NCBI GenBank assembly: GCA_043228905.1
Contig: JBHGNT010000001.1
Span: 18,848,001-18,912,000 of the forward strand
Origin: Azolla caroliniana
Taxonomy: Eukaryota > Plantae > Polypodiophyta
Length of the DNA stretch: 64,000 bases
Reading direction: 5' to 3'
The notes under the pieces are model-generated. The model did not search any database. It was not told the DNA's origin and saw only the letters and a list, made by a program, of their open reading frames with translations. Positions 1 to 64,000 of the stretch are shown in pieces. Each line of letters starts with the position of its first letter. Position 1 is the stretch's first letter. The position numbers and the translations under genes were made by a program.

Positions 1-804
1 ACAAATCAAACACTGGAGCAGTATCTGCGGTGCTTTCTCAACTATCATCAGAATGACTGGGCAGATATTCTTCAGTTCGCCGAATTTGCCTATAATAACG
101 CTATCCACGCATCGACTAAAGTCACGCCATTCTACGCTTATACGGGATATCATCCCCGGTGGTGTGTCCTTGAAACCCCAGAAGTGTCCACAAATCCTTG
201 CGCGGAGGATCGTTTGGAGCAGTTACGCAAGATACAAGCGGATTTATCTACTCAACTCCAGCAAGCTCAACAATCACACAAGGACTACGCAGATCGTCAT
301 CGACTTCCATCCAGTTTTAACATTGGAGATCGGGTGTGGCTGCTACGACGACACATCAAGACTACTCGCCCATGTGAGAAGTTGGATTATCGACGATTAG
401 GTCCTTTCCGTATTATCGGGAAGATTAATGATGTCGCTTTTCGTCTCGAGCTACCTCCGCAACTTCGGATACACCCGGTGTTTCATAGTTCTCTCCTCGA
501 ACCCTATCACGAGAGCACTATCCCAGGACGTACTATACAACCTCCACCTCCTATCGAGCTCGAAGATGGACCTGAGTATGAGGTCGCTGCCATCCTCGAT
601 TCCAAGATTGTTCGCAACAAGCTCTACTATCTAGTCGATTGGCTAGGATATAGTCCCAGCGAGCGTACTTGGGAACCGATCGAGAATGTGACCAATGCTC
701 GTGCTCTTCTAGAAGACTTCCATCGACGATATCCCGAGAAACCGGGTCCTCAATCCAAAACGACTCGTGAAACTCGTCGTTTTAAAGGGGGGATAGTGTC
801 ATAA
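1..804 (+). CDS. 3' end of Ty3/gypsy chromovirus (Tcn1-like) pol: integrase C-terminus, GPY/F motif and chromodomain; 5'-truncated by the window
   Basis: Frame is open from base 1 (TNQTLEQYLRCF...). Contains KLDYRRLGPF, IHPVFHSSLLEPY and the chromodomain EYEVAAILDS...YLVDWLGY...TWEP. The stop falls just inside the LTR. Confidence 0.93.
   Translation, partial: TNQTLEQYLRCFLNYHQNDWADILQFAEFAYNNAIHASTKVTPFYAYTGYHPRWCVLETPEVSTNPCAEDRLEQLRKIQADLSTQLQQAQQSHKDYADRHRLPSSFNIGDRVWLLRRHIKTTRPCEKLDYRRLGPFRIIGKINDVAFRLELPPQLRIHPVFHSSLLEPYHESTIPGRTIQPPPPIELEDGPEYEVAAILDSKIVRNKLYYLVDWLGYSPSERTWEPIENVTNARALLEDFHRRYPEKPGPQSKTTRETRRFKGGIVS
784..796 (+). promoter_or_regulatory. Polypurine tract of the Tcn1-like element
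   Basis: AAAGGGGGGATAG lies immediately before TGTCA (LTR start). Confidence 0.85.
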
Positions 805-1086
805 CTAGACTCGAACCCATAACCTTTTGTTACACGGGTCGAGACTTTACCATTAGGTTATGAGTTGTAATTTGAAGGATATTATTTTCATTTAGGTTTT
901 ATTAGGAAATTGATGTATATTCCAGATTTCTCTGGAACATTCTAGAAACTTCAGGAGTATTCCTGAAGACACTATAAAAGGAGGCGCAAGGCATTAGTTC
1001 GAACCAAATCGGTTCAACGCCAGTCTTAAGCCTTCTAACTACTGTTGTATATCTTCCGTCATATAATACATATATCTTTCGCATCA

Positions 1087-1124
<38 letters not shown>

Positions 1125-1257
1125 ACTCATTCCTTCTCTCAAAGTTCGACGCCTCTCATAGTACTAATCCTTCTCTGTCTTAGTACTATTCCCCAACAAT
1201 AGTACTAATCCTTCTTTTAGTACTAATTCCTTCTCTGCCTTAATAGAGTTCCTGACA
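797..1257 (+). repeat. 3' LTR of the Tcn1-like chromovirus (461 bp)
   Basis: TGTCA...TGACA termini, TATAAAA at ~973 and a (CT)n tract. Unrelated gypsy pol sequence resumes at 1258. The partner LTR is outside the window. Confidence 0.82.
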
Positions 1258-1856
1258 GGAACCGGCTTGAGACTCCACGGTACATGCGGTACCGTGAAGA
1301 TACCATTGGCTCCACGATAGTCGGGTCGACGCACCTGATCTCTCCCGACGAGAGAACGAAGGCTCTCCCGTGCCTTCCGAGCATTCTCCGAAACCAGTCT
1401 TCCTCCGCGGGCAGTAGGAAGCCACCCCCACCGATCTTGATCTCCTGTAGCATCTCGTTGGGGAACGAATGTCCTATGCCGACCGGATTTCATAAACTTG
1501 GGTCGGCCATGACCCCTTTCATCTGCTTCCAGCTGTCCTCCGGCAAGGGAGCCACAACTGGCCTCACCTTCCAGTCCATTGTCTTGTATTCCGTGCTCAC
1601 TAGGGCCGTTCAATCTGACCCAACCATCCTTCCGAAGTCCGCGATAACTTCGTACATTTTGACCGAACCAACCAGAATAATCTGGTCTTCGCGTAGGTCC
1701 TCTTCGGTCATCCTCTCAATCTCTCGAGAGTGTCGTCAAATGAGACCGCCTCCACAGCGTTTCTGACCTCGTCTTCAAAGTCCAAGGTGCCATAGGCCTT
1801 CCAACATTTTTTGACCCGCTTCTTCTCCCGGCCACCGATGCCGGTTATGATACAAC
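1258..1856 (-). pseudogene. Relic A0: degraded pol fragment (pre-RT region) of a Trp-primed-family gypsy; outermost host of the left nest
   Basis: Translates to motifs shared with A1/A2: FLLPAEEDWFRRMLGRHG, CVDPTIVEPM, VPHVPWSLKPVP, AVEAVSFDDTL. Confidence 0.85.
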
Positions 1857-2002
1857 TGTCACAGACACACCAAGTGTGGACTAAGACGGAGCACGGATGA
1901 TGAGGGTACGACGGAGCGATGACGGAATGACACAAGAGCATAAAGATAGAGATGGAGATTAACGAGAGAAGATGGGCAAAATGAGAATACTAGATTTATA
2001 TG
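1857..2002 (-). repeat. Element T 3' LTR, part 1 (split by copia C1)
   Basis: Matches 37938-38083 (tgtcacagacacaccaagtg...). Confidence 0.88.
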
Positions 2003-2605
2003 TGATAGGAACTACACGCTCCGATGAACAACGCTCGGCCACAACCGAGTCTAAAATCAAACATAGAAAACGGATAATGAACGCACGACACAAAGGAGAG
2101 AAGAGTACACAGGATGTTTAACGTGGAAAACCCTGAGAGGGAAAAACCACGGGAGTTCACAGACTCCAACTATCACTATATCACAATGATTACAACAGTG
2201 AGCTCACGGAGGCAACGACCTCGTGCTCACGATCTTCGCCACAAGTGGCAGTTACAACAAAGGCAACGACCTCTTCCTCTCTCTCTCTCTCTCTCTCTCT
2301 CTGTACACTATTACATGCTCACTGATCTAGTGCCAACAAGAATGACAACCACTCTCTAAGTTTGCCCTAAGTCATATTTATACTAATATGACTTTTCGGC
2401 TATTTACAAATATAGCCCCGATGGACTCTCAGAAAACATATTTACGAATATGTCCCTTCATCCGGTGAGCACTCCTCACCGGGCTTGCATTATCCGGCGC
2501 TTGCCGAGTACTCGTCATCCGGTTCTCACCGGGTCTTCCGTAGCTAGGTACTCGTTATCCAGTTCTCACCGGGTCATCCCATCCGGAGGGACCTGCTTCC
2601 TAACA
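2003..2605 (-). repeat. C1 3' LTR
   Basis: TG...CA termini; similar to 28647-29220. Confidence 0.9.
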
Positions 2606-3294
2606 AACCCCCCCTTCATTCCGGCATGGGATGTCTTACTAGTCCGATCCGCTTCCGGCATGCTTCCAGCTTGTCGGGTATGAGTACTTTGGTCAGCATA
2701 TCTGACCCGTTCTCGGCTGTGTGGATCTTTGTTAGTGCGAACTCCTGGTCATCTACTCTTTCCCGGATCCAGTGATACCTTCGCTGGATATGCTTCGTCC
2801 GGGAATGGTAGGCCGCATTCTTAGCAAGGTGTGACGGGAACTGTACGCTCCCCTATACGTAACGCTCGGCCGCAACCAAGCTTAGATTCATGCACAGAAA
2901 ACCGGAAATGAAAGCACGACACAAAGAGGAGAAGAGTACACGGGATGTTTACGTGGAAAACCCAAAGAGGGAAAAACCACGGCAGCCCACAGGCTGCAAA
3001 CTATCACTATGTTAGTATGTACAACAGTGACTTCACGGAGGCAATGACCTCATGCTCACGATCCTCGCCACAGGTGGCGGTTACAACAGAGGCAACGACC
3101 TCTTGCTCTCTCTTTCTCTCTATCTGTACACTGTTACGCGCTCACTCTATTCTTGCACCAACAAGAATAACAACAACAACAACAGTAGTAATTAAAAGTT
3201 TGCCCTAAGTCATATTTATACTAATATGACTTTTCGGCTATTTACAAATATAGCCTCGATGGACTCTCAGAAACATATTTACGAATATGTCTCT

Positions 3295-3530
3295 TCATCC
3301 GGTGAGCATTCCTCATCAGGTTTGCAGCATCCGGCTCTCCATAGCCGGGTACTCCTCATCCGGTCCTCGCCGGGTCTGCACCATCCGGCTCTCCGTAGCT
3401 GGGTACTCCTCATCCGGTTCTCACCGGGTCTGCACCATCCGGCTCTCCGTAGCTGGGTACTCCTCATCCGGTTCTCACCGGGTCCGCATCATTCGGCTCT
3501 CCGTAGCCGGGTACTCCTTATACGGTTTTG
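3295..3530. repeat. ~54-bp tandem repeats in the U3 of the C2 LTR (also ~8095-8330)
   Basis: caccatccggctctccgtagc(c/t)gggtactcctcatccggttctcaccgggtctg repeated about 4 times. Confidence 0.85.
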
Positions 3531-3587
3531 GCCTCGGCCTATCTCCCTTCCTATCCGGAGGGACCTGTCTCCCAACAAACTCCCCCT

Positions 3588-6500
3588 TCACTCCGGCATG
3601 GGGTGTATTACTAGTCCGATCCTCTTCCGGCATGCATCCAGCTTGTCGGGTATCAGCACTTTGGTTAGCATATCTGACCCGTTCTCGGCCGTGTGGATCT
3701 TCATTAGTGCGAACTCCTGGTCATCTACTCTTTCCCGGATCCAATGATATCTTCGCTGGATATGCTTTGTCCGGGAATGGTAGGCCGCATTCTTAGACAG
3801 ATGGATGGCACTTTGACTGTCACAATAGAGTCGGTATTCATCTTGCCGGATACCGAGCTCTCCGATGAAGTCCTTCATCCATAATATTTCCTTGCCGGCT
3901 TCCACAGCTGCCATGTACTCCGCCTCCGTGGTTGACAATGCAACCGTCTTCTGCAGCCTCGATTGCCACGAAACAACTCCCCCTGCATATGTCATTACAT
4001 ACCCGGATGTAGACCAGCTGGTATCCACATCAGCCGACATGTCCGAATCGGTGAAACCGTCAAGTTGAGGTTTTCCGGAGCCGAATCAGAGACACCTATT
4101 TGAAGTGCCCTTCAAATACCGGAGTATCCATTTGACCGCGTTCCAGTGCTCCTTGCCGGGATTGCTCATAAACCGGCTCACCACTACGACTGCGTATCCT
4201 ATGTCCGGTCGGGTACAAACCATTGCGTACATCAAGCTCCCGACGGTAGAGGTATATGGAATCTTCATCATATCCGCCTTCTCTGCTTTCGTCTTTGGGC
4301 TTTACTTACTGGATAGCTTGCAGTTTGCCGGAAGTGTCGATCCGACCGGTTTCACATCTGACATGTTGAACCGGTGAAGCACCTTTGTCACGTACTTCTC
4401 CTGTGACAGCCATAATTGCTTCGCTGACCGGTCCCGAATGATGTGCATCCCCAACATCTGTCTTGCCGGACCCAAGTCTTTCATTGAGAAGGTCCGGTTG
4501 AGAGCCTTCTTCAGCATCTGTATTTTGACTTGGTCCTGTCCGATGATCAACATGTCGTCCACGTACAAAAGGAGTATCAGGAAGTCGCCTCCTTCAATCT
4601 TCTTCACAAACACGCAGTGATCGGCCATCGTCTCGTGGTACCCTTGATCGGTCATGAAGGAGTCGAACTTCCGGTACCATTGCCGAGGGGCCTACTTTAA
4701 CCCGTAGAGGCTCTTCTTCAACTGGCAAACCAGGTGCTCCTTCCCTTTCTCCACGAATCCTTCCGATTGCTGCATGTAGATCTCTTCTTCGAGATCACCG
4801 TGAAGGAATGTCGTCTTCATGTCTAGCTGCTCTACCTCGAGGTCCATGCTTGCCGCTATACTCAGCACCGTACGGATGGAGGTCATCTTTACTACCGGGG
4901 CAAATATCTCGTCGAAGTCCACGGCCTTCTTCTATTGGAACCCCTTCACCACGATCCTGGCTTTGTATCTCGGGGGGTTGCCGGCATCTCCCGGTTTTAA
5001 CTTGTACACCCACTTGTTTCGGAGTGCCAGCTTTCCTTTCGGCAACTCCACCAATTCATACGTATGGTTCTCATGCAGGGAATCCATCTCATCCTGCATG
5101 GCACTTAACCATTTTCGGTTGTGGGTGTCTTCCTTCGCTTCTTCGAAGCTTTTCGGCTCCCCCTCATCGGTCAGCAGAACATGCTCTGCATCCGGAAATC
5201 TCCGGGGGGCCCTTCTCTCTCTGAGAGGATATCTCCGTCTCGGGGCTTCGGTGACCGGCTCATCCATCTGCTCTTCATCCGAATCTGATTCAGGGTGTTG
5301 GCCGGTTCCGGTTTCAGCTTCCTCTACTTCTTCTTCAGCCCGTTCGGTATCCTCACCGTAACCGTCTGGTCCCTCGAGTGCTAACCGGTCTCTTGCCGGT
5401 TGCGTCTGCTCATCATAGAGTCGATCCTTACCGGTCGACTCAGAGTTCATTATCTTCTTCTCCGACTCCCAGTCGGCGAGTGTCTTGTTCTCCATGAAGA
5501 TAATATCTCGACTCCGGAAGACCTTCTTGTCGATCAGGTCCCACACTCGGTAGCCGAACTCATCGTCACCGTAACCAAGGAATATGCATGGCCGGTCCTT
5601 AGCTACATGCACGTACGCGAGACACCCGAACACCTTCAGATGCAGGTACGATACTTCCTTACCGGTCCACACTCTCTGTGGCGTGTCTCCGTCCAAGGGT
5701 ACTGAGGGTGATCTATTTATCACATATGTCGCCGTCGACAGTGCCTCAGCCCAAAACTTCTTTGGTAGTTTTGCATGCGCTAGCATACTCCGGACCCTCT
5801 CCATTATGGTCTGGTTCATCCTCTCGGCCAGTCCGTTTAGTTCCGGAGTCTTCGGCATGGTAAATTCGAGCCGGATTCCCTTCGAGCGGCAGTACTCCTC
5901 GAACTACCGCCGGTATTCTCCTCCGTTATCTGCTCGAACCGCCTTCAGCTTCCGGCCGGTTTCTCTTTCCACTCTCGCGTGGAGCTCTTTGAAGACGGAT
6001 AACACCTGATCCTTCATCTTCAACGGTGTGGCCCACAGCTTCCGGATATGGTCATCTATGAACGTCACGAAGTACTGTGCTCCGGCATGTGACTTCGTGT
6101 CTACTTGACACACATCCTTATGCACCAACTCTAGTGGTGCATTCCGTCTCATCGGTGGCCTTGGTCGGAAGGAGGTCTGGTTCTGCTTACCGGCCAGACA
6201 ATCAATGCACTTCTCTAAGTGCACGTTCTTCACTGGAATGAGGTTGTCGTCTGCAAGCCTCTTCATCCCCTTCTCGCTCATATGACACAGCCTCTTGTGC
6301 CACAACTCACCGGCAATGTCAGATGCCACGTTCACTTCTTCCGGGCATAACCGGGCATTCATCAGGTACAGTGTGTTTACCTTCCGGGCCCGAGCCACAA
6401 TCAGGCTCCCTTTGCTGAACTTCATGACACCGTTCCGGATGCTACCCATGTAGCCCTCATCATCTAGCCGACCGGCTGATATCAGGTTCAGTCGAACCTC

Positions 6501-7618
6501 CGGAACGTGTCGGACATCCCTCAGCAGCAACTTGCATCCAGTTGGTGTCGACAGCCACACGTCTCCTATGTCGACAATTCGGCATGTACCTTCATTCCCC
6601 ATCCGGACATAGCCGTGATCACCGGCTGAGTAGGATGAGAAGCATTTCCAGTCCGGGGTAAGGTGGAACGATGCTCCGGAGTCTACCACCCAGGTCATCT
6701 CATCGCCGGCAAGGTTTATCTCACTCTCCTCGGTGATGAGCATCAATTGTTCTTCACTTGCCGCGATTGATGTCGTTCCCTTCCGGTCCGGTCCCCTATG
6801 GTCTTTACCGTTCCGGTCCGGTGTCCGCTTCGAATCGGTGCCGTCAGTTTCCTTGTCTTTACGGAAGTGCCGATAGTTCTTCTGGAAGTGTCCCGTCTTG
6901 CCGCAATAGAAGCAAGTAGGCCTCCCCCTTGACTTTCACCATGTCCCCGACTTCTCCCGGTTCTGGGGACTACAGTTTCTATGTCTTCCGCGTTCCGATT
7001 CGGTAAGGAGCGCTTTGGAGTCGGAGCTCGTATCCTTATCTTTCTGATGCGCGTCCTCATCTAGCAGGCTCGACTTCACTCTTGCTAAGGATAACCGTTT
7101 TCCTTCCAGCCCGGCGTTGCCCAAAGTGACAACCAACGTCTCCCAGCTATCTGGGAGGGAACCGAGCAGGAGTAGCGCTAGTACCTCATCGGCGAGAGGT
7201 ACTTCCAATAAAGTTGCCTGGTGGATCAGCCCCTGGAAGGCATTCATGTGCTCCGCCATGCTGGAGCCATCTTGGTACAGGAGACTTACTAGCTTCCGGA
7301 ATACCAAAACCTGGTTAACAACATTTTTGTTCTGAAACATTATGCCGATCTTCTCCCAGAGCTCATGAGCCTTGCTCTCTTCATTGAAGTTGTTGTACAG
7401 GCTCATGTCGATGAAGCACCATATGTACGCCGTTGTCTTCATGTGCATCACCTCCCATATCGCGGCGTCGATTTTGTCTGGTCTCTTGTCCCCGAACAAA
7501 ACCGGCAGCCAGAGGTCTTTAACCACGAGCATGTCCCTCATCTTCGACTTCCACACTGAATAGTTGGAGCCGGTGAGCTTGAACATGCTGTCAAACGATT
7601 CGTCCATTTTCTGTGTCA
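3588..7618 (-). pseudogene. C2 gag-pol (gag, CCHC, PR, INT, RT, RNase H) with stops and frameshifts
   Basis: ORF pieces: WVVDSGASFH (PR), LWHKRLCH and NGLAERMN (INT), YKARIVVKGF and LLLYVDDML (RT), RTKHIQRRYHWIRE (RH). Confidence 0.93.
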
Positions 7619-9250
7619 TTTCGCTCTGATACCACTTGCGGGAACTGTACACTCCCCTATACGCAACGCTCGGCCGCAACCAAGCTTAGATTCATGCACA
7701 GAAAACTGGAAATGAAAGCACGACACAAAAGGAGAAGAGTACACGGGATGTTTACGTGGAAAACCCAAAGAGGGAAAAACCACGGTAGCCCACAGGCTGC
7801 AAACTATCACTATGTTAGTATGTACAACAGTGAGTTCATGGAGGCAACGACGTCGTGCTCACGATCCTCGCCACAGGCGGCGGTTACAACAGAGGCAATG
7901 ACCTCTTGCTCTCTCTCTCTATCTGTACACTGTTACGCGCTTACTCTATTCTTGCACCAACAAGAATAACAACAACAACAACAGTAGTAATTAAAAGTTT
8001 GCCCTAAGTCATATTTATACTAATATGACTTTTTGGCTATTTACAAATATAGCCTCGATGGACTCTCAGAAACATATTTACGAATATGTCTCTTCATCCG
8101 GTGAGTATTCCTCATCGGGTTTGCACCATCCGGCTCTCCGTAGCCGGGTACTCCTCATCCGGTCCTCGCCGGGTCTGCACCATCTGGCTCTCCGTAGCCG
8201 GGTACTCCTCATCCGGTTCTCACCGGGTCTGCACCATCCAGCTCTCCGTAGCCAAGTACTCCTCATCCGGTTCTCACCGGGTCCGCATCATCTGGCTCTC
8301 CGTAGCCAGGTACTCCTCATACGGTTTCGGCCTCGGCCTATCTACCTTCCCATCCGGAGGGACCTGTCTCCCAACAAGGTGGATGGCACTTTGACTGTCG
8401 CAATAGAGCCGGTATTCATCTTACCGGATACCGAGCTCTCTGATGAAGTCCTTCGTCCATAATATTTCCTTGCTGGCTTCCACAACCACCATGTACTCCG
8501 CCTCCGTGGTTGACAACGCAATCGTCTTCTGTAGCCTCGACTGCCACGAAACAACTCCCCCTGCATATGTCATTACATACCCGGATGTAGACTGACTGGT
8601 ATCCACATCAGCCGATGTTGAGATATCAAGCTCAACTAGTTTAATCTAGTTAGTCAACACATGTAACTTAGTAGTTACCTAGATCGAATCTAGTTAATGT
8701 GTTGACCTTAAGCCTTAAATAGGACCTTGTACTTAAGTGGGATATTCTAGATCCTCCACTCCTTAGTACATTTAATGTAGGACTTACACATAAGTACCTA
8801 TGTTCTACCCACAGATGTGCACCTTTGCACATGGGTTGTATATATACCTCATTGTGGGTATTTTTGTTGTTGATGACACTTTTCAATATAGTCAATCATC
8901 CCCCATTTATCTTTGTGTTCAAGTGTAACTTCCTCTCTCTCTCTCTCTCTCTCTCTTCCCCTCACACACTCTCACGTGCATATCATACTAATCTTCCGCT
9001 GCTTAACGTAACCATATAATTAGTCTCTAATTAACCCTAGTTAATTGCCCAATTACTTAACATGGTATCAGAGCGCGTGGTTTAGGAAATCCACTAAGCC
9101 CACCGCTTATTCGTTATTGTGTGTTCGAGACGCAGACGACAAATCCCGGCTATTCGCTATCTTCTACCGTAGTGCCGCTACGAAGGACGTGTAAGCGACC
9201 AAGAGAAGAAAAACAAAACGGAAGACACAACAATCAACATGAACAAACAA

Positions 9251-12200
9251 ATGGGAAGCTCGCTCCCTAGCGAAAAGCTAGACTGAAGCAACTATTCATC
9301 TTGGGAGTACAAGATGAATCAATACGTTGTCGGCCAAGGGTATTGGAGCTACATCAACGGCGCACAAGAAAACAAACCCGAAACCACGCACGCCAACTAC
9401 CCAATGTGGGAGCAAGGCGCGAGTCGGGTAATGTATTGCTTGGGAACATGTGTAAACGACCACCTGCTTAGCCACATTCGTGACGCCAAGACGCCCAAAG
9501 AGGTGTGGGAAAATCTCAAGAAGATTTTCGCCACGGACACATCCGCGCGCAAGCTTCAACTGCGGCAAGAGTTGAACAACATACGACAAAAAGAAATGTT
9601 CGTGACAGACTACACCGCCAAGATCAAGAGCATTTGCGACTCTCTTGGCTCCATCAACGTCAACATCGACGAGGACGAGATGGTGCAAGTATGCTTGGGC
9701 GGCCTCGCACAACGATTCAACCCGTTGAGAACGGCAATCTTGGCGAAAGATACCCCTCCCTCGTTCTTCAACCTCCAATCAATGCTATTGGTCGAAGAAA
9801 ACCACGTTCAACCAAAGACCAACACATCGGAAGGAAAAATGCTCTTCTCCGATATGGATGGTGCCCATAGACGAAGCGAGTCAGCTTCAATAAGGCGGCA
9901 ACTTACAAATTACGCCGCAAACGCGAAATACGCGGACTACGGCAGACTCTTCGTGATGAGGCATAGAGCGAACTCTATGATGGCCTCCGATCCCGGAAAC
10001 TCCGCAAGCACCTCCAACTCCGAACACGCGTGGTTCGTAGACTCCGGTGCCTCGCACCACATGACGTTGCACCAAGAGTGGTTTCGCAACTTGCGAACGC
10101 CGGATCGACCCGGCTACATAGAGACCGGAGACGACACTCCGCATCCCATTCAGCACATCGGCGATGTCCCATTCAGGAAAGAAGGCGAGCAAACTTGCAT
10201 CAAGAATGTCTTGCACGTGCCCACAATAACAAAGAATTTGGTCTCGGTCGGCCAAATCGTGGAGCAAGGCATGCAAGTCCGCTTCAACAATGAAGGTTGC
10301 TTCATCGAGAAAGACGGCCGACTCATAGCCAAGGGACGGAGAGACGGTCGCTTGTTCATCCTCAACTCAAACGAGGTAAAATCGGCCATGTACGCCAAAG
10401 GTCTCAAGACCGAGACAAACATCGGGTTGTGGCACAAGCGAATCAGCCACGTAAACCTCCAACGGCTTCGCGGAAGGCAATCAAAGGGAGTCGTAATCGG
10501 ACTTCCGGCCTTCAAATCGAAACTATTCGACCGAGTGTGCGAAGCATGCCAACTCGGCAAACAACATCGACTCCCATTCCCGAAGGAGAGCTCCGTGAGC
10601 AAAGGCCTCCTTGACATAATCCACTCGGACGTATGGGGACCGGCTCAAATGCCGACGCTCGGCGGATGTCGCTACTACGTCACCTTCATGGACGACCACT
10701 CACGCTACGCGTGGATATACCCGATGAAGAAGAAGAGCGAAGTGCTCTCCCACTTTCAAAGGATCAAAAGCCAAGTGGAGAAAGAAACCGGTCGGCACAT
10801 TCGATGCCTACGGTCGCTTGTTCATCCTCGACTCAAACGAGGTAAAATCGGCCATGTACGCCAAAGGTCTCAAGACCGAGACAAACATCGAGTTGTGGCA
10901 CAAGAGAATCGGCCACGTAAACCTCCAACGGCTTCGCGGAATGCAATCAAAGGGAGTCGTAATCGGACTTCCGGCCTTCGAATCGAAACGATTCGACCGA
11001 GTGTGCGAAGCATGCCAACTCGGCAAACAACATCGACTCCCATTCCCGAAGGAGAGGTCCGCGAGCAAAGGCCTCCTTGACATAATCCACTCGGACGTAT
11101 GGGGACCGGCTCAAATGCCGACGCTCGGCGGATGTCGCTACTACGTCACCTTCATGGACGACCACTCACGCTACGCGTGGATATACCCGATGAAGAAGAA
11201 GAGCGAAGTGCTCTCCCACTTTCAAAGGCTCAAAAGCCAAGTGGAGAAAGAAACCGGTCGGCACATTCGATGCCTACGATCGGACTGAGGAAAGGAGTAC
11301 TTCTCCGACGAGTTCACCTCCTACCTCCAAGGTGAAGGCATTCGTAGATAATTCTCATGCCGACACACTCCCCAACAAAACGGAGTAGCTGAGAGGAAGA
11401 ATCGGCAAATACTCGAGGTAGCACGCGCCATGATGCGTGAGAAGCACATGCCGAACTTCTATTGGGCGGAAGCAGCATCCACGGCCATCTATCTCATGAA
11501 TCGATGCACCACAAATAGCGTGCACGGCTTTACTCCATACGATATCTTCGTTGGAAGAAAGCCCATCCTCTCGCACCTCAAGGTGTTCGGAAGCATTGCG
11601 AATGTACGCATCCCGAATGAAAGTCGAGAGAAGCCCGACGCGAAGTCGGAAGAATGTATCCTCATAGGATACTTGTCCGCAAAAAAGGCGTACAAATGCT
11701 TCAACCCTTCGACCCGAGCGGTGCGGATAAGTCGCGACGTCGTTTTCGACGAATCGGCATCTTGGTATAAGCCCGATGCGACTCCATCCGACCCGATCGA
11801 GGAAGAGTTGAACGCCAGCTCGGACGACGAAACTCGGCCAAGTCCTCCACCAAAGGACAATCCAAGCTCTACCGAGCTAATTGGCCCACAAGAGCCTCCA
11901 CGCGATGAAAACATGTCACGGCCAAGTCCGACATCGGACAAAGGCAAAGGTAAGATGCCCGAATACGAAGTCGAGGTCCACCCCGACGACCGTGATTTGG
12001 ATGATTCAGCTCGCTAACTAGACAGTGAATTCAGTGTACCCATCATGAGGACACCCGGAGTAAAGAAGGCGCTCACATCGACAAACGAGAAACTACGCCA
12101 CTCATCACGAGCGAAGACCCAAGTCACTCGTTACGCCTACAACGAGTATATGGCCCATCACTATGCCCTCGCAATGAAGGTAGTGGCCGAGGATCCAAGC
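9251..12200 (+). pseudogene. C3 gag-protease-integrase, disrupted
   Basis: WFVDSGASHHM (PR), LWHKRISHVN, CEACQLGKQHR and IHSDVWGP (INT). No YVDD motif is present. Confidence 0.9.
10344..11275 (+). repeat. 466-bp tandem duplication inside the C3 integrase
   Basis: 10344-10809 is repeated at 10810-11275; the junction lies at ACGGTCG. Confidence 0.9.
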
Positions 12201-12867
12201 CTTCGACACAGGCTTGAGGGGGAGAATAAGCCACGCAATGCCGTGCAACAAAGCCGCGGAGAGCCGCGCAATGACGCGAAGAAAGCCGCACAATGCCGCG
12301 CAACAAAGCCGTGGAGAGCCGCCCAACGCCGCGAAGAAAGCCGCAAGCCACACTGATGCCGACGAAGCCGAAGGAAGCTAAACCGGACATTGGACGCCTC
12401 ACACTTGAGCTTGAGGGGGCGTGTTGAGATATCAAGCTCAACTAGTTTAATCTAGTTAGTCAACACATGTAACTTAGTAGTTACCTAGATCGAATCTAGT
12501 TAATGTGTTGACCTTAAGCCTTAAATAGGACCTTGTACTTAAGTGGGATATTCTAGATCCTCCACTCCTTAGTACATTTAATGTAGGACTTACACGTAAG
12601 TACCTATATACAACCCATGTGCAGCTTTGCACATGGGTTGTATATATACCTCATTGTGGGTATTTTTGTAGTTGATGACACTTTTCAATATAGTCAATCA
12701 TCCCCCATTTATCTTTGTGTTCAAGTGTAACTTCCTCTCTCTCTCTCTCTCTCTCTTCCCCTCACACACTCTCACGTGCATATCATACTAATCTTCCGCT
12801 GCTTAACGTAACCATATAATTAGTCTCTAATTAACCCTAGTTAATTACCTAATTACTTAACAGCCGA

Positions 12868-14128
12868 AAAGTTGAGATTTTCCGGAGCCGAATCGGAGAC
12901 ACATATTCGAAGTGCCCTTCAAGTACCGGAGTATCCATTTGACCGCATTCCAGTGCTCCTTGCCGGGATTGCTCATGAACCGGCTCACCACGCCGACTGC
13001 GTATCCAATATCTGGTCGAGTACACACCATTGCGTACATTAAGCTCCCGACAACAGAGGCATATGGACCCTTCATCATATCCGCCTTCTCTGCTTTCGTC
13101 TTTGGGCTTTGCTTATCGGATAACCTGCAGTTTGCCGGAAGTGTTGATCCGACAGGTTTTGCATCTGACATGTTGAACCGCTTAAGCACCTTTGTCACGT
13201 ACTTCTCCTGTGACAGCCACAATTGCTTCATTGACCGGTCTTGGATAATATGCATCCCCAACATCTGTCTTGCCGGACCCAAGTCTTTCATTGAGAAGGT
13301 CTGGTTGAGAGCCGTCTTCAGCTTCCGTATTTTGGCTTGTTACCGTCCAACGATCAACATGTCGTCCACGTACAGAAGGAGTATCAGCAAGTCACCTCCT
13401 TCGAACTTCTTCACAAACACGCAGTGATCAGCCTGCGTCTCGTGGTACCCTTGATCGGTCATGAAGGAATCGAACTTCTGGTACCATTGTCGGGGGACCT
13501 GCTTCAACCCGTAGAGGCTCTTCTTCAACCGGCAAACCAGGTGCTCCTTCCCTTTCTCCACGAATCCTTCCGGTTGCTGCATGTAGATCTCCTCTTCGAG
13601 GTCACCGTGACGGAAGGTCGTCTTCATGTCCAGCTGCTCTACCTTGAGGTCCATGCTTGCCGCTATACTCAGCACCGTCTGGATGGAGGTCATCTTTACT
13701 ACCGGGGCAAATATCTCGTCGAAGTCCACACCCTTCTTCTGCTGGAACCCATTCACCACGATCCTGGCTTTGTATCTTGGGGGGTTGCCGGCATCTCCTG
13801 GTTTTAACTTGTACACCCACTTGTTTCGGAGTGCCTGCTTTCCTTTCGGCAACTCCACCAATTCGTACGTATGGTTCTCGTGAAGGGAATCCATCTCATC
13901 TTGCATGGCACTTAACCATTTGCGGCTGTGGGTGTCATCCTTCGCTTCTTCGAAGCTTTCTGGCTCCCCCTCATTGGTTAGCAGCACATGCTTTGCATCC
14001 GGAAATCTCCGGGGGGCCCTTCTCTCTCTGAGAGGATATCTCCGTCTTTGGGCTTCGGTAACCGGCTCCTCCATTTGCTCTTCATCCGAATCCGATTCGG
14101 GGTCTTGGCCGGTTCCGGTTTCAACTTC
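12868..14128 (-). pseudogene. C1 reverse transcriptase segment
   Basis: YKARIVVNGF, LKKSLYGLKQ, LLLYVDDML, YASVVGSLMYAM. Confidence 0.9.
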
Positions 14129-14577
14129 CTCTATGAAAAGACTGACGTGCGGAAGCAATATAGGAAAACCGAACAAAAGAAAACGCAGGTTTAATGGAAA
14201 GCTTAGGTCTTCATAGTAGGCCCAGGAGAGACAGAGAGAGAGTAACACAAGAACTTAAATTCAAAAAATAATACTCAATCTGTACATAGGATGTGCTCAG
14301 TGAGCACTTTTATACAAGCCCTGACAATGGGCTGACACAAGTACTGACAATACTTGACTGCTCATAAATGAGCCTCGACACTTACTCCCAAAACTATTCC
14401 TTACGAGGAATATCTTTCTAACGGCCTTTTGGTCTATGCACCGATACGGCCTTTCTACGCACCGGTCTGCGTACCAGTTTTATGCACCCAGTCTACGCAC
14501 TGGTTATGCATCGTATTACGCACAAATGTTGAGCTTGTCTCTCAACACTCCCCCTCAAGCTCAACTTGAGGTTCCGC

Positions 14578-17500
14578 CTACTCTGCCGGACCTACGCTCC
14601 GGCTTCTCCTAGCTCCACGCCTCGCTCGCGCTCCTCGACCTGTTCGACTCTGCGCGCTTCGACCCTTCTGGTCGACTTGTCTACTCCCACGGCCCTTCAC
14701 AGATCCCTTGCTGTCGCGGTGTTGGCGCTTCTCCTGCTGCCTTCTTTTCCGCTTGGCCCTCAGTTGATTCAGAGTATCTGAATCAAACATCTGAACCAAT
14801 TTGGCTACCTCCGATCGGTTTTCGCTCTCGTCCGAGCTCTCATCCGAGTTGGCTATCTCCAACTGGTCTCCGGTCTTCTCGCTCTTGATGGCGTCATCTC
14901 CCCCATGCCTGGTTGGCTTTGGCTCTTTCTTTCGGCTACTCCCCTTGTGTCCGCTTTCGGACTCTTCCGCGGATCCGCTCTCAGCTTCTTCAGCCGATCC
15001 GAGGTCTTTTTCACTCCTTTCCTGCTCCCTTTCGTGGTCATCTGGGACGTTTCTCCCCCTCAAGTTCGGCACGTCGAAGTGACGCAACCCAAGAGCACCC
15101 GAAAATTGCCGCAACTTGTCCAAACCAAGAGGCTTGGTGAAGATGTCGGCGGTCTGCCGATCCGTCGGAACATATTGAGGTTCGACTTCACCAGAAAGGA
15201 CACGCTCTCAGACAAAATGGTAGTGCACCTCAATGTGCTTGGTCCGTGCGTGGAAGACGGGGTTCTTCGCGATTTGGATGCTGCTGAGGTTGTCGCAGTA
15301 GATCGTCGTTGGATCGGATACCTCCTCCTGCAGATCCTTAAGTAGCTGCTTCAACCAAATGGCTTCGCATGTTGCGACAACCGCTCCTCTATACTCGACT
15401 TCGGTGCTCGACAGGGCAACTGTCGGCTGCTTCTTGCTACTCCACGCTATCGCGGCACTCCCAAGAGAGAACACATGTCCGGACGTGGATCGGCGATTGG
15501 CGACATTGCCGGCCCAGTCAGCATCAGTGTAGCCGACCAACTGCGGGGCTGTATTGGTCCTTAGTGCCACTTACGTACTGCAGTACGCGTTGCGCACACT
15601 GAAGGTGCTCCTCGGTAGGTTGCACCATGAATTGACTGATCACCCTGACCGGATAACTGAGATCAGGTCGGGTGATGGTCAAGTAGATAAGGCTTCCAAC
15701 AACTTGTCGGAACCTTGTCGGATCGCAAACCTTGCCAGAATTGGGGCGAAGCTTGACAGTTTTGTCCAGAGGAGTCGAGACGAACTTACAGTCTGCCATC
15801 CCGAATTTGAAGAGCATATTCAACGCGTAATGACGTTGGCTGATTAGTATGCCTTCGGGGGTGCGGATCACTTCGATCCCGAGGAAGTAATGAAGGTCCC
15901 CCAGATCCTTCATGTCGAATGATGCCGCAAGCTAGAGCTTCACGCGGTTGATTTCTCCTAGGTCGGCGCCGGTGATGACCAAGTCATCAACATAGAGTAA
16001 AATACTGACCAGCCCGAGTCGACCTTTCCGAATGACCAATGAGGAGTCCGATTTTCACGTCGCAAAGCCCATCCGACGTAGCCGATGCGTGATTTTCGCA
16101 TTCCAGGCATGCGGGGCTTGCTTCAGTCCGTAACGGGACTTCTTCAATCGGCATATTGCCGACGTGTTCGGTCCGTAGTGAAATCCGGGGGGCTGAACCA
16201 TGTACACTTGGTCCTCAAGCTCACCTTGTAGGAATGCATTCTTTACATCCATCTGATGTAGATGCCACCCCTTGGCCGCGGCTACTGCGAGCAAAACACG
16301 GACTGTCGTCATCTTTGCGACCGGCGCGAACGTCTCATCGTAGTCGATGCCGTGTTTCTACGCGTAGCCTTTTGCCACTAACCGGGCCTTGTATCGGTTG
16401 ACCGAGCCGTCGGTGTTGTACTTAACTTTGTACACCCACCTACATCCGATCGGCTTCACACCCTTCGGTGCGTCAACCAGGTCCCATGTCTCGTTTTCTG
16501 CCAATGCGTGCATCTCTTCCTCCATCGCGGCGCGCCAATTCGCGTCCTTCGCCGCTTCTGCGTAGCTCTCCGGCTCACGCACCTCTGCTACGCGGGTCAT
16601 GTACGCATAGTGATGCGCCATGTACTCATTGTATCCGAACCGCACAACTGGGTTCTTTTAGCAGGTAGATCAGCGCAATCAGTCATTTGCCGATGTCGAG
16701 GCCTTCTCGGCTGACGCAGACTTCTCGGCTTTTGCATCCAACTTCCTCCTTTTCTCCTTCCGCACATGTACATACGCAATGCTACCGAAAACTCGTAAGT
16801 GTCGCAAGTTCGGCTTTGTTCCAAAGTATAGCTCGTGCGATGACACTTTTTCTCCGATCCGGTTTTGGATGTATACCGCGGTTCTTACTGCCTCGGCCGA
16901 ATAGAACTTGTGCAAGCTCTTCTCCTCCAGCATTGCGAGTGCAGCTTCAACAACTGACCAATTTTTTCTCTCGGCCACGCCGTTTTGCTCCGGCGTGTAT
17001 CTACAACTTAATTCGCACCGAATTCCCATCTGTTGTAGATAATCGTTGAATTGACCGGAAAAATATTCTTTTTCGCCATCCGACCGTAGGCACTTGATCT
17101 TTCTTCCAGTTTCCGTTTCCACGAACCCTTTGAGGTCCCGGAAACAGTCGAAGACTTTGCTTTTCCTCTCAATGAGGTAGATCCACGTGTGCCGCATGTA
17201 GTCGTCGATGAAGGAGACAAAATATCGGCTCCCGCCAAGACTAACGTTTTGTGCCGGCCCCCACACATCAGAGTGTATCAAGTCTAGCTTATTCCGGCTC
17301 CGATTACGCTCGTTTGGGAAAGGAAGTCGGTGTTGCTTCCCAAACTGGCAGGCTTCACAAATTTGTGCCTTCCGGCCACTAAATTTGGGCAATCCAAACA
17401 CCACTTGTTTCGATTGGAGGTCTTGAAGCCGCTGGTAGTTGACGTGGCCTATCCATTTGTGCCATAAGTCGATGTCCGACTCGACTTTTTGTCCCTTCGC

Positions 17501-17830
17501 GAACATTGCGGTGCCACCGTCAGTAGAGTTGAGGATAAACATCCTCCCATCTCTGCGTCCTTGCGCAATAATACAGCCTTCTTCCTCAATGAAGCACCCA
17601 AGATGCGTAAACCGAACCTGCATCCCCTGGACGACGATCTGCCCGACCGACACCAGATTCTTCGTGATGGTCGGGACGTGTAACACGTTCATAAGTTTCC
17701 CTTTCTGCCCGACATGGCTCAAGGGAACTTCACTGACATTCGCGATCAGATGCGGAGTGTCGTCTCCAATTGCGACTACTCCTGGTTGCGTCGGTTTCTC
17801 AAGGTATGAGAACCACTCCTTGTGGCACGT
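14578..17830 (-). pseudogene. C4 pol (PR end, INT, RT, RNase H and a charged C-terminal extension), disrupted
   Basis: [50 protein letters not shown], and a 181-aa extension ORF at 14578-15123. Confidence 0.9.
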
Positions 17831-18467
17831 TGTCGTGAAGAAAACCGTCCACAAGCGGAATCGGTGTACCGGAGCGTAGGAACCGACTCTTCATGCACGT
17901 GCGCCTTATGTTGTACATAGGAGATCCTAGGTAGATTCGGTAGGTAGGAAGTAAAGGGGAAACGACTCCTTCCTTGCCTATAAAAGGAGGGAGACGAGGA
18001 GGGGCGAAAGGGGATCGCGGAGAGTCGAGGACGAAGTGCTGTCGGATTAGGTGCGAAGGCTTCTCTCTCTCTCTCTCTGGTTCTAGACTCCATAGCTTCC
18101 ATCTGTGTAGGTTTCGGGAGGCTCGCGCTGCTCTGAGGAATGCCCGAGTGCTTCCGGAAGCACCTCCAACCTACTCCTTCCTTTCTGTGCGTTTACGAAC
18201 AGGTATCGGCATCTGTTCGCCGGCCTGTTCGGTTGTAACCGACTTCGTGCTTGTTGTCTGTCTTGTTTATATATGTTTCTACATACATTCGTGTCTCTCT
18301 GTGTCGCTGTCGCACTCGCGTCTCTGTGTCGAAGGGCTGTGTCCCTGTGAATCTACGCTCGCACCTTGTGGGTCACTTCCCCTCTCCTTTTCTCTCTTGC
18401 TCTTCGGTACAGGACCCCCGAGGTCCCGCGTCATTCCATGCATCCACGAGGGATACCTCGACATCTT

Positions 18468-18484
18468 TGGTGAACCCGACGTGA
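18468..18484 (+). promoter_or_regulatory. PBS complementary to the 3' end of plant tRNA-Trp
   Basis: TGGTGAACCCGACGTGA matches the recalled tRNA-Trp end ...TCACGTCGGGTTCA-CCA. Identical in A2 (36831-36847) and A3 (44690-44706). Confidence 0.85.
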
Positions 18485-18507
18485 AGGAGGCGGCAGAAGA
18501 GCAGAAG

Positions 18508-20635
18508 ATGAAAGGGTCGGATCTTGCAGAGGCCATGGCTTCGGCCGTGGATCGGATATTGAGTGCACGCGAGGGCACCGGCGCCCTCGACAGAGCCATT
18601 GAGGCGGTCGTCGGTACGATCGGCCGGTTCAGCGGAAAGGATGCCACGAAGTATTTGGCGTCCTACGGGGCAGAAATGCTGATGCGGGACATTCCGGAAG
18701 AGAGGCGTCTTGCCGGGTTTCCTCGAGTGGCGATGCCAAGCATCCATGCGGAGGTGCTCGAGGTGCGGGCGGAGAGCCGTACTTGGGAGGAGTTCGAAGG
18801 CCGACTCCTAGAAAAATACGGGCTGGACGACGCGCTCCGGCTTTCAAAAAGGAACTTCATGGAATGGGTGGAGTTCCCCGGCAAGGGAAGAAACGCGACG
18901 ACACTTCTCCGGGAGTTCGAAGAACGCTTTGCGCGCCTTTCGGCGCTTGACCGAACCGTTCTGGATACGAGCCGGGTCCTACTGTTCGTCAAGTCGGTGG
19001 ACGAGCGGGACCGGGACCAAGTCGGCTCCTTGCTGGAAACCGAGGACGGGCTGACAACCGACTGGGCTGCGGTTAAGAGAGTCTGTGGCCGTTTCGATAA
19101 ACGGCGAGAATGGGCTGACAACGGGGTGGCCGGTGCGGGCTCTGTCACAGCAAGGAGGCTTGAACCGGCACCGCAAGTGCGAAGGGAAGAAACCCGCGAA
19201 TGGCTCGAAACCGGTCCGGCTTCGACCGGCATGGTCAATGGCTCGTCCGGAGGAGCAGCGCTGGAGGAATTGATGCGGGCGATAAAGGATCTCCAGATCG
19301 CCCAGACTCGAAGGGAAGGCGGCGAACCGGCTTGTGACCGACGGCCGGCAGCGGGGAACAGGTGCATGTGGTGCGACGAGGTCGGCCACATTCGGAAGGA
19401 CTGCGGCGATTTCGCAGAAGCGTTGAGGAACCGGGTGGTGTACCTGTGGGAAGGCCGGGTGCAGGCCGGCGACACCAGGAGGGCCCTGAACCGAAACGAC
19501 GGACGAGGAGGTATGAAGAGACTGATGGAAGAGGCAGCGGCCCGACACGTGGAAGCCATCCACTACTCGGCGTCGGGCGGCATTCGGGTCGGGTGCAGCG
19601 AGGCCCGAAAGGAGGGCAAAGACGGATTCTGGGCGGTAATGCTGGAAGGTCTTGCCGGTGCACGGCTAAGGAAAGATGAAACGGACCGCGTTGAGAGACG
19701 GGTCCGGGAAATAACCGGGTGGAGCGATCCGATCGAGGAGAAGACGGGCTTCGTAGAAGCCGCCTGCCGGAACTACGAGGCTCTGGTAGAAGACAAGCGA
19801 GTGGGGAAAGCCGGAGCGGCCGGGCCTTCACAACGGTACGAGACCCGATTCGGGCAACGACGGAACGATGCCGGCGGGTCCAGCTCGCAAGATAACCCCA
19901 GGAAGGGCGGATACCGACTGGGGACAGAAATAGAAAGGACTACGGACCTACGGAAGGTCCTAGAGGAACGGATCCTCGACAGCAAAGTGGAGTTGTCATT
20001 GCGAGAGGTGCTAGGGATCGCCAAGAAGGAGTTCCACGACTCCATTGTAGACTTGGTGAAACGGAAGAGGCTGTCGACGGAGACGGATCCGGAAAGACCG
20101 GTAGAGGTGCGGACGACGCACATCGACGACTCGGCGCTGGCAGATGAGTGGGCGGAGAGCCACTATTCGAGGCCACACTGGGCCCGAGCGACCACGTAGA
20201 CCCCGATAAAGATCGGAGATGTTCAGGAACCAGTGGTGGCGTTGGTGGACCACGATTCGGAAATAAACCTGATGTCCATGGACTTCTATAAGAAGGGGAA
20301 GTGGCCGATCAACACCAACGCCACCGAGGAAGATACGGGCGGCGACGCGCGCCACCGAGGAACTGCATGGGGCCTGCCCGAACATGCGAGTCAAGATCAG
20401 CAACGTCGAGATTGACCAGCACTTCTTCGTACAGGAGACGTCCTCGCACCCGGTCATATTAGGTGAACCATACATCACGGCGGCGCGGATGGACACCAAA
20501 GTGCTGGACAACGGGTCGGCCTACGCGAGGGTCAAAAGCCAGGACGGGCGCCATTCGGTCCAATTTCTGACGGTGCCGCCGAACCACGAGAGAAACCGCG
20601 AATCCCTCGGTGGCGAGAACCGGGAGGATTTTTAG
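18508..20635 (+). pseudogene. A1 gag-protease ORF (one stop, frameshift)
   Basis: CMWCDEVGHIRKDC zinc knuckle and LVDHDSEIN protease; ends ENREDF*. Confidence 0.88.
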
Positions 20636-23600
20636 AGAGGGCTGCCAAGGCGTGGGGCCGAGACAGCCCGGACACTCGGAAAAGACCCCACGACTGTACG
20701 ATAGGTAGGAAAATTTGCTTCTCCAACTATGGGGGGTGTATGATAGTCGGCATCGTTGGGCGAGAAAAGACAAGGGCGGAAGTGCGACTTCGAGCGTGCA
20801 GAGTTCTTGGCCCGGACGAGGAAATCAGCAGAGCCGTGGAGGCGGTCTCCTTCGACGACACCTTGGGGATGCTGAGGAAGGTTGCCGGAGAAGACCTTAA
20901 CGAAGACCGGACGATACCGGTATGTTCCGAAGAGATGTACGAAGTCATCGCGAACTTCAGTCGGGGGCTCGGGTCGGATCGGACGGCCCGAGTTAGCACA
21001 AAGTACAAGACTGTGGACCGGAAGGTAAGGCCAGTCGCGGCACCCTTACCGGAGGGCAGCGAGTCCCGGATCAGAGGGGTTGCGTCGGACCCTAGTTTAC
21101 GAGATCCGGCTTGCATAGGACACACCTTCACCGACGGGACGCTCTAGGAGCTCAAAATCGGTGGGGGTGGGTTCCTACTGCCGGCGGAGGAAGACCGGTT
21201 TCGGAGGATGCTCGGAAGGCACGGGAAAGCCTTCGCATTCTCACCGGAAGAGATCGGGTGCATAGACCCGACGATCGTGGAGCCGATGGTGATATTCACG
21301 GTACCGCATGTGCCGTGGAATCTCAAGCCGATTCCGGTACCGAGAGCTCACATCCCAAAGTTGATGGAGCTATTGAGGCAGAAAGTAGATATGGGCATTC
21401 TTGAACCGTCGAGTGCCCCATACTCGAACCGATGGTTTACCGTACCGAAGAAAAACGGAACATTGCGCTTCATTCAAGACCTGCAGCCGGTCAACAAAGT
21501 GACCATTCGGAACGCAGGAATCGGACCGACCATAGACGAGTTCGCGGAGGCCTTTGCCGGAAGGTCGATTTACTCGGTCGGTGATCTGTACTGAGGGTAC
21601 GACCAGTTCCAGCTAGCCGTGGAGAGCAGAGACATTACGACAATGCGAACTCCCCTCGGCCTAGTGCGAATGTGTACCCTGCCACAAGGAGGGACTAACT
21701 CGGTGGCCCACATGGTGAATGCAATGAACAAGGTACTGAGGGATTGCATCCCGGACATCACCATGCCATTTCTGGACGACATCCCGATTAAGGGGTGCCC
21801 GGTGGAAGAGAAGGACGAGACAGTCGGGCCGGACGGATGCCGGCGATTCGTGGCAACACACATCGACGACTGCGAGAAGGTGCTACAAAGGCTAGAGGAT
21901 GCGAGGCTCACCTTCTCCGGGGAGAAATCGGCCTTCGGGCAATCGGAAATCCTGGTGGTCGGACACCTATGTGGACCCTATGGCCGGAAGCCGTCTCCGG
22001 CAAAGGTAGAAGCCATCTCCGCGATGAAGACCGACTGTAGCTCGGTTACAGAAGTTCAGAGGTTCCTGGGGGCATGCGCGTTCTACCACATATGGATCCC
22101 GCATTACGCCCACGTTGCGGAGCCGCTATACGGGTTGCTGAAGAAAGGGCGAAAATTCGAGTGGCGAGACGAGCAAACGGAGTCGGTCCGGAAGCTGAAG
22201 GAAGCTCTTGCGGCAGCACCGGCGCTCCGGAAGGCTGTCTACGAGAAGGGTACCCCGGTATACATAACGGTGGATACGAGTCCGACCGGGATAGGATGGG
22301 TCGTCAACCAAGAAGACGGGGACGGCATTAGGTTCCCGATCCGATTCGGCGCGAAGGTCCTCAGTGAACGACAGCGAGGGTACGCCCAGGTTAAACGCGA
22401 ACTCTGGGGTATCGTTTTGGCAGTAAAGGCCGACAAAGACTACCTGATCGGGACAGAAGTGGTTATCGAGACGGATTGCCTGCCGATTCTCGGCATGGTT
22501 TCCGGATGCGCGACACCAGACCTGGCGATGCTTAGGTGGATAGCGTACATCAAGTCCCTGGACCCGGAAATACGACACGTTTCCGGAAAAGACAACGCCA
22601 TGGCCGACATGCTTTCGAGGGCGAGGTTTGATGACGAGGGCGGCATGGTTTCGGAGGACGAAGAAGTCGGCGTGGACTTCTTCGAGGCGGCGTACGTGAC
22701 GACCAATGGGGCGAGCACTCCGGCACTTAACGGCTTCGATGAGAGCAAGTACGACGGCGAGTGGCTACAGATCGGTGGATTTTTGAGGACAATGACGCCG
22801 GATGCGTCATGGATGAAGGACAAGGCCAACCGGATCCGGAAGAAAGCATACCGATTCTTTCTCCGGGACGGATACTTATGGAAGCACCCTAAGAAGAGGA
22901 ACGGCGTCCCGCTCCGGGTGGTGGCGATGAAGGAAGAACAGGAGGAGCTGCTGACGACCTACCACGACAGCCCTTGGGCTGGACACCGTGGAACGTGGGC
23001 CACGTTCGAGAAGATAAAGGGGAAGTACTGGTGGTCGGGACTGTACCGGGACGTGCATCGGTTCGTGACAACTTGCGAGAGCTGTCAGATGCACTCCATA
23101 GTCCGACATCGGGACGAGCTTCACCCCACGTACCCTCCGACCATCCACTTCAAATGGATGGTAGATCTGGTGATGATGCCGATGGGAGTAGGACAGATGC
23201 GGTATCTGGTCCTGGCTCGGGAAGATCTGACGAACCAGGTAAAGGCTGAGCCCTTCAGAACAAATCGACCACGGCCGTGTGTCGGTTCCTGATCGAGGAT
23301 GTGATATGCCGGTACGGGTGCGTCGGGAAGATAGTGGCTGATCGCGGGGAGTTGGACGTTGAAGAGGCCGAGGAGCTGTTCGACCGGCTAGGAGTCAAGC
23401 TCTCGCTTACCACTGCGTACAATCCGGAGGCGAATGGAAAGGTGGAGCGCGGACACGGACCGATCGTCAAGGCGTTAGTTCGGGCATGCGGAGGTCAAGT
23501 CGGGAACTGGTCGCGGCTGCTGCGTTACGCGTTGTGGGCGGACCGAACTACGCACAGTTCGGTAACCGGGTTCATGCCGGCAAAACTCATGATTGGGCAG

Positions 23601-24098
23601 AAGCCGGTCATGCCGATGGAACGTACGATCTCCTCGTGGGCAACCGTGGACTGGAGAGACGAGATGAGCCGGGAGGAATTGCTGGCGGCGCGTATACGAC
23701 AGCTCGAGCGAAGACCGGAGGACGTGGAGCAGGCTACGGAAAAGCTTCGGGAAGCAAGGATGAGGAACAAAGCCCGGTTCGACCGAACGCACCGGCTCCG
23801 ACCGAAGAAGATCGAGGAAGGCGACTGGGTGCTAGTCTACGACAGCAGCCTTGACAACCAGCACCGAGCGACACAGAAGTTTGCAAGAAGGTGGTTCGGG
23901 CCTTACGTGGTACAAAGCGCCAACGACAACGGGACGTACCATCTGGCGGAACTCGACGGTACGAGAATGGCGATACCGGTAGCTGGGAAGCGGATCAAAG
24001 CGTTCAAGAAACGTTACGACGACGAGCCGGATCCGGTTGACTTGGACCGCGACAACGGGCGATCCGAAACCGAGGAAGAACCGACGGGCGGAGAATGA
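20632..24098 (+). pseudogene. A1 pol (RT, RNase H, integrase) in the -1 frame, with stops and a frameshift
   Basis: LPQGGTNS and PFLDD (RT), TVDTSPTG and ETDC (RH), H..H..C..C and NPEANGKVERGH (INT). Confidence 0.92.
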
Positions 24099-24809
24099 AG
24101 GCTGGACCGGTTTTCTCCGTCCCAACACAATTTGGCGCATGCCGGTGGATGCGCGGTTAGGTGGGGGCGGATGTCGTGAAGAAAACCGTCCACAAGCGGA
24201 ATCGGTGTACCGGAGCGTAGGAACCGACTCTTCATGCACGTGCGCCTTATATTGTACATAGGAGATCCTAGGTAGATTCGGTAGGTAGGAAGTAAAGGGG
24301 AAACGGCTCCTTCCTTGCCTATAAAAGGAGGGAGACGAGGAGGGGCGAAAGGGGATCGCGGAGAGTCGAGGACGAAGTGCTGTCGGATTGGGTGTGAAGG
24401 CTTCTCTCTCTCTCTCTCTGGTTCGCAGACTCCATAGCTTCCATCTGTGTAGGTTTCGGGAGGCTCGCGCTGCTCTGAGGAATGCCCGAGTGCTTCCGGC
24501 AGCACCTCCAACCTACTCCTTCCTTTCTGTGCGTTTACGAACAGGTATCGGCATCTGTTCGCCGGCCTGTTCGGTTGTAACCGACGTCGTGCTTGTTGTC
24601 TGTCTTGTTTATATATATTTCTACATACATTCGTGTCTCTCTGTGTCGCTGTCGCACTCGCATCTCTGTGTCGAAGGGCCATGTCCCTGTGAATCTACGC
24701 TCACACCTTGTGGGTCTCTTCCCCTCTCCTTTTCTCTCTTGCTCTTCGGTACAGGACCCCCGAGGTCCCACCTCATTCCACGCATCCGCGAGGGATACCT
24801 CGACAACGT

Positions 24810-25820
24810 CATGTGGTTTGACGTGCCGGAGTCGACATACCACACCTTGTCTGATTTTGTGGTGGACTGTTTCATTGAGTTTGCTTCGTGTCTCATCACG
24901 AAGACTGACCCTTTTCCGGCTTTTCCGGATCCTTCGGCGTAGTGCGATTGCTGCCGATTTCCTTTGTCGGTATGTCTGGAACCAGACCTCTCCGACTCGG
25001 CGCGCTTCTTCTAGCACTTGCTCTCCCTGTGGCCTTTCTTGCCACAGTACGAACATTCCATGGCGGATTTCCCTTTCTGGTTCTCGTCGCCTTGACTCCC
25101 CCTGTTTCCGGAGGGTCCGGAATTGCAGTCGGCATCACTTCGATGCGTTCTTCCTTGATCCCGTCGGCCGCCTCCATTGCGTACCGACTCGCCTCGTCTG
25201 CCACGACCACGGGGCCTTTCTCCCTCCGTGTACAACATCTTGTTGTCGGTCTGCGTGCTCCTCCTCTACCAGGAGCATCGACTGTAAGTCGAAAAAGGAC
25301 GGCGTATTCTCCCGGGTACACACTGCAGTTCGGAACGCCCCGAACTTTGACGCCAAACCCCTGAGACAGACCTCAACCATCTCGCTTTCCTCGATGTTCA
25401 CATCAATGGAAGCTAAGGAGTCGCATATGTCCTTAATCCTCGACGTATAGTTAGCCACCGACAAATCGCGTTGTCGTAGGTTGCTCAACTCCTGTTGAAG
25501 CTGAAGCTTCCTGGCTATGGTGCTCGCGGCGAAAATCTTCTTTAGATCTTCCCATGCACCCTTCGGCGTTTTTGCATCCCGAACGTAGCTTAGCAGCTAT
25601 TCACCCACACAAGACGCGAAGTAGTATAACACTTTGCTCGCCGATTGTTCCCACGCCGGGAAGTCTTTGTGTGTCGAATCGGGTGTTGTGTCATTTGCTC
25701 CATCGACATAGCTCCAGTAACCATGTCCGAGCAGGTACTAGTGCATCTTGTAGGACCAAGATGCGTAGTTGGTTTTGTCGAGCTTCTCCGTTGGAAGCGA
25801 GCTAGCCATTCCTCTGTCCA
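24810..25820 (-). pseudogene. C4 gag and protease start
   Basis: FFDLQSMLLVEE, CSYCGKKGH, WYVDSGTSNHM. Frame joins 17826 once the 4-bp TSD is removed. Confidence 0.88.
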
Positions 25821-26322
25821 TCGTTTTCCTTGTTCTTCTTCGTTGGTTTTTCCTTCAAGCAAAGTCAACTGCAGAGGTTCTCAACCCTCGCGCTCTGATA
25901 CCATGAAAAGAATGACGTGCGGAAGCAATATAGGAAAACCGAACAAAAGAAAACGCAGGTTTAATGGAAAGCTTAGGTCTTCACAGTACGCACAGGAGAG
26001 ATAGAGAGAGAGTAACACAAGAACTTAAATTCAAAAAATAATACTCAATCTGTACATAGGATGTGCTCAGTGAGCACTTTTATACAAGCCCTGACAATGG
26101 GTTGACACAAGTACTGACAGTACTTGACTGCTCATAAATGAGCCTCTTCACTTACTCCCAAAACTATTCCTTACGAGAAATATCTTTCTAACGGCCTTTT
26201 GGTCTATGCACCGATACGGCCTTTCTACGCACCGGTCTGCGTACCGGTTTTATGCACCCAGTCTACGCACTGGTTACGCATCGTATTACGCACAAATGTT
26301 GAGCTTGTCTCTCAACACTCTA

Positions 26323-28628
26323 CTTCTTCTTCTGCCTGTTCGGTATCCTCACCGTAACCGGCCGGTTACTCGAGTGCTAACCGGTCTCTTGCCGATTGGG
26401 TCTACTCATCGTAGAATCGATCCTTACCGGTCGACTCGGAGTTCATTATCTTCTTCTCCAACTCCCAGTCGGCGAGCGTCTTGTCCTCCATGAAGATAAT
26501 ATCTCGACTCCGGAATACCTTCTTGTCGACCACATCCCACACTTGGTAGCTGAACTCATCGTCGCCGTAACTGAGGAATATGCAAAGCTGGGTCTTTGGA
26601 TACAACTTTCCTCTTCGGTCCTTAGCTACATGCACGTACGTGAGACACACGAATACCTTCAGATGCCGGTAAGACACTTCCTTACCGGTCCAGACTCTCT
26701 GTGGCGTGTCTCCGTCCAAGGGTACTGAGGGTGATCTGTTTATCACATATGTCGCCGTCGACAGTGCCTCAGCTCAAAACTTCTTGGGTAGTTTTGCATG
26801 CGCCAGCATACTCCGGACCCTCTCCATTATGGTCCGGTTCATCCTCTCGGCCAGCCCGTTTAGTTCTGGCGTCTTCAGCACGGTAAATTTGAGCCGGATT
26901 CCCTTCGAGCGACATTACTCCTCGAACTGCCCCCGGTATTCTCCTCCGTTACCTGCTCGAACCGCCTTCAGCTTCCGGCCGGTTTCTCTTTCCACTCTCG
27001 CGTGGAGCTCTTTGAAGACAGATAACACTTGATACGTCGTCTTCAACGGTGTGGCCCACAGCTTCCGGATGTGGTCATCTATGAACGTCACGAAGTACTG
27101 CGATCCTCCATGTGACTTCGTGTCCACTTGACACACATCCGTGTGCACCAACTCCAGTGGCGCATTACGTCTCATCGGTGGCCTCGATTGGAAGGAGGTT
27201 CGATTTTATTTACCGGCTAGACAATCAGTGCACGTTCTTCACTGGAATGAGGTTGTCGTCTGCAAGCCTCTTCATCCCCTTCTCACTCATGTGACACAGC
27301 CTCTGGTGCCACAGCTCATCGGCAATGTCAGATGCCATGTTCACTTCTTCCGGACATAACCTGGCATTCATCAGGTACAACCTGTTGACCTTCCGGGCCT
27401 GAGCCACAATCAGGCTCCCTTTGCATAACTTCATAACACCGTTCTGGATGCTACCCGTGTAGCCTTCATCATCTAGCCGACCGGCTGATATCAGGTTCAG
27501 ACGAACCTCTGAAACGTGTTGGACATCCTTCAACAGCAGCTTGCATCCGGTTGGTGTTGTTAGCCACACGTCTCCTATGCCGACAATTCGTCATGTACCT
27601 TCATTCCCCATCCGGACACAGCCGTGATCACCGGCTGAGTAGGATGAGAAGCATTTCCGGTTCGGGGTAAGGTGGAACGACGTTCCGGAGTCAACCACCT
27701 AGGTCGTCTCGTCGCCGGCAAGGTTTATCTCACTCTCCTCGGTGATGAGCATCAATTGTTCTTCACTTGCCACGATTGTCGTCGTTCCCTTCCGGTCCGT
27801 TCCCCTCTGGTCTTTACCGTTCCGATGCGTTGTCTGCTTCGAATTTGTACCGTCGGTTTCCTTGTCTTTTCGGAAATGGCGATAGTTCTTCTGGAAGTGT
27901 CCCGGCTTGCCGCAATAGAAGCAAGTAGGCCTCCCCCTTGACTTTGACCGTGTCCCCGACTTCTCCCGGTTCTGGGGACTACGGTTCCTTTGTCTTTCGG
28001 GTTCCGATTCGGTAAGGAGTGCTTTGGAGTCGGAGCTCGTATCCTTATCTTTTCGACGCGCCTCCTTATCTAGCAAGCTCGACTTTACTCTTGCTAGGGA
28101 TAACCGTTTCCCTTCCGGCCTAGCGTTGCCCAAAGTGACAACCAACGTCTCCCAGCTATTCGAGAGGGAACCGAGCAGGATTAGCGCTAGTACCTCGTCC
28201 GCGAGAGGTACTTCCAATGATGTTGCCTAGTGTATCCGCCCCTGGAAGGCCTTCATGTTCTCCGCCATGATGGAGCCATCTTGGTACCGGAGTCTTACTA
28301 GCTTCCGGAATACCGAAACCTGGTTAACAACATTTTTGTTCTGAAACATAATGCCGATCTTCTCCCAGAGCTCATGAGCCTTGCTCTCTTCATTGAAGTT
28401 GTTGTATAGGCTCATGTCGATGAAGCACCGTATGTACGCCGTTGTCTTCATGTGCATCACCTCCCATATCGTGGTGTTGATTTTGTCCGGTCTCTTGTCC
28501 CCGAATTGAACTGGCAACCAAAGATCTTTAACCACGAGCATGTCCCTCATCTTTGACTTCCACACTGAATAGTTGGAGCTGGTGAGCTTGAACATGCCGC
28601 CCAATGATTCATCCATCTTTTGTGTCAT
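26323..28628 (-). pseudogene. C1 gag-PR-integrase segment
   Basis: NYSVWKSKM, CFYCGKPGH, LVHTDVCQV, INRSPSVPL. Confidence 0.9.
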
Positions 28629-28646
28629 TTCGCTTTGATACCACTT

Positions 28647-29220
28647 TGACAAGAACTACACGCTCCGATGAACAACGCTCGGCCACAACCGAGTCTAAAA
28701 TCAAACACAGAAAACGGATAATGAACGCACGACACAAAGGAGAGAAGAGTACATAGGATGTTTAACGTGGAAAACCATGAGAGGGAAAAACCACGGGAGT
28801 TCACAGAATCCAAGCTATCACTATATCACAATGATTACAACAGTGAGCTCATGGAGGCAACGACCTCGTGCTCACGATCTTCGCCACAGGCGGCGGTTAT
28901 AACAAAGGCAACGACCTCTTCCTCTCTCTCTCTCTCTCTCGGTACACTATTACACGCTCACTGATCTAGCGCCAACAAGAATGACAACCACTCTCTAAGT
29001 TTGCCCTAAGTCATATTTATACTAATATGACTTTTCGTCTATTTACAAATATAGCCCTGATGGACTTTCAGAAAACATATTTACGAATATGTCCCTTCAT
29101 CCGGTGAGCACTCCTCACTGGGCCTGCATCATCCGGCGCTTGCCGAGTACTCCTCATCCGGTTCTCACCGGGTCTTCCGTAGTTGGGTACTCGTCATCTG
29201 GAGGGACTTGTTTCCTAACA
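28647..29220 (-). repeat. C1 5' LTR
   Basis: TGACAAG...CCTAACA, adjacent to the PBS. Confidence 0.9.
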
Positions 29221-29225
29221 ATATG

Positions 29226-29505
29226 TCCATGACTAGCGTTGTTCACCTTGAATTCCTTCAAGGTTAACTCAACTATTTATACTAAGTGGCATGCATACCT
29301 GTTGCACGCATGTGATACAATAGAGCATGTAGGCAGTAGGTACGCATACATGTGCCAAGTGTAAATAATACAAGGGAGAAATTATGCACATGATGCTGGC
29401 TAAAACCTACAATGAGAAAGTATATACATGATTATATGCTAGATGTGTGGTTAACACATAACACTCGATTATAACATGGTCATGTCAAGAGTTCGAATCT
29501 TGACA
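29226..29505 (-). repeat. Element T 3' LTR, part 2
   Basis: Matches ~38084-38362; ends TTGACA next to the PPT. Confidence 0.88.
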
Positions 29506-29509
29506 TTAT

Positions 29510-29643
29510 CCCCCTCCAACGATGCCTTCCCAAATCGTTTGTCGGCTTAAGGGGATATTGTTGATGAAAAGCTTAGATCACCTCCAAAGTATTTTGTAAA
29601 TCCTAGACAAGGAGACTTAACCCTTCCACAAGATGAGGTATTT
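29510..29643 (-). pseudogene. Chromodomain remnant of element T
   Basis: - strand gives KYLILWKG* ... DLQNTLEVI*AFHQQYPLKP, homologous to YLVDWLGY...EDFHRRYPEKP in the 1-804 ORF. Confidence 0.75.
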
Positions 29644-29644
29644 A

Positions 29645-30332
29645 ACACCAACGGGCATGAGCGACCATGTGTGGTCCTCGCCTAAAGCTGGAACACAAAG
29701 ATCAATGGGTGTGAGCGACCATGTGCGGTTCTCACGGGGAGCATGAACACCAATGGGCATGAGTAACCATGTGGGTTCCTTGTCGGGAACCGGAACGGTC
29801 CTCGCTGAGACTTGGAACACGAACACCAACGGGCGTGGGGCGTGAGCAACCATGTTGTCCTCATCGAGAAATGGAACACGAACGCGTGAGCGACCATGTG
29901 GCCCTCATCGGGAACAAGAACACGAACGGGAGTAATCGACCATATGTGGTCCTCACCGGGAACTGGAACATGAACAACAACGAGCATGAGCGACCATGTC
30001 GGTCCTCACCGGGATTTGGAACACAAACAATAGTTGGAGTGAGCGGCCATGTGCGGTCCTCACCGGAGACAGGAACACGAACGGGAGTGAGCGGCCAACT
30101 GCGGCCCTCACCGGGAATAGGAACACGAACGGGCGTGAGTGACCATGCGGCCGTCACTGGGAACTCGAACATGAACGTGCGTGAGCGACCATGCGGCCCT
30201 CACTGGGAACTTGAACACGAATGGGCGTCAGCGACCATGCGGCCCTCACCGGGAACTCGAACATGAATGGGTGTGAGCGACCATGCGGCCCTCACCAGGA
30301 ACTGGAACACGAACACCAATGGGAGTGAGCGG
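29645..30332. repeat. Tandem array of 48-54-bp units forming the interior of T (continues at 37664-37815)
   Basis: Unit ggaactggaacacgaac(accaac)gggagtgagcg(a/g)cc(a/t)tgtgcgg(c/t)cctca(c/t)cg. Confidence 0.9.
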
Positions 30333-31205
30333 TGTCGAGATATTACGCGAGTGCGTATGGAAAACGAGGCGGGACCGCGGGGGTCTCGAACCAAAGAGCA
30401 AGCGAGGGAGGAGAAAGGGAGAGAACCGGCTACGCAGGACCGGGAATACACAGGGACACGGCCCTTCAGCACGGAGAACGCGAACAGACACCGACACAGA
30501 CAGATGCTAATGACTAAGTATGTATATTAACAAAAATGGCTAACACGACTACAACCCTCGATGGGGCACAGGTTGGCTACAACTGAACAAGCCGGCGAAC
30601 AGATGCCGATGCTTGTTCGCTTCGACGCACAAAGGGGGGGGGGGGGTAGCAGGTCGGAGGTGCTGCCGGAAGCACTCGGGCATTCCTCGAAACAGCGCGA
30701 GCCTCCTCGGTACCCTGCACAGAAAGCTATGGAGCTCAAGAAGGAAGGAAACAGAGAGAGAAGCGTCCAGAAACGGTCCGGCAGCACTTCGTCCTCTCTT
30801 CGCCCGATGCCTGCAACAGCTCTTTCCTGCTCCTTATATATGCCGTCGAGCAGGCCCTCCAGTCAGCTTTATTCCCTGTCCCTTTTGGACAGGGATCCGC
30901 TCCGTCCTTCACGCATCCGCGTAGTTACGCCGCCGACTCGTACAGTTCCTTCGCTCGCGCGCGCGACCGAAAAGACTGTTCGCGCGGTCTTTGTCTCCAC
31001 TTGTGTTAGGGCCCGTTCCCGCCGATTATCCTCCTAATTCGCTTCTATGTACAACTCGGAGCGTGCGCGCGTGAAGAACCGGTTCCCACGCCTTGGTGCG
31101 CCGATTCCGCCTATGGACGGTTTTCTTCACGACATCCGCCCCCACCTAACCGCGCATCCTCCGGTATGCGCCAAGAGAGTTGGGACGGAGAAAACCGGCC
31201 CGTCT

Positions 31206-34200
31206 TCATTCCTCGCCCGTCGGTTCTTCCTCGTTTTCGGATCGTTCGTCACTGCTGACTAGGAGAGCCGGGTCTGGCTCGTCGTCGTGTCGCTTCTTGA
31301 ACACTTTGATCCGCTTCCCTGCAACCGGTATCGCCATTCTCGTGCCGTCTAGTTCCGCCAGGTGATAAGTCCCGTTGTCATTGGCGCTCCGCACCACGTA
31401 AGGCCCGAACCACCTTCGCGCGAACTTCCGTGTAGCTCGGTGCTGGTTGTCGAGGCTGCTGTCGTAGACGAGCACCCAGTCACCTTCGTCGATTTTCTTC
31501 GGTCGGAGCCGGTGCGTTCGGTCGAACCTGGCTTTGTTCTTTGTCCTCGCCACCCGGAGCTTCTCCGCAGCCAGTGCCACGTCCTCCGGTCTCCGCTCGA
31601 GCTGTCGTATACGTGCGGCCAACAACTCCTCCCGGCTCATCTCGTCTCTCCAGTCGACCGTTGCCCACGAGGAGATCGTCCGTTCTATCGGCATGATCGG
31701 CTTCTGGCCGAACATGAGCTCCGTCGGCATGTACCCGGTTACCGAACTGTGCGTGGTCCGGTTTGCCCACAAGGCATAAGGTAGCAGCCGCGGCCAGTTA
31801 CCGACTTGGCCTCCGCATGCTCGAACCAGCGCCTTGACGATCGGTCCGTGTCCGCGCTCCACCTTTCCATTCGCCTCCGGATTGTACGCAGTGGTGAGCG
31901 AGAGCTTGACTCCCAGCCGGTCGAACAGCTCCGCGGCTTCTTCGGCGTCCAACTCCCCTCGGTCAGCCACGATCTTCCCGACGCACCCGTACCGGCATAT
32001 CACGTCCTCGATTAGGAACCGACATACGGCCGCGGTCGTTTTGTTCGGAAGGGCCCGGCCTTCCACCTGGTTCGTCAGATCCTCCCGCGCTAGGACCAGG
32101 TACCGCATCTGTCCTACCCCCATTGGCATCGTCACCAGATCTACCATCCATTTGAAGTGGATGGTCGGAGGGTACGTAGGGTGAAGCTCGTCCCGGTGTC
32201 GGACCACGGAGTGCATCTGACAGCTCTCGCAAGTTGTCACTAATCGGTGCACGTCCCGGTACAGTCCCGGCCACTAGTACTTCTCCTTTATCTTCTCGAA
32301 CGTGGCCCAAGTTCCACGGTGTCCGGCCCAAGGGCTGTCGTGGTAGGCCGTCAGCAGCTCCTCCTGTTCTTCCTTCATCGCCACCACCCGGAGCGGAGCG
32401 CCGTCCCTCTTCTTCGGGTGCTTCCATAGATAGCCATCCCGGAGAAAGAACCGGTACGCTTTCTTCCGGATCCGGTTGGCCTCGTCTTTCGTCCATGACG
32501 CATCCGGCGCCATTGTCTTCAAGAACCCGCCGATCTGCAGCCACTCCCCGTCGTACTTGCTCGCGTCGAAGTCGTTAAGCGCCGGAGTGCTCGTCCCGTC
32601 GGTTGTCACGTATGCTGCCTCGAAGAAGTCCACGCCGACCTCTTCGTCCTCCGAAACCATGCCGCCCTCGTCATCGAACCTCGCCCTCGAAAGCATGTCG
32701 GCCATGGCGTTGTCTTTCCCGGAAATGTGTTGTATTTCCGGGTCCAGGGACTTGATGTACGCTATCCACCTGAGCATTGCCAGGTCCGGCGTCGCGCATC
32801 CGGAAACCATGCCGAGAATCGGCATGCAGTCCGTCTCTATGATTACCTCTGTCCCGATCAGATAGTCCTTGTCGGCCTTCACCGCCGAAACAATACCCCA
32901 GAGTTCGCGTTTAACCTGGGCGTATCCTCGCTGCCGCTCACTGAGGACCTTCGCGCCGAATCGGATCGGAAACCGATTGCCGTCCTCGTCTTCTTGGTTG
33001 ACGACCCACCCGATTCCGGTCGGACTCGTGTCAACCGTTATGTACACTGGGGTGCCCTTCCTGTAGACGGCCTTTCGGAGCGCCGGTGCTGTCGAAAGAG
33101 CCTCCTTCAGCTTCCGGACCGACTCCGTGTGCTTGTCTAGCCATTCGAATCTTCGCCCTTTCTTCAATAATCCGTACAGCGGCTCCGCGACGTGCGCGTA
33201 ATGAGGGATCCATATGTGGTAGAAGGCGCATGCTCCCAAGAATCTTCGTACTTCCGTGACCGAGCTGCAATCAGGCTTCATCGCGGAGATGGCTTCTACC
33301 TTTGCCGGAGACGGTTTCCGGCCATATGGTCCACATAAATGTCCGACCACCATGATTTCCGACTGCCCGAAGGCTGATTTCTCCCCCGAGAAGGTGAGCC
33401 TCGCAGCCTCTAGCCTTTGCAGCACCTTCTCGCAATCGTCGATGTGCATCGCCACGAATCGCCGGCATCCGTCCGGCCCGATCGTCTCGTCCCTATCCGC
33501 TACCGGGCATCCCTTGATCGGGATGTCGTCCAGAAACGGCATGGTGATGTCCGGGATGCAGTCCCTCAGAACCTTGTTCATCGCATTCACCATGTGGGCC
33601 ACCGAGTTGGTCCCTCCTTGCGGCAGCGTACACATCCGCACTAGGCCGAGGGGAGTTCGCATCGTCGTAATGTCTCTGCTCTCCACGGCTAGCTGGAACT
33701 GGTCGTACCCTGAGTATAGATCACCGACCGAGTAAATCGACCTTCCGGCGAAGGCCTCCGCGAACTCGTCTATGGTCGGTCCAATCCCTGCGTTCCGAAT
33801 GGTCACCTTATTGACCGGTTGCAGGTCCTGAATGAAGCGCAATGATCCGTTTTTCTTTGGTACGGTAAACCATCGATTTGAATACGGGGCGCTCGACGGT
33901 TCGAGAATGCCCATATCAACCTTCTGCTTCAACAGCTCCATCAACTTCGGGATGTGAGCTCTCGGAACTGGAATTGGCTTGAGATTCCACGGTACATGCG
34001 GTACCGTGAATATCACCATCGGCTCCACGATCGTCGGGTTTACGCACCCGATTTCCTCCGGTGAGAATGCGAAGGCTTTCCCGTGCCTTCCGAGCATTCT
34101 CCGAAACCGGTGTTCCTCCGCCGGTAGTAGGAACCCGTCCCCACCGATTTTGAGCTCCCGGAGCGTCTCGTTGGTGAAGGTGTGTCCTATACAGGCCGGA

Positions 34201-34688
34201 TCTCGTAAGCTGGGGTCCGATGCAACCCCTTTGATTCGCGACTCGCTGCCCTCCGGTAACGGTACCGCGACTGGCCTTACCTTCCGGTCCACAGTCTTGT
34301 ACTTGGTGCTTACTCGGGCCGTCCGATCCGACTCGAGCCCCCGACCAAAGTCCGCGATGACTTCGTACATTTCTTCGGAATATACCGGTATCGTCCGGTC
34401 TTCGTTAAGGTCTTCTTCGACTACCTTCCCCAGCATTCCCAAGGTGTCGTCGAAGGAGACCGCCTCCACGGCGCCACTGATTTCTTCGTCAGGGCCGAGA
34501 ACTCCGCACGCTCGGAGTCTCCCCTCCGTCTTTGTTTTCTCTCGGCCGGCGATGCCGACCATCGTACATGCTCCGCTGTCGGAGAAGCAAAATTTCCTAC
34601 CTATTGTACACGGTTTTATCGTACAGATGTGGGGTTTTCCCGGAGCATCCGGACTGTCGCGGCCCCACGCCTTGGCAGTCCTCTCTAA
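31206..34688 (-). pseudogene. A2 pol (RT-RH-INT), one premature stop at 32274-32276
   Basis: 762-aa and 348-aa ORFs in the same frame; TAG replaces the TGG seen in A1 (KYWW). Confidence 0.92.
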
Positions 34689-36807
34689 AAATCCTCTCGG
34701 TTTTCGGAACCGAGGGAGTCGCGGTTACGTTCGTGGTTCGGCCGTACCGTCAGAAACTGGACCGAATGGCGCCCGTCTTGGCTTTTGACCCTCGCGTAGG
34801 CCGAACCATTGTCCAGCACCTTGGTCTCCATTCGCGCCGCCGTGATGTACGGCTCTCCCAGTATGACCGGATGCGAAGACGTCTCCTGCACGAAGAAGTG
34901 CTGGTCAATCTCGACGTCGCCGATCTTGACTCGCACATTCGGACAGGCCCCGTGCAGTTCCTCGGTGGCGCGCGTTGCTGCCCTTATTTTCCACCCGTGC
35001 TTGGTGTTGATCGGCCACTTGCCCTTCTTATAGAAGTCCATGGACATCAAATTGATCTCCGATCCGTGGTCCACCAAAGCTATCACCGGTTCCTGGACAT
35101 CGCCGATCTTCACCGGGGTTTCCGTGGTCGCTCGGGCCCAGTGTGGTCTCGAATAGTGGCTTTCCGCCCACTCGTCTCCCAGCGCCATGTCGTCTAGGTG
35201 CGTCGTCCGCACTTCCACCGGTCTTTCCGGTTCTGTCTCCGTTGACAGCCTCTTCCGTTTCACCAAGTCCACGATGGAGTCGTGGAACTCCTTCTTGGCG
35301 ATTCCCAGCACCTCTCGTAACGACAGCTCCACCTTGCTGTCGAGGATCCGTTCCTCCAGGACCTTTCGTAAGTCCGTGGTCCTTTCTATCTCCGTCCCCA
35401 GACGGTACCCGCCCTTCTGGGGTTTATCTTGCGTACCGGCCCCGCCGGCTTCGTCCCGTCGTGGCCCGGACCGGGTCTCGTATCGTTGTGAGGGCCCGGT
35501 CGTCCCGGGTTTCCCCACCCGCTTCTCTTCTACCAGAGCCTCGTAGTTCTGGCAAGCGGCTTCCACGAAGCCCGTCTCTTCCTCGACCGGGTCGCTCCAC
35601 CCGGTCATCTCCCGTACCCGTTTCTCCGCACGGTCTGATTCCTCCCTTTTAAGCCTTGCACCGGCAAGGCCTTCCAGCATCGTCGGCCAGAATCCGGCTT
35701 TGCTTTCCCTTCGGGCCTCGCCCCGACTCGAATGCCGGCCGACGCCGAGTAGTGGACGGTTTCCGCGTGTCGGGCCGCCGCCTCTTCCATCAACCTTTTC
35801 ATACCACCTCGCCCGTCGTTTCGGCTCAGGACCCTTCGGGTGTCGCTGGCATGCACCCGTCCTTCCCACAGGTACACCACCCTGTTCCTCAGCGCCTCCG
35901 CGAAGTCGCCGCAGTCCTTCCGAATGTGGCCGACTTCATCGCACCACATGCACCTGTTTCCTGCCGCCGGCCGTCGGTCACGAGCCGGTTCGCCACCTTC
36001 CCTTCGGGCTTGCGCGATTTGGAGGTCCTTTATCGCCCTCGTCAATTCCTCCAGCGCCGCTCCTCCGGTTGAGCCTCTGACTACGCCGGTCGAAGCCGAA
36101 CCGGTTTCCAACCATTCCCGGGTCTCTTCCTTTCGCACCTGTGGCGCTGGTTCGAGCTTTTTTGCTGCGACCGAGCCCGACCCGGTTGCCCCGTTATCCG
36201 CCCATTCTCGCCGTTTGTCGAAACGGCCACAGACTTTCTTGACAGCCGCCCAGTCGGTAGTGAGCCCGTCTTCGGTTTCCAGCAAGAGGCCCACTTGCTC
36301 CCGATCCCGCTCGTCGACCGACTTGACAAACAGCAAGACCCGGCTCGTGTCCAGGATGGTTCGGTCGAGCGCCGAAAGGCGCGCAAAGTTTTCCTCGAAC
36401 TCCCGGAGGAGTGCCGACGCGTTTCTTCCCTTCCCCGGGGACTCCACCCATTCCATGAACCTTCGCTTCGAAAGCCGGAGCGCGTCGTCCAACCCGTATT
36501 TCTCTAGGAGCCGACCTTCGAACTCCTCCCAGGTACGGCTCTCCGCCCGCACCTCGAGCACCTCCGCATGGATGCTCGGCATCGCCACTCGGGGAAATCC
36601 GGCAAGACGCCTTTCTTCCGGAATGTCCCGCATCAGCATCTCTGCACCGTAGGACGCCAAATACTTTGTGGCATCCTTCCCATCGAACCGGCCGATCGTG
36701 CCGACGACCGCCTCAATGGCTCTGTCGAGGGCACCGGTGCCCTCGCGCGCGTTTACAATCCGGTCCACGGCCGAAGCCATGGCCTCTGCAAGATCCGACC
36801 CCCTCAT
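34685..36807 (-). pseudogene. A2 gag-protease, one frameshift near 35720
   Basis: Overlapping 409-aa and 394-aa ORFs; CCHC knuckle and LVDHGSEIN. Confidence 0.9.
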
Positions 36808-37937
36808 CTTCTGCTCTTCTGCCGCCTCTTTCACGTCGGGTTCACCAAAGATGTCGAGATATTACGAGAGTGCGTATGGAAAACGAGGCGGGACCGCGGG
36901 GGTCTCGAACCAAAGAGCAAGCGAGGGAGGAGAAAGGGAGAGAACCGGCTACGCAGGACCGGGAATACACAGGGACACGGCCCTTCAGCACGGAGAACGC
37001 GAACAGACACCGACACAGACAGATGCTAATGACTAAGTATGTATATTAACAAAAATGGCTAACACGACTACAACCCTCGATGGGGCACAGGTTGGCTACA
37101 ACTGAACAAGCCGGCGAACAGATGCCGATGCTTGTTCGCTTCGACGCACAAAGGGGGGGGGGGGGGGGGGGTAGCAGGTCGGAGGTGCTGCCGGAAGCAC
37201 TCGGGCGTTCCTCGAAACAGCGCGAGCCTCCTCGGTACCCTGCACAGAAAGCTATGGAGCTCAAGAAGGAAGGAAACAGAGAGAGAAGCGTCCAGAAACG
37301 ATCCGGCAGCACTTCGTCCTCTCTTCGCCCGATGCCTGCAACAGCTCTTTCCTGCTCCTTATATATGTCGTCGAGCAGGCCCTCCAGTCAGCTTTATTCC
37401 CTGTCCCTTTTGGACAGGGATCCGCTCCGTCCTTCACGCATCCGCGTAGTTACGCCGCCGACTCGTACAGTTCCTTCGCTCGCGCGCGCGACCGAAAAGA
37501 CTGTTCGCGCGGTCTTTGTCTCCACTTGTGTTAGGGCCCGTTCCCGCCGATTATCCTCCTAATTCGCTTCTATGTACAACTCGGAGCGTGCGCGCGTGAA
37601 GAACCGGTTCCCACGCCTTGGTGCGCCGATTCCGCCTATGGACGGTTTTCTTCACGACAGCGGCCTTGTGCGGACCTCATCGGGAACTGGAACACGAACA
37701 CCAACGGGAGTGAGTGGCCTTGTGCGGCCCTCATCGGGAACTGGAACACGAACACCAACGGGAGTGAGCGGCCTTGTGCGACCCTCATCGGGAACTAGAA
37801 CATGAACACGAACAGGAAAGAAACTAAAAAATAGAGACAATGAAGTGATGTTGATGATGGTACGGTGGCGATGGTAACTCTAGAAGCAAGGGCGATGACG
37901 GAGACGGGTGATGCTTCAAGTTGGAAGGTGAACAAAC

Positions 37938-38362
37938 TGTCACAGACACACCAAGTGCGGACTAAGACGGAGCACGGATGATGAGGCTACGATGGAGTGA
38001 TGACGGAATGACACAAGAGCCTAAAGATAGAGATGGACATTAAGGAGAGAAGATGGGCGAAATGAGAATACTAGATTGATATGTCCATGACTAGCGTTGT
38101 TCACCTTGAATTCCTTCAAGGAGAACTCAACTATTTATACTAAGTGGCATGCATACCTGTTGCACGCATGTGATACAATAGAGCATGTAGGCAATAGGTA
38201 CGCATGCATGTGCCAAGTGTAAATAATACAAGGGAGTAATTATGCACATGATGCTGGCTAAAACCTACAATGAGGAAGTATATACATGATTATATGCTAG
38301 ATGTGTGGTTAATACATAACACTCGATTATAACATGGTCATGTGAAGAGTTCGAATGTCAAA
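37938..38362 (-). repeat. Element T 5' LTR (425 bp)
   Basis: Uninterrupted copy of the split LTR. TATAAATA on the - strand at ~38132-38139. Confidence 0.88.
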
Positions 38363-38367
38363 ACAAC

Positions 38368-38610
38368 CTCCATAATCAGAGGGCCAAATTTTCCTACCTA
38401 TGGTAAAAGTGTGGGGTTTCCTCCAGTCATCTGAACTATTGCGGCCCCATGCCTTGATAGCCCTTTCTAAAAATCCTCTCGGCCTTCGCCACTGAGAGAG
38501 TTCTGATTCTGCTCGTGGTTCAGTCAGACCGTCAAGAATTGGACCAAGTGTCGGTCATCTTGACTCTTCACCCTAGCGTAGGCTGAGCCATTGTCTGTCA
38601 CCTTTGTTTT
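38368..38610 (-). pseudogene. Relic A0 continued: end of protease and the gag/pol frameshift region
   Basis: Homologous to A2 34570-34825, including GGATTTTTAG on the - strand. Confidence 0.82.
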
Positions 38611-38956
38611 TGTTAAAGTAAACGTGCGGAAGCGTTCGATAAACCAGCTCAGCCAGATAGCAACAAAAGATGAGAAGAAAACTTAACATACACACAAAGT
38701 ACGAGTACGCAGGAGAGACTGAGAGAGAGAGAGAGAGATAGAACATAAAAGTAGATTAAAAAAATAATAGTTCTTTGTGTACATACAATGTGCTTACACA
38801 AGCCCATTTATACAAGTCCTTAGAAGGACTGACAGAAGTACATTGTACTTCAATGCTCCTACAAGCTACTGACACTAACTATGAGACAACAACTACCTAG
38901 TAGTCTAGGCTACTACTAGGCTTCCGGTTCGCAATCGAATCCGGCTCTCCGATCCA
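38611..38956 (-). repeat. Copia C6 3' LTR with PPT (38957-38968); body missing or displaced
   Basis: TGTTAAAG...GATCCA followed by tctccccctcaagctcaa as in C4. Resembles the C5 LTR in reverse orientation. Confidence 0.75.
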
Positions 38957-39041
38957 TCTCCCCCTCAAGCTCAAATTGAGGTCGGATCGTGGTGTTAGTG
39001 TCTGTGGCAGCCAGTCCTTGCATACAGTTCCTTCTTGTATC

Positions 39042-39243
39042 ATTGAGGTTTACCGGAGCCGAATCGGAGACACATATTTGAACCGCCCTTCAAGTACCGG
39101 AGTATCCATTTGACCGCGTTCCAGTGCTCCTTGCCGGGATTGCTCATAAACCAGCTCACCACTGCGACTGCGTATCCAATATTCGGCTGAGTACAAACCA
39201 TTGCATACATCAAGCTCCCAACGGCAGAGGCATATAGAACCTT
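39042..39243 (-). pseudogene. Fragment of a C1/C2-family copia RT
   Basis: Near match to 12875-13071 and 4066-4260. Confidence 0.8.
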
Positions 39244-39759
39244 TGTTGAGCGGCAAGCTCAACCGGAGCCAGATCGGCTGAATAAGCTTGAGCCGGTAAG
39301 CGAGATGAATCGGTATGCCGGTGAGTGTTAACTCTTCGGGCCGGACAATGGCCTAACACAGGGTGTCTACGTGAGACACTTCACCAAAGGGTGTTACGGC
39401 AACCGGATTAGACTTCAACGCTTAATCCGACTTAGTTAAGTTACTTATAAGGATCGTCTTCATAACACGCGTAAGATATACAATTAAGACAGAACGGCAA
39501 TTGACACAGAGATATAACAACGCTTAAGCTTTCATTAATTAACCGCTAACTATTACATTGTATCCGGGCCTTTAAATAGGTTTCCGGTCTGTATTACAAA
39601 ACGGTGCCATCCGCACCTGTTCGGGATCGGTCCGGATCCGGAACGGCATACCGATTCCGGTCCGTCCGTCCACACTCACAGCTTAATTACAACCACATTC
39701 CTACTACTTAATTAGCTCTCCGTTTCCCACTCTGGACTCCTTTGCCGGCCGGTAACACA

Positions 39760-39775
39760 TGGCACGCCCGTGGGA
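39760..39775 (+). promoter_or_regulatory. Second PBS-like motif (tRNA-Arg type), antisense to element B, at the position of the PPT
   Basis: TGGCACGCCCGTGGGA starts 2 nt inside the 3' LTR boundary; no purine tract is present on the element strand. Confidence 0.65.
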
Positions 39776-39811
39776 TAATACCTTGTACGTCGAATCCACA
39801 ACCGACCCTTG

Positions 39812-42795
39812 CTATTCTTCGTCCAAAATGTCCAGAATGCTCAGTTCGAGAGGCTCCAATGGTTCATCTGGAAGTGGTTGTTGTTGTTGTTGTTGTTGCT
39901 GCTCTGTTGTAGTTTGCTGCGGCGGGTCTGTTGGTGGTTGCTGCGGCTGCTCCTCCGTTTGTGGCTCTGACACCGGCGTCTCCATCGTTGCTCCCTGCGT
40001 CGTGGTGGTCTCCGGTTGACTGGTTCCCGGCTGGCCCTCAGCCGACGACGGTTCCTCATCACTAAGGTTAACCGTTGTCGCTTCCTGTGCTTTTTCTTCC
40101 CGTACCCGGGATCGCTCGTAGCTTTCAAACTGGATTTGAGCGTCCAGCCTATCATCGTCCAGCTGAGCTACGAGCTGTCTGACCTGCGCCAGCTATTCAC
40201 CTGCAAGGACTTGGAAGTCATCGGCCAGCTCGTCCCATATGGCGGTGAAGTCCTCGGAAGTCAGCGTATAACAGTCATCTCCTTCCTTCCGCTGGTTTGC
40301 CACATCCGCCCGTAGCAACTGGAGTTCCGCCGCGTTTTGTGCCCACTTTGTCCACCATTTTACGGAGCTTTCATCAATCAAGTGCTTCGTCTGATTCAGC
40401 CATGCCCGGAGGATGGACTGAATCCGGCTCGTTCCCAATTGCGATTTGGTTTCTGCCGCTTGCCGTTCCTCCTTCAGTTGTTTGATGATTTTTACGTTGT
40501 CCTCCGCCTGCGCCTTGTAATGCGTCAGTTGCCTTTGATATGTACTTTGTAATTTCTGCAATACTGTAGACGCTCTCTCTTTGTCTTCCTGCTGCTGCTT
40601 CTGGAGCTCCATCCGGACCTTCTCCGCCTCTTCCACAAGCATCTTGTATTTTCCGCCCGTTCGTCGGCGATCGCCGTTGCAGCCCGATCAACTGCCTGCT
40701 GGAGCTCGGGCATCCGTTCTTTATGCTCTATTTCCAGCCGTTTGTAGTCCCGGTGCAGGTGCTCAAAATCATCCGTCTTTTGCTTGAGCCGTGCGTTGAT
40801 CTGACGACGGGCCCGGTCCTCGCGGTCCTGCTGCTGGCGGAGCTCTTCCTTTAGCCGTTCTATCTCTGTTTCCGCCGTTTTCCGCAGCTTGTCCTTTTCC
40901 TGCAGCACTTTGTCTTTCTCCTCCTTTAGCCGGTCGTACGCTTGATGGCCTTTCCGGAGGCTCTCCTCTGCCCGACGGAGGTTCTCAGCAGTCTTCTTTA
41001 ATTCGGCTTCGGCCGCCGTCTTCAATTCTCGTTCACTGCTCCTTAGCGCTTCTTGTGCGGCAAGTTCCTCTCTCAATTCCGCAAGCTCCCGAGCTTGCAC
41101 CGCATCTCTCACCGGAACGGTTTCCGTTGCCGGGGTCTTATTCCTATGTACAGGTCGTTCCGTTTCATTATTTTGTACACTTACCGGAGTCACCGGTGAT
41201 TGGATCCGTATTTTAGCCATCTCTGTCATGACCTGATCCAAATCTTTTTCAAGGCACCGGATTCTTGACCGGGCCGTCTCTAGTTGTTCGGTTGTGACGA
41301 GCAACCGTTCGCTTTGCGCTCTTTCTTCCGCCTCGATATACCCCACTCCTCCGGCTATCTGTTCGCCTATCCACCGGAGCCACAGGCTACCGATGCCTTG
41401 TTGTGCTTGCATGGAGGTTTGATAGATGGGCTCACTTGTAGAGGGGTGGTTCCGCCTGGTTGCGCCGAGTTGCAGTTCCGTTTCTGCCCGTGGACCATCC
41501 TGCTGTCCTTGGTTCCCTTGCGCTTCTTCTTGGCTGACCGAGGGAGGCTGCAGTGACCTTTCCGGCTCTGGCGGAATGGGACTTGCCGATGTTGCCGGTG
41601 GTGCCGGGGCTTCTGTTTCCGGTTCCTTCTGCACCGGTTCCGGTTCCTTTCTTGGCGTAGGAGTCTCAATATGGGGAGCCGGTGTTCCCTCCGTCTGAGG
41701 ATCCGAACGTTTCCCGGTTGTCTCAACGGTCCTTGCCGACGACCGTCGCTGGAGGTGCTCCGTAGGCTCCTCCTCTATTTCCTCCTCCTGAGCTCCGGCA
41801 TTGAGTTTTGCCGCCAAGGGGTCTACTTCCCGATTCACCGGTCGGCGGAGTGTGACCTTTACGGGTCGTGCCGGTGGTTCCTCCTACACCTCTGTTGGGC
41901 GCTTCCGGCTGCCACTTCCTGCTGCCGCCTGGTCTGCATCCACCGCCTTTCCCTTACTGGCCTTAGAGGCCAACAACTGCTGCCGTTTGGAAGCCGTCCT
42001 TGGGGTGCCGTCCGGCACTCTTCCTCGCTTCTTGGGCTGGACGGTCTGAACGGGTGGCACCAGCAGGATGAGCCACTACGTTACGGCGTGCCATATCCTT
42101 CGTCCGTCTCGGCCTTCTTTGCCGTCTTTGCCTCTGACGATCTCGATCGCTGCACACAACCCGTCTGCAATCAATACCGGCCAATCCACCTTGATCCCTT
42201 CATAGATGGCGATGATCATCCCTGCCCGGTTCTGCGGCATGATAGGGGGTCTAGGGTATATGTGGCCGTATTCATGGAGCACACGAGCAATTTCACGGAA
42301 CAACATATCTCCGCCGCCCTGTGTCCGGTAGCCCTTGCTGGCTAGAGAGTACTCACCAAAATACCTGATGAGTTGCTCCGGGGTTGGATTGTCGATCGTG
42401 AGTATGCCTCCCTCCGGAAGGCCTGTTAACGCTCGAATCGCCTCTGCCGTTATGACCTCTGTATCGATTTCCTTGATCACTTTGTCGGCTTCTTTGTGTG
42501 GCGGTACTTCCATCATCATCAGGAAGCCCTCGAGCCCGTGTTGCTTCAGCCATGTCTTGGCGGCTTCCGACAGCGTTTGCGGGTCCATTTCTGTGTCGAG
42601 GTCGGACTGCGGTGGCGAGGATGGATGGTGATGAGAGCGGGGTTGAGAAAGAGAGAGTTCAGAAGGCGGGTGTTCTCTTCTGATAATCTTGCAGCGTTTC
42701 GGTGCTTCTGTGCTCCTGGGTTCGCGAAAATAGAGGGTCTCTACGCGCAATAGTTTTTGTCTGTGCATCCTGGCGCCTTTTTCGAGTTTGTGCAT
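39812..42795 (-). pseudogene. Gypsy B extra ORF downstream of integrase (PMD-like N-terminus, P/E-rich linker, long coiled coil), frameshifted
   Basis: ORF pieces 42076-42795, 40525-41838, 40193-40642 and 39841-40155. Motif ITAEAIRALTGLPEGG; E/K/R/Q-rich helical tract. Confidence 0.75.
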
Positions 42796-42949
42796 GTTGC
42801 GTACTTAAAATAGCATTATGTCTTGTGGTGGCGCTTTAAATGCCCACTACGTACCTTTTCGCTCCACGCTCTTTCATCCATTCATTCCTTGCTTTTGCAT
42901 GATTGTTTTTTTTTTTTTTTTTTCAGTTATTATAATTATTAGTGTGACG

Positions 42950-43758
42950 TCACATGTCCGTTGGTCCTCCCGGACCCTTACCGGCCACATTCTCTCCGGT
43001 TACCGGCTTGCCGTCTCTGCCGTCTTCGTGGTTGCCGTCGGTCCTTTGCTCAAACGTGTTCTTAGGCATCGGTCCTCTATATGCCTTTAACCGGAATCCA
43101 TTCACCCATTTGCCCAGCACTTCGCCGGCAAGTGTCCCCAACTGGTAGGACCCATTATACTCCCGTGTTAGCCAATATGGTCCGGTCCATCTAAACCTTA
43201 GTTTACCCGGCATCTTGCCCATCCGGGTTTGGAATACTAGCACTGGTTTGCCAATTGCGAACATTTTTTCGTTACTTTTCCTGTGCCGGTCGACGAATGC
43301 TTTCCGTCGCCGTTGCTCTAATTCTAAATGTAGGATGTTGGCCAACCGTTGTTCCTCCAGCTCACACAGCGCTGTCAACCTTATTGTTTCCGACTCCTTC
43401 TCGTTCAGCCGTTCTCGTAGCTGAATCCGTAAGCTAGGTACTTGAAATTCTACCGGCATGACCGCCTCGAGTCCGAACGCCAACCGGAACGGTGTTGTTC
43501 GGATGCTCGTTTTGTATGCCGTCCGGTATGCCGAAAGCGCGCTATGTAGCTTTGTGTCCCAATCTGTCCGGTTCTCGTTGACGATCTTCCGAAGGATGTT
43601 CTGGAGCGTCTTGTTTGTTGATTCCGCTAATCCGTTCGCTTGTGGATAGTAGGGTGTGCTTCGTTTGTGGACCACGGCATAGAAGGTCGTTAGGCTTTCC
43701 ACCACTTGTCCGAGAAAGTGCCCCCCTTGGTCACTTATCAATTCAATGGGGCATCCGT
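42950..43758 (-). pseudogene. Gypsy B integrase core, 3' part
   Basis: ISDQGGHF, YYPQANGLAE, KLRFRWTGPY. Confidence 0.92.
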
Positions 43759-43824
43759 TGTCGTGAAGAATGTGCTTCACGATATAAAAATGAGCTTAAA
43801 TGTTGTATTTAATAATATTTGAGA

Positions 43825-44013
43825 GACTTGAACCCACATCCTTATATACGATGTACAATGTACATACCACTAGGCTAGGCTATTTATTTGTAAAAGTGTA
43901 TAATAAATGTGCTTCATGATATAAGAATGAAGCTATATATTGTATTAAGTAAAATTGAGGGACTTGAACCCTCAACCTTGTATATCAAGCACAAACCATA
44001 CACCACTAAGCTA
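43825..44013 (-). promoter_or_regulatory. Two tandem tRNA-type Pol III A/B-box modules in the A3 U3 (repeated in the 3' LTR)
   Basis: TAGCCTAGTGG with GGTTCAAGTC, and TAGCTTAGTGG with GGTTCAAGTC; both have a 43-nt A-to-B offset. Confidence 0.7.
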
Positions 44014-44270
44014 GGTTATTTGTTTTAAGGTTATATCCATCATTATACTTATCCCAATAAATGGGAGCTCAAATGAGCATGATGGCTATCATGCATCACA
44101 TGCAATGCATGTGCGCCAAATGGCGATCATGCATCAGATGTAACTCATGCATTACATGCATGACATTACCATATGCATGGAAATACTTATAAAAAGAGAG
44201 GAACGGAAAACAAAAGGGAATCAAGGAATCAAGAGAGAGTAAAAAAATAATACAATCAATTGAAGAAGAC

Positions 44271-44325
44271 TAGCTCATTGGGTGGAGAACCTCTCGTTTC
44301 GAAGTTGAGGTCGAGGGTTCAAATC
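44271..44325 (+). promoter_or_regulatory. Third A/B-box module in the A3 LTR, sense strand, downstream of the TATA box
   Basis: TAGCTCATTGG (44271) and GGTTCAAATC (44316), 45-nt offset. Confidence 0.65.
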
Positions 44326-44493
44326 AAGGGTCGGTATTGAAAAGATTCATCTTGCGATCAAGGATTGTAAAGTTGGTAAAATATTATATTTTTAATATAC
44401 ATCATGTTTATATCATATACTCTTGTTCTTTGAATCATACTTTGTCTCAATCTTCTTTCTTGAATCATACATTGTCTCTATCTTTTATCTATG

Positions 44494-44550
<57 letters not shown>

Positions 44551-44724
44551 TACTTGTAACTCTTCATCTTACTATCCTTAACCATTCTATCATCACCATA
44601 CAAGCCTTATTAAACTTAAGTTTCTTCAACTCCCCTTAACCTTAGTCCCCACGACTTCGCCGCACGAACCACAACTACCCCGACACATTTGGTGAACCCG
44701 ACGTGAAGGCGGCGACGAGGAGAA

Positions 44725-46839
44725 ATGGAGGAGCAAATGAGGCTTATGTGTACGATGATGGAACGAGTGATGCGGGAACAAGGGATGATGGCAAGCATCG
44801 ACAAAGCCGTCGACAATATTCTCGCACGAGTAGGAATCTTCGAAGGTATAAATTTAACAAGATTTCTGAAGATTTATAATGAAGAAATGCTTAAACGCGG
44901 TGTCGACGAAGCTACAAAAATTAATAGCTTTAGTCGAGTCGCTGCGATTGGGCTACAAGAGAAGATCCAAGAGCTCCAAAGGGAGAATCATACATGGACA
45001 ACATTCGAAAGGGCATTACTCAATGAATACAACCTCAACGATATGTCAAGGATGACAAGGCGAGCTTTCATGGATTGGGTAGAGTCTAATAAACATTTAA
45101 GTGTTTTGGAAGTATTAAAAGAGTTTTCTGAAAGATTTGAGCAACTAAATGTTAGAGATAGAAATATAATAGTGCCAGATAAAGTAATATTGTTTCTACA
45201 AGCTACTAATATTAAAGACAGGAAGGACTTGGGAATGCTTTTAGAAGATCAGAATAGTCCAAGTGGACTTACCGAAGATTGGGAGGAGGTGAAAAGGGCG
45301 TGCGCCCATTTCTGCAAAAGAAAGTTATGGTTTATGGATTTGCCCGACAGAAATGAGGAAGAAACGGGGAACGAGTCGGGAGAAAAGAAAGTAGAAGAAT
45401 CAGTCTTACACGAATTAGTGAAAGGCATGAAAGACTTGTCGATCAAAGTGACGAAGCTAGAATCGGGACAAAGCTCGACTTCGTCAAGGCAAGGAGGTGG
45501 AATGGTCCGAAGGTGTATGTGGTGTGATAGTATCGACCACCAGAAGAAAGATTGTCAAGAGCATAGGGATGCTCTTAATCATAATAAAATCTACTATCAA
45601 GATGGCAAGATTCACTCAACTGAGACTCGACAACCACTTCAACTCAACTTCGGGCGAGGAGGAATGAAAAAGCTAATGGAAGATGCCGAGAGAGAAACGA
45701 CTCAAGCGATACAATCCGTGGCAACCTTAGGATTGCACGTAGAAGACTCATATGGTGGATCTGGCTTTTGGCAAGATGTGATGGATTATGCAAGAAAAGG
45801 GAAGGTTCGAGTGGATGAATTAAAAAGAGCGGGAGATGAAATACGAAACTTCACTGGATGGAATGATCCAGTAGACGCGCTATCAGCATTCGCCCAAGTG
45901 AATGCACAAGATGTGCTAGTGGAAGAGAAGCGGAAGAGAGCTGAGGAAGCTGATCCGACAAAGAGACATGAGACACGAGAACAAAAGAGAAGGGAGATGG
46001 AAAAGGGTGCTATTGAGCCGAAGGAAGCTGATAAAGTAAAAGGAAAGACAGGCCCATCTTTCAAGCTTGCCTCAGACATAGAAACAACGACGGATATAAA
46101 AAAGGTACTAGAAACAAGAATATTAAATAGTAAGGTAGAATTTACTTTAAGAGAAGTGTTGGGTATAGCAAAGAAAGAATTTCATGAAGTTATCATAGAT
46201 ATTATTAGAAGGAAGAGACAGGTGACGGAGGAAATTACGGGAGGGTGTGCAACAACACTCCAAGATTTGTATGGTGGCACCATCAATGCTGCAAGTGTAA
46301 AAAACCAGAATGATGTTGGCGTCCATGAAGGGGACAGGAGTCACTATACAAGGGACCATTGGGCTCGAGCAACAACGGAGGCACCTGCAAAAATTGGGGA
46401 GCAGCAAATTCCATGTATTGCTTTGATTGATCATGGATCAGAGATTAACATGATGTCATCGGAATTTTACACTCGAGGACGATGGCCGATCGACAAGAAT
46501 CATGGGTGGAAAATAAGAGCTGCCACAGAAACTACGGAGGATCTATTCGGAGCATGTCCTAGTGTGAAGGTAACAATTGGTGATGTCTCGGTGAATCAAA
46601 ATTTCTTTGTGCAGGATCGATCAACCTACCCCGTCATCCTTGGCTAGCCCTACATCACCGCAGTGAGGATGGAAACAAAGGTTATTGATGATGGTTCGGC
46701 TTTCGCGAGAATCAAGAGTCAAGATGGAAGAAAGACTGTCCAATTCTTAACCGTGAGGCCCAACCATGAAAGAAACAAAGAATGCTTGAGGGAACATCCA
46801 ATTCAAGAGATGGATGAAGAGTTTTCCCAGGATTTTTAG
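44725..46839 (+). CDS. A3 gag-protease (single premature TAG at 46645-46647)
   Basis: CMWCDSIDHQKKDC and LIDHGSEIN. The frame continues after the stop to ...FSQDF*. Confidence 0.88.
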
Positions 46840-49800
46840 ATAGGGCTTTTACAGGTAGGGGCTGTGATAGCCCGAGCATAAAAGAAAACCCCATAAATAA
46901 TAATGTAAATAAAGATATTCCTTGTACAATCTCATCTAATGGTGCTACTTTTATACTAAAAGTAAATAATAAAAAAATACAAAATGCTTTCGAGTACTTT
47001 AAGTGTTCTGGATTAATAGATGATGATGAAGAAATTCAGGATATGTTTGAAGAATTAAGTTTTGAAGATACAATAACTCATTTGGAAGCAATGGAAGAAG
47101 ACAACGAAATCCAAGTTCCTGTCCATTCAATCAAGATGTATGAGGTCATTGAAGAAGTTGCTCGAAAGGATCATGAAGCACATGTACTAACAAAATACAA
47201 GACAGTGGAGAAGAAGGTTCGTCCTATTGCCGCTCCACTTCCAGGGGATAGTGAAAAGGCAATCAAAGAAGCAGCCACAGAGCCAATGATCAGAGACCCA
47301 CGAAAGGTAGGACATGTGTTTACTCCGGAAACAATACAAGGGATGAAAATAGGAGGGGGTGACTTCCTATTACCCGCTGAAGAAAAGCAGTTCAGGGAGA
47401 TGTTAAAAAGGCATGGAAAGGCGTTTGCATTCCAACCGGAGGAAATAGGGTGTGTGGATCCAGAAATTGTGGAGCCCATGGTTATATTCACTATCCCTCA
47501 TATTCCATGGAACTTTAAGCCAATACCCATGCCTAGGGCTAGAATCCCTCAACTATTAGAACTTTTGAAAGAAAAGATAAGGATGGGTATCTTGGAACCA
47601 TCGAACGCTCCTTACTCGAGTCGATGGTTCACTGTGTTAAAGAAAGATGGGCGACTCCGATTTATCCAAGATATGCAACCCGTGAATAAGGTAACAATCC
47701 GAAACTCGGGAGTAGGGCCAATTGTGGATGAGTTTGCTGAGATGTTTGCAGGAAGAGCTATATATTCAATGGGAGACCTTTATTCTGGATATGATCAATT
47801 TCAACTTGCTATCAAAAGTCGAGATATAACTTCTATCAAGACACCTATAGGGTTAGTACGGATGTGCACCTTGCCGCAAGGAGCGACCAACTCAGTGGCG
47901 CATATGATGAATGGAATGAACAAGGTACTTCGTGATTTTATTCCTCATATTACAATGCCTTTTCTAGATGATGTTCCAATTAAGGGATGCAAGGAGGAAG
48001 AGAAGAACGAGGAATTGGACGAAAGTGGTTGCCGTCAATTCGTTGCTGATCATATCAAGGATTGTGAGAAGGTGCTATCAAGGATGGAAGAAGTGCATTT
48101 GACCTTATCAGGGGCGAAGTCAATATTTGGGGCAAAAGAGATATTAATAGTTGGTCATATGTGTGGCCCGTATGGGAGAAAGCCATCCCCAACCAAGGTC
48201 AATGCAATTCAAAATATGCAAGAGGAATGTACATCCATCTCAGAAGTACGAAGGTTTCTGGGGGTATGTGTTTTTTACTGTAAATGGATTCCGCATTATG
48301 CCCATTTATCTGAACCTTTATATAGACTCCTAAGAAAAGGAGAGACATTTGAATGGAGTGAAGAGCATTCAGAGGCAATGAAGAAATTGAAGTACTACTT
48401 GGCACAAGCTCCACCATTAAAGCAACCAGACTACACCCGGCCCATATATCTCACAGTAGACTCTAGTCCCATTGGAATTGGATGGGTGATAAGCCAACAA
48501 GATAGGGAAGAAAGGTATCCAGTCCGATTCGGGGCAAAGGTTCTTAGTGGTCGACAAAGAAAATATGCACAGGTGAAAAGAGAGCTATGGGGGATAGTAA
48601 CAGCTGTAAAGACAGACCGAGATTACTTAATTGGTGCTGAAGTAATAATAGAAACTGATTGTTTGCCTATTCTGGGTATCATAGCTAATTGTGATATTCC
48701 AGATCAAGCCATGTTAAGATGGTGTATCTATATTAGATCAATCAACCCTGAAGTTCGACATATCTCTGGGAATAGAAATGCAGTAGCAGATATGTTATCA
48801 AGAGCAAGGTATGAGGAAGAGGAGATTCCAGACTCGGACGATGAGGACAAAGAACAAACAGTCCTTACCACAAGCATTACTCGGGAAGGAGGAATGCAGT
48901 TTCTAGAAGAGGAGTATGAAGATGAATTCAAGGAAATAGGGAAATACCTACAAACCCCTAACAAGTACAAAGGTCGATCTGGAAAAGAGTTCGCACAGTT
49001 TCGCAAGAAAGCCCATAAGTTCTTCCTGTATGAAGGATATCTATGGCGACATCCGAAAACCAAGACTGGAAACCCGCAAAGAGTAATAGGTTCTGAAGGG
49101 CAAAGAAAGGAGATAATCAAAGAGCTGCATGACAAAGAATGGGCTGGTCATCGAGGAGTGTGGGCCACTTTCAGTAAGATTAAAGAACGATTTTGGTGGC
49201 CTCGATACTATGAGCAAATAAAAAAGTATGTGGAAACTTGTCCCACTTGTCAATATTATTCAAATGTAAAATTTTGTGATGAATTACACCCAACATACTC
49301 ACCGGGAGTGCATTACAAGTGGATGATAGATTTGGTAACAATGCCACTTGGAGTAGGACAAAAGAGATACTTAGTTCTTGCTAGAGAAGATCTAACAAAT
49401 CAAGTGGAAGGTCGTTCATTGAGAACAAAAGGGACATTAGGAGTATGTCAATTCATCTTGGAGGACATTGTTTGTAGATATGGATGTATCGGGAAGATAG
49501 TGGCAGATAGGGGAGAACTCAATTCTGCGGAAGCTCAAGATTTTTTCGACAAAATAGGAATTCGGCTTTCTTTGACAACGGCGTACAATCCAGAAGCTAA
49601 TGGAAAGGTAGAAAGGGGACATGGGCCAATAGTCAAAGCTTTGGCAAAGGCATGTAGAGGACGGGTTAGTGATTGGCCAAAAACCTTACCCTATGCACTA
49701 TGGGCTGATAGGACAACTCACAGCACTGTTACTGGATATATGCCTGCAGAATTAATCACAGGACAGAAGCCAATAATGCCAATTGAAGAAAAGATAACTA

Positions 49801-50294
49801 CATGGGTTGTGTTGCCTTGGGAATCAGAAATGAGTAGGGAAGATTTACTTGCGGTTCGAATACGACAACTTCAATCAAGGATAGAAGACATAGAAAAAGC
49901 AGCTACTAGATTGAAAGAGGCAAGAATCAAGAATAAGGACAGATTTGACAAGATGAAAAGAATACGACCAAGAAAGGTGCAAGAGGGAGATTGGGTATTA
50001 GTATATGATAATAGCCTAGATAATCAATACAGTACTATTCGGAAGTTTGCAAAAAGATGGTTTGGACCTTATGAAGTTAGGAAAATAACAGATAAAGCCA
50101 CATATTTCCTCAATGAATTAGATGGGACAGAAATTTGTATCCCAATTGCAGGAAAAAGGATTAAAATATTTAAAAGGAGGGAGTCATTAGAGCCTGAATT
50201 TTATGAAGAAGTAGAAGAACTAAAAGAATCGGAAGAAGTGTTGGATGAACTCTGCACAACCAATGTGCAAGTTCAGAGGGGGTGGGTGTCGTGA
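46836..50294 (+). CDS. A3 pol (RT, RNase H, integrase), uninterrupted, in the -1 frame relative to gag
   Basis: 1083-aa ORF from 47043; the frame is open back to the slippery site at 46830. PFLDD, TVDSSPIG, NPEANGKVERGH. Confidence 0.95.
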   Translation, partial: LDRAFTGRGCDSPSIKENPINNNVNKDIPCTISSNGATFILKVNNKKIQNAFEYFKCSGLIDDDEEIQDMFEELSFEDTITHLEAMEEDNEIQVPVHSIKMYEVIEEVARKDHEAHVLTKYKTVEKKVRPIAAPLPGDSEKAIKEAATEPMIRDPRKVGHVFTPETIQGMKIGGGDFLLPAEEKQFREMLKRHGKAFAFQPEEIGCVDPEIVEPMVIFTIPHIPWNFKPIPMPRARIPQLLELLKEKIRMGILEPSNAPYSSRWFTVLKKDGRLRFIQDMQPVNKVTIRNSGVGPIVDEFAEMFAGRAIYSMGDLYSGYDQFQLAIKSRDITSIKTPIGLVRMCTLPQGATNSVAHMMNGMNKVLRDFIPHITMPFLDDVPIKGCKEEEKNEELDESGCRQFVADHIKDCEKVLSRMEEVHLTLSGAKSIFGAKEILIVGHMCGPYGRKPSPTKVNAIQNMQEECTSISEVRRFLGVCVFYCKWIPHYAHLSEPLYRLLRKGETFEWSEEHSEAMKKLKYYLAQAPPLKQPDYTRPIYLTVDSSPIGIGWVISQQDREERYPVRFGAKVLSGRQRKYAQVKRELWGIVTAVKTDRDYLIGAEVIIETDCLPILGIIANCDIPDQAMLRWCIYIRSINPEVRHISGNRNAVADMLSRARYEEEEIPDSDDEDKEQTVLTTSITREGGMQFLEEEYEDEFKEIGKYLQTPNKYKGRSGKEFAQFRKKAHKFFLYEGYLWRHPKTKTGNPQRVIGSEGQRKEIIKELHDKEWAGHRGVWATFSKIKERFWWPRYYEQIKKYVETCPTCQYYSNVKFCDELHPTYSPGVHYKWMIDLVTMPLGVGQKRYLVLAREDLTNQVEGRSLRTKGTLGVCQFILEDIVCRYGCIGKIVADRGELNSAEAQDFFDKIGIRLSLTTAYNPEANGKVERGHGPIVKALAKACRGRVSDWPKTLPYALWADRTTHSTVTGYMPAELITGQKPIMPIEEKITTWVVLPWESEMSREDLLAVRIRQLQSRIEDIEKAATRLKEARIKNKDRFDKMKRIRPRKVQEGDWVLVYDNSLDNQYSTIRKFAKRWFGPYEVRKITDKATYFLNELDGTEICIPIAGKRIKIFKRRESLEPEFYEEVEELKESEEVLDELCTTNVQVQRGWVS

Positions 50295-51025
50295 AGAATG
50301 TGCTTCACGATATAAAAATGAGCTTAAATGTTGTATTTAATAATATTTGAGAGACTTGAACCCACATCCTTATATACGATGTACAATGTACATACCACTA
50401 GGCTAGGCTATTTATTTGTAAAAGTGTATAATAAATGTGCTTCATGATATAAGAATGAAGCTATATATTGTATTAAGTAAAATTGAGGGACTTGAACCCT
50501 CAACCTTGTATATCAAGCATAAACCATACACCACTAAGCTAGGTTATTTGTTTTAAGGTTATATCCATCATTATACTTATCCCAATAAATGGGAGCTCAA
50601 ATGAGCATGATGGCTATCATGCATCACATGCAATGCATGTGCGCCAAATGGCGATCATGCATCAGATGTAACTCATGCATTACATGCATGACATTACCAT
50701 ATGCATGGAAATACTTATAAAAAGAGAGGAAAGGAAAACAAAAGGGAATCAAGGAATCAAGAGAGAGTAAAAAAATAATACAATCAATTGAAGAAGACTA
50801 GCTCATTGGGTGGAGAACCTCTCGTTTCGAAGTTGAGGTCGAGGGTTCAAATCAAGGGTCGGTATTGAAAAGATTCATCTTGCGATCAAGGATTGTAAAG
50901 TTGGTAAAATATTATATTTTTAATATACATCATGTTTATATCATATACTCTTGTTCTTTGAATCATACTTTGTCTCAATCTTCTTTCTTGAATCATACAT
51001 TGTCTCTATCTTTTATCTATGCTCG

Positions 51026-51077
<52 letters not shown>

Positions 51078-51217
51078 ATACTTGTAACTCTTCATCTTAC
51101 TATCCTTAACCATTCTATCATCACCATACAAGCCTTATTAAACTTAAGTTTCTTCAACTCCCCTTAACCTTAGTCCCCGCGACTTCGCCGCACGAACCAC
51201 AACTACCCCGACACCGT

Positions 51218-54200
51218 AACGGCACCAGATGTACTCATATAGAAACTTTGCCGTTGACGCAGCGGTGTTATCCCGTAAAGCTTTGGCCTCCACGCATTTC
51301 GTGCAATAATCCGTAGCAACGATAACGTACCGATTACCCGTTCTCATTGCCGGTGGCTTGAACGGTCCTACAAAGTCCAGCCCCCACTTTTGGAATGGCT
51401 CGAGTGGTAGTACCGGCTGGTGTGGCATACAAGCCTGCTCCGTTGGCTGGCCCATTCTCTGGCATAGGTCACATTCTTTTGCGTACCGTACCGCATCTCT
51501 TAATGTCGTTGGCCACCATAGGCCACTTTGCCATATTTTTCTGGCTGTCGCATCTCCAGCATAGTGACCTCCGGCAACTCCGCAGTGAGCTTCCCTCAAT
51601 ATCAGTTCCTTTTCATCGCTGCGCACCGCCCGTCTCCATATGCCGTCAGCTCCCTTGTGGTACAGTGTGTCTTGCAGTAAGCAGAAATGTCGGCTTTGTA
51701 CCGCCAGGCGTTTTCGTTCGTCCCGGTTCAGCTCTTCCAGAGGCAGTCCTGTGCTCAGAAACTGATGCATATTTGTGAGCCACTTGTCTTCCTGGGCTAC
51801 TGTCTCATCTGCTGCCGTCTCCGTAGTGACTCGAAACAGCTCCGCATTCGGAAACTCATCCGGTATTTCGTCACCCGTCTCTCCGGACTCCAATCGGCTT
51901 AAGTAATCTGCTACGGCATGCTGTATACCGGGTCGGTGAAATATTTCAAACTCGAACTCCTGGAACAGTAAGGTCCACCAGGCCAATTTGCCGGTGAGTG
52001 ATGCCTTGGACACCAGGTAAAGGAGTGTTGAATGATCTACATGGAAGGAAAACTTCCTTCCCAATAAATAGTGCCGAAACTTTGTCACACTGTAGATCAT
52101 TCCTAGAGCTTCCCGTTCCGTAGTAGAGTAGTTCCGTTCTGCTTGGGATAGCTTCTGGCTGGCATAGTACACTGGCCGGTACCACTTTGGTTCCGTAAGC
52201 TGCATCAGTATGCTTCCGATTGCGATGTCAGGAAAACTTCCTTCCCAATAAATAGTGCCGAAACTTTGTCACACTGTAGATCATTCCTAGAGCTTCCCGT
52301 TCCGTAGTAGAGTAGTTCCGTTCTGCTTGGGATAGCTTCCGGCTGGCATAGTACACTGGCCGGTACCACTTTGGTTTCGTAAGCTGCATCAGTACGCTTC
52401 CGATTGCGATGTCGGAGGCGTCCACGAACACGTGAAATTCTTTACTCCAATCTGGAGGTTGTACTACCGGTGCCTGCGATAATAGTACCTTGAGGGCCTT
52501 ATACGCCCTATCCTCAGTATCGGTCCACTGGAATGGTGTCCGATGTACGGTGGCATGCAACGGTGTAGCCAAGTCGGCCAAGTATCAGAGCAGCCGGCTG
52601 TGCCACCGGATCTGGCCTAAGAACCGGCTCAATGCCTTTGCCGTTGCCGGCGCCGGTGCTTCTAATATGGCTTTCACTTTGTCCGGGTCGACTGCTATAC
52701 CTTCCTGGCTTACGATATGTCCTAATAAAGTTCCACTGGACACGCCAAATACACACTTTGCCGGATTCAAGCTTAGCCGGTACGCTCTACACTTTTCTAG
52801 ACAAAGACGGAGATGCTGAAAATGGTCCTCCTCCCGGCAATAGACAGCGAAATCGTCAAGGAAAACCTGCATAAAAGCCGGTATATATTCACCAAAGTTT
52901 CCATGATGATTCTTTGAAACGTTGCCGGTGCTGTTTTGAGTCCGAACATCATCACCACGGCCACAAACACCCCTCATTCGGTGACGAATGCCGTTTTCTC
53001 TTGGTCGTCGGGGTGCATCCGGATCTGATTATATCTGCTGAATCCGTCTAGGAAGCTATAGACCTCATGGCCGGTGACGGCATCCAACACTCCATCTGTG
53101 AACGGAAGTGGAAATGCATCTGTTACCGTAGCCGCATTGAGTTTCCGGTAGTCCACGCAAACTCGAATTTTTCCGTTCTTCTTCGGTACGACTACGATCG
53201 GGCTCAGCCATGTCGCTTTCTTTACCGGACGGATAAAGCCAACTCTTAGCAGTTTGTCGATTTCTTCCTTGACCTTGGCAGCATAATTGGGATTCATTCG
53301 GTACCGTCTTTGTGCCACTGGTTTTGTGTCTTTGCTCAAGTGCACTTGATGCTGGTATAACTGAGGGTCGAGTCCTCGCATGTCTTCGTATGACCAGGCG
53401 AATACGTCGTGAAATTCCGTGAGAAGTGTTATCATCGCCGTTTTGTCTCCGGACTTCATCTCCTTGGCGATGTGCACCGGTTTTGCTTCGTCCGTGGTGC
53501 CTAAATTCACCTCTTCCAATTGCGATGCTTTCACACGCTGTGAAACGGCCATTTCCCGTTCCAATGCTTCCTGCGCTTGCCGTAACTCCCGGATTGCGTC
53601 TTTATCCGGTTCTGCTTCCGCCTCTTCCGGTTGCGGTAAGTACGGTGCTATAGCTTCGGCAATGTCAATTTCGAAGAGGGGTATGATCTTCGGGTTTTCC
53701 TGCAGGTATTGAGCTTCTTCTTCGTCTGCTAACCCTTCGAGCATGTTGACGCATTCCGCATACAACGGTGTACATTCCTTGCCAGTGCGCGTCCTTGGCT
53801 ATGTTGGTACCCGTACCTTGGCTTTTCCTTGCCGGAAGGTAAAATTATATTTTTTCGCCAATTCTGTTTAATATGTGCCATTTTCAACCATGGCCGCCCC
53901 AGCAATAGTGGGTATGCGCCTTGTGCCTGTAATTGTAGCACTACGGCCGAGATGTGAAATGTATGCCCGCCGACGGTGACTTCTAATTTCCGTATTAATC
54001 CTGTCAGCCGCACTGAGCTTGTATCGACCATCTGCAACCAGAATGGACACAGCTCCCACTCGTGGATTCCTAGGTCCTCACACGTTCGGAGGCTTATTAC
54101 ATTTACCCCAGAGCCTCCGTCTATAACTGTGTCGAGGAGTTCTTTCCCTTTTACAATGGCAGTGATTACCGGACTGCTGGTGTCTACCATTGTTGGTCCC

Positions 54201-56430
54201 TCCTCCGGATTCGAGAAGAGTACCGGTGCCGGTGATGGTTCTCCTGCCGTCATGGCCGTCTTCAGTCCTTCCGTGAATCTAGGCACGAATTGTAGGAGTC
54301 TTCCTAGTGGTAACGTAATCTGGCATTCTTGCAACGCCTGCCATGTCTCGTTCTCGGAGTGACTACCGCCGGCAAGCCCTGCGGTGTTCTCCTTTTGCTG
54401 CTGTAAGTCTGTGACATTCTCCTCGTTTGCTTTCTTTACCCATTCCGTTGCTTGTTTGCGGATGGTCTCCTGTGTCTCCCATTCTTTGGCCATGCCCTTC
54501 GATCTTGTGGTCACCTGCTGCAGGTCTGCCACCTCAGGGACTACCATATTTACCGTCGGTCGTTTTTCATAACTCTTCACCGGGCATTGGTTACTATAAT
54601 GGCCTTCCTGTCTGCAGTAGTAGCAGTAGGCTTTCCGGGCATTGCTAGATTCGGCATTGTCTGTTGTACCCGGGGCAGGTCCTACGGTACGCGCGGGGTT
54701 TTGTACCGGTTGGCTACTTGGAGCGCCTTGTTCCGGGTCCCGGGGGTAGCCACCTTTTTTAAAATGCCGTTTTTTGTTAAAGCTCTTCTTATTACGGTAC
54801 TCTTGACGGGGTTGCCCGTTATATCGGCCGTATTCCTCCCGTTGCTGACGATACCCGGGGGAGTGCTCCCGGTCGTACTGTTCGTATCGTCTATTCTAAT
54901 CCTGGTGCCGATCATGCCGGTCATAGTTATCTCGCCGATCACCGTACCGGACATCATTTTCCCGTCGCTCGCCGTACCAGACATTATTTTCCCATCGCTC
55001 GCCATACCGGACCTCATTTTCCTGTCACTCGCCATACCGGACATCCTGTGCCGGTCGGTCACGGTCCATTCGCCGCCAGCGTTCATCTTCTTCGTCCCGG
55101 CTGCTGCGTGGTTCAATTTGTCGGACGGGCGGTGCTTGCCGAGTCAACAGATTATACTCGCACCTATCCGTCGTATGGCTCTTGGACTGACAGATTACAC
55201 ATTGCGTCCTCATAGTGCATTCTAGAGCCAAGTGTCCGGAATTCAAGCAGGTTGTGCACTGTATTGCTTGCCGAAACCGGAGGTCTTCATCGGACGGTAA
55301 CGCCCGTTGAAGTGCGCCCAATGTGAGCCAGGAGCTTGTCTTTTCCATCTCTTTCACCCGGTCAATGACCTGGTCGATGGTACTTGTACGGAAATCGATT
55401 ACCGTGCAAACCGTGCGTAGGGGTTCCCGGAGTGCGTTTAGGAATATCGTTCGTAATTCCTCCTCCGGGGGTGCACGGGTAAGCTGACTATGCATCCGTT
55501 GAAACCGGATGACAAATTGGGGAATGCTCTCCCCTGCCTCTTGCCGGATAGTATAAAATAAGCCTACCATTACGGTCTGGTCCACCTCCTTTTGAAAAAA
55601 ATGCATGAATTTAGCTTTTAAATCTACAAAGGTGTTGATGGTAGACGGGTCCTGCGTCCAGCGCCATCTTGCTGCCGGTCCCTCCAATGTGACGCCAAAC
55701 TCTACTGTCTTAGAGCGTTCTTCTTCCTCTGGTGTCAGTCGCTGGGACACATGGTTGCCTTCCCATGTCTATTCAAATGCGTGCACATGAGCTTCCGCGT
55801 CCGGATCATCTCTATACTTGGAGTACTGGAACAACATGTCGTCGTCCAGTATCGGTGCGCGGGCTGGTAGTGTTGGTGCTCGTTCCGGAATTTTCTCCGA
55901 TGTCGGTGGTCTTTCCCGATTTGATTCCGGTGTCGGTTGTTTCTCTTCCGCTGGTGACGGAGGCCTCTCCTCCTCGACTTCCGGTGTCAGAGGTCGTTCT
56001 CCTTCTGCTGGTTCCGGGGGTTCCAGCGTTAGCACTTCCGGTTCCGGTTCCGGTGTCGGTAAGGTATCCGATCCTTCGTCCTCCAGTCCACCCGGGGTTT
56101 CGTTGCTGCTACGGTAGTTCGTGTGCACGCTGTATTCCCCTTCGGAGTCCGATTCATATGCTGAAAAGGCCTCTGCTTCCCCTTCTCCGTTTGCCAACGC
56201 GTGGAGAAGGGATTCGGTTTCCTGGAGGCTGCTTAGGCTGCTGCCGTCGTCCGGGTGCGATGTTTGCTGTAACCAGTGGGAGTCCTCCGCTACTCTCCGG
56301 ATTACGTTGGAAAACGAGCGATCCGCTCTAATTTCCTGCGCCGCTTGCTGGAAGGCCTCGCGTCTCCTTTGCCTTTCAGCAAGGCGTCGAGTTCGATCTG
56401 TAAACAGGTCGTGCGTTGATCTAGACATCC
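51218..56430 (-). pseudogene. Gypsy B gag-PR-RT-RH-INT(N), several frameshifts
   Basis: Retrotrans-gag-like LEGPAARW, three zinc knuckles, VIDGGSGVN (PR), VCVDYRKLN and VFLDD (RT), VDASDIAIG (RH), H..H..C..C and WGLDFVGP (INT). Confidence 0.92.
52047..52414. repeat. 184-bp tandem duplication in the B RNase H
   Basis: 52047-52230 is repeated at 52231-52414. Confidence 0.88.
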
Positions 56431-56464
56431 ATCCGTGCCGTCGTTCGCTGCAAAAACAGGAATC

Positions 56465-56474
56465 GTGGTCGCCA
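56465..56474 (-). promoter_or_regulatory. Canonical PBS of gypsy B (tRNA-Arg type)
   Basis: Element strand reads LTR-CAGTTTT-TGGCGACCAC, matching the recalled tRNA-Arg(UCG) end ...GTGGTCG-CCA. Confidence 0.7.
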
Positions 56475-57361
56475 AAAACTGTGTTAACTCTTCGGGCCGG
56501 ACAATGGCCTAACACAGGGTGTCTACGTGAGACACTTCACCAAAGGGTGTTACGGCAACCGGATTAGACTTCAACGCTTAATCCGACTTAGTTAAGTTAC
56601 TTATTAGGATCGTCTTCATAACACGCGTAAGATATACAATTAAGACAGAACGGCAATTGACATAGAGATATAACAACGCTTAAGCTTTCATCAATTAACC
56701 GCTAACTATTACATTGTATCCGGGCCTTTAAATAGGTTTCCGGTCTGTATTACAAAACGGTGCCATCCGCACCTGTTCGGGATCGGTCCGGATCCGGAAC
56801 GGCATACCGATTCCGGTCCGTCCGTCCACACTCATAGCTTAATTACAACCACATTCCTACTACTTAATTAGCTCTCCGTTTACCACTCTGGACTCCTTTG
56901 CCAGCCGGTAACAGTGAGCAACCGAGCCGGTAAGCAGTAAGGACCAGTGAGCTGGGGAGCCGGTATGCTGGATCCAATCCGTAACCGGAAGCCTAGTATA
57001 GGTTAGACTACTAGGAAGTTATAGTCTCGTAGTTAGTGTCAGATGCTCGTGTGAGCATTGAAGTACACCGTACTTCTAACAGTCCCCCGTGGACTTGTAT
57101 AAATAGCACTGATGAGCGCGTTGTAGATACAGAGCACAGAGTATTCATATAATTTTGGAAAATAGTGTGTCTTGCTCTCTCTCCCTCTCTCTGTCTCTCC
57201 CGCGTACTCTCTCTGTCTCTCTTTGTGTATTGTTTTTTCTAACGCTTCCGCAAGCAACCTTTAACATGGTATCAGAGTGCGTGGTTTGAGAACCTCTGAT
57301 GCACACATCTACGCTTGTGAAGGAAACCCTAACAGATCGGAAAACAGACACAAAAGGAGAA

Positions 57362-59316
57362 ATGGACAGAGGTATGGCTACGTCGCTCTCGGTGGAGAAG
57401 CTCGACAAAACCAACTACGCATCTTTGTCATACAAGATGCACCAGTACCTGCTTGGGCATGGCTACTGGAGTTATGTCGACGGAGTGAACAACTCAGCAC
57501 CGGAGGCGACACACAAGGACTTCCCAGTGTGGGAACAGGCGGCAAGCAGGGTAATGTACTTCTTCGCGTCCATTGTCGGTGACCAGCTTCTTAGCCATAT
57601 CCGTGACGCCAAGACACCAAAGGATGCTTGGGGAAACTTGAAAAAGGTCTTTGCCGCAAGCACCACTTCCCTGAAGCTACAACTCATACAGGAGTTGAGC
57701 AATGTTTGACAGAAGAACATGTCGGTGGCAGATTACACAGCCCGGATCAAAGGTATCTGTGACTCGCTTGCCTCTATTAACGTCACCGTAGAGGAAGACG
57801 AGATGGTTAGGGTTTGTCTTGGAGGCCTGGTGTCCAAGTTCGGAGCTTTCCGGACTGCGGTTTGTACAAGGGAGAATACGCCCTCATTTTTTGACTTACA
57901 ATCGATGCTCCTTGTAGAGGAGAACCACGTCGGTGCATCTACCAGTGCATCCCCAGACAGCCGGATGTTGTACACGGGAGTGGATCGGTCCTGCGGGCGT
58001 GGTGGACGAGGCAAGTCGGCACACAATGGAGGCGGCCGGCAAGAGCAGGAAAGAAGGCACAGTGAGCGTGCCGACAACAGTTCCGGGACTTCCACAAGTA
58101 GAGGGAGTCAAGGTGGTGCCAGAGACCGGCAAGACAAATCCGTTACGAAATGCTGGTACTGTGGAAAAAAGGGCCACAGTGAAAGCGAGTGCTGGGAATA
58201 GCATGCCGATTCAGACAAATCCGGATCCGGCAAGACTGGTAAGGAAGGCTGGCAAAGCTCGCCCTACGCAAACGGATCGGGAGGATCCAAGAACGGTAAG
58301 GGGGCCAGCCTTGGTGATGAAGCACAAGGCAAACTCAATGAAGAAGACCACTTCCAAATCGGAGGAAGTGTGGTACGTTGACTCCGGCGCATCGAACCAC
58401 ATGACGAGCCATGAGGAGTGGTTCTCCTTTTTGGAGAAGCCTGATCAACCGGGAGTTGTCGAAACCGGAGACGACACTCCCCACCCGATCGTGCACGTCG
58501 GAGAAGTCCCTTTGAGCCACATCGGACAGAGGGGGAAGCTGATGAATGTATTACATGTTCCGACAATCACGAAGAACCTGGTGTCGGTTGGACAGATCGT
58601 CGACCAAGGGATGCAGGTGCGGTTTAAGCACCTTGGGTGCTTCATTGAGGATGAGGGCGAAGTTATTGTGCAAGGGCGCAAAGATGGGAGGATGTTTATC
58701 CTCAACATCAATGACGTCGGCACTGCACTGTTCGCCAAAGGATAGAAGGTCGAGTCGGATATCGACCTGTGGCACAAGCGGATCGGCCACGTCAACTACC
58801 AGAGGCTTCAAGACCTGCAAACGGAACAAGTCGTTTTCGGTTTGCCGAAGTTTAGCGGCCGGAGAGCCCAGATTTGTGAAGCCTGCCAACTCGGGAAGCA
58901 ACACCGGCTTCCATTCCCCACCGAAAGAAATCGACGCCGTAACAAGCTCGATCTTATCCATTCAGATGTGTGGGGACCGGCACAAAATGTTAGCATTGGC
59001 GGGAGTCGATATTTCGTCTCCTTCATCGACGACTACACGCGGCATACGTGGATCTTCCTCATTGAGCGGAAGAGCGAAGTCTTCGAGTGTTTCCGGAGCC
59101 TCCAGAAGATGGTGGAACGGGAATCGGAGAGGAAGATCAAATGTCTACGGTCGGATGGCGGAAAAGAATACTTTTCCGGCCAATTCAACTGCTATTTGCA
59201 ACAAAAAGGAATTCGGCGAGAATTCAGCTGCAGATACACACCGCAACAGAACGGTGTGGCCGAAAGGAAGAGTTGGTCGTTGATTAACGCGGCTAGGGCA
59301 ATGCTGGAGGAAATGA
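57362..59316 (+). pseudogene. C5 gag-PR-integrase, truncated
   Basis: EKLDKTNY, CWYCGKKGH, WYVDSGASNHM, IHSDVWGP, QQNGVAERK. Confidence 0.9.
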
Positions 59317-59319
59317 TAC

Positions 59320-60210
59320 GTTGTTAGCAATGCGTCCTCCTCTTCCTTGCCACCACTTGGAGTGGGATTCCGTCTCGCTTCTTCAGGTGCTTCCATATGC
59401 TTCCACCTCGCAAGAAGAACCAGTATGCTTTCTTCCGGATCCGGTTGGCCTCTTCCCTCGTTCATGCCGCTCTCAACGTCATCGTCTTCAGGAACCCACC
59501 GATCAAGAGCCACTCCCCGTCATACTTGCTCTCGTTGAACTCATTAAGCATCGGGGTGCTCCCAGCCTTTGCTGTTATGCGAAGCTCTCGTTCATCGCAT
59601 TCACCGTGTGTGCCATTGAGTTTGTCCCTCCTGCGGCAGAGTACACATCCGCACTAAGCCGAGAGGTGTCCGGATTGTCATGACATCCCTGGTCTCCTCG
59701 GCTAGTTGGAACTGGTTGTACCCTGAGTATATATCCCCGACCAAATAGATCGACCTCCCAGCGAAGGCCTCTGGAAACTCATTGATAGTCGGTCCGACTC
59801 TTGCGTTCCGAATGGTCACTTTATTGACCGGTTGCAGGTCCTGAATGTAGCTCCTCCGTGGCACGCGTCGCCGCTGGTATTTTCCACCCATTCTTGGTGT
59901 TGATCGGCGACTTGCCTTTCTTGTAGAAGTCCATAGACATCAGGTTCATTTCCGAACCGTGGTCTACTAAAGCTACCACCGGCTCTTGGACCTCCCCGAT
60001 CCTAACTGGGGTCTCCGTGGTGGCTCTTGCCTAGTGCAGCTTTGAATAGTTGCTTTCCGCCAACTCGTCTTCTAGGGCCATGTCTTCTAGGTGCGTCGTT
60101 CGCACCTCCACCGGCCTCTTCGGCTCCGACTCTGTCGAAAGTCTTTTCCACTTCACCAAGCCCACGATGGAGTCATGGAATTCTTTCTTGGCAATCCCGA
60201 GCACTTCCAT
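59320..60210 (-). pseudogene. Multiply deleted fragment of an A-family gypsy (PR, RT and RH/INT pieces fused)
   Basis: EVLGIAKKEFHDSIV, IQDLQPVNKV...LPQ and the RKKAYWFFLR region are juxtaposed. Confidence 0.85.
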
Positions 60211-63200
60211 CAAGTCTTTTCGCCCTTGATGGTTTCATCTCCCCCACGCTTGGTTGTCTTCGGCTCTTTCTTTCGACTGCTCCCTTTATATCCGCTTTCG
60301 TAATCTTCTGCAGATCCGCCCTCGGCTTCTTCAGCCGATCCGAAATCGAATTCGTCATCCGACTGGGCGTTGCGGTGTCGTGTTGTTACACTCACGCGTA
60401 GGAAATAAGCCGGGACCGCGGGGGCCTTGGGAAGGTGAGAGAGAGAGAGAAAGAGGGAGAGACGCAGAAACATAGAGACACAGAAAATGAAAGAATCAAA
60501 TCCAATAACAATATAGATTACAGCTTGCAATGACAACTGGCGAGCCGGTGATAAACTCGACATAGACGAACGCACGCCTTGAAATACGTGGTGGAGCCTC
60601 TACCGGAAGCACGTGGGCTTTAACGCAGCAGAGGCAGCCAACCTAACCCCAAAATCCCAACAACAACGATGGTGGAGGAAAGAGCTTTGTTCCTAGTCCG
60701 AGAGCACTTCGTCCTCTCTAAATGCCCGATGTTTACTCAGCCCTTTCCCTCTCCTTTTATAGCACAAGGAGAGATCCGTTTACAGACCGTTAAATCCATG
60801 TTATTCTCTTTGATTCTCTACTTAATGAACTAGTGCTACCTAGGATAATTACATTGCCGGCCTGTACTTAACTATGTATATTAATATATCAAAACATGTG
60901 CCCGTGTGTAAGGGCCAGTTCACGCATATCATCCACCGATTTCTCCTAGGGACGGTTTTCTCCATGACAACGGTCTTCCAGAACTTCTCTTCTCCTTCCG
61001 TGGTTATTCGGGACGTCTCTCCCCCTCAAGTTTGGCACGTTGACCAAGAGGCTTGGTGAGGAAGTCGGCGGTCTACCGATGCGTCGAAACATACTGAAGT
61101 TCGACTTCACTGGAGAGGACACGCTCACGGACAAAATGGTAGTGCGCCTCAATGTGCTTAGTCCGGGCGTGGAAGATGAGGTTCTTTGCCAACTGGATGC
61201 TGCTGATGTTGTCGCAGTAGATTGTCGTCGGATCGGATACCTCCACTTGCAGATCCTTAAGTAGCTGCTTCAACCATATGGCTTCGCATGTCGCGACAAC
61301 CGTTCCTCTGTACTTGGCTTTAGTGCTCGACAGTGCACCTGTCAGCTGCTTCTTGCTATTCCACACGATCGCGGCACTGCCAAGAGAGAACGCGAAACCG
61401 GCGCAGTTGGCATCGGTGTAGCCGACCAACTGTGGGGTTGTACTAGTCCGATATAGTAGCCCCCGGTCCTTAGTGCCGCTTACGTACCAGAGTACGCATT
61501 GGGCACACTGAAGGTGCTCGGTAGGTCGCTCCATGAACTGACTAATCACCCCGACCGGGTAGCTGAGATCTGGTCGGGTGATGGTCAAGTATATAAGGCT
61601 TCCGACTATCTATCGGAACCTCATCGGGTCGCATACCTTTCTGGAATTAGGGCGAAGCTTTACGGTTCTATCCAGAGGATCGAGACGGACTTATAGTTGG
61701 TCATCCCGAATTTGAAGAGCATACTCTGCATGTAATGTTGTTGGCTGATCAGTATGCCTTCGGGGGTACGGATAGTTTCGATCCCGAGGAAGTAATGAAG
61801 GTCTCCGAGATCCTTCATTTCAAATGATTCCGCAAGCTGAGACTTCACGCAACGGATTTCGTCAAGGTCGGCACCGGTGATGACTAAATCATCAACGTAC
61901 AAGAGAAGGCTTAATGGTCCATATTGACCTTGCCGAACAAATAGAGAAGAGTTTGATTTCGACGGCACAAACCCCATCCTACGCAATTGATGCATAATCT
62001 TTGTGTTCCAAGCTTGCGGGGCTTGCTTTCGTCCATATAAGGACTCCTTCAACTGGCAAACTGCTGAGGTTTTTGGTTCAGATAGAAATCCGAGGGGTTG
62101 AACCATGTACACCTGTTCCTCAAGATTGCCTTCTATGAATGCATTCTTTACATTCATTTGATGTAAGTGCCACCCCTTTGTCGCTGCTACGGCTAGCAGG
62201 ACTCGCACGGTAGTCATCTTTGCGACAGGCGCGAAGGTCTCGTCGTAGTCCATCCCGTGTTTCTACACGTAGCCTTTTGCTACTAACCGGGCCTTGTATC
62301 GGTTGACCGAGCCATCAATGTTGTACTTGACCTTGTACACCCATCTACATCCGATTGGCTTCACACCTTTCGGTGCGTCAACTAGGTCCTAGGTTTCATT
62401 TTCAGCCAATGCGCGCATCTATTCCTCCATTGCGGTACGCCAATTCGCGTCCTTCGCCACTTCTCTGTAGCTCTCCGGCTCACGCAATTCCGCTACGCGG
62501 GTCATGTACGCATAGTGATGCGCCATGCACTCATTGTATCCGAACCACACAACAGGGTTCTTCTGGCGGGTAGATCGGCGTAATTTCTCATTAGCCGATG
62601 TTGAGGCTTTCTTGGCTGACGTGGACTTCGCTCTCGAAGGCCCGTCATCGCTCTTCTCGGAGTCGGATTCACGTTGATCCGACTCGCCCTTATCCGTGCT
62701 GTACTCCGGTATCTTCTTCTTCGAGTGTCCACTACTTGCCGACTCTTCTTCGGACTGGTCAAACCGACTCAGTCGTCCATTCGGTCCACTTAATCGAAAT
62801 GAGATCGGACTCTCTTCAAGAGTCCCAATTTCACCCTCATTTGGAGGCACTCCAACCTCGCTGACCTCATCGTCAGAGCCTGGATTGGAGTTGAGATCCG
62901 GAGTAAGAGGCAAGTACCAGGACCTGGACTTGTCAAACACAACGTCATGGCTTACACGAGCTTGTTTTGTTCGGGGGTTATAACAGTTATAAACCTTTTG
63001 CTCGTCCGAATAGCCGACTAAGATCTAAGATACACTTCTCATCTTTCCGGTCCAACTTCCTCCATTTCTCCATTGGCACATGCACATATGCAATGCTACC
63101 GAAAACTCTCAAGTGTCGTAGGTTCGGCTTCCTTCCGAAATACCGCTCATGCGTTGACACTTTGTCTCCGATCCGATTCTGGATGTATAGCGCGATTCAT

Positions 63201-64000
63201 ATCACCTCGGCCCAATAGAACTTGGGCAAGCTCTTTTCTTCCAGCATTGCCCGCGCCGCTTCTACAACCGACCGATTCTTCCTTTCGGCCACGCCGTTTT
63301 GTTCCAACGTATATCTTCAACTGAATTTGCGCCGAATTCCCATCTATTGCCGTTGAATTGACTGGAAAAGTACTCTTTTCCGCCATCCGACCGCAGGCAC
63401 TTGATCTTTCTTCCTGTTTCCCTTTCGACGAAACTCTTGAGGTCTCGGAAATAGTCGAAGACTTCACTCTTCTTCTCAATAAGGTAGATCCACATGTGTC
63501 GCATATAGTCATCGATGAAGGAGACAAAATATCGACTCCTACCAAGACTAACGTTCTGTGCCGGCCCCCATACATCGGAATGTATCAAGTCGAGCTTGTT
63601 CTGGCTCCGGTTACGCTCGTTAGGGAAAGGAAGTCGGTGTTGCGTTCCTAGCTAGCAGGCTTCACAAATTTGTGCCTTCCGGCCACTAAATTTGGGCATA
63701 CTGAACACCACCTGTTTCGATTGCAGGTCCTGAAGCCATTGATAGTTGACGTGGCCTATTTGCTTGTGCCATAAGTCGATATCTGACTCGACTTTTTGTC
63801 CTTTCGTGAACATTGCGGTGCCACCGTCACTAGAGTCAAGGATAAACACCCTCCCGTCTCTGCTCCCTTGCGCAATAACTCAGCTTTCTTCCTCGATGAA
63901 GCACCCGAGATGCGTAAACCGAACCTACATCCCCTGATCGACGATCTGTCCGACCGAAACCAGGTTCTTCATGATTGTTGGAACGTGTAACACGTTCATG
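60211..64000 (-). mobile_element. Copia C7 (C4 family): degraded INT-RT-RH plus C-terminal extension; continues beyond the window, 3' LTR not adjacent
   Basis: LWHKQIGHVN, IHSDVWGP, LLLYVDDL, ARTKHIEAHYHF; extension homologous to 14870-15060. Confidence 0.9.
60376..60969 (-). repeat. Solo LTR of an A-family gypsy inserted in C7
   Basis: TGTCG...GGACGGTTTTCTCCATGACA resembles the A2 LTR end GGACGGTTTTCTTCACGACA. Flanked by GCGG / ACGG. Confidence 0.78.

Follow-up and report, generated by a model that had tools for sequence, protein, structure and literature searches.

HIV-1 and the yeast element Ty3 replicate in the canonical way of LTR elements: a host tRNA annealed at the primer-binding site (PBS) starts the minus strand, and an RNase H-resistant polypurine tract (PPT) located before U3 starts the plus strand, a mode of plus-strand priming which the available portions of PMC13191261 and PMC5371799 take to hold generally among LTR retrotransposons and retroviruses. 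The T-arm of the primer tRNA is described there as pairing too, with the bipartite PBS of Ty3 and with the primer activation signal (PAS) of HIV-1 (PMC5371799, PMC13191261), and Ty3 has a further tRNA-pairing segment near its 3′ end (PMC5371799). In the RNA, these Ty3 and PAS segments have the antisense orientation relative to the tRNA, and they aid minus-strand priming by the same tRNA. Hepadnaviruses, which have no LTRs, prime the plus strand from a non-PPT RNA, a remnant of the capped viral RNA that is moved to DR2. No description of tRNA-primed plus strands was found in the literature that we searched, mainly open papers.

Here we analyse element B, an LTR retrotransposon lying in a 64,000-nt stretch of Azolla caroliniana DNA (hereafter the window). 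Element B resembles HIV-1 and Ty3 in its LTRs, its presumably tRNA-primed minus strand, its RNase H and a plus-strand primer that would end beside U3, and also in an 18-nt stop at A58 and in primer copies remaining at cDNA ends. It differs from them in lacking a PPT, its apparent plus-strand primer being a host tRNA acting in trans and on DNA. Pairing with the T-arm is shared with Ty3 and the HIV-1 PAS, and the three-way junction that we propose below for element B is comparable to the HIV-1 PAS contact; however, the RNA of element B is in the tRNA sense, so that just the minus-strand cDNA can pair, and the putative plus-strand tRNA of family B differs from its minus-strand primer. As in hepadnaviruses, a non-PPT RNA primer would be placed at a complementary site on minus-strand DNA, although that primer is a viral RNA remnant, whereas in element B it would be a host tRNA in an element with LTRs.

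Organisation and classification of element B

Several LTR retrotransposons lie nested in one another in the window, parts of which are also covered by contigs of the sequencing runs X1 and X2. Element B occupies positions 39326-56913 on the minus strand, is ~10.1 kb long once a nested insertion is subtracted, and is flanked by copies of the target site duplication (TSD) GTGAG at 39321-39325 and 56914-56918, as identified by comparison of LTRs and TSDs. Its LTRs are 432 nt each, with 6 differences between the 5′ copy (56482-56913) and the 3′ copy (39326-39757; TG...CA, with a TATA-like box at 39571-39578). Following the element strand, the gag region (Retrotrans_gag with a CCHC knuckle, by Pfam; 53729-55768) is succeeded by a stop-interrupted region encoding RT, RNase H and the N-terminal part of the integrase (51214-53798), which contains a 184-bp tandem duplication (52046-52413), by the C-terminal part of the integrase (42950-43758), and by extra sense ORFs 3′ of the integrase (40193-42804) which are interrupted by stops and frame changes. 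The minus-strand orientation given in the earlier note was confirmed, as gag, RT, RNase H and integrase all lie on that strand, and the opposite orientation is ruled out by this domain order together with 11 of 20 relatives examined upstream of their sites (see below).

Between the two parts of the integrase lies a different Ty3/gypsy element (43759-51213, plus strand), which has a 4-bp TSD and, as its PPT, a normal G-rich tract. Its PBS, and that of its two relatives within the window (17831-24805 and 30333-37665), would be for tRNA-Trp. Its TSD, CCGT (NCGN type), and its ordinary PPT fit the Phygy description in the part of PMC6317226 available. Degenerate arrays of 46-54-nt repeats adjoin the LTRs of another element (29644-30332 and 37654-37808).

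The domain order of element B found by Pfam in its ORFs, gag-RT-RH-INT, is that of Ty3/gypsy elements. Pfam detected no protease, no archaeal-type RNase H (aRH) in the ORFs and no chromodomain after the integrase, which sets the element apart from the chromoviruses. In two relatives (L154 and L141) RNase H runs directly into the integrase with no extra domain, and its four acidic motifs are intact. The extra ORFs matched no Pfam family, Athila ORF-1 (PF03078) included, and their weak Atlas score against Athila ORF-1 (0.86) is a lead only; across autonomous families these ORFs retain a conserved N-terminal part of ~150 aa and a long coiled-coil-like part. A scan of IMG/VR with the integrase as query gave no matches, and a search for RT homologues gave 1189 proteins, the 3 named among the matches listed being fern proteins with 52-59% identity.

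We conclude that element B behaves as a non-chromovirus Ty3/gypsy element, closest in make-up, by structure and description, to Athila or to the aRH-less Tat lineages. Both belong to the plant OTA superclade, which includes Athila and the aRH-less Tat 'zero' lineages according to the available parts of PMC6317226 and PMC13468544. Like Athila (OTA), for which no aRH, a 5-bp TSD, a length of 7-23 kb and an extra ORF are characteristic, element B has the order gag-RT-RH-INT with no aRH or chromodomain found, a 5-bp TSD, ~10 kb, an extra sense ORF and a non-Met primer tRNA; in structure it is also compatible with the Tat 'zero' lineages. However, the dominant PBS in Athila corresponds to tRNA-Asp/Asn/Ala (mainly Asp) and not to tRNA-Arg as in element B, and the lack of a PPT distinguishes element B from Athila and Tat 'zero' alike. 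Tat elements with aRH (TatI-III, Ogre, Retand) carry an archaeal-type RNase H, none of which was detected here, and Phygy differs in its 4-bp NCGN TSD, tRNA-Trp PBS and lack of an extra ORF, against the 5-bp TSD, tRNA-Arg and extra ORFs of element B. In the accessible text of PMC6317226, PBS screening is described beside the 5′ LTR only, and the words PBS, PPT and primer are absent from PMC13468544.

The presumed site of minus-strand priming, PBS1, reads TGGCGACCAC on the minus strand from 56474 downward (56462-56474), 13 nt complementary to host tRNA-Arg(UCG) with CCA included, as matched to the host tRNA-Arg(TCG) genes. The earlier note had described a normal PBS next to the 5′ LTR; the PBS is confirmed, with the refinement that a 7-nt spacer (56475-56481) separates the two. 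Across families PBS1 corresponds to Arg(UCG) in some and to Arg(UCU) in others, and its spacer from the LTR ranges from 2 to 11 nt.

A tRNA match at the position of the PPT

At the other inner end of element B, the plus-strand sequence TGGCACGCCCGTGGGA starts at 39760, separated from the 3′ LTR by 2 nt (39758-39759, TG on the element strand). On the element strand this segment (39760-39776, hereafter the 3′ site) corresponds to positions 59-76 of tRNA-Arg(UCU) minus one C, matching 17 of the last 18 nt of the host tRNA, CCA included; the copy in the window has one G>A change, at tRNA position 59. The earlier note had recognised a tRNA-like 3′ end with CCA stopping 2 nt before the LTR and had assigned it to tRNA-Arg(UCU) with a 1-nt gap, both of which are borne out by the host tRNA-Arg(TCT) genes. 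The tRNA-Arg genes were located by targeted patterns; a search with RF00005, which listed 62 tRNAs but gave no isotypes, was left aside. Upstream of the acceptor-end match, a 13-nt insert with a 4-bp hairpin (39777-39789) is placed between tRNA positions 58 and 59 and is preceded by a segment matching the T-arm of this tRNA (positions 49-58; 39790-39799), which is less conserved than positions 59-76, so that the whole site, made of acceptor-end match, hairpin and T-arm match, spans ~40 nt. The minus-strand cDNA copy of the 3′ site reads as a primer-binding site.

No PPT precedes the 3′ LTR, as the earlier note had stated for element B and as we found in other copies too, 7 of the last 15 nt being purines in 31/31 representatives, and a G-rich tract occupies the PPT position in 5/5 of the window's other LTR elements. 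Runs of 5-14 purines are present within 100 nt upstream. The dinucleotide between site and LTR differs by family (TG, GG, AG, CG, TA, TT, TC), and CCA lies at a constant 2 nt from the LTR (4 nt in a few families, according to where the LTR is taken to begin). The last 30 nt of tRNA-Arg(UCU) are predicted to form 29 bp around the hairpin with a typical minus-strand cDNA (-53.5 kcal/mol), and the prediction for the same cDNA with tRNA-Arg(TCG) is -34.0 kcal/mol, values computed with RNA:RNA parameters and therefore a rough proxy for tRNA:DNA pairing. G>A changes make up 13 of 24 departures from the tRNA, which fits G:T wobble and equally fits methylation decay, and we do not use them as evidence. 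Two near-identical copies at C19:4.72 and 4.78 Mb (L336, L337) have lost the hairpin through a short deletion.

Conservation of the 3′ site

The junction pattern matched 3081 places in the genome and its reversed control none, and a pattern which fixed the hairpin and the LTR start only, with no constraint on the 19 bases of the site, had 2017 matches against 8 in the control; these two comparisons rule out chance or a single-copy accident. All 100 of the hairpin-anchored matches listed hold the 3′ site when read by eye. A query restricted to internal sequence retrieved 30 copies, the one in the window included, and all 30 carry the site (19 exact, 10 with one change, 1 with two changes), in agreement with the earlier expectation that the motif would be conserved in other copies; the 30 loci fetched with a site-spanning query carry it as well. 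At 70% identity, the LTRs of the first 30 loci of the junction pattern form 9 groups, so that at least 9 groups have the site. Of 20 upstream regions, 11 contain the element's own gag, RT or integrase in sense, placing the site at the 3′ LTR, and the other 9 are short non-coding elements, truncated or nested.

All three integrase subclades have the 3′ site, C and D being just 63-70% identical to B, in a tree of 15 rows with no outgroup and no PPT-bearing sister, in which row L155 is a B-type host copy and not the nested family; the PPT-bearing elements of the window yielded no integrase alignment of ≥130 aa and are hence absent from it. A scan of metagenomes found 116 stretches with the site pattern, and since the 80 that were read are 67-98% identical to their nearest locus in the Azolla genome, related genomes appear to share the 3′ site. 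Because patterns fixing part of the site were used to choose both the 31 representatives and the copies from metagenomes, their invariance is partly built in.

The 3′ site is always Arg(UCU), whether PBS1 is Arg(UCG) or Arg(UCU), and thus does not track PBS1. Relatives that had switched to another tRNA at this site, which the earlier note proposed to look for, were not found among those examined. Pairing between PBS1 and the 3′ site as a conserved function was rejected, as the two show no co-change. Short non-coding elements with ~2.3-2.7 kb between LTR starts (L146, L147, L149 and metagenome loci such as L203) carry both tRNA sites, which indicates that non-autonomous dependants keep the 3′ site.

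Covariation in the hairpin and the T-stem

The 3′ segment can fold into a hairpin as RNA, and the window's own copy folds poorly alone as DNA (z +1.46). Four pairs of the inner helix are changed on both sides among the 31 family representatives, a covariation score reached by 0/500 shuffles, although kinship among the sequences inflates this control. The 3′ strand of the T-stem is invariant in 31/31, part of it having been fixed by the selection patterns, whereas the 5′ strand, its would-be cis partner, fails to pair in 3 to 14 of 31, depending on the pair, and compensating changes are absent. The 3′ strand therefore does not seem to be held by a partner in cis, and its invariance fits pairing with the tRNA in trans.

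Copies of the tRNA fused to LTR ends

The search for tRNA genes also picked up LTR ends to which truncated, CCA-bearing tRNA copies are fused. An 18-mer of the tRNA type, which carries the C absent from the element sites, matched 69 places at ≤2 mismatches and none in the control. We examined every one of the 28 in which a 2-nt spacer and TGT follow, and sampled the 41 with other spacers. These 28 were sorted into 11 plus-side relics, 10 minus-side primer copies at U5 ends, as expected from the PBS1 primer, 5 in-situ sites with an extra base and 2 unplaced; the minus-side copies and in-situ sites were left out of the plus-side count.

The 11 plus-side relics represent 8 independent events, in each of which sense tRNA sequence is followed by the family dinucleotide and the start of U3, with no element hairpin preceding the tRNA sequence. 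They lie at C2:12.00-12.02 Mb (three duplicated copies), C2:12.74, C3:21.70, C6:16.78, C9:12.74, C11:11.47, C16:17.53 (two tandem copies) and C20:0.88 Mb. In 4 of the 8 events the copy is exactly 18 nt long and ends at tRNA position 59, and in the other 4 it reads further, to 56-64 nt in total; A58 is read as T in one of the four read-through relics, for which a later mutation is also possible. For HIV-1, a stop of RT at m1A58, giving an 18-nt primer copy, is described in the available part of PMC13191261. The LTR carrying the relic continues into PBS1 and internal sequence, and is hence a 5′ LTR, in all 5 of the 8 events that are readable, a location which fits a copied plus-strand primer because plus-strand strong-stop DNA ends up there. 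At C16:17.53 Mb the element is full-length with an intact AATAG TSD, and its relic matches the tRNA, from which the 3′ site of this family departs. Set against about 3000 normal sites, these 8 events are rare and partly rearranged, and they show that tRNA priming or pairing happens, not that such priming is the main route.

Two LTR-LTR junctions of family B were found, both in elements with TSDs. One consists of an 18-nt copy of the minus-strand primer followed by TG and the LTR, and the other of TGG followed by CCA, TG and the LTR. Element sequence from upstream of CCA is absent from the LTR-LTR junctions examined (C16 twice, C20, C489). Reading primers from cDNA ends has precedents in HIV-1 and Tf1, where primer sequences at LTR-LTR junctions and cDNA ends are described in the accessible portions of PMC5618025 and PMC11042837. 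A control search with the element-type 17-mer lacking the hairpin, which would detect about half of random junction contexts, gave 6 matches, of which 5 are in situ with a decayed or deleted hairpin and the remaining one is L334.

Proposed priming of the plus strand by a tRNA

Taking the site, its conservation, its match to the tRNA, the covariation of the hairpin and the tRNA-U3 fusions as established from the sequence, we infer that the tRNA would anneal and prime at the 3′ site and that a share of normal replication would follow this route. We put the probability that tRNA-Arg(UCU) primes plus-strand synthesis at the 3′ site of element B and its relatives at roughly 80%. The minus strand would be primed at PBS1 by tRNA-Arg(UCG) in family B and by Arg(UCU) in other families, and after the first strand transfer it would proceed through U3 and the 3′ site while RNase H removes the RNA. 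tRNA-Arg(UCU) could then anneal through its 3′ 18 nt, with one C bulged, and through its T-arm across the hairpin, creating a three-way junction, and RT would extend from CCA, the first DNA bases being the dinucleotide and then U3. Normally RNase H would remove the tRNA and integrase would trim the dinucleotide; should removal fail, the finishing minus strand may copy the tRNA, mostly to m1A58, and the copy would land outside the 5′ LTR.

The earlier note had offered two possibilities, a second tRNA-Arg annealing to the minus-strand cDNA as plus-strand primer or a tRNA-mimic segment of the element RNA priming by itself. The former is supported, and favoured over the latter, because what is joined to the starts of U3 is genuine tRNA sequence and not that of the element. 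It is nevertheless conceivable, if unlikely, that the element's own CCA-ending RNA segment survives RNase H as the primer and that the fusions arose when the minus strand occasionally switched template to a co-packaged tRNA: the segment stops where a PPT would and can fold as an RNA hairpin whose inner helix covaries in cis, L334 is an element-type match without hairpin, the CCA in junction L278 could derive from element or tRNA, and a switch from element RNA onto tRNA is expected to leave an identical local junction. However, a self-primer of any sequence would pair with its own cDNA, which leaves nothing to tie families with non-aligning LTRs to one host tRNA, and the T-stem 3′ strand is conserved without a partner in cis. 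Template switching, moreover, predicts fragments with one LTR, whereas the readable relics are all 5′ LTRs with internal sequence, and it depends on the same duplex of tRNA and DNA, in which the free 3′ OH constitutes a primer.

A role of the 3′ site at the RNA level, either as a decoy or by pairing with PBS1 for circularisation or dimerisation, with the plus strand starting at an upstream purine run and integrase trimming a long overhang, seems to us very improbable. Site and PBS1 are indeed complementary in families with an Arg(UCU) PBS1, the clade already tolerates the variable gap between LTR and PBS1, and the purine runs mentioned above are present, but family B switched PBS1 to Arg(UCG) while its 3′ site stayed Arg(UCU), leaving little complementarity, and a start further upstream agrees neither with the fixed distance between CCA and LTR nor with LTR-LTR junctions that hold nothing from upstream of CCA. 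We give even less credence to an antisense transcript from the 3′ LTR on which the tRNA would prime at the site as at an ordinary PBS. Such a transcript would leave identical relics, and the plus-strand order of LTR, 2 nt and TGG... is exactly PBS-like; yet the sole TATA-like box noted and all domain-matching ORFs are on the sense strand, and a second packaged RNA species would be required.

Under priming by tRNA-Arg(UCU) in trans, the broader picture, to which we commit somewhat less firmly but still consider probable, is that a whole, recently active plant Ty3/gypsy lineage, together with its non-autonomous dependants, gave up the PPT and normally primes both cDNA strands with host tRNA, the second on DNA through a hairpin-split site engaging acceptor end and T-arm, the primer having been fossilised at 5′ LTR ends. 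If true, this would be a natural high-copy lineage using a host tRNA on a DNA template, an exception to the PPT rule, and RT would be able to initiate from a tRNA:DNA duplex in vivo. Both strands would then depend on the supply and modification of host tRNA, and a second target for control by tRNA fragments may open. Annotation tools that require a PPT would miss thousands of copies, or mis-orient them because both inner ends resemble a PBS.

Other junctions with tRNA sequence

Several junctions outside the plus-side count also contain tRNA sequence. At L334 (C10:10875380), L320 and L326, tRNA-like ends stand beside LTR-like starts in families matching none of those studied. In several families (L031, L040, L043, L044, L082-L085) the U5 spacers are joined to 30-70 nt of CCA-bearing tRNA-Arg(UCU) or Arg(UCG), and these minus-side copies show read-through past position 58. 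L046 (C597:1-540) is an inverted junction in which a copied stretch of tRNA-Arg(UCG) links two U5 ends tail to tail. In L297 (C2:18769765) the 3′-site hairpin of one family is followed by the tRNA 18-mer and then by the U5 end of another family, reversed, as if a strong-stop end had annealed at the 3′ site. Finally, elements at C16:17.527 Mb, C20:5.156 Mb and C489 have normal TSDs and start with two or three tandem 5′ LTRs connected by primer-derived linkers.

What the first reader, a model, noticed from the sequence alone, without database searches (positions are those of the whole stretch)
43770..44330. A3 LTR carries three tRNA-type Pol III promoter modules, two antisense and one sense
Seen: two diverged ~136-bp U3 tandem units each retain an A box (TAGCCTAGTGG, TAGCTTAGTGG) and a B box (GGTTCAAGTC) on the - strand with the same 43-nt offset. 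Unit 2 has a perfect 7-bp T-arm-like hairpin (TTGAGGG TTCAAGT CCCTCAA). A third module (TAGCTCATTGG...GGTTCAAATC) lies on the + strand downstream of the TATA box. The sequence between boxes has drifted while boxes and spacing are kept. Known: A/B boxes bind TFIIIC, tDNAs act as chromatin barriers in yeasts, and Cassandra TRIMs carry 5S Pol III promoters in their LTRs. Inference: tRNA-derived TFIIIC sites are used as insulators, enhancers or antisense promoters in a near-autonomous gypsy.
Basis: partly seen in the sequence, partly recalled or inferred. Interest (0 to 1): 0.75.

Follow-up and report, generated by a model that had tools for sequence, protein, structure and literature searches.

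The report
Plant retrotransposons carry tRNA promoter boxes
Many related protein-coding plant jumping genes keep stripped-down tRNA-gene promoter boxes, without the tRNA fold, around the main promoter in their end-repeats, where these boxes likely bind the host factor TFIIIC and would help keep that promoter open in silenced chromatin.

Summary
The 928-bp LTRs of a young Phygy-like gypsy element (43759-51214) each carry two antisense and one sense A-box/B-box module; 3 seen against at most 1 in 3,000 shuffles. The feature is lineage-wide: 11 of 30 related families with LTR sequence carry such modules (43 hits in 75 kb of LTR, 2 in 375 kb shuffled, 1 in 286 kb internal DNA), and so does an unrelated chromodomain element in this window. 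Family variants avoid the boxes (3/44 vs 32/146 sites, p=0.015). The modules are not primer-tRNA copies, show no shared SINE body and cannot drive the T-run-rich 7.4-kb RNA. Best reading: TFIIIC/TFIIIB platforms flanking the Pol II promoter, likely as barrier or opener; no binding or RNA data. Most families (18 of 30) lack them. Closest known: Helenus TRIMs (Kojima 2024), which are non-coding. The scan noted tRNA-type boxes in fungal chromovirus LTRs on other DNA (e1-10420520, unreviewed). New variant of a known kind.

The parts
43759..51214 (+). Ty3/gypsy LTR retrotransposon A3, Phygy-like, 7,456 bp, inserted into another retroelement
   Evidence: LTR pair, TG...CA ends, TSD; Pfam RT, RNase H, integrase, DUF4100, no chromodomain
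43755..43758 (+). Target-site duplication CCGT (NCGN), repeated at 51215-51218
43759..44686 (+). 5' LTR, 928 bp, 5 mismatches and no gaps to the 3' LTR
43769..44025 (+). U3 tandem duplication, period 136, 1.9 copies; some family contigs show joints consistent with one or three units
   Evidence: joints skipping 139-145 or going back 127-136
43824..43877 (-). Module 1 (antisense): A box 43877-43867, AGGA at 44-47 (family variants have AGGT), B box 43834-43824
43786..43790 (-). T5 run, predicted Pol III terminator of module 1 (about 94-nt RNA if transcribed)
43960..44013 (-). Module 2 (antisense): A box 44013-44003, AGGT 43978-43975, B box 43970-43960; T-arm-like hairpin not conserved elsewhere
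43951..43954 (-). T4 run after module 2 (weak predicted terminator; about 66-nt RNA if transcribed)
44090..44179 (.). Array of 8 CATGCA/TGCATG motifs (RY-type; label recalled) between module 2 and the TATA box
   Evidence: 8 seen, 0 of 20,000 mononucleotide shuffles reach 8
44187..44195 (+). TATA-like box, predicted Pol II core promoter of the LTR
   Evidence: sequence
44271..44326 (+). Module 3 (sense): A box 44271-44282, AGGT, B box 44316-44326; first T run (T5) at 44389
44690..44707 (+). Primer-binding site, tRNA-Trp type
   Evidence: weak Rfam RSV_PBS match, E 6.2; same motif within 2 mismatches in many loci
44707..46647 (+). gag-protease frame ending in an in-frame TAG at 46645-46647; the same frame runs on to 46839
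46818..50294 (+). pol (RT, RNase H, integrase), open, overlapping the gag-pro frame in the -1 frame
50275..50286 (+). Polypurine tract
50287..51214 (+). 3' LTR with the same three modules (A-box starts at 50405 and 50541 on minus, 50799 on plus)
797..1257 (+). 3' LTR of an unrelated chromodomain gypsy element carrying one antisense module (A box 860-850, B box 817-807)

Best explanation
The LTRs of this plant gypsy lineage carry tRNA-gene promoter skeletons (A box, AGGT at 44-47, B box, tRNA spacing) that are conserved as DNA sequence while the tRNA stems are lost, and they likely bind TFIIIC and position TFIIIB on either side of the element's predicted Pol II promoter, where they would act as a barrier or opener against silencing. 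Shown: presence, enrichment in LTRs, box conservation, loss of stems, and the layout [antisense module] - about 80 bp - [CATGCA array] - [TATA] - 75 to 130 bp - [sense module]. Inferred: TFIIIC binding (the kept bases are those that TFIIIC reads in yeast), TFIIIB loading and short outward Pol III transcripts (the A box and T runs are kept), and the benefit to the element. The genomic RNA itself is predicted to be a Pol II product. The modules were probably captured from tRNA genes or SINE heads more than once and spread by U3 duplication and LTR exchange.
For: Leave-family-out profile: 43 hits in 74,957 bp of LTR segments, 2 in 374,785 bp shuffled, 1 in 286,180 bp internal; 11 of 30 families. 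With the distance left free (25-110 nt), 23 of 34 exact B cores in LTR segments have an A box at 43-45 nt, against 0 of 23 B cores in internal DNA; AGGT precedes 20 of 34 against 1 of 23. In 31 non-redundant modules G18, G19, G53, T55, A58 and C61 are invariant, while Watson-Crick pairs are 35/124 (D stem), 41/155 (anticodon stem) and 24/93 (variable T-stem pairs), no more than column permutations. Variants at 10% or more in four runs (three organism labels) fall on 3 of 44 box sites and 32 of 146 other sites, one-sided Fisher p=0.015. In 15 homologous module pairs, mismatch is 0.15 (A), 0.13 (AGGT), 0.09 (B) against 0.30 in each of spacer, upstream and downstream. Yeast TFIIIC contacts G47 upstream of the B box, G45 affects binding, 32 bp is the commonest A/B gap (the gap here), and the A box is needed for TFIIIB loading but not for TFIIIC binding (PMC11724288, passages). 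T4 or longer lies within 40 nt downstream in 14 of 20 antisense modules (A4 in 1 of 20; 36% of background 40-mers) and inside 0 of 20. Distance from antisense A box to first CATGCA: median 81, SD 19 nt in 13 LTRs, against SD 70 to the LTR start. An unrelated chromodomain element has the same module.
Against: No binding, chromatin or RNA data. 18 of 30 families show no module, and 1 more (L002/L003, 80% integrase identity, the closest family after L001) only a degenerate sense one; two other Phygy-type LTR pairs in this window have none. The modules are therefore dispensable. Module-bearing U3 blocks are homologous among some families, so the 11 families are perhaps 7 independent blocks, and the spacing may reflect descent. 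The pair comparison is biased because both members were found by their boxes. TFIIIC tolerates 31-93 bp between boxes, so the strict 43-45 spacing, and Y33 (30/31) and A38 (23/31) outside the profile, are not explained by TFIIIC binding alone. G52A and C62T variants of module 2 have matching frequencies in all four runs, as a compensated RNA pair would. The module-2 terminator is only T4, shorter than the 5-6 median for Arabidopsis tDNAs (PMC7544208, passages). A plant review's passages show tDNA/TFIIIC barriers for yeast and animals only (PMC9540200).
Confidence: 0.5

Rival explanations
1. The modules are small Pol III genes whose products matter: 66-130-nt non-coding RNAs, mostly antisense to U3, that tune silencing or act as decoys, as the Pol III cassettes in foamy-virus U3 do. 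The promoter reading is the same as in the best explanation, but the RNA is the selected product.
For: A box, optimal spacing and downstream T runs are kept (14/20 antisense). Y33 and A38 conservation and the matched G52A/C62T frequencies could be RNA-level. The chromovirus module folds well (z -3.07, 0 of 200 shuffles). Precedent: PMC3993851 (passages).
Against: No shared fold or sequence in the predicted RNAs: stems at chance level; A3 modules fold no better than shuffles (z -1.77, 0.66, -1.62); 52-62 pairing does not covary across families; sense modules mostly lack a near terminator (4/11).
Confidence: 0.17
2. Neutral relics: tRNA genes or tRNA-derived SINE heads fell into AT-rich LTRs several times, were carried along by duplication and LTR exchange, and look conserved only because all tRNAs share these bases and the search selects for them.
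For: Patchy presence on the integrase tree; absent from 18 of 30 families; both orientations; Y33, A38, AGGT and the exact spacing are generic tRNA features; hits are ascertained by their boxes.
Against: Neutral decay should erode boxes and stems together, yet boxes are near-invariant while stems are random. Variants among copies, which were not selected for boxes, avoid box sites (p=0.015). No shared body or tail downstream of the B box (information at most 0.56 bits at 62-81). The only direct repeats around A3 modules come from the tandem unit or are 8 nt of A-rich sequence. All 7 window hits lie in LTRs.
Confidence: 0.17
3. Mobile landing pads or tethers: TFIIIC/TFIIIB on the LTR attract Pol III-targeting elements or tether copies to tDNA-rich nuclear sites, as proposed in an earlier unreviewed note for fungal chromovirus LTRs.
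For: Same motif class as in note e1-10420520; the window is a dense nest of retroelements.
Against: The two A3 LTRs are collinear without inserts. None of the loose ends shown upstream of module 2 begins like an LTR end (24 of 619 rows shown). Being a target gives no evident benefit that would conserve the boxes.
Confidence: 0.07
4. The antisense modules act in the genomic RNA, pairing with the primer tRNA to aid minus-strand transfer, as reported for a tRNA-Lys3-like sequence in HIV-1 U3-R.
For: 20 of 31 modules are antisense and lie in U3. Precedent seen only as a citing passage and reference title in PMC6468702.
Against: The primer implied by the PBS has T52, A62, T59 and C50; antisense modules match these in 0, 0, 1 and 0 of 20. 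11 modules are sense and cannot pair with a tRNA.
Confidence: 0.04
5. Cassandra/Helenus-type use: the sense module is the Pol III promoter for the element's own genomic RNA.
For: A sense module lies downstream of the TATA box in families 0, 3 and 8, and as a B-only hit in family 10.
Against: First T5 is 63 nt after the B box; 24 runs of T4 or longer (5 of T5 or longer) lie on the sense strand; the RNA must be translated; most modules face outward.
Confidence: 0.03

Closest known systems
Helenus (tRNA-derived TRIMp3; Kojima 2024, PMC10886601; parts 1-4 of 6 read, supplements not seen)
   Same: tRNA-like sequence inside LTRs, conservation limited to boxes A and B, unlikely to give a functional tRNA, no role in priming, probable SINE or tRNA capture.
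   Different: Helenus elements are non-coding, 311-1263 bp, and thought to be Pol III-transcribed; the only plant case is in Selaginella. Here the carriers are 7.4-kb gag-pol elements with one to four modules per LTR, mostly antisense, around a TATA box. The paper argues that autonomous partners must use Pol II promoters. It also says that 'not a few LTRs' in Repbase hold part of a tRNA but analysed only TRIMs under 1 kb.
Cassandra and Ajax TRIMs (as described in PMC10886601)
   Same: Small-RNA-gene promoter kept inside an LTR.
   Different: 5S-derived (A, IE, C boxes), non-coding; in Cassandra the promoter makes the element's own RNA.
Trypanosomatid tRNA-like elements upstream of U2 snRNA genes (PMC4950102; abstract and section 20 read)
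   Same: A degenerate tRNA-like A/B module at a near-fixed distance (104 bp) upstream of another transcription unit, itself transcribed into a short RNA and needed for the neighbour's transcription.
   Different: There the neighbour is a Pol III snRNA gene in a host chromosome; here it is a predicted Pol II LTR promoter, and no function is tested.
Foamy-virus U3 Pol III cassettes (PMC3993851, passages)
   Same: A/B-box Pol III units with T terminators in the U3 of a coding retroelement.
   Different: Those give structured pre-miRNAs; here no fold is conserved and most units are antisense.
tDNA/TFIIIC barriers and ETC sites of yeasts and animals (PMC11724288, PMC9540200, PMC7544208; passages)
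   Same: TFIIIC sites next to silenced chromatin.
   Different: Host loci, not carried by a retrotransposon; ETC sites work without TFIIIB, whereas these modules keep the A box; the passages read give no plant demonstration.
Phygy clade of non-chromovirus Ty3/gypsy (Neumann et al. 2019, PMC6317226; passages and one supplement row)
   Same: 4-bp NCGN TSD, tRNA-Trp PBS, no chromodomain, polyprotein fills the interior.
   Different: 200 bp below the listed size range; the passages and row read do not mention tRNA-like LTR modules.

Membership tests
Phygy (non-chromovirus Ty3/gypsy) | 4-bp TSD with NCGN preference | tested here: met
   CCGT on both sides; 4 of 5 loci with a delimited 5' LTR have an NCGN left flank; definition
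Phygy (non-chromovirus Ty3/gypsy) | PBS for tRNA-Trp (81% of members) | tested here: met
   PBS 44690-44707 aligns to the RSV PBS model, weak hit E 6.2; that RSV uses tRNA-Trp is recalled
Phygy (non-chromovirus Ty3/gypsy) | No chromodomain or extra ORF; polyprotein spans the interior | tested here: met
Phygy (non-chromovirus Ty3/gypsy) | Length 7,656-9,968 bp | tested here: not met
   7,456 bp; the range is descriptive, from 186 elements of the clade defined in Physcomitrella
Phygy (non-chromovirus Ty3/gypsy) | RT/RH/INT phylogeny with REXdb Phygy references | not testable with these tools
   No REXdb here; best named protein hit is Riccia sorocarpa at 63%. Filed as Phygy-like only.
Helenus / TRIMp3 | tRNA-derived sequence in the LTR with conserved boxes A and B | tested here: met
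Helenus / TRIMp3 | Short non-coding TRIM | tested here: not met
   7.4 kb with gag-pro and pol
Helenus / TRIMp3 | Element RNA made by Pol III from the LTR promoter | tested here: inconclusive
   Not measured; 24 T4+ runs on the sense strand and outward orientation argue against
tRNA gene | Cloverleaf stems; ARAGORN or Rfam call | tested here: not met
   ARAGORN calls module 1 only at 80% of its threshold, as an undetermined type
tRNA-derived SINE insertion | Shared body and tail, flanking TSD, copies outside LTRs | tested here: inconclusive
   No shared body, no convincing TSD, all 7 window hits in LTRs, but 4 of 8 extra locus hits lie outside delimited LTRs; no whole genome was held
Type 2 Pol III promoter | A box, B box, 31-93 bp gap, downstream T run | tested here: met
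   terminator of module 2 is only T4
Type 2 Pol III promoter | Plant upstream TATA-like and CAA elements | tested here: inconclusive
   Upstream 40 nt is 76% A+T in antisense modules but U3 is AT-rich; CAA was not counted
Type 2 Pol III promoter | TFIIIC/TFIIIB/Pol III occupancy and transcript | not testable with these tools
   Needs ChIP and RNA data
tDNA-type chromatin barrier | Blocks spread of silencing in a B-box-dependent way | not testable with these tools
   Needs a reporter assay

The most novel reading that the evidence does not exclude
Coding LTR retrotransposons of non-seed plants, in at least two unrelated gypsy lineages, have repeatedly turned tRNA genes into fold-less TFIIIC/TFIIIB modules that bracket their Pol II promoter and shield it from heterochromatin: an element-borne Pol III insulator, and a ready, high-copy test of whether tDNA-type barriers work in plants.
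Probability: 0.3. Interest if true: 0.8.

Novelty: new variant of a known kind. Interest (0 to 1): 0.56.

Why it matters
LTR elements that sit in dense retroelement nests must keep a Pol II promoter usable in silenced chromatin. If they borrow the host's TFIIIC machinery for this, it is a DNA-only anti-silencing route, and it spreads thousands of potential TFIIIC sites through the genome. It would extend small-RNA-promoter capture from non-coding TRIMs to coding elements, where the promoter cannot be for the element's own RNA. Sister families with and without modules give natural controls for the open question of tDNA/TFIIIC barriers in plants.

Tried and rejected
No whole genome was held, so copy number and modules outside LTRs could not be surveyed. 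No RNA holder was listed; this says nothing on expression. Viral contigs gave no relatives; genome contigs gave one locus, L081, probably plant DNA in a bacterial bin. ARAGORN and Rfam at gathering score found no tRNA (on 57 of 81 loci, 70 on 12 loci). A conserved cloverleaf or T-arm was tested and rejected (only the acceptor stem showed a weak Watson-Crick excess, 71/217, p=0.022 uncorrected). Primer-tRNA pairing was rejected (one search had the PBS offset by one base and its primer counts are not used). The integrase tree is the quick version, the careful search did not finish, and 5 of 82 rows were left out for frame breaks; I draw no count of origins from it. The landing-pad idea was checked only in the window and in the loose ends shown. 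Rows dropped: 4 hits with a negative A-box score and near-duplicates (4 or fewer mismatches) were removed from the 43 hits to give 31 modules. One search showed only 40 of 151 variant rows and is not used for the test; one search showed all 38. Loci are collapsed metagenome contigs and may be chimeric. Literature searches that found no report of such modules in coding plant LTR elements; subscription papers, Repbase entries and the Helenus supplements were not seen. The HIV-1 primary paper was not held.

Full report
The element. Window 43759-51214 is a young Ty3/gypsy element: 928-bp LTRs with 5 mismatches and no gaps, TG...CA ends and a CCGT duplication; gag-protease and pol with RT, RNase H and integrase and no chromodomain; one in-frame TAG in the protease region where L001 and L002 are open. 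A 4-bp NCGN target and a tRNA-Trp PBS are the marks listed for Phygy (PMC6317226, passages and one supplement row). It is 200 bp under the listed size range and I could not place it against reference sequences, so I call it Phygy-like. The host is a land plant, probably non-seed: the best named protein hit is from the liverwort Riccia at 63%, and unreviewed notes on this genome call it fern-like.

The observation. Two antisense modules (A boxes starting at 43877 and 44013, offset 43 to the B box) lie in a 136-bp U3 duplication, and one sense module (44271, offset 45) lies 84 nt after the TATA box. Of 3,000 dinucleotide shuffles of the LTR, one had a single module and none had more. None is a tRNA gene: Rfam gives 21.2 bits against a cut-off of 29 and ARAGORN nothing at its default. 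The hairpin of module 2 forms but is not exceptional.

Relatives. An integrase alignment fetched 80 metagenome loci (the best 80 of 199 confirmed; 55-96% identity) and one more from genome contigs. With the window element they form 34 families at 85% nucleotide identity, 30 with usable LTR segments. A plain pattern scan allowing 38-62 nt between boxes already returned modules at tRNA spacing in 13 of 81 loci. A profile trained without the family being scored gave 43 hits in 74,957 bp of LTR segments, 2 in 374,785 bp of shuffles and 1 in 286,180 bp of internal DNA; 11 of 30 families carry modules. A twelfth (L002/L003) has a degenerate sense copy and 18 have none. A scan of all 432,743 bp of loci at a lower threshold added 8 hits, 4 of them outside delimited LTRs. 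In the window all 7 hits are in LTRs: six in A3 and one in the 3' LTR of an unrelated chromodomain element at 797-1257. Module-bearing families are scattered on a quick integrase tree, and U3 blocks are shared between non-sister families, for example 72% over 331 nt between A3 and L024. This points to LTR exchange, or to chimeric contigs, and means that the 11 families are perhaps 7 independent blocks.

What is conserved. In 31 non-redundant modules the kept positions are T8, G10, A14, T16, G18, G19, the base after G19, A44-G45-G46-T47 and G52-G53-T54-T55-C56-R57-A58-N-Y60-C61; the D, anticodon and T stems pair no better than permuted columns, and nothing is shared past position 62. With the distance left free, 23 of 34 B cores in LTR segments have an A box at 43-45 nt and 20 have AGGT; in internal DNA the figures are 0 and 1 of 23. 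Contigs of four runs from three organism labels, laid on the two antisense units, show variants of 10% or more at 3 of 44 box sites and 32 of 146 other sites (p=0.015); two spacer variants move toward the shared motif (T47, T33). In 15 homologous pairs the boxes differ at 9-15% and everything else at 30% (biased by how pairs were found). Yeast TFIIIC reads the B box and also G47, a G45 change alters binding five-fold, 32 bp is the commonest gap, and the A box matters for loading TFIIIB rather than for TFIIIC binding (PMC11724288, passages). The kept pattern therefore fits a full TFIIIC-TFIIIB platform read as DNA. Antisense modules have a T run within 40 nt downstream in 14 of 20 cases and never inside; sense modules in 4 of 11.

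Layout. In A3 and several other families the order is antisense module, about 80 nt, an array of CATGCA motifs (RY-type, label recalled), TATA box, then 74-129 nt to a sense module. The gap from the antisense A box to the first CATGCA has median 81 and SD 19 nt in 13 LTRs, against SD 70 nt to the LTR start (not independent). CATGCA arrays also occur in module-free families, so the array is the general promoter part and the modules are an addition at its borders.

Mechanism. The element's RNA cannot be a Pol III product: 24 T runs lie on the sense strand, the first 63 nt after the sense B box. The modules do not copy the primer tRNA and share no SINE body. I take as most likely (0.5) that TFIIIC and TFIIIB sit on both sides of the Pol II promoter and keep it open or bounded, with short outward RNAs as a by-product. 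Rivals: functional small RNAs (0.17), neutral relics (0.17), landing pads (0.07), primer pairing (0.04), own Pol III promoter (0.03). That the boxes are kept by selection as DNA sites is better supported (about 0.75, my estimate) than any one use of them. Unexplained: the strict spacing, Y33 (30/31) and A38 (23/31), which lay outside the profile, and the matched frequencies of G52A and C62T. Against any essential role: most families lack modules.

Comparison. Helenus TRIMs carry tRNA-derived boxes in their LTRs but are short and non-coding; the paper notes that other Repbase LTRs hold tRNA pieces and did not analyse them (PMC10886601, parts 1-4 of 6). Functional analogues are the tRNA-like element upstream of trypanosomatid U2 genes (PMC4950102, abstract and section 20), foamy-virus U3 Pol III cassettes (PMC3993851, passages) and yeast and animal tDNA barriers (PMC9540200, PMC7544208, passages). 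Searches, and passages of PMC7466625 and PMC3286476, gave no report of such modules in coding plant LTR elements. The scan has unreviewed notes of tRNA-type boxes in fungal chromovirus LTRs and none on this LTR.

Verdict. A real, lineage-wide and probably selected feature; a new variant of a known kind, with its use untested. Interest 0.56.

Noticed in passing
window 1-1257: 3' end of a chromodomain gypsy element (Pfam Chromo E 3e-15) whose LTR (797-1257) begins with an antisense tRNA-type module; it folds better than 200 of 200 shuffles.
   Followed up: partly
window 44090-44179: Eight CATGCA/TGCATG motifs just upstream of the TATA box; similar arrays occur in many related LTRs with or without modules. 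The RY/B3-factor label is recalled.
   Followed up: partly
window 43759-44220 vs L011 7143-7274, L024 3704-4037, L038 1014-1094: A3 U3 is 72-84% alike to LTRs of families with only 65-67% integrase identity but not to L002/L003 (80%): LTR exchange between families, or chimeric contigs.
   Followed up: partly
window 43970 and 43960: Variants G52A and C62T of module 2 have matching frequencies in four runs (6/8, 10/10, 44/45, 33/32%), like a compensated pair or a linked haplotype.
   Followed up: no
window 46645-46647 and 46818-46839: In-frame TAG in the protease region of this copy; gag-pro and pol overlap by 22 nt in the -1 frame, a possible frameshift site.
   Followed up: partly
L042 12010-12075: A strong antisense module (score 33) inside copia-like flanking DNA, starting a few bases after TGTCA as in the chromovirus LTR; may be another LTR family.
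   Followed up: no
L005 3 LTR and L048 3 LTR: Local duplications of the AGGT-B-box half give extra B-only sites next to full modules.
   Followed up: no
window 17831-24805 and 30333-37665: Two more Phygy-type elements (pol about 65% alike to A3 at DNA level) whose LTRs carry no module.
   Followed up: partly
L081: A Phygy-like integrase (58%) in a contig titled as a cyanobacterial genome bin; probably plant DNA in the bin.
   Followed up: no
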